Assembly (NCBI RefSeq): GCF_007748075.1
Contig: NZ_CP036280.1
Span: forward strand, 2,910,001-2,942,000
DNA: 32,000 nucleotides
Direction of reading: 5' to 3'
From: Mucisphaera calidilacus
GTDB taxonomy: Bacteria > Planctomycetota > Phycisphaerae > Phycisphaerales > Phycisphaeraceae
Shown: one piece after another, positions 1 through 32,000 of the stretch
Layout of the letters: every line of letters starts with the position of its first letter
How positions within the stretch are numbered: the stretch's first letter is position 1
Notes under the pieces: model-generated
The model's database searches: none
The model's input: the letters and a program-made list of their open reading frames with translations, nothing else
What the model was told of the DNA's origin: nothing
Translations under genes and position numbers: made by a program

Positions 1-411
1 GTCGAGGTAAACGTCCTCATCCGCGAGATACAGCACGCCCGGGCCCGCCGTGATGTTCCCCAGCAGCTGACCAGCCCCGCCCAGCGCCGCCGCCCACGGC
101 TCAAACGTCAGGCTCGCCCAGTTGGCCGCCGAGATCGTCTCGCCCGGATTGTTCGACCCGAACGCCCACGCCGTGCCCGCCGGAGCCAGCTTCGTCGACT
201 TGTCATAAGAAGACTCCGCCGTCGCGTTGTAGATCCCCTGGTTGTCCCCACGCGTGATCGCCACGCTCGAGGTGATCACGTCGGTCTCCGCGCTGAAGGC
301 CGACTTGCTGAACACCACATCGAACCCCGTAAACACCGTTGCCGCCTGAACATCAGACACCACACCCGTCACACCAAACGCCAGAACACCAGTCCATGCA
401 CACGTCTTCAT
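1..411 (-). CDS. secreted hypothetical protein, N-terminal part only (gene runs off the left edge)
   Basis: Absent from the ORF track because it is edge-truncated. Reverse-strand ATG at 409-411, preceded by AAGGAGAAG (416-424). Translation MKTCAWTGVLAFGVTGVVSDVQAATVFTGFDVVFSK... gives a signal peptide, and the frame stays open to position 1. Codons are G/T-ending, as in other minus-strand genes here. Confidence 0.55.
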   Translation of the reverse strand, partial: MKTCAWTGVLAFGVTGVVSDVQAATVFTGFDVVFSKSAFSAETDVITSSVAITRGDNQGIYNATAESSYDKSTKLAPAGTAWAFGSNNPGETISAANWASLTFEPWAAALGGAGQLLGNITAGPGVLYLADEDVYLD

Positions 412-603
412 CTCGCTTCTCCTTGTAAAAAACCATGACCAACAACGACGCCCACAACACTAAGCCGTGACACTCCCTCTTTTCATCCAGCTGCCCGGAA
501 AAACCTTTCCCAGCCATCGCTGTTGCCCTTAACAGCCCATCAACTACAATTCCCGATCCGACGGCGCTAACCCTGCGCCCACACGGAACAAGACGTTCCC
601 CAC

Positions 604-1875
604 ATGGAGCCGCGGATGAGTCGAGCCGCCACCTACGCCGAACCAGCACCCAAAACCTTCCTCAAACCCGCCGTGCACCAGAACAAACTGCTGTCACGCA
701 AGGGTTTGAACGAACGCCTCTTCACCGCGTGGTTCGGCGGGTTCGTCTACAACCAGATCTGGGAAGACCCCCGCGTCGACCTCGCCGCGCTCCGCGTCGA
801 CAAGGACCAGTCTCGCATCCTCCAGATCTCCTCAGGCGGCTGCAACGTCCTTAACTACCTCGTCGCCCAGCCGCGTGGCATCGTCGCCGTCGACCTCAAC
901 CGACACCACATGTTCCTCACCCGCCTCAAACTCGCCGCCGTCCAGCAACTCCCCGACCACGAATCCTTCTTCCAGTTCTTCGGCTGTGGCGACACCAAGG
1001 CCAACGTCGTCGCCTACCACAAACACATCAAACAACACCTCGATGACGCCACCCGTAACTACTGGGAACGACGGCCCAAGCTCGGCGGGCCCTTCCGCAA
1101 ACCACGCATCGAGTACTTCGGACGCAACTTCTACAACCAGTCCAAGCTCGGCCTCCTCCTGAGGGTCACCCACACCCTCAGCAAGTTCACCCGGATGAAC
1201 CCCCAGAAACTCCTCGAACTCAACTCCGTCGAGGAACAGCAGGCCTACTTCGACAAACACATCGACCCCTTCTTCAACTCCAAACTCGTCCGCTTCATCG
1301 GTCGCGTACCCCTCGTCGGCTTCTCGCTCGGCATCCCGCCACACCAGCACGAGGCCATGATGCGCGAACAGAACGGACAGGTCGTCGACCTCTACCGCGA
1401 ACGCGCCCGCAAACTGCTCTGCGACTTCCCCATCCGTGACAACTACTTCGCCTGGCAGGCCGTCAGCCGACGCTACGACCGCGACGCACGCGAGGGCATC
1501 CCCGACTACCTCAAGGCCGAACACTTCGAGACCATCCGAGCCATGGCGCCTCGCGTCGAGACACGCGTCACCTCGCTCACCGAAAAACTCAAGGAAGAAC
1601 CCGACGGCGCTATCGACCGCTTCGTCTTCCTCGACTCCCAGGACTGGATGCCTCCCGAGGTCCTCACCGAACTCTGGACCGAGATCGCACGCGTCGCCCC
1701 CGTTGGCAGCCGCATCGTCTTCCGCACCGCATCCAGCCTCTCGCCCCTCGAAACCGGACTCCCGCCCGAACTCCTCAAACGCTTCACCGCACACCGCGAA
1801 GAGGCCGACGACCTGTTCACGCAGGACCGCTCCGCGATCTATGGCGGGTTCCACATCTACGAGAAAACCAGCTAA
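604..1875 (+). CDS. btaA: S-adenosylmethionine:diacylglycerol 3-amino-3-carboxypropyl transferase (BtaA, DUF3419 family)
   Basis: 423-aa ORF with strong C-ending codon bias. The YNQIWEDPRVD motif and the length are typical of BtaA/DUF3419. A BtaB-like methyltransferase follows after a 3-nt gap. An alternative start is ATG 616. Confidence 0.8.
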   Translation: MEPRMSRAATYAEPAPKTFLKPAVHQNKLLSRKGLNERLFTAWFGGFVYNQIWEDPRVDLAALRVDKDQSRILQISSGGCNVLNYLVAQPRGIVAVDLNRHHMFLTRLKLAAVQQLPDHESFFQFFGCGDTKANVVAYHKHIKQHLDDATRNYWERRPKLGGPFRKPRIEYFGRNFYNQSKLGLLLRVTHTLSKFTRMNPQKLLELNSVEEQQAYFDKHIDPFFNSKLVRFIGRVPLVGFSLGIPPHQHEAMMREQNGQVVDLYRERARKLLCDFPIRDNYFAWQAVSRRYDRDAREGIPDYLKAEHFETIRAMAPRVETRVTSLTEKLKEEPDGAIDRFVFLDSQDWMPPEVLTELWTEIARVAPVGSRIVFRTASSLSPLETGLPPELLKRFTAHREEADDLFTQDRSAIYGGFHIYEKTS

Positions 1876-1878
1876 AGC

Positions 1879-2553
1879 GTGACCCAGACCGCACCGCACT
1901 CACAGAATACCGACCCCGCCGCCGCGATGGACCGCATGTACCGGTACACCCGGCACGTCTACGACACCACGCGAAAGTTCTACCTCCTCGGCCGGGACCG
2001 ACTCCTCCGCGAACTCGACACCCGACCCGACGACAGTGTCGTCGAAATCGGCTGCGGCACCGCACGCAACCTCATCAGACTCGCACGCATTCGACCCGAC
2101 GTCCGACTCTTCGGCCTCGACGCCTCCGACCAGATGCTCGAAACCGCAAGACAGCACATCCACGCCGCCGGACTCGACGACCGCATCACCGTCAGGCAGG
2201 GACTCGCCGAAAACATCAACCACCGCGACTTCGGACTCGACCAGCCCTTCGACGTCCCCTTCTTCTCCTACTCCCTCTCCATGATCCCCACCTGGAAAGA
2301 ATCCGTCGACACCGCCCTCGACCAACTCGCCCCGGGCCGAACCCTCTACGCCGTCGACTTCTGGGACCAGGCCGACCTGCCCGCCCCCTTCCGATGGACA
2401 CTCACCCACTGGCTCAAGCTCTTCCACGTCGTCCACCGACCCGAACTCATCGAATACCTCCAGCACCTCGGCGACGGCGACCGCTTCGACCTCGACGTCA
2501 CCTCCATCATGGGCCGCTACGCCTACATCGCAAGACTCAGCCCCACCCCCTGA
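1879..2553 (+). CDS. btaB: diacylglycerylhomoserine N-methyltransferase (BtaB, class I SAM methyltransferase)
   Basis: MDRMYRYTRHVYDTTRKFYLLGRDRLLRELD...VVEIGCGTARNL closely resembles the Rhodobacter BtaB N-terminus and its SAM motif I. The GTG at 1879 lies right after the btaA stop, suggesting coupling. An alternative start is ATG 1927. Confidence 0.8.
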   Translation: MTQTAPHSQNTDPAAAMDRMYRYTRHVYDTTRKFYLLGRDRLLRELDTRPDDSVVEIGCGTARNLIRLARIRPDVRLFGLDASDQMLETARQHIHAAGLDDRITVRQGLAENINHRDFGLDQPFDVPFFSYSLSMIPTWKESVDTALDQLAPGRTLYAVDFWDQADLPAPFRWTLTHWLKLFHVVHRPELIEYLQHLGDGDRFDLDVTSIMGRYAYIARLSPTP

Positions 2554-2662
2554 CACCCGCTCTGCTTCTTCACCCCCGCAAGCCCCGAGGCACGAAACCG
2601 AACCAGTCGCCCGCAGCGAGCCGGGGCCGAATGATCACCCTGCCGACCGCACGCCAACGCGA

Positions 2663-3172
2663 CTATTTGGAATCAAGCTTCACCGCCGCCGCCGACAGCG
2701 TCGCACGATAATCCTCATCCAGCCACGACTGCGACGCCGCCCACACCAACCCCTGCTTCAACTCGCCGTCACTCAGCGACGATAACCGCGTCTCCGCCTT
2801 CACCATCGCGTTCGCGATCGCCAGGTAATAAAGCGTCACCGCCAACTCCCGAGGCATCACCGAATCCAGGTGATTCATCATCGCCTTCGCCAGCTTCTTC
2901 ACCTGATCCAGCAACCCCACCGGCGGCTCCGCGTGCGTCAACAAGTCCGTGAACGACGTGATCGGCGGCTCCGAACGAAGCGCCAGCATCCGCGCCTCCT
3001 CCGCACCCACCGGATCAAAATCACACAGATCCACCAGCAGCGGACTCGCCAGCTGATGCTTGAAAATCGTCGCCAACTCCGACGGCGCCCACCCATGCCC
3101 CTCCTGTGCATCCAGGGCAATCATGTCGGCCAGCTTGCGCGGATTGGTGGTGATGTCCAGGTGTTCGACCAT
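2663..3172 (-). CDS. hypothetical cytoplasmic protein, co-oriented 70 bp downstream of the ECF sigma gene
   Basis: 169-aa ORF with protein-like composition and G/T-ending codons. It has no TM segment and no HxxxCxxC anti-sigma motif. No family recognised. Confidence 0.6.
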   Translation of the reverse strand: MVEHLDITTNPRKLADMIALDAQEGHGWAPSELATIFKHQLASPLLVDLCDFDPVGAEEARMLALRSEPPITSFTDLLTHAEPPVGLLDQVKKLAKAMMNHLDSVMPRELAVTLYYLAIANAMVKAETRLSSLSDGELKQGLVWAASQSWLDEDYRATLSAAAVKLDSK

Positions 3173-3242
3173 GCCTCATCCCTGCCCTGTTAACCCGGGC
3201 GACGACGCTCAATCGCCCGCTTGTCCGAGTGAGAGACCTGAC

Positions 3243-4016
3243 TTATGACTGAATACGAGAATCATCGGTCGGATCTGCGCCAGATAACAAATCTCGCAGC
3301 TCCTCTATCTCACGATCGATCTCATCCTCCGACTGCGCATAAGCACTGATCACCTCGCGGAGCTGCCGAACAAACATCCGCTTCGCCGTAATCAACGCGT
3401 TCGACGCCTGCATCGGCGACTTGAACTGAAACTGCTTCACCAGCGTGTCGTAATCCGTCGGCTCCGAGCCCTCAAGCGTCGGCCTCAGGATCCGCATCTC
3501 CAGAATCCCCCACAACTCAGGCCGCTGACTCGAATCACACTGCTCCCGAACCCGCTCCACCGTCTGATTTAACACCAGACGCGCCCACTCCACCTCGAAC
3601 GTCCGCACGTGAGCATCCTCCACCGCACCCAGATGCTCCGCACCCTCGTCATCGATGCTCCGGAGCGACCCGCCCGGTTGACGCTTCGCCGCCTTCTCCG
3701 CTCGCTTCACCGAGATCACATAATTATTCAACGCCGTCAGCAGCAGCGTCCGGAACTTCCCCCGCGCCTGATCCGCCTTCGACAGCAGATTCCGCTCAAT
3801 CACCTTGTCCGCGATGAACCCCTGCAGCAGCTCATCAGCCTCATCACTCCGAAATCGCTTCCGGAAGATCAGGTGGCTCCGCAACGCCGGCAGATAATTC
3901 GCCAACAGGCTGTTCAAAGCCTCACGCGCACGATCACCCGCACCCGACGCCTCACCAATCAGCGTCCACTGCGTCGCAGGAAAATCCGCACGGGTTGTCG
4001 TCGTCCGACGGGCCAT
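3243..4016 (-). CDS. ECF-type RNA polymerase sigma factor (extended, planctomycete-like)
   Basis: N-terminal FPATQWTLI motif. Region-2-like segment LLQGFIADKV...FRTLLLTALNNYVISVKR. Region-4-like HTH SPMQASNALITAKRMFVRQLREV. At 257 aa it is longer than classical ECF sigmas. Confidence 0.75.
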   Translation of the reverse strand: MARRTTTTRADFPATQWTLIGEASGAGDRAREALNSLLANYLPALRSHLIFRKRFRSDEADELLQGFIADKVIERNLLSKADQARGKFRTLLLTALNNYVISVKRAEKAAKRQPGGSLRSIDDEGAEHLGAVEDAHVRTFEVEWARLVLNQTVERVREQCDSSQRPELWGILEMRILRPTLEGSEPTDYDTLVKQFQFKSPMQASNALITAKRMFVRQLREVISAYAQSEDEIDREIEELRDLLSGADPTDDSRIQS

Positions 4017-4152
4017 CTAGAACCCATATTAACAAAGCACCAACCCCGACACACCCACAATCTGATACCACACGCTTGCAACACCACCTCTGCTCAAGCG
4101 ACCATCTACACATAACCTCACCGAAACCGTCCGCTCTTTCGGAGGACTTGAC

Positions 4153-6228
4153 ATGAACCAGCACCACGACGCCGACAACCCCCAGCCCGCACCACCACGC
4201 AAAAAAGGCTCCCTGCTAAAGTGGCTGCTCATCACCTTCGCCGCCCTCATCGCCCTGATCCTCTCGGTCATCGTCATCCTCATCGCCTCCATCCCCTCCA
4301 TCGCCAGCAGCAGCTCCATACGCGAGGCCATCGTCGACGCCATCAACCAGGACATCCCAGGCGAACTCCGCATCAACGACTGGTCCTTCGGCTGGACCGT
4401 CGGCCCACGCGTCGAAGGCATCCAACTCATCGACCTCGAAGGCCGAACCGCCTTCGCTCTCGACCGCTTCGAAGCCGACGCCCTCTCCATCCTCAGCCTC
4501 ATGGGCGGCCTCTCCGACCTCGGCACCATCGAGATCAACCAGCCCACACTCCTCGTCGAACGCTACGACGACAACACCACCAACCTCCAGAAAGCCCTCG
4601 GCCAACACGCCGAAACCGTCGAAGACGCCTCCGGCAAAGCCGGCGACAAGTCCTCCGACGCCTCCAGCACCGAGCCCTTCGGCGGACTCCCCTTCGACCT
4701 CAAAGCCAGAGTCCAACTCAACGACGGCGCCATCACCGTCATCGACCCCGACGCCGGAACCATCGAGGCACGATTCTCCTCCACCCTCGAAATGAACGCC
4801 TTCAGCAACCTCGCAGCCTCCGCCGATATCACCACCACCATCAACGGCAGCCCCAGCACCACCACCATCCGACTCGCCATCAACGACTGGATCGACGAGA
4901 ACGAACAACTCACCCCCGAAACCGCCACCGCCGACAGCACCGTCACCGTCAACGACTTCCCCCTCCAGATCCTCGACGTGCTCGCAGGCGACCCCATCCT
5001 CACCTCACTCCTGGGCAACACCCTCTCCGCACAACTCAACCACCAGGGCTCCGTCGCCACCACACCCCTCACCCTCAACGTCACCAGCCAGCAGTCCAGC
5101 CTCACCGTCGTCGTCGAACCCCGCGACGAAGGACTCTTCCTCACCCAGGCCACCACCGGCTCCATCAAGGTCCGGCCCGAAACCCTCGCCCTCCTCATGA
5201 AAGACACACCCGACGCACCCGAACTCCTCGAACCCGTCGAACTCGGCTTCCGCGTCGCCGAACCGCTTCTCCTCGGCAGCGAAGCACCCGCCGACATGCA
5301 GGCCACCTGGGCCGTCGCCAACCTCAAGCTCAATCACGCCGCACTCCCCGGCCCCCTCGCCCTCGCCAGACTCGAAGGCAGTACCCAACTCCTCATGACC
5401 AACGGCAACAACTGGACCTCAACCCTCAACGTCAACCAGCCCGAACAACTCACCCTCAACAACCAGCCCCTGCCCCTCGGCACCATCGACGCCAAAGCCG
5501 GCATGAACGCCGGAACCATCGCCATCGACAGCGTCAACATCAACGCCGCATCCGGAGGCGACATCGCCCTCAACGGACAGATCGCCCAGGACGAAACCTA
5601 CACCTCTGACCTCAAACTCAACATCAACGACCTCGAAATCCAGCCCTGGGTCATCCCCTTCGTCGGCACCGAATCCTTCGTCAAACACACCGCCGGCACC
5701 CTCAACATCGACCTCAACCTCGACACACCCCTCGCCAGCTTCACCACCGACGCCTCAGGCTCCGGAACCATCACCATCCGCAACGGTAACCTCACACCCC
5801 TGCCCGTCCTCAACGACATCCTTGGCATCGCCCTCGACACACCCCTCGACCTCAACCAGGTCGCCGGCTCCAGCAAGCTCGAAGACACCGCCGACCTCGA
5901 GTTCACCCTCCAAGGCGACCGCATCAACCTCCAACGCGCCGACATCGTCACCGCCCAGGCCACCATCGAGGGCAGCGGCACCGTCACCTTCGACCAGCAA
6001 CTCGACACCGTCGTCAGCGTCTCACTCACCCGCGTCAACGAGGTCGTCTCCGACGCCATCGACGACGAAATCGACCGCGCCACCCAGAAAATCGGCGGCG
6101 AGCTGGGCGGACTCCTCGGACAACTCGGCAAAAAGATCCGCAAGGACGTTCAGGAAGAAGTCACCGACGTCCTCACCACCTTCACCGTCACGGGTCCCGT
6201 CAGCGAACCCGTCATCCGCAAAAAGTAA
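4153..6228 (+). CDS. AsmA-like envelope protein with N-terminal membrane anchor
   Basis: GGAGGA lies 7 nt upstream of the ATG. There is one N-terminal TM helix (LLKWLLITFAALIALILSVIVILIASI). The rest is a long Thr/Asn/Leu-rich beta-type domain with a C-terminus TFTVTGPVSEPVIRKK that resembles AsmA/TamB-like ends. Family assignment is tentative. Confidence 0.55.
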   Translation: MNQHHDADNPQPAPPRKKGSLLKWLLITFAALIALILSVIVILIASIPSIASSSSIREAIVDAINQDIPGELRINDWSFGWTVGPRVEGIQLIDLEGRTAFALDRFEADALSILSLMGGLSDLGTIEINQPTLLVERYDDNTTNLQKALGQHAETVEDASGKAGDKSSDASSTEPFGGLPFDLKARVQLNDGAITVIDPDAGTIEARFSSTLEMNAFSNLAASADITTTINGSPSTTTIRLAINDWIDENEQLTPETATADSTVTVNDFPLQILDVLAGDPILTSLLGNTLSAQLNHQGSVATTPLTLNVTSQQSSLTVVVEPRDEGLFLTQATTGSIKVRPETLALLMKDTPDAPELLEPVELGFRVAEPLLLGSEAPADMQATWAVANLKLNHAALPGPLALARLEGSTQLLMTNGNNWTSTLNVNQPEQLTLNNQPLPLGTIDAKAGMNAGTIAIDSVNINAASGGDIALNGQIAQDETYTSDLKLNINDLEIQPWVIPFVGTESFVKHTAGTLNIDLNLDTPLASFTTDASGSGTITIRNGNLTPLPVLNDILGIALDTPLDLNQVAGSSKLEDTADLEFTLQGDRINLQRADIVTAQATIEGSGTVTFDQQLDTVVSVSLTRVNEVVSDAIDDEIDRATQKIGGELGGLLGQLGKKIRKDVQEEVTDVLTTFTVTGPVSEPVIRKK

Positions 6229-6237
6229 TCGCCCGGA

Positions 6238-7497
6238 TTACTTGAACAACCGCTTCGCGAAACAGAACGACGCGTCCCGCTTCGCACTGTAGTTCTCGTC
6301 ACCCTCCCTCAGCGACGTGATCTTCACGCCGCCCGACGCCGACTCGATGTACTGCCCCTCACCCAGGTAAATCCCCACGTGATTGATCGTCCCACGCGAG
6401 CCCAGGAACAGCATCAGGTCGCCACGCCGGATCAGATCACGGTGCCAACGCGTCCCCGTCAACGCACCCACCGAACCCTGCATGTCCGCGTCGCGTGGCA
6501 GCAGCACACCCTGACTCCGGTGCGTGATCTGCACCATCCCAGAACAATCCACACCATCCGACGCGATCCCGCCCCAGACATAAGGAATCCCACGCAGTTC
6601 CATCGCCGCCGCGATCGCGCCCTCCGAACGCGGGTCCGCCTCGTCACGATGAATCGCCACCGCGTCAGCAGGCAACGACGCCGTGCCGCCATCAGGCAAC
6701 AACACCGTCGCGGTCTCCGCACTCTCGTGCTCCACCGGGAGTGAAACCCCGAGCCGAAGCACACGACCGTCAACCTCCAACTCACGCGTCAAGACCGCCT
6801 GATCTCGACCACGCCAGTCCGCGATCCCCGCCGCATCACGCGCCAACACATCTGACTGAGCGATGTAACCCGTGTACCCGTCCGGGCTGTGCACCAGGTA
6901 CGTCGCCTCCGCCGTCGCAGCCAGGATGTAAACCGTGTCCCCGAACACCGTCTGCGTGATCGTCTCACGCGGCTCCGACGTCGCCGAGTAAATAAACGCC
7001 TGCTGCGCACCCACCACGCCATACAGCATCCCGTCCAGCGACGGGTCAGGCAGCAGCTTGATCCGGTTCTCCACCCGCTCAAACCCCATGTAACCCAGCA
7101 TCTTCGCCACGCCCTCGACGTGCTCCGCGTACTCCGCCGTGCCCGTCAGCGTCACCACGCCCGAAGCCGCATCATGCTCCGCCGTCACGTCAAAATGAAA
7201 CAGCCGCTTGTCACCCGTAAACTTCGACCGATACAACGCGACATACTGCTCAAGCTTCTCAGGCCGACCCATCAGGTCCGGCTCGATCAGCCCGATCGTC
7301 TTCTCATAAATCCGCTGCTCACGAGACTTGCCCCCCGCGTCTCCCACCACCATCCCCCGACGGATCTGCCCCGTCGGAACATTCTGTTCATCAACATCAA
7401 CCTCGTCGACCTTCGTCGTGAGTTCACTAGGCGTCGTCATGGTGCAACCATTCAAAAAAGCAAGCGCAAGCAGACCAACAGGCAATACACGCATCAT
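6238..7497 (-). CDS. NlpC/P60 family peptidoglycan endopeptidase lipoprotein
   Basis: Lipobox signal MMRVLPVGLLALAFLNGC. The C-terminal domain is YVWGGIASDGVDCSGMV...INHVGIYLGEGQYIESA, with the catalytic Cys/His context of NlpC/P60. The middle region looks BON/SH3b-like. Confidence 0.85.
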   Translation of the reverse strand: MMRVLPVGLLALAFLNGCTMTTPSELTTKVDEVDVDEQNVPTGQIRRGMVVGDAGGKSREQRIYEKTIGLIEPDLMGRPEKLEQYVALYRSKFTGDKRLFHFDVTAEHDAASGVVTLTGTAEYAEHVEGVAKMLGYMGFERVENRIKLLPDPSLDGMLYGVVGAQQAFIYSATSEPRETITQTVFGDTVYILAATAEATYLVHSPDGYTGYIAQSDVLARDAAGIADWRGRDQAVLTRELEVDGRVLRLGVSLPVEHESAETATVLLPDGGTASLPADAVAIHRDEADPRSEGAIAAAMELRGIPYVWGGIASDGVDCSGMVQITHRSQGVLLPRDADMQGSVGALTGTRWHRDLIRRGDLMLFLGSRGTINHVGIYLGEGQYIESASGGVKITSLREGDENYSAKRDASFCFAKRLFK

Positions 7498-7617
7498 GGA
7501 TCATTCTCGTCTTCTACAGGCGGTCTTATGGATATTATCATCCCGCCCACGCCTTTTGCACCCCATCACGCCATAATCTGAACAACCCCCACGAAGACTC
7601 TCTATACCCTGTCCCCC

Positions 7618-8409
7618 ATGCGCTCCATCACCTCGCCCGCCAACCCAAGCATCAAACGCATCAGCCAACTCCGCAAGCCCGCACGCCAGCGACGCGAAAA
7701 CCTCCTCCTCGCCGAGGGCACCCGCGAGATCACACGCGCCCTCGCCGCCAGCCTCAACCCCGAAACCCTCCTCGTCGCCGACGACCTCCCACCCGACGCC
7801 ATCCCCGCCATTCCCGACGACCGCATCATCACCCTCCCGCGACCCCTCCTCGCCAAACTCACCTACCACGACGAACCCGAAGGCCTCCTCGCCACCTTCG
7901 AACGCCCCCACTGGCCCGAGTCCACCCTCAAGAACGCCCGACGCATCCTCGTCGCCGTCGCCACCGCCAAACCCGGCAACCTCGGCGCCATGGCACGCAC
8001 CGCCGCGGCCCTCGGCTACGACGCCATCCTCGCCGCGGGCGACACCGTCGACCCCTTCAACCCCAACGCCATCCGCACCTCCACCGGCGCCGTCTTCGCA
8101 CTCCCCATCCTCACCATGGACGTACCCGCCGCCCTCGACTTCCTCCGCAACACCGCCACCAGCCGCCAGACCGTCGCCGCCGAGGTCCAGGCCGCCACCG
8201 ACTACCGCGCTATCGCCTACACCACACCCCTCACCCTCATCATCGGACCCGAAGACACCGGTCTCACACCGCCCTGGCTCGCCGCGGTCGACGACGCACA
8301 GGGCATCCGGGCGCTCATCCCCATGAATCCCCTCCCCGGCACCAGCGTCGACTCCCTCAACGCGGCCACCGCCGCCGCACTCATCATGGCCGAATCCACC
8401 CGAACCTGA
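7618..8409 (+). CDS. TrmH/SpoU family RNA 2'-O-methyltransferase
   Basis: SpoU motifs NLGAMARTAAALG, LIIGPEDTGL and IPMNP...SLNAATAAALIMAE. The N-terminal domain resembles the SpoU substrate-binding domain. Confidence 0.85.
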   Translation: MRSITSPANPSIKRISQLRKPARQRRENLLLAEGTREITRALAASLNPETLLVADDLPPDAIPAIPDDRIITLPRPLLAKLTYHDEPEGLLATFERPHWPESTLKNARRILVAVATAKPGNLGAMARTAAALGYDAILAAGDTVDPFNPNAIRTSTGAVFALPILTMDVPAALDFLRNTATSRQTVAAEVQAATDYRAIAYTTPLTLIIGPEDTGLTPPWLAAVDDAQGIRALIPMNPLPGTSVDSLNAATAAALIMAESTRT

Positions 8410-8461
8410 CCCTTCACCACCGACACCTCAACGCCTAACATGAGACCGAAGGAAGACCACC

Positions 8462-8908
8462 ATGACCACCACCACGGCCTCCGAACGCTTCGCCGCCGCT
8501 GTCAAACCCCTCGCCGACTCCGGCCGCTTCGCCGAAGTCTCCGCCACCGCCGACGCACTCACCTGCCTCGCCGACGGACCCGAAGATGAAGCCTGGTACA
8601 TCGCCCACACCGAAAAAACAGGCGTCATGACCCTTGGCTGGTACACCAGCGACCGATGGCTCTCCGAATCCATCGAAGCCGACCTCATGCACACAGGCGA
8701 CGACCTCGGCGAACTCTTCGACGAAGAACTCGAAGAACGCGACGTCCGCCACAAATTCCACTTCGAACACTTCCGCGACGACGAAAAACGCTACGTCTTC
8801 CGCGTCACCTGCCCCGAGTTCGCCTCCGACGACGAATTCGTACGCACCATCCTCGCCCTCGAAGCCTGCTTCCGAGAACTCGGCGACATGACCCCCGACG
8901 AAGACTGA
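8462..8908 (+). CDS. hypothetical acidic protein
   Basis: 148-aa ORF with very strong C/A-ending codon bias in this frame. No family recognised. Confidence 0.65.
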   Translation: MTTTTASERFAAAVKPLADSGRFAEVSATADALTCLADGPEDEAWYIAHTEKTGVMTLGWYTSDRWLSESIEADLMHTGDDLGELFDEELEERDVRHKFHFEHFRDDEKRYVFRVTCPEFASDDEFVRTILALEACFRELGDMTPDED

Positions 8909-9123
8909 CGCAAATCATCCGCCCAGCCCCACTTCCCCACGACCGCCCAACCCGCCCCGATTGGACAGAACCTCACGGCGCGTTATCTTGACACTGATCC
9001 GGTCGGGGATCATCCGCGAAGGACCGAGCCACATTTCGTTCGCCGGCGTTCAAGTCCCCGCCCACGGCCAGCCGGATCGTGCCCGTTGCCTGCCGACCTC
9101 GTTCCGCTGAGGAAGATGCTGCC

Positions 9124-10494
9124 ATGCGTGTGCTGATGCTGGGATGGGAATTCCCGCCCTATATCACCGGTGGACTCGGGACCGCCTGCTTCGGACTCAC
9201 ACGCGCCCTCAGCCGGCACGACCACCAGATCACCTTCGTCCTCCCCAAAGCCGTCGACGACGAGTACACCGAGCACGTCCGGCTCCTCACACCTCAGGCC
9301 AGACAGGCCGCCGAGGGCGACCGCAGCCCCGAATCCGTCGCCAGCACCTTCGAACCACCCGAGGCCGAACAACCCAAACCCGAACTCGAACACGTCACCT
9401 TCAAAGCCGTCCCATCGAAACTGCGTTCACCCTACCCCGAGGGACACGAGTTCTACGACGGGCCGCCCCAAGGCGTCGGCTTCATCCACCCCACCGCCAA
9501 CATCCCGCAGACCGACCCCGCCGCAGACGGACAAACGCCCCCGCCGCCGCCCAAGGCCGGGTACGACGGCGACATGGTGGGCGAAGCACGACGCTACGCC
9601 GACCTCTGCCGAGACCTCGCCACATCCAACGACTTCGACGTCATCCACGCACACGACTGGATGACCTTCCCCGCCGCAGCCGCCATCGCCAGGGCCTCCG
9701 GCAAACCCATGATCGCCCACATCCACTCCACCGAGTTCGACCGCTCAGGCGAAAACATCCACCAGGGCATCTACGACCTGGAGCGACAGGGCCTCCACGA
9801 CGCCGACCGCATCATCGCCGTCAGCCACCTCACCCAGTCCATCCTCGAAGCTCGCTACGCCATCCCCGCCGAAAAAGTCGACGTCATCTACAACGGCATC
9901 GACCACAACGGCAAACCACCCGCACAGCCCGACCCCGACAAGGACGCCATCCGAAGCGACGAGAAAATCGTCCTCTTCCTCGGCCGCGTCACCATGCAGA
10001 AAGGCCCAGAATACTTCGTCCGGGCCGCCAAACGCGTCCTCGACGTCATGGATGGCGTCCGCTTCGTCATCGCCGGCACAGGCGACAAAATCCGCGACCT
10101 CATCGAACTCTCCGCCGAACTCGGCATCGGACACCGCTGCCTCTTCACCGGCTTCCTCCACGGACCCGAGGTCGAACGCATCTACCAGATGGCCTCCGTC
10201 TACGTCATGCCCTCCGTCTCCGAACCCTTCGGCATCGCCACGCTCGAAGCCATCTCCCACGACGTCCCCGTCATCATCTCCAAGACCTCAGGCGTCTCCG
10301 AAGTCCTCACCCACGTCCTCAAGGTCGACTTCTGGGACACCGAGGAAATGGCCAACAAGATCATCGCCGTCCTCAAACACCCACCCCTCGCCACCACACT
10401 CCGACACCACGCCACCATCGAAGTCCGACAACTCACCTGGGACGGCGCCGCACAGAAATGCGCCGACCTCTACCGCCAACTCACCACCGCCTGA
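9124..10494 (+). CDS. glycosyltransferase, glycogen-synthase-like (GT4/GT5 type)
   Basis: Start chosen at ATG 9124 (MRVLMLGWEFPPYITGGLG, a typical GT N-terminus), with GAGGAAG upstream. EPFGIATLEA is the E-x7-E motif. The track start at 9079 adds 15 atypical residues. Confidence 0.8.
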   Translation: MRVLMLGWEFPPYITGGLGTACFGLTRALSRHDHQITFVLPKAVDDEYTEHVRLLTPQARQAAEGDRSPESVASTFEPPEAEQPKPELEHVTFKAVPSKLRSPYPEGHEFYDGPPQGVGFIHPTANIPQTDPAADGQTPPPPPKAGYDGDMVGEARRYADLCRDLATSNDFDVIHAHDWMTFPAAAAIARASGKPMIAHIHSTEFDRSGENIHQGIYDLERQGLHDADRIIAVSHLTQSILEARYAIPAEKVDVIYNGIDHNGKPPAQPDPDKDAIRSDEKIVLFLGRVTMQKGPEYFVRAAKRVLDVMDGVRFVIAGTGDKIRDLIELSAELGIGHRCLFTGFLHGPEVERIYQMASVYVMPSVSEPFGIATLEAISHDVPVIISKTSGVSEVLTHVLKVDFWDTEEMANKIIAVLKHPPLATTLRHHATIEVRQLTWDGAAQKCADLYRQLTTA

Positions 10495-10532
10495 CCCCCC
10501 GATCCCTCAGCAGCCGGCGATCAACACCAGCC

Positions 10533-11024
10533 TCACGCCCCGCCCGACGCAAGCAGCAGCACACGCAACGCATCAGCCAACTCACGACGCCGACGAACCG
10601 GTAACGCGTCCGTCACCGCTCGCGCCTCCTCAAATCGAGCCTCCAACGCCGCGTCCACCAGATCACGACCTGCAGGCGTCAACGCCACCAGACGACCCCG
10701 GCGATCATCCGGATCAGGACGACGCTCCACCCAACCCATCGACACCAACCGGTCAATCCGGTGCGTCATCGCGCCCGACGACAGCATCGTCGCCTCCGTC
10801 AACGCCGTAGGCGAAAGACAGTAACCCGGCCCCGAACGCCTGAGCGTCGCCAGCACATCAAACTGCCACAACGCCAGCCCGAACGGCTCCAGCACACGCT
10901 CCACACGACCCTCCAGCCGGTGCGCCAGCCGAAGCACACGACCCACCACCGCCATCGGTCGCGCATCCAGGTCCGGACGCTCAACCGACCACTGATCCAG
11001 CAAACCATCAATCATGTCACGCAT
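10533..11024 (-). CDS. MarR family transcriptional regulator
   Basis: The winged-HTH pattern WQFDVLATLRRSG...LTEATMLSSGAMTHRIDRLVSMGWVERRPDPDDRRGRLVALTPAG is classic MarR. Confidence 0.85.
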   Translation of the reverse strand: MRDMIDGLLDQWSVERPDLDARPMAVVGRVLRLAHRLEGRVERVLEPFGLALWQFDVLATLRRSGPGYCLSPTALTEATMLSSGAMTHRIDRLVSMGWVERRPDPDDRRGRLVALTPAGRDLVDAALEARFEEARAVTDALPVRRRRELADALRVLLLASGGA

Positions 11025-11060
11025 GGGAACAGTCTCGGATCAAATATATTTTATGTCAAG

Positions 11061-11078
11061 TATCTTGATATCAAGATA
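11061..11078. promoter_or_regulatory. perfect 18-bp palindrome TATCTTGATATCAAGATA, candidate MarR operator
   Basis: It sits in the 94-bp AT-rich divergent region between marR (start 11024) and the 311-aa ORF (start 11119). Flanking bases G11060 and G11079 end the symmetry. Confidence 0.5.
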
Positions 11079-11118
11079 GTTTCGGGTACACTCCGTAATA
11101 CCCGCCACGGAGAACACC

Positions 11119-12054
11119 ATGCTCAAGACCACCGTCGATCAGAACGTCTGGCTCGTCCCGCAGCACACCCATGCGCAGGTCAGCGGCTACCTCGCCGCCT
11201 ACTGGGGCAACCACCAGGGCTTCGCACGCCCCGGACACTACCCGGGCAGCACCCACCCCCATCACTGGCGCGACGAAGTCGTCCTCGGCATCGCCGAACA
11301 CGACAACGGCTGGTGGGAGTACGAGGCCACGCCCCGCTTCAACCCCCACGACGGACTGCCCGTCGGCCTCGGCGAATCCATCGACGCCTCTCCCGCCGAC
11401 GACGGCTTCGACCAGTGGCGCTCAGGCGGCTTCGAACGCTGGCACCTCGGCATCAACCGCCTCGCCGAACACCACCCCTACGCAGCACTCCTCATCGTCG
11501 GACACGCCTACTGGCTCTACGCCCCCGCCTTCGACCACCTCATGAACGAACCCCACGCCAACGCCTTCCGACACGCCATCTTTGGCGACCCCGACACCGC
11601 CGAAGGACTCGCCGCCGATCGCGACGCCACCCTCGCCTTCCTCCATGACATGGCCAAAACCCGCCAGCAACTCATCCGAACCCTCAACCACAACCCGCAT
11701 CTCGCCGATGCCACCCGCCCCCAACACCTCAACCCCCACATCCGACTCACCCAGACCCTCGACACCCTCTCCCTGCTCCTCGCACGCAACGACACCGACA
11801 CCCACCTCCTCCACGACGTCCCCCGTGCAGGCTGGCACGACCGCGTCACCCTCCGCTGGCAACACCTCGGACACCGCCGCTACCAGATCGACCCCTACCC
11901 CTTCGAGATCGACCCCCTGCCCGTCACCATCCCCGCCAAAACCGCATCCCCTGACGACCTCGACCCCGACACACCCATGACCACCCTCCACCGACTGCCA
12001 CACCAGACCCTCACCTTCGAGATCACCTCCGCTACCTCAACTTCGACGCCGTGA
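11119..12054 (+). CDS. hypothetical His-rich protein (possibly DUF3891-like)
   Basis: 311-aa ORF with strong codon bias. It has an IAEHDNGWWEYE (HDxGW) motif and many conserved-looking His residues. The family name is from memory only. Confidence 0.55.
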   Translation: MLKTTVDQNVWLVPQHTHAQVSGYLAAYWGNHQGFARPGHYPGSTHPHHWRDEVVLGIAEHDNGWWEYEATPRFNPHDGLPVGLGESIDASPADDGFDQWRSGGFERWHLGINRLAEHHPYAALLIVGHAYWLYAPAFDHLMNEPHANAFRHAIFGDPDTAEGLAADRDATLAFLHDMAKTRQQLIRTLNHNPHLADATRPQHLNPHIRLTQTLDTLSLLLARNDTDTHLLHDVPRAGWHDRVTLRWQHLGHRRYQIDPYPFEIDPLPVTIPAKTASPDDLDPDTPMTTLHRLPHQTLTFEITSATSTSTP

Positions 12055-13024
12055 ACGCCCCCGCGTCTCGCTCGCGAACCCACCCGCGCGACGGGCCCAC
12101 ACGCGCCTCGTACGCCGTCCACAAGTCATACCAGTACGCCAGAAAACGGTACGGCCGATACCCCTCGTAATGCGCCTCGATCAGCGGATCCAGCTCCTTG
12201 TCGTTCGAAGGCCGCTCGATCCCCTTCACCGCGCAGTAATGGCGATACGTCTCCGAATCGATCGCCAGAAAATCGTAATGCCCCAGCAGCTGACAGATGT
12301 TCGCCGCCGCGTAAGGCCCAATGCCGTTCAACCCCCGCAACGCCTCATACACCTCCCCCGCCGTCCGCTCAGGCGACGCATACCACCCCGCATCAATCGA
12401 CCCGTCCAGAAACCCACGCGCCACGTCAACAATCCGCTGCGCCCGATACCCCACCTTCACGTGCTCCTTCAGCCGCGCCGCACCATACCGACGCACCTGC
12501 CCGGGCGAAGGAAACGCCCCCCGACCCACACGCTCCACCAGCAACCGGTTCATCCGAATCGTCGACGTCCACGTCGTGTTGCACCCCGTGATCGTCTTCA
12601 CGATGTCCTCCCACAACGTAGGCGACCGAAACAACCGCCCGAACCCCCGCCGACGCGCCCCCGCGTGCATCGCGTACCACCCCGTAAAATCCTCATCCAC
12701 ACGCAACACCCGACCCAGCCTCTGCTTAACCCGAACCCCCTCTCCCCGATCCAGCTTCCGATGACACGCCACCACCAGCGGATCCCCTTGATCCCCCTGC
12801 GACACCCGAATCGCAATCAGTGAACTATCTTCAGTCGCCAGCGTCGTCTCAAAAACCTGACGCTCCGCATCCCAGTGATTCGGGGACAACAGAAAATACC
12901 CGTACGAACACACCGCCTCGGCCAAATCGAAATCCGAGGGGACCGAGAGCCTCAACCTGCTGCCACGCATCCGTTCTGCCGCCATATTCCGCTCGCCATT
13001 CCGTCTACAAGCCAGATCATTCAC
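12032..13024 (-). CDS. HhH-GPD superfamily DNA glycosylase (AlkA-like)
   Basis: Helix-hairpin-helix LRGLNGIGPYAAANICQLLG followed by Asp (AIDSETYRHY). The upstream segment WEDIVKTITGCNTTW is typical of AlkA-like proteins. The start is uncertain, with alternatives at 12985 and 12970. The 3' end overlaps the neighbouring gene by 23 bp. Confidence 0.7.
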   Translation of the reverse strand: MNDLACRRNGERNMAAERMRGSRLRLSVPSDFDLAEAVCSYGYFLLSPNHWDAERQVFETTLATEDSSLIAIRVSQGDQGDPLVVACHRKLDRGEGVRVKQRLGRVLRVDEDFTGWYAMHAGARRRGFGRLFRSPTLWEDIVKTITGCNTTWTSTIRMNRLLVERVGRGAFPSPGQVRRYGAARLKEHVKVGYRAQRIVDVARGFLDGSIDAGWYASPERTAGEVYEALRGLNGIGPYAAANICQLLGHYDFLAIDSETYRHYCAVKGIERPSNDKELDPLIEAHYEGYRPYRFLAYWYDLWTAYEARVGPSRGWVRERDAGAFTASKLR

Positions 13025-13209
13025 CCCAAATCAGGGAAACCCCCGATAATCGGATACACTATGCTGTCACAACAGGCATGGCCCTGTCGGGATATCCGAA
13101 CCCTATGTCATCCACACGCACACGCCGAAGTTCGGCCCGCGCGATAGGCCTCAAAACCTTCGCCAACCGTCGAGACTGAGTCGCAGTTCGTACAGGAACA
13201 AACAGACAC

Positions 13210-14094
13210 ATGGACAGCTTCTTCAAGCACTTCCCCAGCTTCCGTTGGCCCATCAGCGCCACCCGATCCTCCCACCCCTCTCTCCGAGGCGGACTCGACT
13301 GGACCGTCATCATCGGCCTCGGCTGGCTCCACGTCGTCGCCATCGCAGCACCCTGGACCTTCACCTGGTCCGGCCTCGCCTGGCTACTCGTCCTCTGGTA
13401 CCTCACCGGCGGCCTCGGCATCGTCCTCTGCTACCACCGACTCCTCACACACCGATCCTTCGCATGCCCGCGATGGCTCGAATACACCCTCACCTTCCTC
13501 GCCTGCGCCGCCTGGCAGGGACGCCCCTCACACTGGGTCGGCACCCACCGCATCCACCACAAACACTCCGACGACGAAGGCGACCCCCACACGCCCCAGC
13601 ACGGCTTCACCTGGTCTCACATCTTCTGGACCATGTTCAAAGAACCCGAGGGCATGAAGGCCGACGACTTCGCCAAAGACCTCCAACGCGACGCCGGCAT
13701 GCGCTGGTTCGACAAGTGGTTCGTCGTCCCCCAGTTCATCATCGCACTCTTCCTCATCGCCCTTGGCTACGCGCTGGGCGGAACCGAACTCGCCATCTCC
13801 TGGTTCGTCTGGGGCGTCGCCCTGCGTACCGTCTGGGTCTGGCACGTCACCTGGTTCGTCAACTCCGCCACACACACCTGGGGATACCGAAACTTCAAGA
13901 CAGGCGAACACTCCACCAACCTCTGGTGGGTCGCCATCCTCAGCTTCGGCGAGGGCTGGCACAACAACCACCATGCACACCCACGATCCGCGACCCATGG
14001 CATGCGCTGGTTCGAAATCGATCCCACCAACTGGCTCATCGCCCTGCTCGAAGCCACCGGGCTCGCCTGGAACGTCAAACGAACCACCCTCTGA
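13210..14094 (+). CDS. membrane fatty-acid (delta-9 type) desaturase
   Basis: Three His boxes are present: HRLLTH, HRIHHKH and HNNHHAH. TM helices sit in the expected positions. Confidence 0.9.
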   Translation: MDSFFKHFPSFRWPISATRSSHPSLRGGLDWTVIIGLGWLHVVAIAAPWTFTWSGLAWLLVLWYLTGGLGIVLCYHRLLTHRSFACPRWLEYTLTFLACAAWQGRPSHWVGTHRIHHKHSDDEGDPHTPQHGFTWSHIFWTMFKEPEGMKADDFAKDLQRDAGMRWFDKWFVVPQFIIALFLIALGYALGGTELAISWFVWGVALRTVWVWHVTWFVNSATHTWGYRNFKTGEHSTNLWWVAILSFGEGWHNNHHAHPRSATHGMRWFEIDPTNWLIALLEATGLAWNVKRTTL

Positions 14095-14152
14095 TTCCCG
14101 ACGCACCACACCACCGGCAGGGACAGGCCCGCCAAGCTATCTTGTCCCGACG

Positions 14153-15679
14153 ATGAGTGATCCCAAACCCGACACACCCCTGCCCACACTCGACCAACGC
14201 TCCACAGGCGTTCTCCTCCACATCACATCCCTCGACGGCCACTACGGCATCGGGGACCTCGGCCGGCCCGCACGACACCTCGTCCACTGGCTCAAAGCCG
14301 CGGGCGTCAGCTGGTGGCAGGTCCTCCCCATCACCCCGCCCAGCGCCGAAAACTCGCCCTACGAGTCCATCTCCGCCTTCGCCGGATGGCACGCCCTCAT
14401 CAGCCTCGAAGACCTCGTCGCCGACGGACTCCTCCCCAAAAAAGCACTCGCCGATATCCCCAAACTGCCTGAAGACCGCGCCGACTACCAGGCCGCTCAG
14501 GACATCCGCACCCGACTCCTCCGCCAGGCACACCAGAGCTTCACACCCAGCGACGACTACCACGACTTCCTCAAAAACCAGGCCGACTGGCTCGACGACT
14601 GGGCACTCCACGAAGCCATCCGAAACACCCGCAACGGCAAGCCCTGGCACACGTGGCCCGACGACCTCCGGCTCCGACACAAACACCACATCGAAACCGC
14701 TCGACACGACCTCGCCGACGACATCGACTTCCACAAGTTCGTCCAGTACGTCTTCGACAAACAGTGGAACGCGCTCCGCGAGATCTGCCGCGACGCCGGC
14801 ATCGGACTCATCGGCGACGTCCCCATCTTCGTCGGCATGGACGCCGCCGACGTATGGGCCCACCGCGCACTCTTCGACCTCGACCGCGACGGACGACCCA
14901 AGGCCATCTCAGGCGTCCCGCCCGACATGTTCAGCGAGACCGGGCAGGTCTGGGACCACCCCCTCTACAACTGGACCAACCACGAGAAAACCGACTACGC
15001 CTGGTGGGCCGCCCGCATGCGCCACACCCTCAACCAGTTCGACGCCGTACGCATCGACCACTTCCTCGGCTTCCTCCGCTGCTGGGCCATCCCCGCCGAC
15101 ACCCGCCACGCACCCGACGGCAAGTGGCGCAAAGGACCCGCCAAGTCCTTCTTCGACGCCGTCGAACAGCAACTCGGCACCATGGCCGTCATCGCCGAGG
15201 ACCTCGGCGACGTCACCCAGCAGGCCATCGACCTCCGCGACGACCTCGGATACCCCGGCATGATGGTCACGCAGTTCGGCTTCGGCGAAGACCACGCCCA
15301 CCACGCACCCCACAACCACCCCAGAAACTGCGTCGCCTACACCGGCACCCACGACAACAACACCCTCAGCGGCTTCTACCACGAGTCCTCCTCCGAAACC
15401 CGGAAACGCATCCTCCTCTACACCGGCAAAGAGGCCGACTCCGTCGCCGAAGACCTCACACGCATCACCCTCCTCAGTCAGGCCAACATCGCCGTCATCC
15501 CGCCCCAGGACCTCCTCGGCCTCGACACCCACCACCGCATGAACATCCCCGGCAAAAAAGTCGGCAACTGGACCTGGCGACTACCCCCCGGAAGCCTCAC
15601 CGCCAGCCACGCCAAAAAAATACACCGACTCAACCTCCTCGCCGGACGAACCCAACCCCTCCCCGCCACCGAATCCTGA
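14153..15679 (+). CDS. malQ: 4-alpha-glucanotransferase (amylomaltase, GH77)
   Basis: GVLLHITSL..YGIGDLG, RIDHFLGF, IAEDLG and YTGTHDNNT are GH77 signatures. The start is set at ATG 14153. The track ORF from 13763 is an artefactual extension overlapping the desaturase. Confidence 0.9.
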   Translation: MSDPKPDTPLPTLDQRSTGVLLHITSLDGHYGIGDLGRPARHLVHWLKAAGVSWWQVLPITPPSAENSPYESISAFAGWHALISLEDLVADGLLPKKALADIPKLPEDRADYQAAQDIRTRLLRQAHQSFTPSDDYHDFLKNQADWLDDWALHEAIRNTRNGKPWHTWPDDLRLRHKHHIETARHDLADDIDFHKFVQYVFDKQWNALREICRDAGIGLIGDVPIFVGMDAADVWAHRALFDLDRDGRPKAISGVPPDMFSETGQVWDHPLYNWTNHEKTDYAWWAARMRHTLNQFDAVRIDHFLGFLRCWAIPADTRHAPDGKWRKGPAKSFFDAVEQQLGTMAVIAEDLGDVTQQAIDLRDDLGYPGMMVTQFGFGEDHAHHAPHNHPRNCVAYTGTHDNNTLSGFYHESSSETRKRILLYTGKEADSVAEDLTRITLLSQANIAVIPPQDLLGLDTHHRMNIPGKKVGNWTWRLPPGSLTASHAKKIHRLNLLAGRTQPLPATES

Positions 15680-15703
15680 ACCCCTCACCTCAGCTCCGCG
15701 CTG

Positions 15704-16744
15704 CTACCGCGGTTGTCGATCTCTGATCGCACGCTCCACCGCGTCCGCCAGCACGCCCGCACCCTCACGCACCACGTCCGCCACCGGCAAACCCAACGCC
15801 TCACCCACACGCCGCTTCTCCGCCTCGAACGCTGCGTCATCCAGCCGCCGGCTGTTCATCCCCACACCCACCACCCGGCACGGATGCATCTCGCTCGCCA
15901 GCGACTCGTACAACGCCCGGTACGTCTCGAGTGATTTCAACGCGATGTGATCCAGACCCTTCACGTGGGTCCGGCCCGCCTCGTAACACAAAATCAAACC
16001 GTCCGGCCGACAGCCGTGCAGCAACCCGAGCGTCACCGACGAGTAACTCGGGTGCAGGATCGATCCCTGACCCTCAATACACATCACGTCATGATGCTGG
16101 TTCCGCAGCACCAGCTTCTCCGCCGCACCGTTGATGAAGTCCGCCACCACCGTATCAATAGGCGTCCCGTCACCCTCCACCATGATCCCCGTCTGGCCTG
16201 TTGCCACAAACTTGCTGCTCAGCCCACGCCCCGCCAACGCACGCGACACCTCCACCGAAACAATCATCTTCCCCACCGAACAGTCCTGCCCCACCGTGTG
16301 CAGCCGGTAGCACCCATCCTCAAAACCCCGGCCCTCCGCCACCTCGTGCTCGTGGTTCTTCCGCACGTCCCACAGGTGCGCCCCGCTGTGCTCCGCCGCC
16401 GCAGCGAGATCCGCATCGTCCGACAGAAACTCGTGCAGCCCCGAGATCACCGTCATCCCACGCTCCACCGCCTTGAGCAGGTGCCCACGCATCACCTCGG
16501 GCAGCTTCCCGCCATGCACCCCGATCCCGATGATCAGCGTGTCCGCGTCCGGCACATCACCCAGATCACCCACCACCGGCACATCACCCCCCACGCCCAG
16601 CAGACCGCCCGCCGTCTTCCCCACCTCCTGCGTGTCCAGCAACGCCACCACCTCTTCCGCCCGGTAACGCAATACGCTGTACGCCGTCTTGGCGTAATAA
16701 ATGCTGGTATGACCCTCAGTTAGCAGGACAATGCGTTGCGCCAC
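15704..16744 (-). CDS. DUF1611 family protein (DgcN-like, putative D-glutamate N-acetyltransferase)
   Basis: RIVLLTEGH...AKTA..LRY...VVALLD...DTLIIGIGVHGGKLP...ISGLHEFLSDD matches the DUF1611 layout as remembered. Confidence 0.75.
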   Translation of the reverse strand: MAQRIVLLTEGHTSIYYAKTAYSVLRYRAEEVVALLDTQEVGKTAGGLLGVGGDVPVVGDLGDVPDADTLIIGIGVHGGKLPEVMRGHLLKAVERGMTVISGLHEFLSDDADLAAAAEHSGAHLWDVRKNHEHEVAEGRGFEDGCYRLHTVGQDCSVGKMIVSVEVSRALAGRGLSSKFVATGQTGIMVEGDGTPIDTVVADFINGAAEKLVLRNQHHDVMCIEGQGSILHPSYSSVTLGLLHGCRPDGLILCYEAGRTHVKGLDHIALKSLETYRALYESLASEMHPCRVVGVGMNSRRLDDAAFEAEKRRVGEALGLPVADVVREGAGVLADAVERAIRDRQPR

Positions 16745-16855
16745 GTGGCCGCTCCTTCGTCATTTCTTCCGCTTTCGCAGACAATTTCCGCAGACAGACC
16801 CTGAATATTATGTAAATTATACTCGGCCTGCACACCCACAGCAGAACGAGTGATT

Positions 16856-17767
16856 ATGGTTCAGCAACCCACCCCCGCCGCCGACCCCGTTGTCTACTAC
16901 AACGGCGAATTCATCCCCAGCTCACACGCCAACGTCTCCGTCGAGGAACGAGGAACGCTCTTCGGCGAAGGCGTCTACGAAGTCACCCGCGTCTACAACG
17001 CACACCCCTTCGCACTCGACGAGCACCTCGAACGGCTCCTCAACAGCCTCCGTGGCATCGGCCTCAAGGACCCCCAAACCCTCGCCGCCGCCCGCGAACT
17101 CAAGCCCGCCTCCGCACAACTCCTCGAGATCCACAACCTCGCCGAGGCCCTCGTCTACTGGCAGATCACCCGCGGACCCGCCCAGCCCCGATCCTTCCTC
17201 TACCAGCCCAACACCCGACCCTCCGTCCTCGCCATCGCCTACCCCACGCAACCCATCAACACCGCCGGCCCGCCACCCACCACCACCGCGACCCTCCTCC
17301 CCGACGACCGCTGGGCCAACTGCTGGATCAAGTCCACCATGCTCCTGCCCAACAACCTCGCCTACAACCAGGCCCGCGAAGCCGGCTTCGGCGCCGCACT
17401 CCTCCAACGCCACGGCCTCATCACCGAGGCCTCCAACGCCAACGCCATGTTCGTCCGCGACGGCAAGATCCTCACACACCCCGACGACGGCAAGATTCTC
17501 AATGGCATCACACGCCAGATCGTCCTCAACCACGCTCGCAACCTCAACATCCCCGTCGCCGAACAACCCCTCCCCATCGCCGAACTCAACACCGTCGACG
17601 AGGCCTTCCTCACCGGCACCACCACCCACGTCACCCCCGTCCTCGCCATCGACGACCAGCCCGTCGCCGACGCCAAACCCGGACCCGTCGCCCTGCAACT
17701 CCACCACACCCTCATGAACGACATCAACACCCGCTGCCGCATCACCACCCACGCCACCACACCCTGA
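16856..17767 (+). CDS. dat: class IV PLP aminotransferase, D-amino-acid (D-alanine) aminotransferase-like
   Basis: YYNGEF...VSVEERGTLFGEGVYEV, WIKSTMLLPN (catalytic Lys context) and EASNANAMFV..GKILTHP...ILNGITRQ parallel Bacillus Dat. ATG 16856 is preferred over GTG 16850. Confidence 0.7.
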   Translation: MVQQPTPAADPVVYYNGEFIPSSHANVSVEERGTLFGEGVYEVTRVYNAHPFALDEHLERLLNSLRGIGLKDPQTLAAARELKPASAQLLEIHNLAEALVYWQITRGPAQPRSFLYQPNTRPSVLAIAYPTQPINTAGPPPTTTATLLPDDRWANCWIKSTMLLPNNLAYNQAREAGFGAALLQRHGLITEASNANAMFVRDGKILTHPDDGKILNGITRQIVLNHARNLNIPVAEQPLPIAELNTVDEAFLTGTTTHVTPVLAIDDQPVADAKPGPVALQLHHTLMNDINTRCRITTHATTP

Positions 17768-17809
17768 CCCGCATCTCAAAACACTTCCGCGGGATCCCGG
17801 CACAGCACG

Positions 17810-17950
17810 CTTCGGTCAATCCCTATCCCCGGAGAAGAGAAACACGCACCGCTCGCTCGCAGCTGCTGTCACCCTTGCAGCCCTCCTCGCTCCCTGCGCC
17901 AACGCCGAAACACGCTTCTGGCACATCCGGAACACGGATTATCACCACGA
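17810..17950 (+). pseudogene. relic copy of the 5' UTR and signal-peptide region of the PEP-CTERM gene at 21420
   Basis: 17810-17950 aligns with 21385-21526, including ccccggagaagagaa and cttgcagccctcctcgctccctgcgccaacgcc. The start codon is ACG (17844-17846) instead of ATG. Similarity and coding bias both end after about codon 35. Confidence 0.6.
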
Positions 17951-18213
17951 ACGCCAATCACATCACACGCCGCATCAGAAACACTCCTCATCAGCAGCAG
18001 CAGTTTACATCCACGTACCTCCAGCCCTTGACCGATCTGCACACCCAACCAGAACAAAAATACGCCCTTCCGCTGCGCAAGATCGCACTCATCCCCCTAA
18101 TCCTTGGGAAAGCACAACCACACCAATCTCAATCTGTGTTTTTTTGCGCTATGACAGGCATCGTGCTACTCCGGATCCGCTAAACTGACCGTCACACCCG
18201 AGACTCTCGCGAA

Positions 18214-18223
18214 GGGATATCCC
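18214..18223. promoter_or_regulatory. 10-bp palindrome GGGATATCCC immediately upstream of the 797-aa gene
   Basis: The same perfect 10-mer occurs at 21389-21398, upstream of the next secreted-protein gene. Confidence 0.3.
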
Positions 18224-18224
18224 G

Positions 18225-20618
18225 ATGAACCTCCGGCTTCCGTGGGCAACCGACGACCTCCCCTCCGAGCCACACGCGCGACTCGAAACCCTCGAATCGC
18301 GCCTCCTCCTCGCAGCAGACGGCTTCGACGAGCAGGCGCTACGCGACGCCATCCTCGATGACAACCCCCACGCCGTCATCGCCATCGACCACGACACGAC
18401 CACCATCACCATCGCCTCCGAACAGGACCTCAACCTCGATCAGGAATTCTCCGACCTTTATCCCGAAACCTACGACCTCGTCATCACCACCGAAGGCAAG
18501 CTCAATCTGTCTTACGTGGACGCCCCAAACAGCTCAGGAAGCCTTGAAGGCAGGACCCTTGTCGACCCCAACAATGTAGTTACGGCATCCACCTCCGGCT
18601 CCGCGTCCAGCGGCGCCGTCACCCTCACCAGCACCGCCAGCACCGCCCGACCCCAACGACAATACAACACCAGCCAATACTTCCCCGATATCAGCCTCGA
18701 CAACGTCGAAACCAACTGGATTCAAGACGAGGCCGTCAGCATCCGACTCCCCCTCACCATCAACAGCACCAGCAGCCATCCCATCAAACCCGGCTCCACC
18801 TGCAACCTCACCGTCGCACTCGTACCCGTCGATGACAGCAGCAACGCGCAGGTCATCCACACCGAGAACGACCTGCGACTCAATGGCCTCCGCGCCGGCG
18901 GACAAAAAAGATTCAACATCAACCTTACCCTCCCTGAATACGTCGACCCCGGCGAATATCACATCAGACTGTCGGCCCGGCCCGAGTTTTACGCCACCGC
19001 CCGCGTCCACACCACCTCAGGCACCATCACCGTCGAGGACGGCCAACGCGAACTCGCCGCCCACATCCTGCACACCAGGCTTCCCCAGACCGTCGTCGCC
19101 CAACAACGCCTCCGCGGAAGCGTCACCGCCACCATCCGCAACGAAGGCAACCTCAACACCGATCCCCGCACCCCACACACCTTCACACTCCACGCCGTGT
19201 CCGCCGACGGCACCGCTCCGATCGTTCTCGCTGAGCGGACACAGCGGCTCGGCCGCCTGCAGCCCGACGCCACACGCAAGGTCCACTTCCGCGTCAACAC
19301 CACCCTCGTCGATACCGGCCTCTACACCCTCGCTGTCACCATCGACACCAACAGCATCAGCGCCGCTCAAACCAACAACGCAGCACCCGCCCCGAACAAC
19401 GACGCCGCTAGCGCCGCAGCACAAACCCTCGAAGTCGAACCCGCCTACCACGACCTCTCCCTCGAAATCAACGAAGCACGGCTCCGCCTGCCCCAGCAGA
19501 TTCTCGAAACCCAGACCCCACGCATCCGCATCCCCATCCAAGTCACGCTCGAAGGCAACACACGCTTCGCACGCGGCGCCACCTACAGCGTCGAAACCTA
19601 CATCAACACACCCGAAGGCGAAGTCGTCCTCGCCGCACGTGACAACCTCCGAGCCGATCGACTCCGGCCCGGACGCGCCCAGCGAATCAACCTCCTCGCG
19701 ACCCTCCCCGACAACCTCGACGCAGGCACCCACGACCTCAAGGTCCGTCTCGCCGCCAGCCCCCAGACCCACGAAACAAACGCGAACGACAACGCCAGCG
19801 ACAACAACGCCGACGCCATCCCCCTCAACATCCAGCAACGCGTCGACGACCTGGGCATCGAGATCCACAGCACACGAATCAACTACCGATCACTCCCATC
19901 GAGCCAGGAACCCCAGGCACTGGCCCACGCTACAGGTCGAGCCGTCGTCAACATCACCCATCAGGGCAACGCCAGACTCAGCCGAACCGATCAGGCCACC
20001 GTCGAACTCGTCGCCATCAGCAATGACGGACAATCCGTCACGTCTCTAGGCGAAACAACCGTCAACCTCCGCAACATGAAGCCCGGCTCCACCAAACGCG
20101 TCACCATCCGCACCCAAGTGATCGTTGTCGACACGCCCGAGGGATACTCCTATGGCGTACGCCTCCTGACCAGGCAGACCGACAGCAACCCCGCCAACAA
20201 TGTCGATCTTCAGAGCAACGGCCTCGTCATCAGCTCCCTCGCCACAACTGACGACAACGAGAACAGCGACTGGGCACCCGACCACGCCCTGGCAGGCGAG
20301 TACTACTTCAACCTCGCAACAGGCAGCAACGTCTACAACCAGGACGAACGCTACGAGATGTTCTTCAGCCAGAACCTTGGCGGCCAACGCGGAACCTACA
20401 CCGTCACCACCGACCAGGCACAGACCACCGTCGGCTCGGGTATCTACCTCTACGACAAGACCGACGACGACCAGGCCACCTTCACGCTCTTTGATTACCT
20501 CGGCGGCCTGGGCGGACTCGTGCTTGACTACACCGCACCCGGCCTCTTCGACTACGAACTCGAACTCAAGGGCACCGAGTGGTCTTCCTGGAAACGTAAA
20601 CAACTCCCCGTCATCTAG
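18225..20618 (+). CDS. large extracellular protein with about four CARDB/Ig-like repeats
   Basis: The N-terminus carries RLETLESRLLLAADG rather than a classical signal peptide. Repeated modules include GSVTATIRNEGNLNT...LYTLAVTID, GRAVVNITHQGNARLS...YSYGVRLL and LPDNLDAGTHDLKVRLAA. It ends with TAG. Confidence 0.6.
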   Translation: MNLRLPWATDDLPSEPHARLETLESRLLLAADGFDEQALRDAILDDNPHAVIAIDHDTTTITIASEQDLNLDQEFSDLYPETYDLVITTEGKLNLSYVDAPNSSGSLEGRTLVDPNNVVTASTSGSASSGAVTLTSTASTARPQRQYNTSQYFPDISLDNVETNWIQDEAVSIRLPLTINSTSSHPIKPGSTCNLTVALVPVDDSSNAQVIHTENDLRLNGLRAGGQKRFNINLTLPEYVDPGEYHIRLSARPEFYATARVHTTSGTITVEDGQRELAAHILHTRLPQTVVAQQRLRGSVTATIRNEGNLNTDPRTPHTFTLHAVSADGTAPIVLAERTQRLGRLQPDATRKVHFRVNTTLVDTGLYTLAVTIDTNSISAAQTNNAAPAPNNDAASAAAQTLEVEPAYHDLSLEINEARLRLPQQILETQTPRIRIPIQVTLEGNTRFARGATYSVETYINTPEGEVVLAARDNLRADRLRPGRAQRINLLATLPDNLDAGTHDLKVRLAASPQTHETNANDNASDNNADAIPLNIQQRVDDLGIEIHSTRINYRSLPSSQEPQALAHATGRAVVNITHQGNARLSRTDQATVELVAISNDGQSVTSLGETTVNLRNMKPGSTKRVTIRTQVIVVDTPEGYSYGVRLLTRQTDSNPANNVDLQSNGLVISSLATTDDNENSDWAPDHALAGEYYFNLATGSNVYNQDERYEMFFSQNLGGQRGTYTVTTDQAQTTVGSGIYLYDKTDDDQATFTLFDYLGGLGGLVLDYTAPGLFDYELELKGTEWSSWKRKQLPVI

Positions 20619-20726
20619 CCATCCCGACACAACAACAACTCAAACAACAACCACGCAAATAACAATTCGAAGAACAACAACAGCCAGGACAACACCTCCG
20701 ACTCTATTTCTTTCGGCTCGGCCTCA

Positions 20727-21161
20727 ATGCACATCGTCACTTCGTCCGGAAACCTTAACGCTGTCAATGTGATCGACTTGATAAGTCCCACGTTCTCAGA
20801 CGCCACGAACCTTGAGGTATTCCAACCCTGGGACTGGGACGACATCGAGTTCATACCTATCCAGACCGATCCTGAGATCAAGGATGAGACCATCTCCCAT
20901 GACCTTGGCTCTATCTCCGGAGGTTCGGCAGTTTTCGACAACCGCCCGAGCCCGACGTTCGAAACATATCAACCCACAGACCTCATCTTCGACCCACAGT
21001 ATCTCATCGAATCCGGGCAGATCCTGAGCATCACAGAACCCCTGTCATTGACGATCGCCGACGGCGAAACCATTTTCATCGAGCCCACAGGACCCCTCGC
21101 CTGCGATCCATTCGAAGAACTCGGCCTCAGTGGACACTTAATAATCACCACCATCGACTGA
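20727..21161 (+). CDS. hypothetical acidic protein (possibly the detached C-terminal part of the preceding gene)
   Basis: 144-aa ORF, about 50% GC. It is in the same frame as 18225-20618, and no stop other than TAG 20616-20618 lies between them. Confidence 0.5.
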   Translation: MHIVTSSGNLNAVNVIDLISPTFSDATNLEVFQPWDWDDIEFIPIQTDPEIKDETISHDLGSISGGSAVFDNRPSPTFETYQPTDLIFDPQYLIESGQILSITEPLSLTIADGETIFIEPTGPLACDPFEELGLSGHLIITTID

Positions 21162-21388
21162 GCCAACCCCACCAGAATCTCACCAATCTCTCCAACACCA
21201 CCGCCCTGTCGTCCCGAAAGGCCCGCGCTTTCCGAGCCATCTTCCCTCGGCCCTCGTCCGCGCTGTAAACCCCTCCATCACCGCGACGCACCCCTCAGCG
21301 ACCTCATGCTCGCCACCACAAGCCCGACCCAACCCTGACACCCCGCCCGGAAAACCCTTCTCCAAACACACACCGCGCGGTACACTTC

Positions 21389-21398
21389 GGGATATCCC
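21389..21398. promoter_or_regulatory. 10-bp palindrome GGGATATCCC in the 5' leader of the PEP-CTERM gene
   Basis: Identical to 18214-18223. It lies 21 nt upstream of ATG 21420 and precedes GGAGAAGAGAA. Confidence 0.3.
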
Positions 21399-21419
21399 TT
21401 AACCCCGGAGAAGAGAACC

Positions 21420-22541
21420 ATGCACCGCACACTCGCAGCTGGCGTCACTCTTGCAGCCCTCCTCGCTCCCTGCGCCAACGCCGACACACGCTTCTGGCAC
21501 ATCCAGAACACGGGTTACTACCACGACGGCAACGATGGCACCGCACTCGCCCTACGCAACGGCAGCGTCTGGCCGACCATCTTCACCGACGACGGCAGAG
21601 CACTCGCCCAGTTCGCCACCGGCTGGACCGATCTTGTCCCGTTCAACGTCTCACTCTTCCCACGCACCTACGACATGCCCCTCCGCGCCACCAGCTCCGC
21701 CGACCACCGGGTCACCGTCACCACCGATGACCAGTCCTCAGGATCAGGCTACCTCTCAAACAACGGCGTCACCCTCAGCCGCACCGGCTTCACACCCCTG
21801 CCCGACCACACCCTTGCCGCCGACTACGGGCCCGATGGCAACCTCTACCTGCTCCTCAAAAACCCCGACACGTCTGACCGCTACGTCCCCGGACTCCCCG
21901 ACCCGGAGTACAACGACTACCACGACATCGCCGTCTCTCCCTTTGGCGAAGTCGGACTGATCGACGACCGATACGGCTTCGCTGAATACAGCCCGCTCCG
22001 AGGCGACTGGCAGTACGTCGACTTCTACGACCTGCCCGATCCCGACAACCGCTTCAATAACTTCACCGCCATATCTCTCGAGTACGACGCCCTCGGCAGA
22101 CCCCACGTCCTCGGCGAACTCGACAACCAGGCCGCCGCGCTCGACTACCACCCCGCCACCGGATGGACGCTCACAGACTTCACCCAAGACCTCACGCTCA
22201 ACGGCACCTTCGACAAAGCCTACGACCTCGCCGCCGACTCCCTCGGCAACGTCGGAACCGCGCTCTATCTCGACGGCTTCGAGTCAACCGCCAACGCCCT
22301 GTACTACCTCCACCACGACGGCGACGAATGGTCCGCACACCTCGTCGAAAACGACACCAACCTCGACATCCGCTACGACGCCCAGTTCGGCATCGCCTAC
22401 GACCACGAAGACCTGCCCGTCATCTCCTACGTCACCAACGGCACCATCCACCTCGCCTACGACCCCATCATCGTTCCCGAACCAGCAGCGCTCACACTCC
22501 TCAGCCTGACCGCACTCACCCTCGCACGACGAACACGCTGA
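21420..22541 (+). CDS. PEP-CTERM-anchored secreted protein
   Basis: Signal peptide MHRTLAAGVTLAALLAPCANA. C-terminus IVPEPAALTLLSLTALTLARRTR, which is PEP motif, TM helix and basic tail. It is paralogous to the next gene (ATGW/PTGW segment). Confidence 0.75.
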   Translation: MHRTLAAGVTLAALLAPCANADTRFWHIQNTGYYHDGNDGTALALRNGSVWPTIFTDDGRALAQFATGWTDLVPFNVSLFPRTYDMPLRATSSADHRVTVTTDDQSSGSGYLSNNGVTLSRTGFTPLPDHTLAADYGPDGNLYLLLKNPDTSDRYVPGLPDPEYNDYHDIAVSPFGEVGLIDDRYGFAEYSPLRGDWQYVDFYDLPDPDNRFNNFTAISLEYDALGRPHVLGELDNQAAALDYHPATGWTLTDFTQDLTLNGTFDKAYDLAADSLGNVGTALYLDGFESTANALYYLHHDGDEWSAHLVENDTNLDIRYDAQFGIAYDHEDLPVISYVTNGTIHLAYDPIIVPEPAALTLLSLTALTLARRTR

Positions 22542-22554
22542 CCGGGAACACGCC

Positions 22555-24093
22555 ATGCACAACACACGCCACGCGATCCTGATCACCCTCGCCTGCTGCG
22601 CCGCCACCCACGCGCAATGGAACGCCCACGTCGCCGGCATCCCCCAACCCCAGGTCGGCGGCACACCCTTCCCGCGCTCCGCCGACGTCGCCGTCGACCC
22701 CACCAACGGTAGCGTCTGGATCGCTACCGACGACGGCGGCGCCTCCGGAACTTACGGGCCCGCAACCCTCACACGCTTCACCAACAACACCTTCACACCC
22801 CACACGCTCCCGGACCCCGTCTTCGGTATCGAACTCGACATCGACGACTACGGCACACCCACCTACGTCGCCCGCGCACCCGGAAACTTCGTCACCTCAG
22901 GCGTCTACATCGAACCCGCCGACGTCATCGAACAGACCCAACAGCCCATCCTCCAGACCCCCGCCTTCCCCGTCATCGACTACGCCGTGGACCCCCAGGG
23001 CATCCCCGCACTCGTCAACTTCAACCAGAGCGGCTTCAACTTCACCCGGTACGACGTCGCCAGCAACGACTGGTCAACCACACCCCACTTGTTCACCAAC
23101 CCCGAACTCCAACCCTCCTTCCGATCCCCGCCCGCCTTCGACTTCGACCCCCAGGGACGCCCCGTCGTCGCCTACCTCTCCGTCCAGAACACCGCCGTTG
23201 TCCTCCGACACGAACCGCTCCACGGCTGGCGACCCATCTCGTCCAACAAGCCCGCCAACAACCTCTACGGCATCAGCCTCGCCTTCTACGCCGACGGATC
23301 GCCCCTCTTCGCCTACGGCAACCAGCAGGGCCAGATCGTCGTCACCTCACTCGACGAATACCTCATCCCCACCACACAGATCGTCGACCAGGCCACCACA
23401 CGCCTCCTCCCCGACGCCCTCGCCGTCAACCCCGCCACCGACAGCCCCAGCATCGCCTACACCGCCGCGCCCTCACCCTTCAGCGACCTCATGCTCGCCA
23501 CCCTCCAACCCACCGGCTGGAGCACCACCCAACTCCCCTTCTCCGCCGGACGCGCCAACCTCGCCTTCAACGACGAGGGCACCCCCTACATCGGCGCCCT
23601 GATCACACGCCCCGCCGGACAGGACTTCGTCCAGAGCTACGCCGTCATCACCAACGACCCCGACCTCCACCTCCCAGGCGACTTCAACCACGACGGCATC
23701 TACTCCGCCGACGACCTCGACCACTACGCCAACAACCCCACCGACCTCGAAACCTACGACCTCGACCGCAACGGCGAGATCGACCCCAACGACCACCTCG
23801 TCTGGCTACGCATCTACAACCTCACCAGCCCAGGCGACATCAATCTCGACGGCAGCGTCAACCTCCTCGACCTCTCCATACTCGCCGCCAACTTCGACCA
23901 GCCCGGCTCCTACGCCCAAGGCGACCTCAACCTCGACGCCTCCATCAACCTCCTCGACCTCTCCATCCTCGCCAGCAACTTCACCGCCAACACCATCCCG
24001 ACCCCCGCCACCGCATCACTCATGACCCTCGCACTCCTCGCACTCCTCGCACTCCACCGCAATCAACCAAAACAACCCGAACCCCAACCCTGA
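22555..24093 (+). CDS. secreted protein with dockerin-like Ca-binding repeats and a PEP-CTERM-like anchor
   Basis: Signal peptide ILITLACCAATHA. EF-hand/dockerin loops DFNHDGIYSADDL, DLDRNGEIDPND, GDINLDGSVNLLDLSILAANF and GDLNLDASINLLDLSILASNF. C-terminal IPTPATASLMTLALLALLALHR. Confidence 0.75.
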   Translation: MHNTRHAILITLACCAATHAQWNAHVAGIPQPQVGGTPFPRSADVAVDPTNGSVWIATDDGGASGTYGPATLTRFTNNTFTPHTLPDPVFGIELDIDDYGTPTYVARAPGNFVTSGVYIEPADVIEQTQQPILQTPAFPVIDYAVDPQGIPALVNFNQSGFNFTRYDVASNDWSTTPHLFTNPELQPSFRSPPAFDFDPQGRPVVAYLSVQNTAVVLRHEPLHGWRPISSNKPANNLYGISLAFYADGSPLFAYGNQQGQIVVTSLDEYLIPTTQIVDQATTRLLPDALAVNPATDSPSIAYTAAPSPFSDLMLATLQPTGWSTTQLPFSAGRANLAFNDEGTPYIGALITRPAGQDFVQSYAVITNDPDLHLPGDFNHDGIYSADDLDHYANNPTDLETYDLDRNGEIDPNDHLVWLRIYNLTSPGDINLDGSVNLLDLSILAANFDQPGSYAQGDLNLDASINLLDLSILASNFTANTIPTPATASLMTLALLALLALHRNQPKQPEPQP

Positions 24094-24124
24094 ACAACAC
24101 CTCAGGCCGAATCAAAAACCCCGG

Positions 24125-24388
24125 GTGGCACACCCCTACGAGCCCCAAGCGCGAGCTTGGGGTGCCACACTCCAGACCGAGTCTGCGAGGGCTACCCACA
24201 GATCCCAGTGTTTTCTAACCCCCTACGAGCCCCAAGCGCAAGCTTGGGGTGCCACACCCATACGAGCCCTATCCGCAAGCTTGGGGTGCCACACTGCAAC
24301 CGAGCCTCCGAGGTTGCTGTGTGTAATCCACAGATCCTAGTGTTTTCTAAACCCTACGAGCCCCAAGCGCGAGCTTGGTGTGCCACAC
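24125..24388. repeat. REP-like array: four copies of a ~35-nt hairpin unit plus two copies of a 22-nt box
   Basis: The unit is CTACGAGCCCCAAGC-GCGA/GCAA-GCTTGGGGTGCCACAC. Hairpin stems (excluding the flanks) are at 24143-24162 and 24230-24249, a degenerate whole copy spans 24261-24294, and a fourth stem with one mismatch is at 24361-24380. The box CACAGATCC(C/T)AGTGTTTTCTAA is at 24197-24218 and 24329-24350. Confidence 0.75.
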
Positions 24389-24457
24389 CGCATCCGACTC
24401 CCTGAGGCTGCTGTCTGTGTCTCCCCTCACCCCCCAATATTTATCCAAATTTTCACA

Positions 24458-24485
24458 TTGACACCGCCCGCCCCCACCATATCCT
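24458..24485 (+). promoter_or_regulatory. candidate sigma-70-type promoter (TTGACA-N16-TATCCT)
   Basis: TTGACA at 24458-24463 and TATCCT at 24480-24485, about 90 nt upstream of ATG 24578. AAGGAGA lies before the ATG. Confidence 0.3.
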
Positions 24486-24577
24486 GACACGCATGTCCGA
24501 TGTCACGCTGAATTCATAAACCATCTTCCACGGGGACCCATCAACCCGCCGGGACACAGCAACACAAGGAGATAGCC

Positions 24578-25405
24578 ATGAGAAGCCTCACGCTTACAGC
24601 ACTCGCCGCAGCAGCAATCGCTACCGCCGCTTCCGCCGATCCATACAACGACACCTACCCCATGATGAGTAGCGAAGAAGCCGCCACCACGACCTTCAAC
24701 CTCCGCCCTCAGGTCGGAATCACCGACTGGACCTGGCAAGGCACAACGCTGATCGAATCATGGCTTGTTTACGGGGCCTACGACAACGAACCTGCCACGC
24801 CACCCAACAACGGCATCAGAAACTTCTACACCTGGCCAGGTGCAGAGCCGTACCGCTCTGCCAGCAGTTCCAACGGCAGACACTTCGCCGATTCCTCTCC
24901 CTCCAATATCTACTTCGAACATACCCATGCGATCTGGGCAGATATCTATAACAGCGAATCTCACGATTGGGACAGCAGTGTTCGGATTGGTCACGACACC
25001 AGCTGGTACTTCGACACGGACGACCCCGAGCACCCCGAGCCAACCCTCGAAGAGCACACGCACCAGGCCTTCCAGGTCATCACCCCGACAACCGCGTCGC
25101 AATGGACACTGATCGATGACCTCTCCTTCGCGCTCAACAACGAGAGCGGCCAGATCATGTTCGAGATACGCCTGAGCGATCATTACCATGCATCAGTCTT
25201 CGGATTTAACCAGACGGGCAGCCCGAATGACTCTCAGCACGCAACGCCGAACCCCGGCGACAGCCTGATCATGACATGGGATACCGAGTACACGGGCGTA
25301 TCCAATGAGTATCAGGCTGCCTTTGTGCAGGCATATTACAGCGTCCCAGAGCCTTCAGCCATCATGCTGTGTCTTGCTCTCTCAGGAATCCTTGCCCGCC
25401 AGTAG
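24578..25405 (+). CDS. PEP-CTERM-anchored secreted protein
   Basis: Signal peptide MRSLTLTALAAAAIATAASA. C-terminal VPEPSAIMLCLALSGILARQ. Confidence 0.7.
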   Translation: MRSLTLTALAAAAIATAASADPYNDTYPMMSSEEAATTTFNLRPQVGITDWTWQGTTLIESWLVYGAYDNEPATPPNNGIRNFYTWPGAEPYRSASSSNGRHFADSSPSNIYFEHTHAIWADIYNSESHDWDSSVRIGHDTSWYFDTDDPEHPEPTLEEHTHQAFQVITPTTASQWTLIDDLSFALNNESGQIMFEIRLSDHYHASVFGFNQTGSPNDSQHATPNPGDSLIMTWDTEYTGVSNEYQAAFVQAYYSVPEPSAIMLCLALSGILARQ

Positions 25406-25520
25406 TCATCACGACAGACCGTCATCGGCAAACGCCTAAACCGAACAGTTACCAGATGTCCGAGCACGTAGTTGTGAAGGCACATAGATATCTCTTGCCC
25501 CACCAGAGGAGAACGCAGCA

Positions 25521-27730
25521 ATGAAGTCCAGAAACCGCAGCCATATCAACCCGCTACTGCCATCACTATGCCTTGCGACTGCAGCAATGACGATGGCACT
25601 TACGCCACAGCGCGCAACTGCCACCGATCTTATCCTTGGAGATATTCCTCCGTTCGAGACTCTAATGTTGTTTGGGGGATTGGATTATTCCTACAACAAT
25701 GGCGTCATAGGCGAATCGTACTTCGCGGCACTATTCGTATCGGGAGACAATACAAGTGCATCATTCGCAGGTAATTTTGAAGTAGGAGTACATGAGTCGG
25801 GATTGGTACTTGTCGATGACGGGGCAGTCCTGCGACTAGCATCGGGAATGGCGATTGGAGCCGATGTATCGGGGTATACGAGCAGAGCATCCGCTTCGGG
25901 CAGCGGCACAAAGTTTGTGGTAGCGATTGGCGAGACGTACGTCGGCAAGAATGCAGGCGGCAAGCTGGCCATCGAGGACCACGTCGCAATGCACGCACGA
26001 AATCTCTATATCGGTCACGCCAGCGGCAGTCACGGAGAAATGGTAGTCAAGTCATCAGCTACAGTATCCGCAGTTGGCACCAATAATAATTATATCTACG
26101 CGGCTCCTCCGGCACGGGAGAACTGACCGTCAATTCGGGTGCCTCGCTGATCGCAACACGCTTATATGTCGGGGATAAGGCGACCGGCGATGGTGAAGCC
26201 ACCGTATCGGGCTAGAATTCGTCAATCACCGTGGAAGGCTTCACAAGAGTCGGTGTTCAAGGCAATGCGAAGCTCTCAATCCTCGACGGCGCTACCGTTA
26301 TCAATGAATCAATTATGCATGATATCGTTGTTGGATCAGGGCCAGGTTCGAACGGCGTTGTCGTTGTATCGGGCAGTGTATATGACCCGAGCACTGGCGG
26401 ATACGCGGATTCAACTCTGGCCAGCAATCGCCATATCTATCTTGGTACCAGCAGTTCCACCGCACACATGTCGGTAGAAAACGGAGCCAATGTCTCCGCA
26501 TCTCGTCTCTATGTCCGTCCGCAGAGCACGCTCTCAGGTGCGGGCGGCACCGTGCTCGGCAGAACAGAAGTCTCAGGCAAGATCGATCCGGGTGCCTATG
26601 CCATCGAGGATGATGCCGTTGTAAGCACGACGGGCGAATTGAGTATCGCAGGTGACTGCATCATGGAAGCCGGCAGCGCTTTGCGTATCGATATCGCTTC
26701 CTCAGGCACCGATAGCATCAACGTAACCCCGAAAGCCAGCATGTCTGGGGACCTCACACTATCTAAGAGTAATCCCATTCTGGATATTAACTTCCCCAAC
26801 CAGTACGTGCCCGCCCCGGGGCAGAAATACGAGGTTGCCAGTTATACAGGCGATCTCACAGGCGTCTTCTCCAATGCACCGCTTCCCGGCGTCCCGATCG
26901 ACACGACGCACAATAATGAAATCGCCTTGATGATCGAGTACGACACGGACAACAAAGATATTAATCTGACCACACACTACATCGGCGACGCCAACATGGA
27001 TAACGCCGTGAACCTGCTTGACCTCTCAACGCTGGCAAGCAACTTTGATACGACCCCCGCTACATGGTCGATGGGCAACTTCAATACGGACAATACAGTC
27101 GATCTACTCGACCTCAGTGCTCTGGCCACGAACTTCGGTAAAGGCCAGACATCCCAATCACAGGCACCTGAGTCCTTCTCCTCCATCGGCTCGCCCGCGA
27201 CACTCAGCCTTGATGGCGACCTCACCGTCTCCGACGACGGCGGCATCACCACACCCGACCTCACCGGATACACCACCTACACACTCACCGCCGCCGCACT
27301 CACCGACAGCATCGACGCTCTCGAAATCCTGATCGAATCCGATGACCTGAATCAGGAATATCTCGGCTACACCATCTTCTCCAACAACAACGTCTTCTTG
27401 CAGCAAGCCGGCATCAACCCCTTACGTGACTCACAACTGCTCTTCGCCGAAGGCCTGTTGTCCGTCCAGGCCGATGAATCAGACACACTGCTGACTGCCG
27501 CCTTCGCCGGCTTCACACCCTTCACTACACGCGACATCGCCCAGATCGTCATCCCCGACGACGCCACCGCGACTTACGAGATCCAGGCCGTCATCGACGA
27601 CGAACTCTACATCGTCACCGGCACCCTCGGCACAGCAGCACCCCTGACTCTCATCCCCATCCCCGAACCCTCCTCACTCGCGGTTCTCGCCCTCACCGGC
27701 CTAGCCCTCGTCCGTCGTCGCGCCGCCTGA
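25521..27730 (+). pseudogene. disrupted adhesin-like protein gene (beta-helix repeats + dockerin-like repeats + PEP-CTERM)
   Basis: Frame 0 (25521-26126) and frame 2 (26090-27730) together encode one continuous repeat pattern: ...SSATVSAVGTNNNYIYA/GSSGTGELTVNSGASLIATRLYVGDKATGDGEATVSG*NSSITVEGFTRVGVQGNAKLSILDGATV. This needs a 1-nt frameshift near 26099-26102 and contains an in-frame TAG at 26213-26215. The 3' part encodes GDANMDNAVNLLDLSTLASNF, GNFNTDNTVDLLDLSALATNF and IPIPEPSSLAVLALTGLALVRRRAA. Confidence 0.65.
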
Positions 27731-27761
27731 CAGCACCCACACCACCAAGACTGACCCCGCC

Positions 27762-27788
27762 GGGCCGCCTCCAAAGGCGGCCCTTTTT
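27762..27788 (+). terminator. Rho-independent terminator
   Basis: GGGCCGCC-TCCAAA-GGCGGCCC is an 8-bp all-Watson-Crick GC stem. TTTTT follows, 32 nt after the stop at 27730. Confidence 0.7.
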
Positions 27789-27904
27789 CATGCCTCAACG
27801 CTGCCATCATCACTCCATCCCAAAACCGATACTTTCTTTCACCCCCACCCCCTGATTCCGGGGGTCGCGCGCACAAGGACGGTAATTGTGCGCACGTCGT
27901 GACC

Positions 27905-27995
27905 AAAAACAGGCCCTTTTTGGACCAAAACGCTCCAAAACGGACGAAAACGAACCCAAAACGCTCGAAAACGACCCGAAACGAACCCGAAAAAG
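27905..27995. repeat. helically phased A-tract / degenerate 10-11-bp tandem repeat (C[CG]AAAACGnn)
   Basis: A-tracts start at 27905, 27927, 27937, 27947, 27958, 27968, 27979 and 27990. Spacings from 27927 onward are 10, 10, 11, 10, 11 and 11 nt. AAAACG recurs five times, plus AAACG and AAAAAG. Confidence 0.75.
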
Positions 27996-28186
27996 TGTAA
28001 ATTCCTGCAAAGTCGTCAGACTGTGCGCGCCTCGCCCCTCAAACCACACCCCCACCGACGAACTCCCGCCACCCAACACCCACCCCGTGCCCCGTCCGGT
28101 AAGCACGGCCTGTTCAACGCACCCGAACACCACCAAGCCAACCCTAACCCCTTAACTCCGTTATAGGGCGGCTTTTGCAACCGCAC

Positions 28187-28224
28187 TTGACGTTCGGTTT
28201 GGATTTGGGTAACGTATACCGAAC
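28187..28224 (+). promoter_or_regulatory. candidate promoter (TTGACG-N17-TAACGT) overlapped by inverted repeat GTTCGGT-N19-ACCGAAC
   Basis: TTGACG at 28187-28192 and TAACGT at 28210-28215. The inverted-repeat arms are 28192-28198 and 28218-28224. The site is about 120 nt upstream of the ORF that precedes lexA. Confidence 0.3.
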
Positions 28225-28343
28225 AGATTGGCCGATAGAAGTTCAAGACCCGTTACACCCCGCGACGAAAAGAGACTCAGCAACAGCCGGATACCCCAAC
28301 ATATTGGGATCAACCCCCCGGCAAACGCTAGATGGGATAACAC

Positions 28344-28937
28344 ATGACCTCACCCGTACTCATGCTCGGACCCGGCGGCGACTACACCACCGCCTACGAA
28401 GCCCGCCCGGGCGGCCGTCTCGCACGCTCCCAGGCCAACGCCGACGCCAATCAGGGCGACAGCCAGCAACCCGGCTACCAGAGACAGCCCAAACGCCAGC
28501 CACACGACCGCTTCGAGCCTTCTAACCAACTGATCAACAAGCGATTAGCGCATGCCGCGCACCAGCCCGACTTCGAGGAGATCACCCTCCTCGCCGCCGC
28601 CTCGGCATGGCTCACCGAACAGATGAACCGCGTCGCCGAGTCCAGCGCCCTGCTCCAACGCCTCCGCGGCCTGCTCGCTCACGACAGCCTCACCCATCAC
28701 ACCCGTTCCCTGACCGTGATCCCGGAGATCGATCATGAATCTTACGCCCAAGCAGCTACACATCCTCAGTCGTATCAGAGACATACGTCTGGCACGCGGC
28801 TATTCGCCGACGATGCAGGAACTCGCCGACGAGCTCGGCGTCTCCAAGGTCACCGTTTTCGAGCACGTCGAAGCGCTCATCAAGAAGGGGGCCTTGAGGC
28901 GGCAGCCGAACAAGGCGCGCTCTTTGGAGCTGTGTGA
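28344..28937 (+). CDS. hypothetical protein upstream of and overlapping lexA
   Basis: The 197-aa ORF shows strong C-ending codon bias only from 28344 to about 28735. The last 203 nt overlap lexA in another frame and lack that bias. No family recognised, and the true 3' end is uncertain. Confidence 0.45.
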   Translation: MTSPVLMLGPGGDYTTAYEARPGGRLARSQANADANQGDSQQPGYQRQPKRQPHDRFEPSNQLINKRLAHAAHQPDFEEITLLAAASAWLTEQMNRVAESSALLQRLRGLLAHDSLTHHTRSLTVIPEIDHESYAQAATHPQSYQRHTSGTRLFADDAGTRRRARRLQGHRFRARRSAHQEGGLEAAAEQGALFGAV

Positions 28938-29355
28938 GGAAGTCGACCTGCCCGACGAGACGACCGGCCTCAAGCTCCCGCTGGTCGGCACGATCGCCGC
29001 CGGCTCGCCCATCGAGGCGGTCGAGCAACGCGAGCATCTCGATCTGGAGTCGATGTTTACGCCTCCCGGCTCCGCGGGCAACACCTTTGTCCTGCAGGTG
29101 CGTGGCGACTCGATGATCGACGAGCACATCGCCGAGGGCGACTACGTCATCTGCGAGAAGCGCAACGCGGCGCGGTCGGGCCAGACCGTCGTGGCGCTGC
29201 TCGACTCGGGCGAAGCGACGCTCAAGAAGCTCTACCACGAGTCGGGCAACAAGATCCGGCTGCAGCCCGCGAACGACAAGTACGAGCCGATCATCGTCGA
29301 GGCGGGGCGGGTGCAGATCCAGGGGGTCGCCATCGGCGTCGTGCGGTCTTACTGA
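28735..29355 (+). CDS. lexA: LexA repressor (SOS regulator, S24 peptidase)
   Basis: Winged HTH LTPKQLHILSRIRD..GYSPTMQELADELGVSKVTVFEHVEALIKKGALRR. Ala-Gly cleavage site VGTIAAGSPIEA. Ser/Lys dyad context VRGDSMID and ATLKKL. An in-frame TGA lies 18 nt upstream of the ATG, and GGAG is the RBS. Confidence 0.9.
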   Translation: MNLTPKQLHILSRIRDIRLARGYSPTMQELADELGVSKVTVFEHVEALIKKGALRRQPNKARSLELCEEVDLPDETTGLKLPLVGTIAAGSPIEAVEQREHLDLESMFTPPGSAGNTFVLQVRGDSMIDEHIAEGDYVICEKRNAARSGQTVVALLDSGEATLKKLYHESGNKIRLQPANDKYEPIIVEAGRVQIQGVAIGVVRSY

Positions 29356-29405
29356 GCCGGCCCTGTTGAAACGCCGGGGGCGGGGTTCATTTATGATGCA
29401 GGGCT

Positions 29406-30413
29406 ATGGAAGACAGGCCGATCGGTTTGCTGGCGGGGGGCGGGCGGCTGCCCATCATCGAGGCGGAGGGGATCCGCGCGATGGGGCGGAAGGTGGCCTG
29501 CGTGGGGTTTACGGGGCAGTATGACCCGGCGTTGCCTGAGCTGTGCGATTACTTCGAGACGGCAGGGATCGTTCGGATCAACCGGTGGCTGAAGCTGATG
29601 AAGCGGTGGGACGTGGAGCAGGCGGTCATGGTGGGGTACGTGCGTAAGACGCGTATGTATCAGCCGTTGCGGATCGTCCAGAACCTGCCGGACAGCAGGG
29701 CGATCCGTCTCTGGTATCGTGTGTTGCGTAATGACAAGCGTTCGCAGCTGATGCTGCGGGTGCTGGCGGACGAGTTGCACGATAACGGAGTCGACCTGAT
29801 CGACACCACAGCCTTCATCAAGCGTCATATTGCCGAACTGGGCGTGATGACCAGGACCCAGCCGACCGCGGAGCAGCAGGCGGATATTGATTTCGCTGCG
29901 CCGATTCTGGCGCGGATGAACGATCTGGATATCGGTCAGGCGTTGGCGATCAAGGAGCGTGACGTGATCGCGGTGGAGGCGATCGAGGGCACGGACCGGA
30001 TGATCAAGCGGGCGGGGATCCTGTGCAAGGCGGGCGGGTGGACGCTGATCAAGGGGACGAAGCCGACGAAGGACCTGCGGTTCGACGTCCCGACGGTGGG
30101 GGTCTCGACGATCAACAACATGAAGTCTTCGAAGGCGGCGTGCCTGGTGATCACGGCGGGGAACGTGATCATGATCGACAAGGAGGACGTGCTGGCGGCG
30201 GCGGACGCGGCGGGGATCTGCATTGTGGGGATCGAGCCGGTGGAGGGGACGGAGCTGCCGATGGAGACGCTGGCGAAGTACGCCGAGTCGATGGACGAGC
30301 CGATCGAGGCGTTGCAGGGGAGTCTGGTGAAGCCTGTGGGGGAGGAGGCTGATGCCGAGGCCGAGGAGGGGGAGCGTTTTGAGTCAGGCGGATCGGCGCC
30401 GGCTCAGGGGTAG
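29406..30413 (+). CDS. lpxI: UDP-2,3-diacylglucosamine diphosphatase LpxI (DUF1009) with an acidic C-terminal tail
   Basis: IGLLAGGGRLP at the N-terminus. LDIGQALAIKERDVIAVEAIEGTDRMIKRAG and RFDVPTVGVSTI parallel Caulobacter LpxI. Codons are G-ending. Confidence 0.85.
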   Translation: MEDRPIGLLAGGGRLPIIEAEGIRAMGRKVACVGFTGQYDPALPELCDYFETAGIVRINRWLKLMKRWDVEQAVMVGYVRKTRMYQPLRIVQNLPDSRAIRLWYRVLRNDKRSQLMLRVLADELHDNGVDLIDTTAFIKRHIAELGVMTRTQPTAEQQADIDFAAPILARMNDLDIGQALAIKERDVIAVEAIEGTDRMIKRAGILCKAGGWTLIKGTKPTKDLRFDVPTVGVSTINNMKSSKAACLVITAGNVIMIDKEDVLAAADAAGICIVGIEPVEGTELPMETLAKYAESMDEPIEALQGSLVKPVGEEADAEAEEGERFESGGSAPAQG

Positions 30414-32000
30414 GAGCGTCAGGAGTATCGTGACCGCGGCGGGTTCGGGGATGGCGGTGTTGCCGAAGTGGCTGGCGAGGATGGAGAGGTCGAGGAGGTC
30501 GACGGTGTTGTCGCCGTTGAAGTCGCCCTGGGTGAAGCCAAAGACTCCGGGCAGGCCGAAGTTGGCGGCAAGGATGGAGAGGTCGTTCATGTCGACGCTG
30601 CCGTCGAGGTTGGCGTCGGCTGGGAGGAGGGTTGCGCTGAAATAGGTGACTTCGCCTGTGGCCATCAGGCTGGAGGTGTCGAAGGTGCCGGGTCCGTTGT
30701 AGAGGATGGTGTCGAAGGCTCCGGTGATGTCGGCGTTGGTCCAGTCGAAGAGCTGGTAGGTGGTGATCTGGAGACTTTGCAGGTCGAGGCCATCGTCGAA
30801 TTCGAGGAGGAGGGTTCCGGCGAGGGCGACGGGGGTGTCGGGGTCGGCGAACTGGATGATGGAGCCCCACTGGTTGTCTTCGAAGACGAGGCGGAGGGTG
30901 GCGGCGGGGTCGATGGTGAGTTCCTGCTCGATGGTGATGGGGATGGCGGGTTCGGATTCATCCAGGGGGTTGTCGTCCCAGATGCGTAGGGTTTCGCTGC
31001 TTTGCAGGATCAGGCCTTTGACGCGGCCATCGGGGTGGATGGCGTTGCGGACGCCGGCCAGGCGTTGACTCATCCTGTTTCCTGATGTCCTGTCTATGTA
31101 GTAATGACTTCTGCGCAGATCCGAAGCCGTGAAGTCGGTGTTATGCAGGTTTGCATGGTTAAATACGACTGACTGCAGGTTTAGATTGCTCAGGTCCCAG
31201 TCGGTCAGGTCGTTGTAGCCCAAGTCGATCCCGGCGAGATTTTTGTTCTTGTAGCTGGCGGTGCTGTAGAGCTGGCCTGCGGTGAATCCGGAATCGGTGG
31301 TTCTATAGAAGTCCGCTCCGGTGATGAGGGCGTCGGACAGGTCGGTGTTGGTGAGGTTGGCGTAGTCGAGATTCGCGTCGGTGAGGTTGGCGTTGTTCAG
31401 GTCGGTGTTGGTGAGGTTGGCGTAGTCCAAATCTGTGTCGGTGAGGTTCTGGCCGGCGAGGTTCCATCCGGTCAGGTCGTTGGAGTACAATTTGATCCCG
31501 GTGAGGTTCTTGTTCTTGTAGCTGGCGGTGCTGTAGAGCTGGGTGGCGGTGAATCCGGAATCGGTGGTTGAGCCGAAATTTGCCTCGGTGATGATGGCGT
31601 CGGACAGGTCGGTGTTGGTGAGGGTGGCGTTGTATAAATATGCGTCGGTGAGGTTGGCGTTGTTCAGGTCGGTGTTGGTGAGGTTCTGGCCGGCGAGGTT
31701 CCATCCGGTCAAGTCGTTGTAGCCCAAGTCGATCCCGGTGAGGTTCTTGTTCTTGTAGCTGGCGGTGCTGTAGAGCTGGGCTGCGGTGAAACCGGAATCG
31801 GTGGTTCTATAGAAGTCCGCTCCGGTGATGAGGGCGTCGGACAGGTCGGTGTTGGCCAGGTTGGCGAGGCCGAAGTAGGCGTCGGTCAGGTTCTGGCCGG
31901 CGAGGTTCCAGGCCGTGAGATCGTTGTACCGCAAGTCGATCCCGGCGAGATTTTTGTTCTTGTAGCTGGCGGTGCTGTAGAGCTGGCCTGCGGTGAATCC
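30384..32000 (-). CDS. pentapeptide-repeat surface protein with dockerin-like repeats and PEP-CTERM anchor (N-terminus beyond the right edge)
   Basis: The frame is open to position 32000; the track M at 31934 is a TTG inside repeat ...GIDLRYNDL. Modules are repeated: ADFYRTTDSGFTA.QLYSTASYKNKNL.GIDLGYNDLTGWNLAGQNLT.TDL. The C-terminus has DANLDGSVDMNDLSILAANF, GDFNGDNTVDLLDLSILASHF and IPEPAAVTILLTLLPLSRRRSA. Confidence 0.8.
   Translation of the reverse strand, partial: GFTAGQLYSTASYKNKNLAGIDLRYNDLTAWNLAGQNLTDAYFGLANLANTDLSDALITGADFYRTTDSGFTAAQLYSTASYKNKNLTGIDLGYNDLTGWNLAGQNLTNTDLNNANLTDAYLYNATLTNTDLSDAIITEANFGSTTDSGFTATQLYSTASYKNKNLTGIKLYSNDLTGWNLAGQNLTDTDLDYANLTNTDLNNANLTDANLDYANLTNTDLSDALITGADFYRTTDSGFTAGQLYSTASYKNKNLAGIDLGYNDLTDWDLSNLNLQSVVFNHANLHNTDFTASDLRRSHYYIDRTSGNRMSQRLAGVRNAIHPDGRVKGLILQSSETLRIWDDNPLDESEPAIPITIEQELTIDPAATLRLVFEDNQWGSIIQFADPDTPVALAGTLLLEFDDGLDLQSLQITTYQLFDWTNADITGAFDTILYNGPGTFDTSSLMATGEVTYFSATLLPADANLDGSVDMNDLSILAANFGLPGVFGFTQGDFNGDNTVDLLDLSILASHFGNTAIPEPAAVTILLTLLPLSRRRSA

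Follow-up and report, generated by a model that had tools for sequence, protein, structure and literature searches.

A phased A-tract array bracketed by inverted GC-boxes upstream of the orf-lexA operon of Mucisphaera calidilacus

The array and its setting at the lexA locus

Mucisphaera calidilacus Pan265T is a plasmid-free member of the Phycisphaeraceae with a genome of 3,486,541 bp (PMC8882080). The window analysed here is the whole 32-kb stretch of this chromosome that was examined, and the region of interest lies between an orphan PEP-CTERM protein gene on its left and the operon of orf, lexA and lpxI on its right. The features of this region are given below with their positions in the window, and a strand is stated where one was assigned.

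26231-27730: PEP-CTERM protein gene, the left neighbour
27762-27788: clean intrinsic terminator after the PEP-CTERM gene, with the array 137 bp downstream
27866-27875: left GC-box CGCGCGCACA, alternating purine-pyrimidine, containing GCGCGCAC, the left arm of a long-range inverted repeat
27887-27897: second GC-box TGTGCGCACGT, alternating purine-pyrimidine, containing the 8-bp palindrome GTGCGCAC
27903-27923: A5/T5 palindrome CCAAAAA-CAGGCCC-TTTTTGG, whose A5 tract (27905-27909) is in phase with the array
27925-27997, plus strand: the array, delimited by repeat search, period fit, the curvature maximum of the 32-kb window and composition; units in order CCAAAACGCT, CCAAAACGGA, CGAAAACGAAC, CCAAAACGCT, CGAAAACGAC, CCGAAACGAAC, CCGAAAAAGTG
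28022-28030: right GC-box TGTGCGCGC, in which GTGCGCGC forms the other arm of this long-range inverted repeat, on the right
28187-28226: promoter/operator TTGACGTTCGG-N10-GGTAACGT-N3-CCGAACAG
28344 onwards: orf, conserved and with no assigned function
28735-29355: lexA
29406-30413: lpxI

The array was a run of about 70 bp made up of seven degenerate direct repeats of 10-11 bp that share the core C-[C/G]-AAAA-C, and the plus strand over 27925-27994 was 49% A, 33% C, 16% G and 3% T. Tracts of A4 began at 27927, 27937, 27947, 27958 and 27968, an A3 (GAAAC) at 27979 and A5 tracts at 27990 and 27905, with start-to-start spacings counted from 27905 of 22, 10, 10, 11, 10, 11 and 11. All of the tract coordinates in the first-pass annotation of this DNA were correct, the exception in its list being the length of the tract at 27979, which had been entered as A4-5 and is an A3. 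Its spacings and its proposal of phasing near the helical repeat were borne out, as nine tracts, including the A5 at 27905 and an A3 at 27999, gave a best period of 10.40 bp with a phase coherence of R = 0.93, and the A5 described as two turns upstream was in helical phase with the array. Seven of the window's 56 A4+ tracts fell within these 90 bp. Phased chains of at least five tracts were obtained in 0.1% of block-shuffled windows (n = 2000) and chains of at least six in none, compared with the observed chain of nine tracts of A3 or longer.

A single array at 27925-27993 was reported by Tandem Repeats Finder, with periods of 10 (5.9 copies), 21 and 31 (2.2 copies, 84% matches), and units 1-3 and 4-6 formed a 31-bp higher-order duplication of 84% identity. 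The phasing arises because of this 10/10/11-bp unit structure with its 31-bp duplication, and part of the window array is therefore a recent tandem duplication. The conserved part of each unit was the heptamer CSAAAAC, separated by variable spacers of 3-4 nt. Across the 19 units of three arrays (that of the window and two found elsewhere, described below) the last three A positions were present in 19/19 and the fourth A in 15/19, with a C directly after the tract in 17/19 and a C two positions ahead of the aligned four-base tract in 15/19.

The description of the region as gene-free was upheld. ORFs overlapping the array had flat GC1/GC2/GC3 values of about 0.56/0.56/0.60, compared with 0.65/0.40/0.87 for lexA, and there were no tRNA or Rfam matches at the array region (no Rfam match with E below 0.3). 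A small protein was rejected as the ORFs across the array carried no codon-position signal and the repeat shifts frame. Fold stability showed no gain over shuffled sequences on either strand (z = -0.71 plus, -0.69 minus), and a structured RNA, a small RNA and type III antitoxin-like repeats were discarded for want of a fold signal, an Rfam match or a downstream toxin-like gene. The distances from the array of about 350 bp to orf and 0.8-1.3 kb to a switch in strand composition, discussed below, also agreed with those proposed earlier. No homologues of the PEP-CTERM protein were found outside M. calidilacus, and a link of the array to this gene was dropped as the protein is an orphan.

The closest LexA sequences came from Mucisphaera-like genomes, with 96% identity in L081, 90% in L001 and 88% in L082-85. 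A glycosyltransferase gene is located directly upstream of orf-lexA in each of these relatives. In the window the two are separated by 17.6 kb of DNA that is rearranged and lineage-specific, with the glycosyltransferase gene at 9079-10494. On the right side, conservation among all four Mucisphaera-group genomes begins at about 28097, in a block that holds the promoter/operator, which was found in at least 35 Phycisphaerae lexA loci. This comparison therefore places the array in lineage-specific DNA, about 100 bp from the rearrangement junction, and neither the array nor homologous sequence was present at the orthologous place in L081, L001 and L082-85.

Predicted curvature and the flanking GC-boxes

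Curvature was calculated as the angle between two 31-bp arms under a single dinucleotide wedge model with the Bolshoy/Trifonov parameters (Bolshoy et al. 1991). The array was the highest peak of the 32-kb window at 74.7 degrees, compared with a mean of 12 degrees (sd 7.3) and a next peak of 41, and this wedge-model check supports the earlier claim of intrinsic curvature as a prediction. A 141-bp fragment carrying the array had a predicted end-to-end/contour ratio of 0.41, which was reached by 0/500 shuffles. With nine tracts at 10.40 bp and predicted curvature, the array is predicted to belong to intrinsically bent phased A-tract DNA, for which at least 4-5 tracts of at least 3 bp at 10-11 bp and a predicted macroscopic curvature are required.

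An A4-5 tract bends DNA by roughly 10-18 degrees, and the array would therefore have a total bend of about 100-150 degrees. Classical phased A-tract DNA, such as that of the kinetoplast minicircle and the curved DNA upstream of strong bacterial promoters, likewise has A3-A5 tracts every 10.4-10.6 bp, and planar curvature is predicted for it as for the window array. Unlike in the classical cases, conservation in the array reaches the flanking C/S and C positions, and a specific inverted repeat accompanies the array.

This inverted repeat is formed by the GC-boxes. The region 27860-27875 pairs with 28022-28037, with GCGCGCACA and TGTGCGCGC as the arms in the window and 146 nt between them. The first and second boxes in addition form an 11-nt inverted repeat with a 9-nt spacer (27866-27876 and 27886-27896, 91% complementary). 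The sequences GCGCGCAC, GTGCGCGC or GTGCGCAC had only three occurrences in the 32 kb, at 27867, 27888 and 28023. The inverted boxes GCGCGCAC ... GTGCGCGC thus bracket the CSAAAAC array in a composite element of about 165 bp at 27866-28030. The palindrome at 27903-27923 was scored as a weak terminator-like hairpin on the minus strand only.

Recurrence of the box-plus-array architecture

A reference set of 1.16 Mb was made up of 85 Phycisphaerae lexA loci (1.13 Mb) and the window. There were 30 occurrences each of GCGCGCAC and GTGCGCGC in this set, and GCGCGCAC was followed by GTGCGCGC within 60-400 bp in only two places, the window array and L075:5975-6241, against a chance expectation that we estimate at about 0.26. 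Both pairs enclosed a nine-tract phased CSAAAAC array. L075 is a Phycisphaerales MAG with a LexA 62% identical to that of the window, and its array (L075:6079-6164) was the only other array of at least five phased tracts among the 85 lexA loci as well as the strongest predicted bend in their 1.13 Mb. The nine L075 tracts had a period of 10.55 bp (R = 0.94) in units of C[CG]AAAAC, and TGTA followed the last unit in both arrays. GC-rich boxes of alternating purines and pyrimidines flank the L075 array, as they do that of the window. No two of the L075 units were identical and phase was kept by a mix of 10-, 11- and 12-bp units, a pattern hard to reconcile with recent slippage alone. No relative of L075 was closer than 56% in rluB, and the distant relatives compared (rluB 54-55% identical) had no array.

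A third instance was located on the metagenome contig L111, which held the only GCGCGCAC...GTGCGCGC pair among metagenome and viral loci selected by the array pattern and totalling 1.52 Mb. This pair brackets a three-unit array and lies beside several more boxes. An identical 9-nt inverted repeat, CGCGCGCAC/GTGCGCGCG, was 100% complementary in both L075 (258 nt between arms) and L111 (187 nt), and relaxed GC-box motifs were enriched within 250 bp on either side of each of the three arrays (Poisson P of about 2e-6, 9e-6 and 5e-6). The box motif was defined after the window had been seen and L111 was noticed through its boxes. L075 and L111 are independent but few replications, with three instances in all. 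Array-like patterns by themselves were common, with more than 120 heterogeneous CSAAAAC-like matches each from metagenome and viral contigs, which say nothing on function, and a box pair accompanied one of the approximately 120 metagenome array matches and none of the viral matches. In viral contigs the box-plus-array patterns were only unrelated prophage regulatory regions.

The three copies shared the boxes and the heptamer and differed in overall sequence. The element started 136 bp (window), 55 bp (L075) and 98 bp (L111) after a stop codon, and all three elements preceded the next co-oriented gene. The window has the A-rich strand as its sense strand, whereas in L075 and L111 this strand is antisense, and when each element was read in its own frame more boxes were on the 5' side of the A-rich strand. 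Placement after a stop codon in either orientation suggests a self-contained DNA element rather than a promoter-linked operator or an RNA signal. Genes of atypical composition adjoined the element both in the window (GC3 0.52-0.70) and in L075 (GC3 0.54-0.56). A Y1_Tnp (Y1 transposase) gene was located 1.5 kb from the L075 element. No transposase or integrase genes were present in the 32-kb window, and no candidate binding-protein, transposase or recombinase gene was found next to the window element by Pfam annotation.

Possible roles of the element

The reading that we favour, with confidence somewhat short of even, is that the array forms the centre of an architectural DNA element that is extragenic, self-contained and sporadic in occurrence, and whose bend brings the inverted boxes together, probably for a protein. 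Confidence is held at this level because there are three instances only, the motif was defined post hoc and the function is inferred. Under this reading the seven to nine in-phase A-tracts would sum to a planar bend that draws the inverted boxes closer across the 146 bp between them, and the repeated heptamers would all be presented on one face of the helix. A putative box-binding protein, possibly together with a reader of the heptamer, could then close a small DNA loop that would otherwise be energetically costly. The outcome would be a compact knot of DNA and protein shortly after the end of a transcription unit. Its architectural role might be to separate co-oriented genes as a barrier to topology or read-through, much like an insulator placed behind transcription units, or alternatively to serve as a recombination or mobilisation site of DNA that passes from one lineage to another. 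The protein binding, the looping and the biological role are each inferred from the arrangement of the motifs, and the element would not be a dedicated lexA regulator.

We know of almost no characterised non-coding genome architecture in Planctomycetes, and the element offers a concrete, testable handle on nucleoid-organising or mobile DNA in this group. Two larger puzzles lie beside it, namely an extreme strand-composition bias that switches inside lexA and a lineage-specific relocation of the SOS operon. A wider proposal, which we consider doubtful, is that the three loci belong to a previously undescribed Phycisphaerae family of extragenic architectural elements in which a bend of about 130 degrees pre-forms a loop between Z-DNA-prone, putatively protein-bound boxes and would act after transcription units as a topological or read-through insulator. 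In its boldest version the element would mark or cause the M. calidilacus chromosome rearrangement and the nearby switch in replication polarity.

The closest analogue in possible working is the RIB/RIP class of E. coli, although the window element differs in the unit size and head sequence that define this class. RIB/RIP elements (BIME-1 type) reportedly consist of two inverted REP palindromic units flanking a spacer bent by IHF. As in RIB/RIP, the window, L075 and L111 elements are extragenic at the 3' end of transcription units, have inverted GC-rich units around a centre predicted to be sharply bent, occur in either orientation and have a presumed architectural or topological role. The bend of RIB/RIP is IHF-induced whereas that of the window is predicted to be intrinsic to the phased A-tracts, and the RIB/RIP units are imperfect palindromes of about 35 bp with a GTAG-type head while the window boxes are alternating purine-pyrimidine sequences of 8-10 bp. 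REP/BIME elements more generally have palindromic units of 20-40 bp with a conserved head and an associated RAYT gene, whereas the boxes here measured 8-11 bp and the only gene of this kind was the Y1_Tnp near L075. In copy number there were two elements in 1.16 Mb of lexA-centred loci. Separate REP-like repeats occur in the window at 24133-24390.

It is also plausible, as the first-pass annotation proposed under the name of iterons, that the direct repeats are read by a DNA-binding protein. Iteron origins (lambda ori, pSC101, R6K) and the parC centromere of plasmid R1, which has ten 11-bp direct repeats bound by ParR, similarly combine direct repeats on one helical face with intrinsic curvature, and cooperative wrapping by a small DNA-binding protein may be a further feature in common with the window array. 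The units of iteron origins are 17-22 bp long whereas those of the window array are 10-11 bp. Unlike these systems, the window array had no adjacent rep, par or initiator gene and no DnaA boxes. No Rep, ParR or ParB-type gene lies beside the array, where the neighbours are the orphan PEP-CTERM gene and the orf-lexA operon, and a BLAST comparison with 72,556 plasmids gave no similarity.

The main rival, which overlaps the favoured reading and which we judge unlikely, is a MITE-like selfish element, either non-autonomous and mobile or what is left of one end of an integrated element. The boxes would then be terminal inverted repeats or recombinase core sites used in trans, the array would supply arm-type or accessory sites, and there would be no host function. 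The distribution is consistent with such an element in that it is sporadic, being absent from the orthologous place in the closest relatives and, in distant relatives of L075, from their rluB loci, and is found in either orientation. Its position about 65 bp from the lineage-specific rearrangement junction, beside genes of atypical composition as in L075, and the nearby Y1_Tnp gene in L075 also agree, as do the first two boxes, whose 11-bp inverted repeat with a 9-bp spacer is like a recombinase core site. An 8-9-bp inverted repeat was present in all three loci. Against mobility, no target-site duplication was visible at 27860/28037, with no direct repeat evident outside the arms in the window, the 32 kb lacked a transposase or integrase, and the three copies were alike only in boxes and heptamer. 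Y1 transposases, moreover, act on subterminal hairpins and not on terminal inverted repeats.

A neutral minisatellite that arose by tandem duplication at the rearrangement junction, with curvature as an accidental by-product of a 10-11-bp unit bearing an A-tract, appears quite unlikely. The absence of the array from all close relatives and the 31-bp repeat, whose 84% identity points to recent duplication, both fit this explanation. The metagenome and viral scans each returned more than 100 CSAAAAC-like arrays, many of them perfect minisatellites or coding repeats, which indicates that such arrays arise easily. On the other hand, L075 and L111 have the same unit core, mean period and inverted 8-9-mer on the flanks, the L075 spacers have fully diverged while core and phase persist, and GC-boxes are not general to such arrays. 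The first-pass annotation held that a lack of curvature or protein binding, together with absence from orthologous loci in close relatives, would imply a neutral low-complexity accident. Half of this applies, as the array was absent there, but a neutral accident does not follow since the composite architecture recurs in two unrelated loci. Even if the element proves inert, the case shows that a repeat array cannot be dismissed as neutral merely because orthologous loci are without it.

Regulation of the orf-lexA-lpxI operon from far upstream, by a curved activating sequence or by an operator array for a winged-helix response regulator bound head-to-tail on direct repeats spaced 10-11 bp, is decidedly unlikely. 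The conserved -35 (TTGACG at 28187) is on the same strand, with the centre of the array about 230 bp upstream, and the L075 array is also upstream of lexA, by 1.9 kb. Direct repeats of this kind are familiar from operators of OmpR/PhoB-family regulators, including the 11-nt direct repeat units of Streptomyces PhoP, the GAAAC boxes of GlnR and the 11-bp repeats of ArcA. Like the array, OmpR/PhoB-family operators have a conserved 6-7-nt core and a variable 3-4-nt spacer with a 10-11-bp period, and as many as about nine units may stand in one array. Such operators lie over or directly next to the promoter that they control and share its conservation. The window array, by contrast, has no recognisable -35 closer than 190 bp, shows no conservation together with the gene downstream and has inverted boxes on both sides. 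Promoter scans and manual inspection of the window and L075 gave no sigma-54 or sigma-70 promoter beside the array and no consistent -10/-35 or -24/-12 elements.

Comparative evidence also weighs against a regulatory site. The -35/-10/operator block is kept in at least 35 Phycisphaerae lexA promoters, none of which has an array or curvature peak near -257, and the conserved upstream block ends at 28097. In relatives no curvature peak was seen at the matching offset (-257) from the conserved lexA promoter, and upstream of lexA there was only a slight rise at -50 to -25. With array and curvature both absent there, control of lexA can be ruled out as a conserved role. In L075 a convergent gene separates the array from lexA, L111 is without lexA, orientation to the downstream gene is not constant and no regulator gene is nearby. 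The first-pass interpretation as a whole is partly supported, with intrinsic curvature retained and the conserved promoter element and the link to an origin, considered next, not supported.

It is very improbable that the array is part of a replication landmark (a non-canonical origin, a fork-arrest site or a terminus) tied to the composition switch. The switch itself is real and chromosome-wide in character. Cumulative G-C fell to about 28800, was flat across lexA and rose from about 29300, with its minimum 0.8-1.3 kb from the array, and the polarity is of the origin type under the usual rule of a G-rich leading strand. All genes between 600 and 24100 (14 plus-strand, 6 minus-strand) had a plus-strand GC3 skew of -0.47 to -0.84, and across the operon this skew changed from -0.47 in orf to -0.03 in lexA and +0.42 in lpxI, with +0.66 in a minus-strand pentapeptide gene. 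No other non-coding structure near the switch is as ordered as the array, and the closest relatives, L081-85 and L001, are without both the array and a composition switch at lexA.

Other observations speak against the link. The orf between array and switch still has the left-type bias and the switch maps inside lexA, most left-side genes would be head-on to replication, and no skew switch was present at the L075 and L111 elements. Within 3 kb of the array there were no DnaA boxes (TTATCCACA-like) with up to one mismatch, and a single match with two mismatches was found in 27700-28400. Switches within 3 kb of lexA were also seen in ZRK32 (L009), with opposite polarity, and in Poriferisphaera WC338 (L011), with the same polarity, and DnaA boxes were again absent from both. 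The array duplex was not unusually unstable, with a mean nearest-neighbour dG of -1.45 per step that ranked about 3050 among 31930 windows (approximately the top 10% for instability), and the least stable sites were elsewhere in the window, for example at 11031. Pfam annotation gave no dnaA, dnaN, gyrB, parAB or similar genes in the window. An origin or unwinding element was rejected on the lack of DnaA boxes, the duplex stability and the lack of origin genes. A dif or terminus site was rejected as well, as scans with E. coli dif and a generic core gave nothing near the switch and their sole weak match, at 16806, was without a XerC arm.

Action at the RNA level, either as a Rho-loading (rut) site backing up the intrinsic terminator or as a protein-sponge small RNA with CA-rich motifs, is hardly credible, as the flanking genes of L075 and L111 would transcribe the opposite (G/U-rich) strand and the array had neither promoter- or terminator-like boundaries for a small RNA nor a signal of structure, although the C-rich, G- and T-poor plus strand is predicted to be unstructured, its C-rich dimers are regularly spaced and it follows closely downstream of the terminator at 27762-27788.

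Promoter region and reading frame upstream of lexA

The promoter/operator of the orf-lexA operon was strongly conserved across Phycisphaerae with the arrangement TTGACGTTCGG-N10-GGTAACGT-N3-CCGAACAG, which was found at 35+ loci including, for example, L019:1257 and L002:1527. The outer arms of this operator (GTTCGG/CCGAAC) are a candidate LexA box for Phycisphaerae. The region comprises:

28187-28226, promoter/operator of orf-lexA
~28283-28320, 3' of the operator, conserved 5'-UTR hairpin-like stretch, CCGGATACCCCAACAT..GGGA..CCCCCCGG
28344-28937, conserved ORF upstream of lexA, showing a coding signal (GC1/2/3 of 0.70/0.48/0.82)

This ORF had no Pfam match and overlaps lexA by 203 nt, its reading frame continuing into lexA, and its counterpart was left uncalled on its strand by the gene callers in L081 and L082, two lexA loci of the closest relatives.

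Strand composition and the position of orf-lexA-lpxI

Strand composition bias was extreme across the window (1-32000) irrespective of gene orientation, and the GC3 skew per gene placed its switch at lexA:

28800-29300, composition switch zone

Plus-strand GC3 skew ranged from -0.47 to -0.84 to the left, was -0.03 in lexA and reached +0.42 and +0.66 to the right. The C/A-rich strand carries approximately 70% of the genes left of the switch, which implies either that the majority of genes are oriented head-on to replication or that this genus has a C-rich leading strand. The switch at lexA was absent in the closest relatives (L081-85 and L001), and a composition switch was located no more than 3 kb from lexA in L009 (ZRK32) and L011 (Poriferisphaera WC338).

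A glycosyltransferase gene lies immediately upstream of orf-lexA-lpxI in L001, L081 and L082-85. In M. calidilacus, 17.6 kb separate the glycosyltransferase gene (9079-10494) from the orf-lexA-lpxI unit (28097-30413), and the lpxI coding strand has changed from C-rich to G-rich despite a protein 92% identical to that of L081.

Other features in the window

Further features were as follows:

10533-11024, minus strand, MarR-family gene
16795-16822, AT-rich near-palindrome AATATTATGTAAATTATA in a divergent intergenic spacer
24133-24390, REP-like palindromic repeat TACGAGCCCCAAGCGCGAGCTTGGGGTGCCACAC, four copies in a single intergenic region
24578-27730, three genes of atypical composition whose products are secreted or PEP-CTERM proteins

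The REP-like repeat includes a CCCCAAGC/GCTTGGGG hairpin and had no match in L001 or L081-83. The three secreted or PEP-CTERM genes had a GC3 of 0.52-0.70 versus 0.8-0.88 elsewhere with weak skew, and the last of them was without homologues outside M. calidilacus; the block probably reflects recent acquisition or fast evolution. The near-palindrome resembles a XerD half-site (TTATGTAAATT) and, as it lacks a XerC arm, is more likely to be promoter DNA than a Xer site. The least stable duplex of the window (11031-11100) falls within the spacer between the divergent MarR-family gene and a DUF3891 gene. A minus-strand pentapeptide-repeat/dockerin gene contains long in-frame tandem repeats at 31202-31866 with periods of 237/267 bp and 30/60 bp.

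CSAAAAC-type arrays at other loci

Further recurrent families of 10-11-bp CSAAAAC-type arrays occurred in metagenome (L103, L135, L144, L185, L194) and viral sequences (L238, L239, L296, L318, L252, L332-L345), with CTGTGGTAAATA then CCGAAAACNA repeats among the other families. Prophage regions with CCCAACACAC repeats were another example, and some of the arrays, in L132 and L143, lay within DUF1376-type phage replication genes. Near the boxed array of the Phycisphaerales MAG locus L075, the following gene was located 1.5 kb from the element in a low-GC3 block:

L075:3805-4527, Y1_Tnp transposase gene (IS200-like or RAYT-like)

Follow-up and report, generated by a model that had tools for sequence, protein, structure and literature searches.

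An abrupt switch of strand composition at lexA of Mucisphaera calidilacus: a likely replichore boundary and possible replication terminus

The change from a C/A-rich to a G/T-rich plus strand across lexA of Mucisphaera calidilacus raises the question of what kind of boundary, if any, lies there. The window analyzed here, a stretch of 32,000 nucleotides in all, belongs to the closed 3,486,541-bp chromosome of strain Pan265 (CP036280; PMC8882080), which is cultivated as DSM 100697, and the product of the pentapeptide-repeat gene at its right end is 100% identical to the 808-aa protein of M. calidilacus. A preliminary description of this DNA had offered a replication origin, an inversion endpoint, or an assembly junction as explanations, and we consider each below against the possibility that replication forks meet at the switch.

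The switch belongs to the strand

Measured in 1-kb windows on the plus strand, GC skew lay between -0.25 and -0.46 over 1-24.5 kb and 27-28.7 kb, was about zero over lexA (28735-29355), and stood at +0.29 to +0.36 from 29.5 kb to the window end. AT skew switched together with it, from A-rich on the left to T-rich on the right. The cumulative G-C curve has a plateau across the lexA frame (about 28750-29320), and within the 32-kb window the cumulative GC skew reaches its minimum, passing from C-rich to G-rich, at the switch. G:C counts were 6072:11758 to the left of lexA versus 1061:563 to the right (chi-square p = 4e-138). The G/T-rich side is represented by just 2.6 kb of the window; in a sister genome it runs on for at least 15 kb. 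GC3 is alike across the switch, at 0.82-0.87 on the left and on the right. Recounting reproduced exactly the figures first given for the left (27 C versus 14 G at 28561-28620; 23 C versus 11 G at 28681-28740), for a near-balanced lexA (19 C and 19 G at 28921-28980; 19 C and 18 G at 29041-29100), and for the right (17 C versus 25 G at 29281-29340; 12 C versus 25 G at 30481-30540), and the flip is confirmed as real and stronger than was described then.

Genes were called from codon-position GC content, and many were checked against Pfam. The C/A-rich regime at 1-24577 contains 20 called genes with a plus-strand GC3 skew of -0.47 to -0.84; 13 lie on the plus strand and 7 on the minus strand, bearing out the earlier remark that most genes on the left are wrongly oriented for an origin at lexA. 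At fourfold-degenerate sites, the plus-strand genes left of the switch (15 genes, n = 2990) carry C, G, A, and T at 0.758, 0.078, 0.123, and 0.041, a GC skew of -0.81, and the minus-strand genes on the same side (7 genes, n = 1020) give -0.79 when read on the plus strand. The corresponding value is -0.09 for lexA and +0.69 for lpxI (29406-30413, plus strand), which lies in the G/T regime and has the same fourfold skew as the next gene, the minus-strand pentapeptide-repeat gene (808 aa, QDU72588; 3′ part at 30384-32000) that forms the conserved flank of the switch and also reads +0.69 on the plus strand. Codon usage flips with strand composition, as had been proposed: the gene at 8462-8908 uses GCC 14 times and GCG never, CTC 11 and CTG 0, GAA 18 and GAG 1, and lpxI uses GCC 6 and GCG 28, CTC 1 and CTG 21, GAA 2 and GAG 25. 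On the minus strand, the pentapeptide gene has GCC 40 and GCG 4, and the gene at 12032-13024 has GCC 1 and GCG 30. Because minus-strand genes share the plus-strand bias, a transcription- or coding-strand effect is not its cause, and such a source of the skew was discarded. The bias belongs to the strand and is independent of gene orientation; neutral sites have about 76% C versus 8% G, so that the strand on which a gene lies determines nearly all of its codon usage.

This bias is several-fold above the strongest phylum averages that we found reported. Pyrimidines make up 0.80 of the fourfold sites on the C-rich strand, and since transitions leave the purine/pyrimidine ratio unchanged, the counts would require an asymmetry of transversions. 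The deamination argument by which the G/T-rich strand is taken as the leading strand would then not be automatically transferable to this lineage.

The skew weakens to the left of the switch in a low-GC island (0.52-0.58) at 24578-27730, 1 kb away, whose three plus-strand genes have no close homologues; its fourfold GC skew of -0.48 suggests that it is partly ameliorated. One of the three has a PEP-CTERM end, and an 85-aa dockerin/PEP-CTERM tail used as a query matched six short proteins. The non-coding DNA that follows (27731-28170) is absent from the closest three relatives (L090, L086, and L001) and contains a terminator hairpin (27752-27790), a unique 29-bp palindrome absent from the relatives (27867-27895), and phased AAAACG repeats (about 27915-28000). 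Its whole length is C-rich, which places it left of the switch.

The lexA block and its rewriting in place

To the right of this DNA, a plus-strand block at 28092-30413 comprises a promoter, a conserved gene upstream of lexA whose function is not known (28344-28937), lexA itself (28735-29355; an S24 peptidase with a LexA DNA-binding domain), and lpxI. The frame of the upstream gene overlaps lexA by about 200 nt, and its fourfold sites, with C at 28 and G at 2, make it the final gene of the C regime. Third-position G and C are balanced along the whole length of lexA, which could reflect a zone that is truly half-and-half, a boundary that shifted later, or damping specific to this gene.

About 20 Phycisphaeraceae loci have lexA and then lpxI, both on one strand, an adjacency that by this comparison is ancestral. 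The lexA-lpxI spacers of relatives hold lineage-specific hairpins only, and in other genomes too the skew of lexA is milder than that of its neighbours. In L090, L001, and L086, whose LexA proteins are 96%, 90%, and 88% identical to that of Pan265, the block comes after a glycosyltransferase gene, in the order glycosyltransferase gene, upstream gene, lexA, lpxI. Next after lpxI in L001 and L086 is a minus-strand homolog of the window gene at 12032-13024; the L090 contig is short and ends within lpxI. In Pan265, the glycosyltransferase gene (9079-10494) and the 2.3-kb block are 18 kb apart, with the block on the right and in unchanged orientation; its former right-hand neighbours now lie to its left, and it adjoins the pentapeptide gene, with no extra DNA inside it. 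The coding strand of lpxI is C-rich in all three relatives (GC3 skew -0.53 to -0.72) and, in the same orientation, G-rich in Pan265 (GC3 skew +0.42). Because lpxI kept its orientation while its own coding strand went from C-rich to G-rich, the change can have come only from substitution in place, not from rearrangement. This excludes the inversion endpoint suggested earlier, and the comparison of synteny proposed alongside it gives the same answer, since the order and orientation of upstream gene, lexA, and lpxI are ancestral and no inversion breakpoint falls at the junction.

The substitutions themselves can be polarised on the Pan265 branch at sites where the relatives agree. On this branch lexA has undergone 50 changes towards G/T versus 5 towards C/A, and lpxI with the spacer 75 versus 3. 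The upstream gene has 18 versus 5, which is the roughly 3:1 ratio of control lineages, and the promoter 2 versus 4. C to G is the dominant change: among fourfold sites with an ancestral C, G is now found at 18 of 56 in lexA, 25 of 40 in lpxI, and 0 of 15 in the upstream gene. Given that lexA and lpxI have shifted and the upstream gene has not, mutation pressure changes at about 28.73 kb, where the upstream gene meets lexA, with 28700-28770 as the probable present position of the switch. We infer that the switch sits inside the ancestral operon. Aligned with the three relatives, this junction revealed neither an insertion nor a new motif, and the orthologous DNA in L090, L001, and L086 is not a boundary. 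The relocated block amounts to a natural experiment on the speed and direction of sequence change that follows a move into another strand regime.

An assembly chimera or mis-join at lexA would explain the abruptness of the change and nothing further. The chromosome is closed; nine window proteins carry consecutive GenBank accessions from QDU72566 to QDU72588 that increase from left to right, with QDU72586, 72587, and 72588 running consecutively across the switch; the junction is the ancestral synteny of about 20 relatives; and the same feature is present in independent assemblies of two sister genomes. The assembly junction that had been raised as an alternative is excluded by the closed genome and the shared synteny, and we regard the probability of a mis-join as negligible.

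Maintenance of the switch in related genomes

In the sister Mucisphaera sp. (L081, 3.25-Mb contig), lexA and its surroundings at 0.90 Mb are uniformly C-rich apart from an island that has inserted at the 3′ end of the gene. One regime extends over 0.894-1.504 Mb, after which a single switch of the same sign occurs at about 1.5036 Mb, 3 kb past the 3′ end of the pentapeptide ortholog and within a gene for a 596-aa membrane protein whose coding periodicity is normal throughout. A third genome (JAVKCD01, L082, 1.08-Mb contig) has lexA at 302 kb in 20 kb of uniform C-rich DNA and one regime over 0.292-0.960 Mb; the only switch observed there comes at about 960 kb, with the pentapeptide ortholog 4.9 kb before it. 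The genes beside it diverge from it, and a small DNA-binding gene among its neighbours has no counterpart that we could find at the other switches. Between these two genomes, the DUF6851-BNR-pentapeptide block is 82-86% identical at the DNA level, homology ends about 100 bp past the pentapeptide gene, and none is found at or beyond the switch. All three genomes thus have a same-sign switch 1-5 kb beyond the pentapeptide gene, with one flank conserved and with the other flank and the switch DNA different in each, and the strand regime is uniform for at least 600 kb in each of the two sister genomes. Synonymous sites are saturated between the three genomes, which would have wiped out any scar inherited from a rearrangement; the switch must therefore be actively maintained, and active maintenance points to replication fork direction. 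Pentapeptide homologues also occur in L083/L084 and L089, genomes without skew that are uninformative on this point.

More distant switches are found in Poriferisphaera. In strain WC338, a switch of the same sign separates lexA from lpxI, 140 kb into the record, and both switch signs occur at most 8 kb apart. In strain ZRK32, whose gene order is as in WC338, a switch of opposite sign falls between two genes 15 bp apart and coincides with a jump in GC3. The opposite-sign transitions of Poriferisphaera are more gradual than the sharp switch of WC338 and the three Mucisphaera-clade genomes.

These comparisons bear on whether the switch could be the relic of a rearrangement, either an inversion endpoint or a segment imported from a relative of opposite skew, with no relation to the present direction of forks. 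The position of the lexA block among its neighbours has changed in Pan265, rearrangement breakpoints lie near the switch in all three genomes, and the flip of ZRK32 with its GC3 jump could reflect import. However, rearrangement cannot alter the composition of a gene's own coding strand, the changes in lexA and lpxI are unidirectional, lineage-specific point substitutions within an ancestral gene order, and a switch by the same gene has persisted in three genomes despite saturated synonymous sites. Nor does the G/T-rich side look like a horizontally acquired segment, as GC3 does not differ between the two sides and LpxI shares 74% identity with the sister genome's protein, a value typical of the neighbouring orthologs. 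We consider a relic very improbable, and even relic and artefact taken together account for only a small part of what might be true. On this evidence the switch is a replichore boundary of the M. calidilacus chromosome, as its conservation and substitution pattern indicate.

Diverging or converging forks

The sign of the switch in both GC and AT skew is the textbook sign of an origin, as the preliminary description stated, and an origin of usual polarity would have forks diverging from about 28.7-29.3 kb with a G/T-rich leading strand, at an atypical place not beside dnaA. Several observations fit. The switch is sharp in the three Mucisphaera-clade genomes and WC338, and the Poriferisphaera transitions of opposite sign are more gradual; WC338 has a switch of this sign between lexA and lpxI, 140 kb into its record; the genes beside the L082 switch diverge; and the accession order of Pan265 permits lexA to lie near the end of the record. 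Against this, the Pan265 switch falls within a conserved operon whose genes overlap, the L081 switch falls within a membrane-protein gene, and about 69% of genes would be head-on. The Pan265 switch DNA is orthologous, without insertion, to DNA that is no boundary in L090, L001, and L086, which is very hard to reconcile with an origin, and the want of homologous switch DNA between the congeneric L081 and L082 would be unprecedented for an essential cis element. A placement in the nearest non-coding DNA (27.73-28.34 kb) was rejected because C predominates on either side and the next gene to the right has kept its neutral sites C-rich.

Searches for the parts of an origin agreed with the preliminary description, which had reported no dnaA, dnaN, parAB, or DnaA-box cluster. 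Boxes resembling TTATCCACA with at most 2 mismatches numbered 55 against 45 expected, with no cluster at the switch, although the lineage's own box may differ; no cluster was found in L081, L082, or L011 either. No AT-rich unwinding element was found at the switch, the lowest-GC windows lying elsewhere. Using E. coli and B. subtilis proteins as tblastn queries against the window and 80 lexA loci, we did not find dnaA, dnaN, gyrB, or parAB in the window, and the loci gave only isolated XerD-, ParB-, and Soj-like matches in three other loci; DnaA, DnaN, and GyrB are likewise not among the Pfam domains of L081 and L082. Linkage of these genes to oriC is not obligatory in all bacteria. Homologous origin DNA or flanks were not found in close relatives. 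Of five properties that characterize an oriC, then, the skew sign is present, and the other four (DnaA boxes, an AT-rich non-coding element, gene linkage, and conserved DNA) were not found. What stands of the earlier origin reading is a replication-type switch of the appropriate sign; its location in an operon, in DNA orthologous to non-boundary DNA and free of inserted sequence, tells against the rest, and we judge an origin here unlikely, though well worth keeping in view.

The reading that we favor, at about even confidence, is a replication terminus with a C/A-rich leading strand, the reverse of the usual rule. The forks of the two replication arms would converge at the switch, and in each arm one strand would be under a very strong mutation bias that follows the direction of the fork rather than that of the gene. 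In Pan265 the block of upstream gene, lexA, and lpxI has come to straddle the boundary, and lexA and lpxI have since shifted almost exclusively towards G/T. Since the same sequence is no boundary in relatives, the position of the boundary is probably not encoded in the local DNA, and this together with genes that mostly face the boundary amounts to terminus-like behaviour; if the switch is a terminus, its observed sign implies a C/A-rich leading strand. It is a switch of replichore scale and not a rearrangement relic, as expected of a terminus. A cumulative GC skew maximum (G-rich to C-rich) would also be expected, and the opposite sign is what we observe. To our knowledge, a passage from C-rich to G-rich along the plus strand marks the origin in every bacterium with a mapped origin, and the sign therefore counts against a terminus.

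The position of lexA in the record also counts against it. UniProt accession order would put lexA at 0.66 or more of the way through the Pan265 record and not in its middle, if accession order equals gene order; this placement is a bound only, and a Pla110 accession indicates that genome order in accession space is not simple. Gene orientation gives a divided picture. The coding strand of genes in strongly skewed loci is C-rich in 57 cases versus G-rich in 26, and ileS and ffh are oriented towards the switch; atpD, IDH, and PEP carboxylase are on the G-rich strand, which counts against a terminus, and tRNA and housekeeping genes provide few and mixed data points on the leading strand. Because the gene-strand bias of Planctomycetes is reported to be near 50% (PMC11040001), gene orientation is weak evidence in any case. 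If the WC338 and ZRK32 records start near origins, the signs of their switches fit the usual polarity. If polarity is uniform in the family, the opposite-sign switch of ZRK32 between genes 15 bp apart means that the argument from lack of room for an origin cuts both ways.

Nor did the switch zones yield a site at which forks might be held. Neither a canonical dif core nor a 28-mer common to the three zones was found, and the zones share no palindrome and no dif-like or Ter-like site that we could detect. Prediction of dif has been reported to fail for Planctomycetes (PMC3025954). Without a dif-like or Ter-like site, a terminus offers no mechanism for a boundary sharp to about 0.1-1 kb and lying at most 5 kb from the same gene. 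This raises the further possibility of an undescribed boundary of fork direction or strand asymmetry, for example in the form of an initiation or termination zone placed by the geometry of the chromosome and not by a site, or of a polarity that depends on the genus. Such a boundary would be in keeping with switches that share no conserved cis element, with the two signs at close quarters in WC338, and with the opposite sign of ZRK32 in a conserved gene order. In Pan265, moreover, the lexA block meets the pentapeptide gene 1.67 kb to the right of the switch, a distance of about half the 3.15-kb island nearby, and a terminus defined by a midpoint would be expected to move by half the island's length. 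That agreement may be coincidence, however, and no known mechanism gives a geometry-set meeting point sharp to less than 1 kb, so that we think an undescribed boundary rather improbable.

Mucisphaera and its relatives may combine a strand bias several-fold stronger than that of any described bacterium, inverted and driven largely by a transversion asymmetry instead of cytosine deamination, with a terminus that can slide into genes because no recognizable local site fixes it, a combination that we put forward tentatively and with somewhat less than even confidence. The literature searched contained no report of skew in Mucisphaera or of an inverted skew in the Planctomycetes. GC skew is a standard means of placing origins and termini and of checking assemblies, and its polarity is treated as universal. 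Either a reversed polarity or an origin in ordinary coding DNA would challenge this assumption of genome annotation.

Set beside known systems, the switch resembles an oriC in the sign of its GC and AT skew and in the sharpness of the step. An oriC consists of DnaA boxes and an AT-rich unwinding element and usually lies beside dnaA or dnaN; unlike it, the switch lies in coding DNA, a DnaA-box cluster, an AT-rich element, and dnaA, dnaN, gyrB, or parAB were not found nearby, and its DNA is not conserved between congeners and is no boundary in relatives. The overall GC skew is comparable to that of vertebrate mitochondrial DNA (about 0.3-0.4), in which one strand is likewise G+T-rich. The mitochondrial bias, however, is attributed to deamination of a long-lived single strand, which gives transitions, whereas here pyrimidines reach 0.80 and C to G dominates. 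Polar fork traps (Tus-Ter of E. coli, RTP-Ter of B. subtilis, and the ter of R6K) would explain a sharp point of convergence, which is possible within genes, and opposed traps would explain a short balanced zone such as lexA; this is a resemblance only, and neither candidate sites nor a terminator protein was found at the switches. With the terminus and dif regions of E. coli and B. subtilis, the switch shares a sharp change at the scale of replichores, converging genes, an absence of origin features, and a plastic neighbourhood with an island and rearrangement breakpoints. It departs from them in its fourfold GC skew of about 0.8, with a large purine/pyrimidine component that needs transversions, in the failure to find a 28-bp dif-like or other shared site at the Mucisphaera switches, and in a sign opposite to that of every described terminus. 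The M. calidilacus switch is not assignable to the oriC class and falls within the general definition of a replichore boundary; leaving aside its sign and the lack of a dif that we could find, its behaviour is that of a terminus.

Skew within the Phycisphaeraceae

Strand-wide GC3 skew is extreme (0.5-0.85) in several Phycisphaeraceae genera besides Pan265, and the strongly skewed sequences comprise the whole window together with loci L001, L003, L009, L011, L018, L043, L050, L076, L081, L082, L085, and L086 of the related genomes. Other relatives, such as those represented by loci L087, L088, and L089, have GC3 skew near zero. Because the family has both strongly skewed and nearly skew-free members, extreme GC3 skew is therefore a trait gained or lost inside the Phycisphaeraceae. 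Two Poriferisphaera genomes, ZRK32 and WC338, have an identical gene order around lexA, yet their skew patterns are mirror images. ZRK32 switches skew at L009:7770-7786, with a jump in GC3 at the same place, and WC338 carries an 8-kb C-rich block (L011:3400-11430) with G-rich flanks on either side.

The lexA operon and nearby islands

The conserved gene directly before lexA (28344-28937) overlaps lexA (28735-29355), its open frame extending about 200 nt into lexA in a different frame. Homologs of this gene, which is without a Pfam match, occur in about 60 loci, in every case preceding lexA. The operon of the upstream gene and lexA has a promoter region (28171-28343) that is strongly conserved in four genomes. 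Part of it reads ACTTGACGTTCGG...GATTTGGGTAACGTA..CC.AACAGA, a sequence whose GTTCGG/CCGAAC inverted repeat is a candidate SOS box; the stem-loop CCCCAACATnTTGGGG is also present in the region. On the other side of lexA, the lexA-lpxI spacers of relatives (L019-L023 and L029) contain long, lineage-specific hairpins, exemplified by GTTTAGCGG...CCGCTAAAC and GCCGCGAATAAACGCAAAT...ATTTGCGTTCATTCGCGGC, and that of L029 contains a (GGTGGTTG)n repeat.

A low-GC island of three genes (24578-27730) lies 1 kb from the switch at which the + strand turns from C/A-rich to G/T-rich, and none of the three has homologues in the relatives. Half the length of this island (1.6 kb) is close to the 1.67 kb that separate the present switch from the junction between the lexA block and the pentapeptide-repeat gene. 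In the sister Mucisphaera genome, a low-GC island of about 4.5 kb, without skew, is inserted at the lexA 3′-end (L001:10622-15168). This position, and the second copy of the final 43 lexA codons at the far end of the island, make it look like an integrative element with lexA as its attachment site.

Origin-like and terminus-like words

DnaA-box-like words are most densely grouped in the window at 24192-24450, where five with up to two mismatches, including TAATCCACA and TTATCCAAA, fall in a 484-bp noncoding stretch at the left margin of the 24578-27730 island. The group is not significant against the C/A-rich composition, and the skew is unchanged there. The skew is likewise unchanged at the sequence at 16800-16827 (CCCTGAATATTATGTAAATTATACTCGG), which has no corresponding left arm; within it, TTATGTAAATT matches the XerD arm of Bacillus subtilis dif at 10 of 11 positions. 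A perfect 8+9+8 palindrome, GCGCACAA-N9-TTGTGCGC, is found at 27867-27895; the window has no second copy, and all 90 loci lack it. Beside it, at about 27915-28000, are some seven AAAACG repeats spaced by about 11 bp, as phased A-tracts, and both features lie within DNA missing from relatives. One arm of the palindrome is similar to the XerC arm of Escherichia coli dif.

What the first reader, a model, noticed from the sequence alone, without database searches (positions are those of the whole stretch)
28750..29350. Abrupt flip of strand composition and codon usage across lexA: candidate replication origin, or an inversion or assembly junction
Left of about 28.75 kb the + strand is C/A-rich. 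Examples: 28561-28620 has 27 C vs 14 G, and 28681-28740 has 23 C vs 11 G. lexA itself is close to balanced: 28921-28980 has 19 C and 19 G, and 29041-29100 has 19 C and 18 G. From about 29.28 kb the + strand is G/T-rich: 29281-29340 has 17 C vs 25 G, and 30481-30540 has 12 C vs 25 G. Codons flip in step. Plus-strand genes change from GCC/CTC/ACC/GAA (for example 8462-8908) to GCG/CTG/ACG/GAG (lpxI). The minus-strand pentapeptide gene right of the flip uses C-ending codons, whereas minus-strand genes on the left use G/T-ending ones. Under the usual rule that leading strands are G+T-rich, a negative-to-positive skew crossing read left to right is the signature of a replication origin. A terminus would give the opposite sign. 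The picture is not clean, though. There is no dnaA, dnaN or parAB in the window and no convincing DnaA-box cluster. Most genes on the left are on the + strand, so they would be head-on to a fork leaving an origin here. Either reading is unusual.
Basis: partly seen in the sequence, partly recalled or inferred. Interest (0 to 1): 0.8.

Follow-up and report, generated by a model that had tools for sequence, protein, structure and literature searches.

The report
Sawtooth strand skew: many origin-like sites
The strand-composition flip at lexA is real, but it is one of about 35 sharp, evenly spaced flips in this planctomycete's chromosome, many marked by a short repeat element, a pattern best explained by DNA replication starting at dozens of sites, which has never been shown for a bacterium.

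Summary
Fourfold-site GC skew on the + strand is -0.7 to -0.97 in genes left of lexA, -0.09 in lexA and +0.69 in lpxI and the pentapeptide gene, whatever the gene's strand. It is not the chromosome's single origin: the global cumulative-skew minimum is at 617,845, and the window's flip is at 2,938,881. It is not an inversion or assembly junction either, because sORF-lexA-lpxI is an ancestral collinear block.

The 3.49-Mb genome (probably Mucisphaera calidilacus) has 39 negative-to-positive switches, 31 of them strong. They are sharp (about 1 kb) and evenly spaced (about 112 kb, CV 0.49). Positive-to-negative transitions are gradual (about 13 kb). This sawtooth recurs in three related genomes and is absent from a more distant one.

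A 215-bp repeat element (window 27,807-28,039) has inverted boxes, hairpins and seven A-tract repeats phased at 10.5 bp. It has 17 loci; 15 lie within 3 kb of a switch (P about 3e-16), with the switch always 0.4-1.7 kb downstream. ZRK32 has a different 23-bp iteron-like array with the same geometry.

Best explanation (about 0.6): many fixed bidirectional replication initiation zones with dispersed termination. The evidence is compositional only.

The parts
1..28040 (.). Right-hand end of a 106.5-kb domain (genome 2,832,501-2,939,000) in which the + strand is C- and A-rich.
   Evidence: Fourfold-site skew on the + strand is -0.73 to -0.97 in genes of both orientations.
24500..27000 (.). Low-GC island (0.53-0.56) with skew near 0, holding genes of no known family. 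Probably recently acquired DNA that has not yet taken on the local skew.
   Evidence: composition; no Pfam family for 24578-25405 or 25521-26126.
26231..27730 (+). Gene for a protein ending in a PEP-CTERM sorting signal. Its 3' end lies just upstream of the repeat element.
   Evidence: PEP-CTERM, E = 0.00095, below the curated cut-off; C-terminal motif IPEPSSLAVLALTGLALVRRRAA. Several other element copies also follow a PEP-CTERM gene.
27762..27788 (+). Terminator-like GC hairpin (GGGCCGCC / GGCGGCCC) followed by a run of T.
   Evidence: Read directly from the sequence.
27807..28039 (+). Conserved repeat element of about 215 bp: 17 loci in this genome, none in 143 related genomes. It marks the C-rich edge of the switch zone.
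   Evidence: BLAST, 10 copies at 76-99% identity. Iterated nhmmer, 17 loci. 15 of 17 lie within 3 kb of a called switch against 1.15 expected, P = 3e-16. The switch always lies downstream of the array. Absent from the family, from plasmids and phages and from Rfam and tRNA scans.
27867..27875 (+). Left box GCGCGCACA. It is the inverted repeat of the right box, and it overlaps the palindrome GCGCACAA-N9-TTGTGCGC at 27,869-27,893.
   Evidence: Sequence and alignment. This 9-mer occurs 40 times in the genome, 22 of them within 3 kb of a switch against 2.7 expected.
27903..27923 (+). Hairpin CCAAAAA-N7-TTTTTGG.
   Evidence: predicted in both the MFE and the centroid fold.
27925..27993 (+). Array of seven direct repeats (consensus CSAAAACGNN). 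A-tract starts are spaced 10, 10, 11, 10, 11 and 11 bp apart, i.e. in phase with the DNA helix.
   Evidence: Tandem Repeats Finder and spacing. About 11 such arrays exist in the genome, 10 of them at switches.
28022..28030 (+). Right box TGTGCGCGC, the end of the conserved element.
28040..28343 (.). Non-coding, still C-rich spacer. It holds an inverted repeat GTTCGGT-N19-ACCGAAC at 28,192-28,224, a possible operator of the sORF-lexA operon.
   Evidence: Sequence. Not conserved among element copies.
28344..28734 (+). Small ORF (130 aa) of no known family. It is the last unit with strong negative skew (fourfold G/C 10/52, -0.68).
   Evidence: Adjacency to lexA is shared with L001 and L010.
28735..29355 (+). 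lexA. It is the zone of zero asymmetry where polarity switches (fourfold G/C 47/56), balanced along its whole length.
   Evidence: Pfam Peptidase_S24 and LexA_DNA_bind. Counts per 20 codons. Cumulative-skew minimum at 28,881 or 29,154.
29406..30413 (+). lpxI, the first gene with full positive skew (fourfold G/C 127/23, +0.69).
   Evidence: Pfam LpxI_N and LpxI_C. lexA followed by lpxI is ancestral. The lpxI orthologue in the congener G001 has the opposite skew, -0.27.
30384..32000 (-). Pentapeptide-repeat protein gene, which runs on beyond the window. Its coding strand is C-rich, so the + strand is G-rich (+0.69).
29400..32000 (.). Start of a 52-kb domain (genome 2,939,001-2,991,000) in which the + strand is G- and T-rich.

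Best explanation
The flip marks one of about 31-39 fixed sites on this chromosome from which a strand-asymmetric process, most simply replication forks, leaves in both directions. Termination is spread over the middle of each roughly 100-kb interval.

At this site the repeat element (27,807-28,039) sits at the C-rich edge. Its inverted boxes, hairpins and helically phased A-tract repeats look like a protein-binding, bent-DNA module. The roughly 0.6-kb stretch without asymmetry (lexA) is then the zone between the start points of the two diverging leading strands.

Shown: the sawtooth itself; its independence from gene orientation, synteny breaks and assembly; and the tight, polar association with the element. 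Inferred: that the process is chromosome replication; that the element is a functional cis-acting part of the site rather than a repeat that homes to such sites; and that a still unidentified protein binds it.
For: (1) Sign and base pattern are those of diverging forks. The G-rich strand is also T-rich: fourfold AT skew is -0.47 to -0.50 for genes coding on the domain's G-rich strand and +0.21 to +0.24 for those on the C-rich strand, whichever way the gene points.
(2) Negative-to-positive switches are steps (tanh half-width median 1.1 kb). Positive-to-negative transitions are ramps (median 13.3 kb). The two sets separate completely (U = 0, P = 2.8e-7). This is the shape of human skew N-domains, which are read as origins with a gradient of fork polarity between them (PMC3320577).
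(3) The 31 strong switches are spaced evenly: mean 112 kb, CV 0.49 against 0.96 for random placement, P < 2e-4.
(4) The same sawtooth is present in an independent congeneric long-read MAG, in Poriferisphaera WC338 and, more densely (about one switch per 36 kb), in ZRK32. It is absent from a more distant Phycisphaeraceae genome.
(5) The switches are marked by cis elements. In G000, 15 of 17 element loci lie at switches (P = 3e-16), with the switch 0.4-1.7 kb downstream. In ZRK32, 74 units of a different 23-bp repeat all lie beside switches. Their orientation fits the rule at all of about 21 array loci (P about 5e-7). Several switches are flanked by inverted arrays.
(6) Polarity calibration: in WC338 a major switch of the same sign lies on the canonical dnaA gene. 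Skew is negative before it, and mean skew is positive for at least 700 kb after it.
(7) It is not a product of rearrangement. The local gene block is ancestral. Within a 70-kb block collinear between the two Mucisphaera species the skew pattern is in anti-phase, so switch sites move in situ.
Against: All the evidence is compositional. It records mutation history, not replication itself.
- No bacterium is known to use more than one origin on a chromosome (PMC4403523).
- There is no AT-rich unwinding region and no E. coli-type DnaA box at the switches. Neither dnaA paralogue of this genome lies at a switch.
- No special initiator was found: no Rep_3, no Orc1/Cdc6, no true MCM. The two DnaA paralogues also occur in genomes without the sawtooth.
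- Genes are not co-oriented with the inferred forks: 49% of coding bases near the switches lie on the G-rich strand; tRNA genes split 24 to 14, P = 0.14.
- Only about half of the switches carry a recognisable element.
- The element is absent from congeners, yet its copies are up to 99% identical. It could therefore be a young repeat that inserts at such sites rather than their cause.
- One copy (1,909,617-1,909,824) has no switch.
- No shared repeat was detected at the four or five sampled switches of G001 and WC338.
Confidence: 0.6

Rival explanations
1. A site-anchored, bidirectional, strand-asymmetric process other than normal chromosome duplication. One candidate is recombination- or R-loop-dependent DNA synthesis. 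Another is outward strand-displacement synthesis launched from paired polar nick sites in the arrays. The chromosome would still be duplicated from one oriC.
For: The arrays are polar, and in ZRK32 they often flank the switch as inverted pairs, as two outward-facing start sites would. WC338 and ZRK32 show a non-zero mean skew beneath the sawtooth, which may reflect one dominant origin with local events superimposed. There is no gene co-orientation and no extra initiator.
Against: In this genome the sawtooth is symmetric (about -0.22 to +0.24 on average), and fourfold sites reach +/-0.7 to 0.97. The local process therefore sets essentially all of the asymmetry and leaves no detectable single-origin component. 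Resection from a fixed double-strand break predicts the opposite sign; that is an inference from which strand would be exposed.
Confidence: 0.17
2. The sharp switches are fixed replication termini, i.e. fork traps made of polar protein-bound arrays. Initiation would be dispersed over the broad ramp zones. This requires that in this lineage the leading strand is C-rich.
For: The ZRK32 units are 23 bp long and polar, and they occur as inverted groups flanking the switch. That geometry resembles the Ter sites of the E. coli fork trap (general knowledge). The lack of AT-rich DNA or DnaA boxes at the switches is also expected for termini.
Against: The sign is opposite to every calibrated bacterial terminus. 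The G- and T-rich strand fits deamination of the exposed lagging-strand template. In WC338 a switch of this same sign lies on dnaA, with matching replichore-scale offsets. No Tus or RTP homologue was found. The switch begins at the array and ends 0.5-3 kb beyond it, not at the array's face.
Confidence: 0.08
3. A chromosome with a single origin was scrambled by many inversions, for example by recombination between the repeat elements. The window's flip would be one inversion endpoint.
For: Synteny between the two Mucisphaera genomes is fragmented. Repeats sit near the switches. Skew surveys usually ascribe multi-peaked skew to inversions or misassembly (PMC8941118; bioRxiv 10.1101/808410).
Against: Inversions give equally sharp boundaries of both signs, whereas here only one sign is sharp. 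The spacing is regular. The sORF-lexA-lpxI block is ancestral. A collinear 70-kb block shows anti-phase skew in the two species, which inversion of the block cannot produce. Four genomes show the same shape.
Confidence: 0.04
4. This is the chromosome's single oriC, or else a mis-join in the assembly. These were the first reader's two other readings.
For: The local sign and sharpness of the flip.
Against: The global extremes lie elsewhere and there are 38 equivalent sites. There is no dnaA, dnaN, DnaA-box cluster or AT-rich region here. The genome is one closed contig, and the junction lies inside conserved gene order.
Confidence: 0.01

Closest known systems
Skew N-domains of mammalian genomes, and skew jumps at yeast origins
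   Same: Sharp upward skew jumps separated by a gradual, near-linear decline through zero, independent of gene orientation. The pattern is read as fixed or preferred origins with a gradient of fork polarity between them (PMC3320577; PMC3459929, listed).
   Different: Here it occurs in a 3.5-Mb bacterial chromosome. Domains are about 100 kb (about 36 kb in ZRK32) rather than about 1 Mb. The asymmetry is an order of magnitude stronger, up to +/-0.97 at fourfold sites. Short sequence-defined repeat arrays sit at the jumps.
Multi-origin chromosomes of archaea (Sulfolobus, haloarchaea), with ORB repeats around an unwinding zone and an adjacent orc1/cdc6 gene
   Same: A prokaryotic circular chromosome with several origin-like sites. 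Inverted protein-binding repeats flank the switch zone, as seen in ZRK32. Origins may be gained and lost over evolutionary time.
   Different: There are about 35-140 sites rather than 1-4. There is no Orc1/Cdc6 gene in the genome or next to the sites. There is no AT-rich zone. The organism is a bacterium with two DnaA paralogues.
Iteron-type origins of plasmids, phages and Vibrio chromosome 2
   Same: Arrays of short direct repeats in helical phase, with neighbouring inverted repeats. The repeat sequence is species-specific, as expected if it co-evolves with its binding protein.
   Different: No rep gene is adjacent and no Rep_3 gene is in the genome. The arrays are scattered over the chromosome beside ordinary housekeeping genes. 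There is no match in plasmid or phage collections.
Bacterial oriC
   Same: A negative-to-positive GC-skew and TA-skew switch. In WC338 one such switch lies on dnaA.
   Different: It is not unique. There is no DnaA-box cluster, no AT-rich element and no dnaA or dnaN neighbour, and it is not the global minimum.
Tus-Ter and RTP-Ter replication fork traps
   Same: Short polar sites (23 bp in ZRK32) arranged as inverted groups around a switch in fork polarity.
   Different: The skew sign is that of divergence, not convergence. There is no Tus or RTP.

Membership tests
Bacterial oriC (DnaA-dependent chromosomal origin) | Located at the global minimum of the cumulative GC skew of the replicon | tested here: not met
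   The global minimum is at 617,845. The window's flip, at 2,938,881, is one of 39 local minima.
Bacterial oriC (DnaA-dependent chromosomal origin) | Cluster of DnaA boxes | tested here: not met
   TTATCCACA occurs 5 times in the genome and never within 1.5 kb of a switch; close variants give the same result, apart from one TTGTCCACA at one switch. The lineage's own DnaA box is unknown, so only the E. coli-type consensus was tested.
Bacterial oriC (DnaA-dependent chromosomal origin) | AT-rich unwinding element, and dnaA, dnaN or another replication gene as neighbour | tested here: not met
   AT content of the 300 bp around the flip is 0.37, against a genome value of 0.36. The dnaA paralogues lie at about 0.4 kb and 3,276 kb. 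The neighbours here are a PEP-CTERM protein gene, a small ORF, lexA and lpxI.
Bacterial oriC (DnaA-dependent chromosomal origin) | Supports autonomous replication and shows initiation bubbles | not testable with these tools
   This needs a plasmid-maintenance assay or 2D gels.
Skew N-domain border (origin in a multi-origin chromosome) | Sharp upward jump, with downward transitions gradual | tested here: met
   Half-width 1.1 kb against 13.3 kb, U = 0, P = 2.8e-7.
Skew N-domain border (origin in a multi-origin chromosome) | Asymmetry follows the DNA strand, not the direction of transcription | tested here: met
   Fourfold-site skew by domain and gene strand and per gene in the window.
Skew N-domain border (origin in a multi-origin chromosome) | Recurs along the chromosome at regular intervals and in related genomes | tested here: met
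   31 strong switches, CV 0.49. Also seen in G001, G002 and G003.
Skew N-domain border (origin in a multi-origin chromosome) | Replication shown to initiate at the jumps | not testable with these tools
   No sequencing run was listed for this genome.
Iteron-type origin | Array of short direct repeats in helical phase | tested here: met
   Seven repeats spaced 10-11 bp apart at 27,925-27,993. 23-bp units in arrays of 1-16 in ZRK32.
Iteron-type origin | Initiator (rep) gene next to the iterons | tested here: not met
   No Rep3_N anywhere in five genomes. The neighbouring genes are unrelated housekeeping genes.
Archaeal-type origin (ORB plus Orc1/Cdc6) | orc1/cdc6 gene present and adjacent | tested here: not met
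   No Cdc6_C in five genomes. The MCM matches are weak AAA+ cross-hits that also appear in all 14 control genomes.
Inversion or assembly junction | Break of ancestral gene order at the flip | tested here: not met
   lexA is followed by lpxI in the same orientation in L005, L007, L011, L020, L021, L030 and L035, among others. The small ORF is followed by lexA in L001 and L010.
Inversion or assembly junction | Boundaries of both signs equally sharp | tested here: not met
Ter-type fork trap | Polar sites in inverted groups around the switch | tested here: inconclusive
   This geometry is present in ZRK32. In this genome the arrays lie on one side only.
Ter-type fork trap | Skew sign of converging forks, and a Tus or RTP protein | tested here: not met
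   The sign is that of divergence. No Tus or RTP was found.
Miniature inverted-repeat mobile element | Terminal inverted repeats and several near-identical copies | tested here: met
   9-bp inverted boxes, and copies at 87-99% identity.
Miniature inverted-repeat mobile element | Target-site duplication and a partner transposase | not tested
   The flanks show no obvious duplication in the alignment. No systematic search was made.

The most novel reading that the evidence does not exclude
A clade of free-living planctomycetes (Mucisphaera and Poriferisphaera) duplicates its circular chromosome from dozens to more than a hundred sequence-marked origins. There would be about 35 in this genome and about 140 in ZRK32, if the two 400-kb samples are representative. 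Termination would be stochastic and origins would turn over quickly in evolution, giving a replication programme like that of eukaryotes in a bacterium. The 215-bp element in the window would be one such origin module, bound by an unknown factor.
Probability: 0.5. Interest if true: 0.95.

Novelty: new variant of a known kind. Interest (0 to 1): 0.9.

Why it matters
One origin per chromosome is treated as a defining difference between bacteria and both archaea and eukaryotes. A 2015 review states that no bacterium is known to use two functional origins on one chromosome (PMC4403523).

These genomes carry the strongest and cleanest multi-origin-type skew signature I know of in any prokaryote. 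Candidate cis elements are already mapped to the base. Two of the organisms are in culture (Pan265 and ZRK32). The question can therefore be tested at once by marker-frequency or fork-direction sequencing.

If the multi-origin reading is right, it opens several questions: how origin number is set, how a DnaA-type machinery (or something else) fires many sites, and why origins turn over so fast.

If it is wrong, an unknown site-anchored process is still rewriting up to about 90% of synonymous G/C choices in these genomes. That matters for codon-usage, gene-finding and binning methods, and for any tool that uses GC skew to check assemblies or to estimate growth rates.

Tried and rejected
- Sequencing runs: a search for runs holding window 26,000-32,000 listed none. 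No depth or read-pair test could be made.
- Rfam and tRNA scans of the element region found nothing.
- The element has no match in the plasmid or phage collections. It has none in 143 genomes of the family, nor in the 400-kb samples of G001 and G003.
- PEP-CTERM genes as the marker of the switches: only a modest enrichment, 8 gene ends within 1 kb against 1.7 expected, with 74 such genes genome-wide. Treated as secondary.
- Unbiased 8-mer enrichment at the 17 strong switches without an element gave no convincing shared motif. Relaxed profile searches gave only weak, though mostly correctly oriented, array-like matches at about 6-8 of them.
- No shared repeat was found at the four or five sampled switches of G001 or WC338, and the ZRK32 unit is absent there.
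- A second DnaA paralogue as the special initiator: rejected as a discriminator, because genomes without the sawtooth also have two.
- Rep_3, Cdc6_C, MCM, Tus and RTP were not found, or appeared only as noise.
- Co-orientation of genes, tRNA genes, rRNA, the S10 operon and rpoB with the inferred forks gave no significant signal.
- A shared gene in the segments between inverted arrays in ZRK32: the genes there are unrelated housekeeping genes.
- A first likelihood change-point estimate for the window (29,299) was biased by the zero-skew island in its left flank. It was replaced by the cumulative minima and the per-gene counts.
Full report
OBSERVATION. In 1-kb windows the + strand has GC skew of -0.2 to -0.46 from position 1 to about 28.5 kb. 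The exception is a low-GC island at 24.5-27 kb, where skew is near 0. Skew crosses zero at 28.5-29.5 kb and is +0.29 to +0.36 from there on. At fourfold-degenerate sites the bias is extreme and belongs to the strand, not to the gene. Expressed on the + strand it is -0.73 to -0.97 for nine genes of both orientations to the left. It is -0.68 for the small ORF at 28,344-28,734 and -0.09 for lexA. It is +0.69 for lpxI (+ strand) and +0.69 for the pentapeptide gene (- strand). lexA is balanced along its entire length. The switch is therefore a zone of about 0.6 kb without asymmetry, lying between two fully biased neighbours.

WHOLE REPLICON. The window is G000:C1:2,910,001-2,942,000 of a single 3,486,541-bp contig with 63.9% G+C. 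Size and G+C match Mucisphaera calidilacus Pan265 (PMC8882080). The closest named relative in the genome collection is a Mucisphaera sp. MAG. The organism's name is my inference.

The cumulative skew has no single V shape. Its minimum is at 617,845 and its maximum at 1,984,558. A two-state segmentation gives 79 alternating domains with a median length of 40 kb and a maximum of 106 kb. The window's flip (genome 2,938,881) is one of 39 negative-to-positive switches, of which 31 have a step above 0.25. Genome-wide, fourfold-site GC skew is -0.53 to -0.55 for genes whose coding strand is the domain's C-rich strand, and +0.32 to +0.38 for the others. Genes are split about evenly between the two strands.

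THE SHAPE IS A SAWTOOTH. Averaged over 21 well-flanked upward and 16 downward transitions, the upward ones are steps (-0.19 to +0.15 within 1 kb). The downward ones are ramps spread over about +/-15-20 kb. Fitted tanh half-widths have medians of 1.1 kb and 13.3 kb with no overlap between the two sets (Mann-Whitney U = 0, P = 2.8e-7). The strong upward switches are evenly spaced: mean 112 kb, CV 0.49 against 0.96 for random placement, P < 2e-4. Random inversions would give sharp boundaries of both signs and roughly exponential spacing, so they do not explain this.

NOT AN INVERSION OR ASSEMBLY JUNCTION. lexA followed by lpxI in the same orientation is found in many Phycisphaeraceae, including genomes with weak skew. 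The small ORF followed by lexA is shared with two relatives. The flip therefore lies inside an old collinear block.

The sawtooth is also present in three independently assembled relatives:
- the congeneric long-read MAG G001, with switches at 767,418, 842,925, 920,801 and 1,030,385;
- Poriferisphaera WC338 (G003);
- ZRK32 (G002), where it is densest, with 22 switches in 800 kb and skew swinging from +0.5 to -0.65.
A more distant Phycisphaeraceae genome (G005) lacks it.

SWITCH SITES TURN OVER IN PLACE. Between the two Mucisphaera genomes, which share about 75% nucleotide identity, the skew of orthologous segments correlates only weakly (r = 0.38). Of 72 strongly skewed pairs, 26 have opposite sign. 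Within one 70-kb collinear block the whole pattern is in anti-phase. lpxI itself is +0.25 here and -0.27 in G001. In WC338 a switch lies 1.4 kb downstream of its lexA. In G001 the strong negative skew ends at lexA, but the switch proper is 16 kb further on, beyond inserted DNA. The asymmetry is therefore continuously regenerated around sites that move on the time scale of speciation.

A REPEAT ELEMENT MARKS THE SWITCHES. Comparing the switch regions with each other revealed a conserved element of about 215 bp, at 27,807-28,039 in the window. It consists of:
- inverted 9-bp boxes, GCGCGCACA at 27,867-27,875 and TGTGCGCGC at 28,022-28,030;
- a palindrome, GCGCACAA-N9-TTGTGCGC;
- a hairpin, CCAAAAA-N7-TTTTTGG;
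- seven direct repeats (CSAAAACGNN) whose A-tracts start 10, 10, 11, 10, 11 and 11 bp apart, i.e. in phase with the helix.

Iterated profile searches find 17 loci. Fifteen are within 3 kb of a called switch, against 1.15 expected (P = 3e-16). One lies at an uncalled half-step (3,295,646; -0.33 to -0.01), and one has no step (1,909,617). When every copy is oriented alike, skew is negative up to the array. It turns positive 0.5-1.5 kb downstream in 10 of the 11 clearest copies. The 9-mer box alone occurs 40 times in the genome, 22 of them within 3 kb of a switch against 2.7 expected. Two switches without a full element carry degenerate versions.

The element matches nothing in Rfam, in the plasmid or phage collections, or in 143 genomes of the family, including two congeners.

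A DIFFERENT ELEMENT WITH THE SAME GEOMETRY IN ZRK32. There the switch regions share a 23-bp unit (ACGATACGCTTTAGTGAAACAAC). It occurs in arrays of 1-16 copies, often with a GC hairpin. In two 400-kb samples, all 74 units lie beside switches; a reversed-sequence control of the first sample gave 3 hits. I count 20 of about 23 array loci within 4 kb of a switch, where chance gives 0.22 per locus (binomial about 6e-11, calculated by hand). Forward units are always to the left of the switch and reverse units always to the right. Several switches are bracketed by inverted arrays 2-4.5 kb apart. Skew is most negative (-0.5) right up to the array and rises over the next 0.5-3 kb. The bracketed segments encode unrelated housekeeping genes, so they are not a mobile unit with its own replicase.

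INTERPRETATION. The simplest reading is the one used for mammalian skew N-domains. Upward jumps are places where fork polarity inverts, i.e. origins. The gradual decline reflects a changing mix of fork directions, because termination is dispersed (PMC3320577).

The polarity is the classical one: the G-rich strand is also T-rich. In WC338 a switch of the same sign lies on the canonical dnaA gene. Skew is negative before it, and mean skew is positive for at least 700 kb after it. The zero-asymmetry zone over lexA fits the stretch between the start points of the two diverging leading strands; that is inference.

I put this reading at about 0.6. Against it:
- There are no direct replication data.
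- There is no AT-rich region and no DnaA-box cluster at the switches.
- No candidate initiator was found.
- Genes are not co-oriented with the inferred forks. That is less surprising if fork directions change as fast as implies.
- Only about half of the switches have a recognisable element.
- The element is young or homogenised: copies are up to 99% identical and it is absent from congeners. It may therefore home to such sites rather than create them.

RIVALS.
- A site-anchored synthesis process that is not normal chromosome duplication (0.17).
- Polar fork traps with an inverted skew rule (0.08). This is contradicted by the sign, by the dnaA calibration and by the absence of Tus and RTP.
- Scrambling by inversions (0.04).
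- A single oriC or a mis-join (0.01).

KNOWN OR NEW. Searches of the held literature found no description of this pattern. I searched on Phycisphaerae, Mucisphaera and Poriferisphaera together with skew or origins, on multi-origin bacteria, and on sawtooth skew. The species papers do not mention it. A review states that no bacterium is known to use two functional origins on one chromosome (PMC4403523).

I rate it a new variant of a known kind. The kind is multi-origin replication with N-domain-type skew. The variant is its occurrence in a bacterium, with sequence-defined polar repeat arrays. I rate it of very high interest because cultured strains make it directly testable.

Noticed in passing
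window 24,500-27,700: A low-GC (0.53-0.56) island with skew near 0, immediately left of the element. It holds two ORFs of no known family and a PEP-CTERM protein gene. It looks like recently acquired DNA that has not yet taken on the local strand bias. In G001, too, foreign-looking DNA is inserted right after lexA.
   Followed up: partly
window 28,192-28,224: An inverted repeat, GTTCGGT-N19-ACCGAAC, enclosing a near-palindrome GGTAACGTATACC, about 120 bp upstream of the small ORF that precedes lexA. It is a candidate SOS (LexA) operator for a sORF-lexA operon.
   Followed up: no
genome 2,495,019-2,496,528 (outside the window): The only 16S rRNA gene lies on the locally G-rich strand, exactly at the end of a positive-skew domain (downward transition at 2,496,585). 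It is as if the rRNA operon marked a preferred termination point.
   Followed up: no
genome about 394-867 and 3,276,233-3,276,715; also G001-G008: Every Phycisphaeraceae genome examined has two DnaA-family paralogues, scoring about 230 and about 170 bits against Bac_DnaA, whether or not it has the sawtooth.
   Followed up: partly
G001:C2:909,350-909,478 (in L001): A partial duplicate of the 3' end of lexA (residues 164-206, 74% identity) lies 4.4 kb downstream of the intact lexA, across a stretch of neutral skew and low GC. It looks like the footprint of an insertion into or beside lexA.
   Followed up: no
genome 1,909,617-1,909,824 and 3,295,646-3,295,730: One near-perfect element copy (94% identity) has no skew step. 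One degenerate copy has only a half-step (-0.33 to -0.01). These may be a new or inactive site and a weak site respectively.
   Followed up: partly
genome-wide; window 26,231-27,730: Genes ending in a PEP-CTERM signal end next to switches more often than chance (8 within 1 kb against 1.7 expected). Several element copies, and one ZRK32 array, directly follow such a gene.
   Followed up: partly
window 8,462-8,908 and 4,153-6,228: Synonymous codon choice is almost fully dictated by the strand bias: 1 G against 66 C, and 12 G against 343 C, at fourfold sites. Codon-usage or expression inferences in this genome would be dominated by a gene's position and strand.
   Followed up: no
window 30,384-32,000 (ORF continues to about 33,824): A very long minus-strand pentapeptide-repeat ORF (more than 1,100 codons), with weak dockerin-like and PEP-CTERM-like C-terminal similarity. 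It overlaps the 3' end of lpxI by 30 bp.
   Followed up: no
G002:C1:2,430,205-2,431,276 (L170): The largest ZRK32 array has 16 units of the 23-bp repeat spread over about 1.1 kb, with a single inverted unit on the other side of the switch.
   Followed up: no
genome 1,175,612-1,175,924: A tRNA-Glu gene lies directly beside one element copy.
   Followed up: no

Follow-up and report, generated by a model that had tools for sequence, protein, structure and literature searches.

Why does the strand composition of the Mucisphaera calidilacus Pan265 chromosome (3,486,541 bp) reverse its sign across lexA? The window analysed here, a stretch of 32,000 nt containing lexA, had been reported in a preliminary description to change from a C/A-rich to a G/T-rich plus strand at this gene, and a replication origin, an inversion and an assembly junction were offered as possible causes.

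Strand composition and features around lexA

The sign change is real. All six of the 60-base counts of C and G on which it had first been noticed proved exact on recounting. Measured in 1-kb windows, GC skew runs between −0.20 and −0.46 across 1–24.5 kb, is about 0 within a low-GC island (25–27 kb), −0.33 at 27–28 kb and −0.02 at 28.5–29.5 kb; to the right of 29.5 kb it lies between +0.29 and +0.36. AT skew changes sign in the opposite sense. The keto excess, calculated as ((G−C)+(T−A))/bp in 200-bp bins, is −0.2 to −0.3 until 28,800, lies between −0.03 and +0.03 at 28,801–29,400 and is then positive. The cumulative minimum falls at 28,881 for G−C and at 29,293 for keto excess.

The codon-usage flip claimed in the preliminary description is equally evident in per-gene GC3 skew. 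In the sense direction this is −0.57 to −0.84 in plus-strand genes and +0.38 to +0.68 in minus-strand genes on the left, −0.03 in lexA, +0.42 in lpxI and −0.62 in the minus-strand pentapeptide-repeat gene. When referred to the plus strand, GC3 skew is −0.38 to −0.84 in left-side genes of either strand; the third-codon-position skew, of ±0.4–0.84, tracks the side of the flip and not the strand of the gene. The features of the window are as follows.

1–28,800, no strand: C+A-rich plus strand, the right end of an 84.5-kb domain (genome 2,854,501–2,939,000), its magnitude rising toward the jump
24,500–27,730, plus: low-GC island (53–56%) with almost zero skew; ORFs 24,578–25,405, 25,521–26,126 and 26,231–27,730
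27,826–28,045, plus: copy of a repeated intergenic element of about 215 bp (nhmmer and cmsearch matches, alignment, composition)
27,867–27,895, plus: inverted box pair GCGCGCACAA ... TTGTGCGCAC, the best-conserved part of the element's 5′ half
27,903–27,923, plus: second inverted repeat, CCAAAAA-N7-TTTTTGG (alignments, folding)
27,925–27,993, plus: six to seven direct repeats in 10–11 bp phase, consensus CCAAAACGnn, GC 49% (Tandem Repeats Finder, alignments)
28,022–28,030, plus: 3′ terminal box TGTGCGCGC, inverted with respect to the 5′ box, with a conserved TGCAAAGTnGTCA just before it
28,345–28,734, plus: small ORF preceding lexA; its protein sequence is conserved at the same place in a congeneric genome
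28,735–29,355, plus: lexA (Peptidase_S24 and LexA DNA-binding domains), GC3 skew −0.03
28,800–29,400, no strand: transition zone in which composition changes sign (200-bp bins, cumulative minima), about 0.8–1.4 kb 3′ of the element
29,406–30,413, plus: lpxI (LpxI_N and LpxI_C domains), GC3 skew +0.39/+0.42
29,400–32,000, no strand: G+T-rich plus strand, the start of a 29.5-kb domain (genome 2,939,001–2,968,500)
30,384–32,000, minus: pentapeptide-repeat protein gene, extending to window coordinate 33,098

The small ORF at 28,345–28,734 is without a Pfam match, and a scan of the window from 24 to 32 kb against Rfam gave zero matches at E values up to 1. In the low-GC island, which the congeneric genome G001 lacks ahead of lexA, the ORF at 26,231–27,730 has a weak PEP-CTERM match. 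The 3′ end of the pentapeptide-repeat gene carries a segment of about 170 nt that is found again near many of the other jumps described below, there too at the 3′ end of genes for secreted proteins.

A genome-wide sawtooth independent of gene strand

The jump at lexA measures 0.47–0.48 with 8-kb flanks, in the top 0.8% among random genome positions. It is a full-amplitude jump, equivalent to at least 30 others. Across the genome there are at least 31 sharp negative-to-positive jumps with a mean spacing of 112 kb, at which the plus strand turns from C+A-rich to G+T-rich within about 1 kb. At a threshold of 0.30 with 8-kb flanks, 25 sharp jumps are upward and none downward; the ratio is 22:1 with 4-kb flanks and 22:0 with 12-kb flanks. 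After each jump the skew declines gradually and is on average zero midway to the next, which gives the profile its sawtooth form. Intervals classed as short, middle and long have coinciding profiles when scaled, with zero reached at 0.45–0.55 of the interval, which is at about 30, 47 and 78 kb, respectively. Averaging over whole teeth revealed no residual two-arm trend in Pan265, and cumulative gene orientation has a weak global trend with a minimum near 3.1–3.2 Mb and a maximum near 0.9 Mb. No description of this pattern for any bacterium was found in the literature searched, although there may be an earlier one, since subscription journals lay mostly outside the scope of the search.

These data bear directly on whether the lexA flip is the single replication origin (oriC) of the chromosome, as its origin-type sign and full amplitude might suggest. 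Cumulative GC skew over the whole genome is lowest at 617,845 and highest at 1,984,558; the lexA site, at about 2,939,000, belongs to a set of local minima numbering at least 31. The preliminary description had held that a minimum elsewhere, with only a local blip here, would count against an origin. The minimum is indeed elsewhere, and the simple oriC reading fails for that reason; the feature at lexA, however, is a jump of full amplitude and not a blip. The 30 other equal jumps are also difficult to reconcile with a unique origin, and the site is unlinked to dnaA (paralogs at 394 and 3,276,233) and dnaN (149,820), both of which are absent from the window, as had been stated. A DnaA-box cluster is lacking as well. 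Boxes of the TTATCCACA type number five perfect and 19 relaxed occurrences genome-wide, with no cluster in the genome and none at the site, although this consensus is of the E. coli type and may not be that of the lineage. The absence of a convincing cluster, previously noted for the window, extends in this sense to the whole genome. It is very improbable that the flip represents oriC.

Genome-wide, position explains most of the variance in per-gene GC3 skew (R2 0.81) and strand little of it (R2 0.08), and the GC3 skews of neighbouring genes on opposite strands are correlated (r=+0.75). The sawtooth is a position-dependent mutational bias, mostly at silent sites, and not a property of genes. 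Transcription or codon usage in co-oriented gene blocks converging at lexA could be invoked for the flip, as window genes lie mostly on the plus strand to the left and mostly on the minus strand to the right. Minority-strand genes nevertheless bear the sign of their domain, and strand explains 8% of GC3 skew against 81% for position. In addition, the majority sense strand is C+A-rich, the opposite of the known transcription-linked bias. Such a cause for the flip is scarcely credible.

Gene orientation has a limited relation to the sawtooth. Within about 10 kb of jumps, protein genes point weakly toward the jump. The preliminary description had remarked that most genes left of lexA would be head-on to a fork leaving an origin there; this is a real effect, but it amounts to weak convergence confined to the neighbourhood of jumps. 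The tRNA genes favour the G+T-rich strand by 23:12, and the rRNA operon, rpoB and the S10 operon are located in zero-skew zones. Accessory and lineage-specific DNA clusters at jumps, with rRNA, rpoB and ribosomal-protein operons far away.

The repeated element and related genomes

The element upstream of lexA comprises inverted GCGCACA boxes, a hairpin and direct repeats phased at 10–11 bp, with a local dip in GC content (54.5%, compared with 64% for the genome). Its 17 loci in the genome all coincide with skew up-jumps. At the lexA site and the 16 other loci the jump lies 0.5–1 kb 3′ of the element, an offset also seen in the 17-element average. Boxes of the GCGCACA type are about 7-fold enriched within 3 kb of jumps, and clusters of three or more such boxes are found at jumps in 11 of 11 cases. 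In 14 of the 31 jumps no element was detected, the HMM matches there being marginal (E 0.09 or worse).

The box pair at 27,867–27,895 is predicted to fold as a hairpin in single-stranded DNA, and single-strand folding of the element as a whole is slightly better than that of shuffled sequence (z = −1.78). In the CCAAAAA-N7-TTTTTGG repeat, pairing is preserved in diverged copies by changes in both arms, while in one sub-family of the element GTTAACAG-type repeats occupy the position of the phased array. Miniature inverted-repeat transposable elements, which have terminal inverted repeats and target-site duplications and occur as many near-identical copies, were considered as a candidate identity: the element has inverted boxes at its termini and seven copies are 93–98% identical, and no target-site duplication was seen at element copies. 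The architecture is kept across genera with 47% and 64% GC, which suggests that the element is functional rather than recently spread.

A comparison of the element with 72,556 plasmids and 50,697 phage records gave zero matches. No rep-like or initiator gene was found adjoining the elements, and the flanking genes are unrelated among copies. Homology searches of the flanks identified no common gene or cargo; apart from compositional noise, they yielded only the repeated segment that encodes the C-terminal part in secreted-protein genes. Two candidate identities were rejected: an iteron-type plasmid or phage origin, as the phased repeats are present but have neither an adjacent Rep gene nor a plasmid or phage match, and the promoter of one gene family, as the neighbours are mostly convergent genes.

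An element model trained on Pan265 only was applied to three other genomes, where 17 of 18 matches lie at a negative-to-positive change; the link between element and jump holds in four genomes. The same sawtooth is present in four independently assembled genomes, and in ZRK32 all eight box clusters in a 400-kb stretch sit at jumps of that genome. Run against 800 kb of Poriferisphaera sp. WC338, a genome that does have jumps, and against the L001, L011 and L021 lexA loci, the model gave no match, and the lexA–lpxI spacer of L011 contains no phased repeat array.

The adjacency and orientation of lexA and lpxI are kept in five relatives (L001, L009, L011 and L021 among them). In G001 the ortholog of lexA is 90% identical but has a GC3 skew of −0.65, compared with −0.03 in Pan265, and that of lpxI, 81% identical and in the same orientation, has −0.70, compared with +0.39. 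The element and the jump at lexA are both present in Pan265 and both absent from G001. Orthologs in collinear blocks differ in skew sign where jump positions differ, and a 6-kb segment inverted between Pan265 and G001 shows the local sign in either genome. Skew is determined by present position.

This comparison also disposes of an inversion breakpoint or assembly mis-join almost entirely. Gene order relative to G001 does break on both sides of the unit formed by the upstream ORF, lexA and lpxI, at about 28.17 kb and about 30.3 kb in the window, as such a junction might produce, but the sign changes inside the conserved lexA–lpxI unit. Each inversion makes one up-jump and one down-jump, so that random inversions would yield both types equally, yet the count is 25:0 (p=6e-8); sharp down-jumps are missing, and inverted segments re-equilibrate to the local sign. 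A mis-join is further contradicted by the pattern shared among the four independently assembled genomes.

The polarity of the jumps can be calibrated within the family. WC338 has a classic two-arm skew: the negative-to-positive change adjoins its best dnaA (3.96 Mb), and the opposite change lies near the antipode, at 1.85–1.9 Mb; up-jumps of the Pan265 type are superimposed on this global pattern. Since this two-arm skew is linked to dnaA, it identifies the leading strand as the G+T-rich one, which gives the jumps origin polarity. The rule from which an origin-type sign had been assigned to the lexA flip thus applies in this family, and the assignment stands. A replication terminus at the flip was rejected, the sign being negative-to-positive and the usual polarity being confirmed in WC338.

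Proposed initiation at many sites, and competing explanations

The element may mark a local site of bidirectional initiation, one of many on the chromosome, a proposal for which we consider the chances to be even. The lexA flip would then be one tooth edge of the genome-wide strand-composition sawtooth, and the window would hold one of many local replication initiation sites, with DNA synthesis starting at the element in both directions. Forks from adjacent sites would meet around the midpoint, and the lagging-strand template (the leading-strand sequence) would turn G+T-rich, as it does in ordinary bacteria, though far more extremely in this chromosome. If neighbouring forks moved at equal speed, the zero crossing would fall at the midpoint whatever the interval length, as is observed. 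That replication forks are the cause and the element is the initiation site are inferences from the composition of these genomes, as would be any choice of the protein acting there.

Sharp jumps of origin sign only, the polarity calibrated in WC338, the dependence of skew on present position and not on gene strand, the coincidence of elements and box clusters with jumps, the success of the element model in other genomes, the joint absence of element and jump at lexA in G001 and the lean of tRNA genes to the G+T-rich strand are all in favour of many-site initiation. Against it, no bacterium is known with many origins per chromosome (PMC10331603, PMC7174701). The orientation of protein genes does not follow the proposed forks, and none of the rRNA operon, rpoB and the S10 operon lies on a leading strand. 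The sign change lies 0.5–1 kb off the element, often within a gene; 14 of 31 jumps, and those of WC338, are without a detectable element, and there is neither an E. coli-type DnaA-box cluster nor an initiator gene beside the elements. Ordinary replication skews are much smaller than the amplitude seen here, where GC3 skew reaches 0.84, so that an extra factor would be needed.

The reverse arrangement has to be considered, in which the elements would be fixed sites of fork convergence (polar barriers, with the inverted boxes as a trap), initiation between them would be diffuse and mutational polarity reversed. The weak convergence of genes on jumps, the inverted boxes in the element and the presence of accessory DNA at jumps with rRNA, rpoB and ribosomal-protein operons distant, as around a terminus, could all be accommodated in this way. 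In WC338, however, polarity is the usual one, negative-to-positive at dnaA, diffuse initiation gives no reason for a zero crossing at the midpoint, and tRNA genes lean the opposite way. We regard fork convergence as improbable.

Alternatively, the element could start some other two-sided, strand-asymmetric DNA transaction that does not duplicate the chromosome, for example local over-replication, strand-displacement or repair synthesis, or the action of an unknown translocating machine. One strand would be exposed on each side, as far as the meeting with the neighbour's transaction. The same descriptive evidence fits (up-jumps, offset, midpoint and relatives). Moreover, the amplitude is nearer that of genomes with long-lived single strands than that of ordinary bacterial replication, gene orientation ignores the sawtooth and, in WC338, a normal dnaA-linked two-arm programme coexists with it. 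The midpoint rule, on the other hand, is explained most simply by colliding forks, and we know of no such process in bacteria. Two-ended break repair in particular, under the standard RecBCD model, would be expected to direct forks toward the site and give the opposite sign. An explanation of this kind is unlikely, but deserves to be taken seriously beside many-site initiation.

Several known systems resemble the sawtooth in part. Upward skew jumps at initiation zones underlie the concept of N-domains in mammalian genomes, and all the N-domain-type features were found here, namely sharp jumps upward only with gradual return, a sign change at the midpoint and independence from gene strand. Pan265 differs in being a bacterium, in having domains of about 100 kb (about 1 Mb in mammals), in an amplitude roughly ten times larger and in jumps at a defined, conserved element of about 215 bp; the likeness lies in composition. 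Fork-polarity gradients are reported for mammalian genomes (PMC3320577, PMC4729899). The multi-origin archaea Sulfolobus, Haloferax and Haloarcula share a circular prokaryotic chromosome and, on the proposal made here, initiation at several defined sites with termination where forks collide between them. They have two to four origins, bound by Orc1/Cdc6, and weak skews (PMC3020120, PMC4595724, PMC3936714), whereas Pan265 has at least 31 candidate sites and DnaA-type initiators (two paralogs).

The lexA site resembles a bacterial oriC in its negative-to-positive GC and keto skew, local GC dip and repeated short boxes ending in CACA. It differs in being non-unique, off the global skew minimum, away from dnaA and dnaN and without TTATCCACA-type boxes, with the sign change 0.5–1 kb to one side of the element. 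Iteron plasmid origins and ParR-type centromeres also have helically phased direct repeats, flanking inverted repeats and a less GC-rich region. Origin iterons are usually 17–22 bp, whereas the Pan265 repeats are 10–11 bp and have no adjacent rep or par gene and no plasmid or phage match. In vertebrate mitochondria the silent-site amplitude is similar and one strand is G+T-rich in both GC and AT skew, an asymmetry expected from deamination of a strand that stays single for long; there, however, the sign is the same around the genome, whereas in Pan265 it alternates and is zero midway between sites. Cyanobacteria may have irregular GC skew without a two-arm pattern (PMC7198777). The absence of a two-arm profile is shared with Pan265, but those profiles are weak and irregular, and that of Pan265 is very strong, regular and anchored to an element.

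Whatever the cause, three aspects of the bias are new and unexplained: its size, up to a GC3 skew of 0.84, which to our knowledge is exceptional among cellular genomes; its turnover, which is faster than that of gene order; and its tie to a conserved 215-bp element. For this clade, skew-based origin finders, assembly checks and peak-to-trough growth estimates will mislead, and the dependence of composition on position will bias models of codon usage and phylogeny.

Possession of a single origin per chromosome is regarded as a defining distinction of Bacteria from Archaea and Eukarya. On the sequence evidence, it is slightly less than an even prospect that Mucisphaera and Poriferisphaera (Phycisphaeraceae, Planctomycetota) replicate from dozens of element-marked sites; WC338 would have these in addition to a classic dnaA-linked origin, while in Mucisphaera they would have taken the place of any visible two-arm pattern. 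Some 30 sequence-defined origin-like sites in the cultured Pan265 would make the one-origin rule directly testable. If many-site initiation is true, natural multi-origin chromosomes would have their first bacterial example, and sequence-defined origins would be gained and lost between congeneric species.

Strand-skew change at lexA

Along the + strand of the window, GC skew is -0.20 to -0.46 over 1-24.5 kb, about zero at 25-27 kb (a low-GC island), -0.33 at 27-28 kb, close to zero at about 29 kb and, past 29.5 kb, +0.29 to +0.36 (1-kb windows); AT skew is its mirror image. At 200-bp resolution the sign change spans 28,800-29,400, within lexA (28,735-29,355), and the cumulative minima fall at 28,881 for G-C and at 29,293 for keto excess (G+T minus A+C). 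The base counts around the flip in the preliminary description are all exact on recount, and the codon flip that it claimed is borne out, as third-position skew tracks the side of the flip, not gene strand (window genes called crudely from GC3). To the left, sense GC3 skew is -0.57 to -0.84 in plus-strand genes and +0.38 to +0.68 in minus-strand genes; lexA itself has -0.03; to the right, the value is +0.42 in lpxI (+) and -0.62 in the pentapeptide gene (-). Per-gene extremes in the genome reach ±0.84 for GC3 skew and ±0.9 for AT3 skew, an amplitude comparable to that of vertebrate mitochondria, not to that of other bacteria.

The low-GC island (24500-27730; 53-56% GC, almost skew-free) contains three ORFs (275, 201 and 499 aa), among which the sole Pfam match is a weak PEP-CTERM motif, and is missing upstream of lexA in a congeneric genome. 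An inverted GTTCGG...CCGAAC pair within 28,180-28,240, ahead of the following small ORF, might be a LexA operator.

Window 28345-28734: small ORF directly upstream of lexA, without a family match; its protein sequence is conserved at the equivalent position of the congeneric genome

The window spans positions 2,910,001-2,942,000 of a single contig of 3,486,541 bp, and the closest relatives of its LexA are in Mucisphaera, Poriferisphaera and other Phycisphaeraceae. The genome of Mucisphaera calidilacus Pan265 is reported as 3,486,541 bp (CP036280; PMC8882080). The flip had been proposed as a candidate replication origin; as the single origin of the replicon it is not tenable, the whole-genome cumulative GC skew being lowest at 617,845 and highest at 1,984,558. 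The sign of the skew switches dozens of times across the genome (50-kb bins). The flip was rejected both as a unique oriC and as a terminus. Pan265 encodes two full-length dnaA paralogs (394-867 and 3,276,233-3,276,715), neither adjoining dnaN (149,820), and clusters of TTATCCACA-type boxes were found nowhere in its genome. Two full-length DnaA paralogs, each with an AAA+ domain and DNA-binding domain IV, occur in all five Phycisphaeraceae genomes examined; DnaA_N is detectable only in the weaker-scoring paralog.

A genome-wide sawtooth set by position

The skew forms a regular sawtooth over the Pan265 genome (4-kb text profile). In each tooth the + strand passes from C+A-rich to G+T-rich in about 1 kb, then drifts back via zero, to be C+A-rich again when the next jump comes. 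With 8-kb flanks, sharp up-jumps number 28, 25, 15 and 11 at thresholds of 0.25, 0.30, 0.35 and 0.40, and sharp down-jumps 4, 0, 0 and 0; the asymmetry persists with 4-kb and 12-kb flanks (25:0, binomial p = 6e-8). The 31 listed up-jumps, among which the window flip is one of the stronger (0.48), have a mean spacing of 112 kb (median 103 kb). When scaled, the profiles of short, middle and long intervals coincide, with the zero crossing at the midpoint. Fairly sharp downward steps are few in the genome; one of them (0.25) lies at 2,968,400-2,969,300, some 30 kb beyond the window jump on its right, and adjoins a tRNA-Gly gene (2,969,246). It closes the positive domain of the window after just 29.5 kb, with about 104 kb of zero skew beyond, and may be the edge of a recent insertion or rearrangement.

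Among 2,394 called genes, GC3 skew referred to the + strand is predicted by that of four neighbours with an R2 of 0.81 and by the gene's own strand with an R2 of 0.08, and neighbouring genes on opposite strands are positively correlated (r=+0.75). The pattern thus cannot be put down to how blocks of genes are transcribed or which codons they prefer; the strand bias is positional and lies mostly at silent sites.

The preliminary description had also offered an inversion or assembly junction. lexA and lpxI are neighbours in the same orientation in five relatives, and the flip is therefore inside a conserved unit. Moreover, an inversion or mis-oriented contig would yield one sharp jump of each sign, and so the one-sided jumps, with no sharp down-jump at 0.30, exclude either as the general cause; the flip itself was rejected as an inversion breakpoint. 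In G001, a congeneric Mucisphaera MAG, LexA and LpxI are 90% and 81% identical to those of Pan265, and GC3 skew is -0.65 in lexA and -0.70 in lpxI, against -0.03 and +0.39 in Pan265. Along some 130 kb of collinear sequence, jumps occupy different orthologous positions in the two genomes and the stretches between have opposite signs, and a 6-kb segment that is inverted between the genomes matches its surroundings in sign in each. The skew is thus reset over and over according to where the DNA now lies. Across the 400 kb of G001 sampled, the four strong jumps all lie within homology gaps specific to G001.

Between lexA and lpxI, G001 carries about 7 kb of skew-free DNA (10621-17555 of its lexA locus L001; G001:C2 ~904,930-911,860). 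Some 4.4 kb inside this insert (L001 15040-15171) the final 43 codons of lexA occur again, at 74-75% identity; the insert looks like an integrative element targeting the lexA 3' end.

The repeated intergenic element

Word enrichment around the 31 jumps yielded an element of about 215 bp, whose loci were collected by iterated nhmmer seeded with the window copy (27,826-28,045).

Element part: inverted box pair, GCGCGCACAA / TTGTGCGCAC
Element part: second hairpin, preserved in diverged copies by changes in both arms
Element part: 6-7 direct repeats, CCAAAACGnn, in a 10-11 bp phase
Element part: 3' box, TGTGCGCGC, inverted with respect to the first box
Pan265 536,929-537,141 and 3,319,233-3,319,437: sub-family with GTTAACAG-type repeats instead of CCAAAACG repeats, in the same 10-11-bp phase

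Of 17 loci in Pan265, 16 lie at most 2.7 kb from a listed jump, where chance would give about 5% per locus, and for one the closest is 8 kb away. Read in the direction of the element, the sign changes 0.5-1 kb past the 3' end in 16 of the 17; mean keto excess is -0.23 upstream, rises to -0.15 over the first 0.5 kb and to -0.01 over the next (0.5-1 kb), and is +0.15 to +0.23 farther out. All 11 clusters of at least three boxes are at listed jumps. The element has 54.5% GC and its repeat array 49% (genome, 64%), and the sub-family retains the hairpin as well as the flanking boxes (GCGCACA). Identity among seven of the copies is 93-98%, and their flanks share no homology. Genes beside the element are mostly convergent. 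At the lexA locus, element and jump are both present in Pan265 and both absent from G001. The element was rejected as an iteron plasmid origin with a Rep gene.

The low-GC island of the window lies directly 5' of its element copy, and comparable skew-free patches are found at distances of 1-3.5 kb on the 5' side of several others. The copy at 1,175,613-1,175,849 directly adjoins a tRNA-Glu gene; the change point is 154 bp away. A repeated coding segment of ~60-170 nt, lying at the 3' end of genes for secreted proteins with dockerin-like or PEP-CTERM-type C-termini, recurs within a few kb of many jumps, the genes often converging on the jump (copies considered: those near jumps).

Window 23935-24040 and 30440-30630: repeated secreted-protein 3' segment
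Near jumps 339.7k, 444.8k, 769.1k, 838.1k, 1176.0k, 2307.9k and others: repeated secreted-protein 3' segment

Relatives, polarity and possible initiation sites

The sawtooth is clean in 400 kb of G001 (five up-jumps, no down-jumps). Poriferisphaera strain ZRK32 has teeth of about 30 kb, and Poriferisphaera sp. WC338 has teeth upon a positive baseline, one jump adjoining its lexA. R1, a model of the element built from Pan265 sequence only, has matches in 6 of 101 family genomes. At 17 of 18 matches outside regions already examined (from G001/G089, P. corsica KS4 and ZRK32) the skew changes from negative (left flank, -0.08 to -0.34) to positive (right flank, +0.07 to +0.33), mostly 0-2 kb 3' of the element. 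All eight box clusters in 400 kb of ZRK32 coincide with jumps, and the element has the same architecture there at 47% GC.

WC338 has a classic two-arm skew, with a mean keto excess of +0.115 at 1-400 kb, +0.127 at 900-1100 kb and -0.125 at 2.9-3.1 Mb. The change is positive-to-negative near 1.85-1.9 Mb and negative-to-positive at about 3.965 Mb, adjoining the best dnaA (3,961,692). The family thus has the usual G+T-rich leading strand, which gives the sawtooth jumps the sign of origins, in agreement with the polarity originally assigned to the flip.

Processes that leave neighbouring sites at equal speed and stop on meeting would place the zero crossing exactly at the midpoint. To our knowledge, replication forks are the sole established process with such a geometry and this strand bias. 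On these grounds the element can be read as marking a putative bidirectional initiation site, the window flip being one such site, a reading for which we see the balance as even. The gradual, non-step return could reflect variable firing, or evolutionary averaging over moving origins, jump positions differing between Pan265 and G001. The amplitude would require an extra cause, for instance inefficient repair of bases that have been deaminated in exposed single-stranded DNA.

Against initiation, protein genes show no co-orientation with the forks proposed; within 10 kb of the jumps they even point weakly at them. tRNA genes, by contrast, lean 23:12 to co-orientation. Also against it, the element was undetected at 14 of the 31 listed Pan265 jumps, and in 800 kb searched of WC338, though that genome has jumps. 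The single rRNA operon (16S, 2,495,019-2,496,528), rpoB (2,335,958) and the S10 operon (L2, 2,017,022) occupy zones where skew is near zero, distant from up-jumps, the first two where skew changes from positive to negative.

Reviews state a single-origin rule for bacteria (PMC10331603, PMC7174701), and full-text literature searches turned up no account of such a strand-skew pattern in bacteria. If the element does mark initiation sites, the Mucisphaera pattern would work like mammalian replication N-domains and archaeal chromosomes with several origins.
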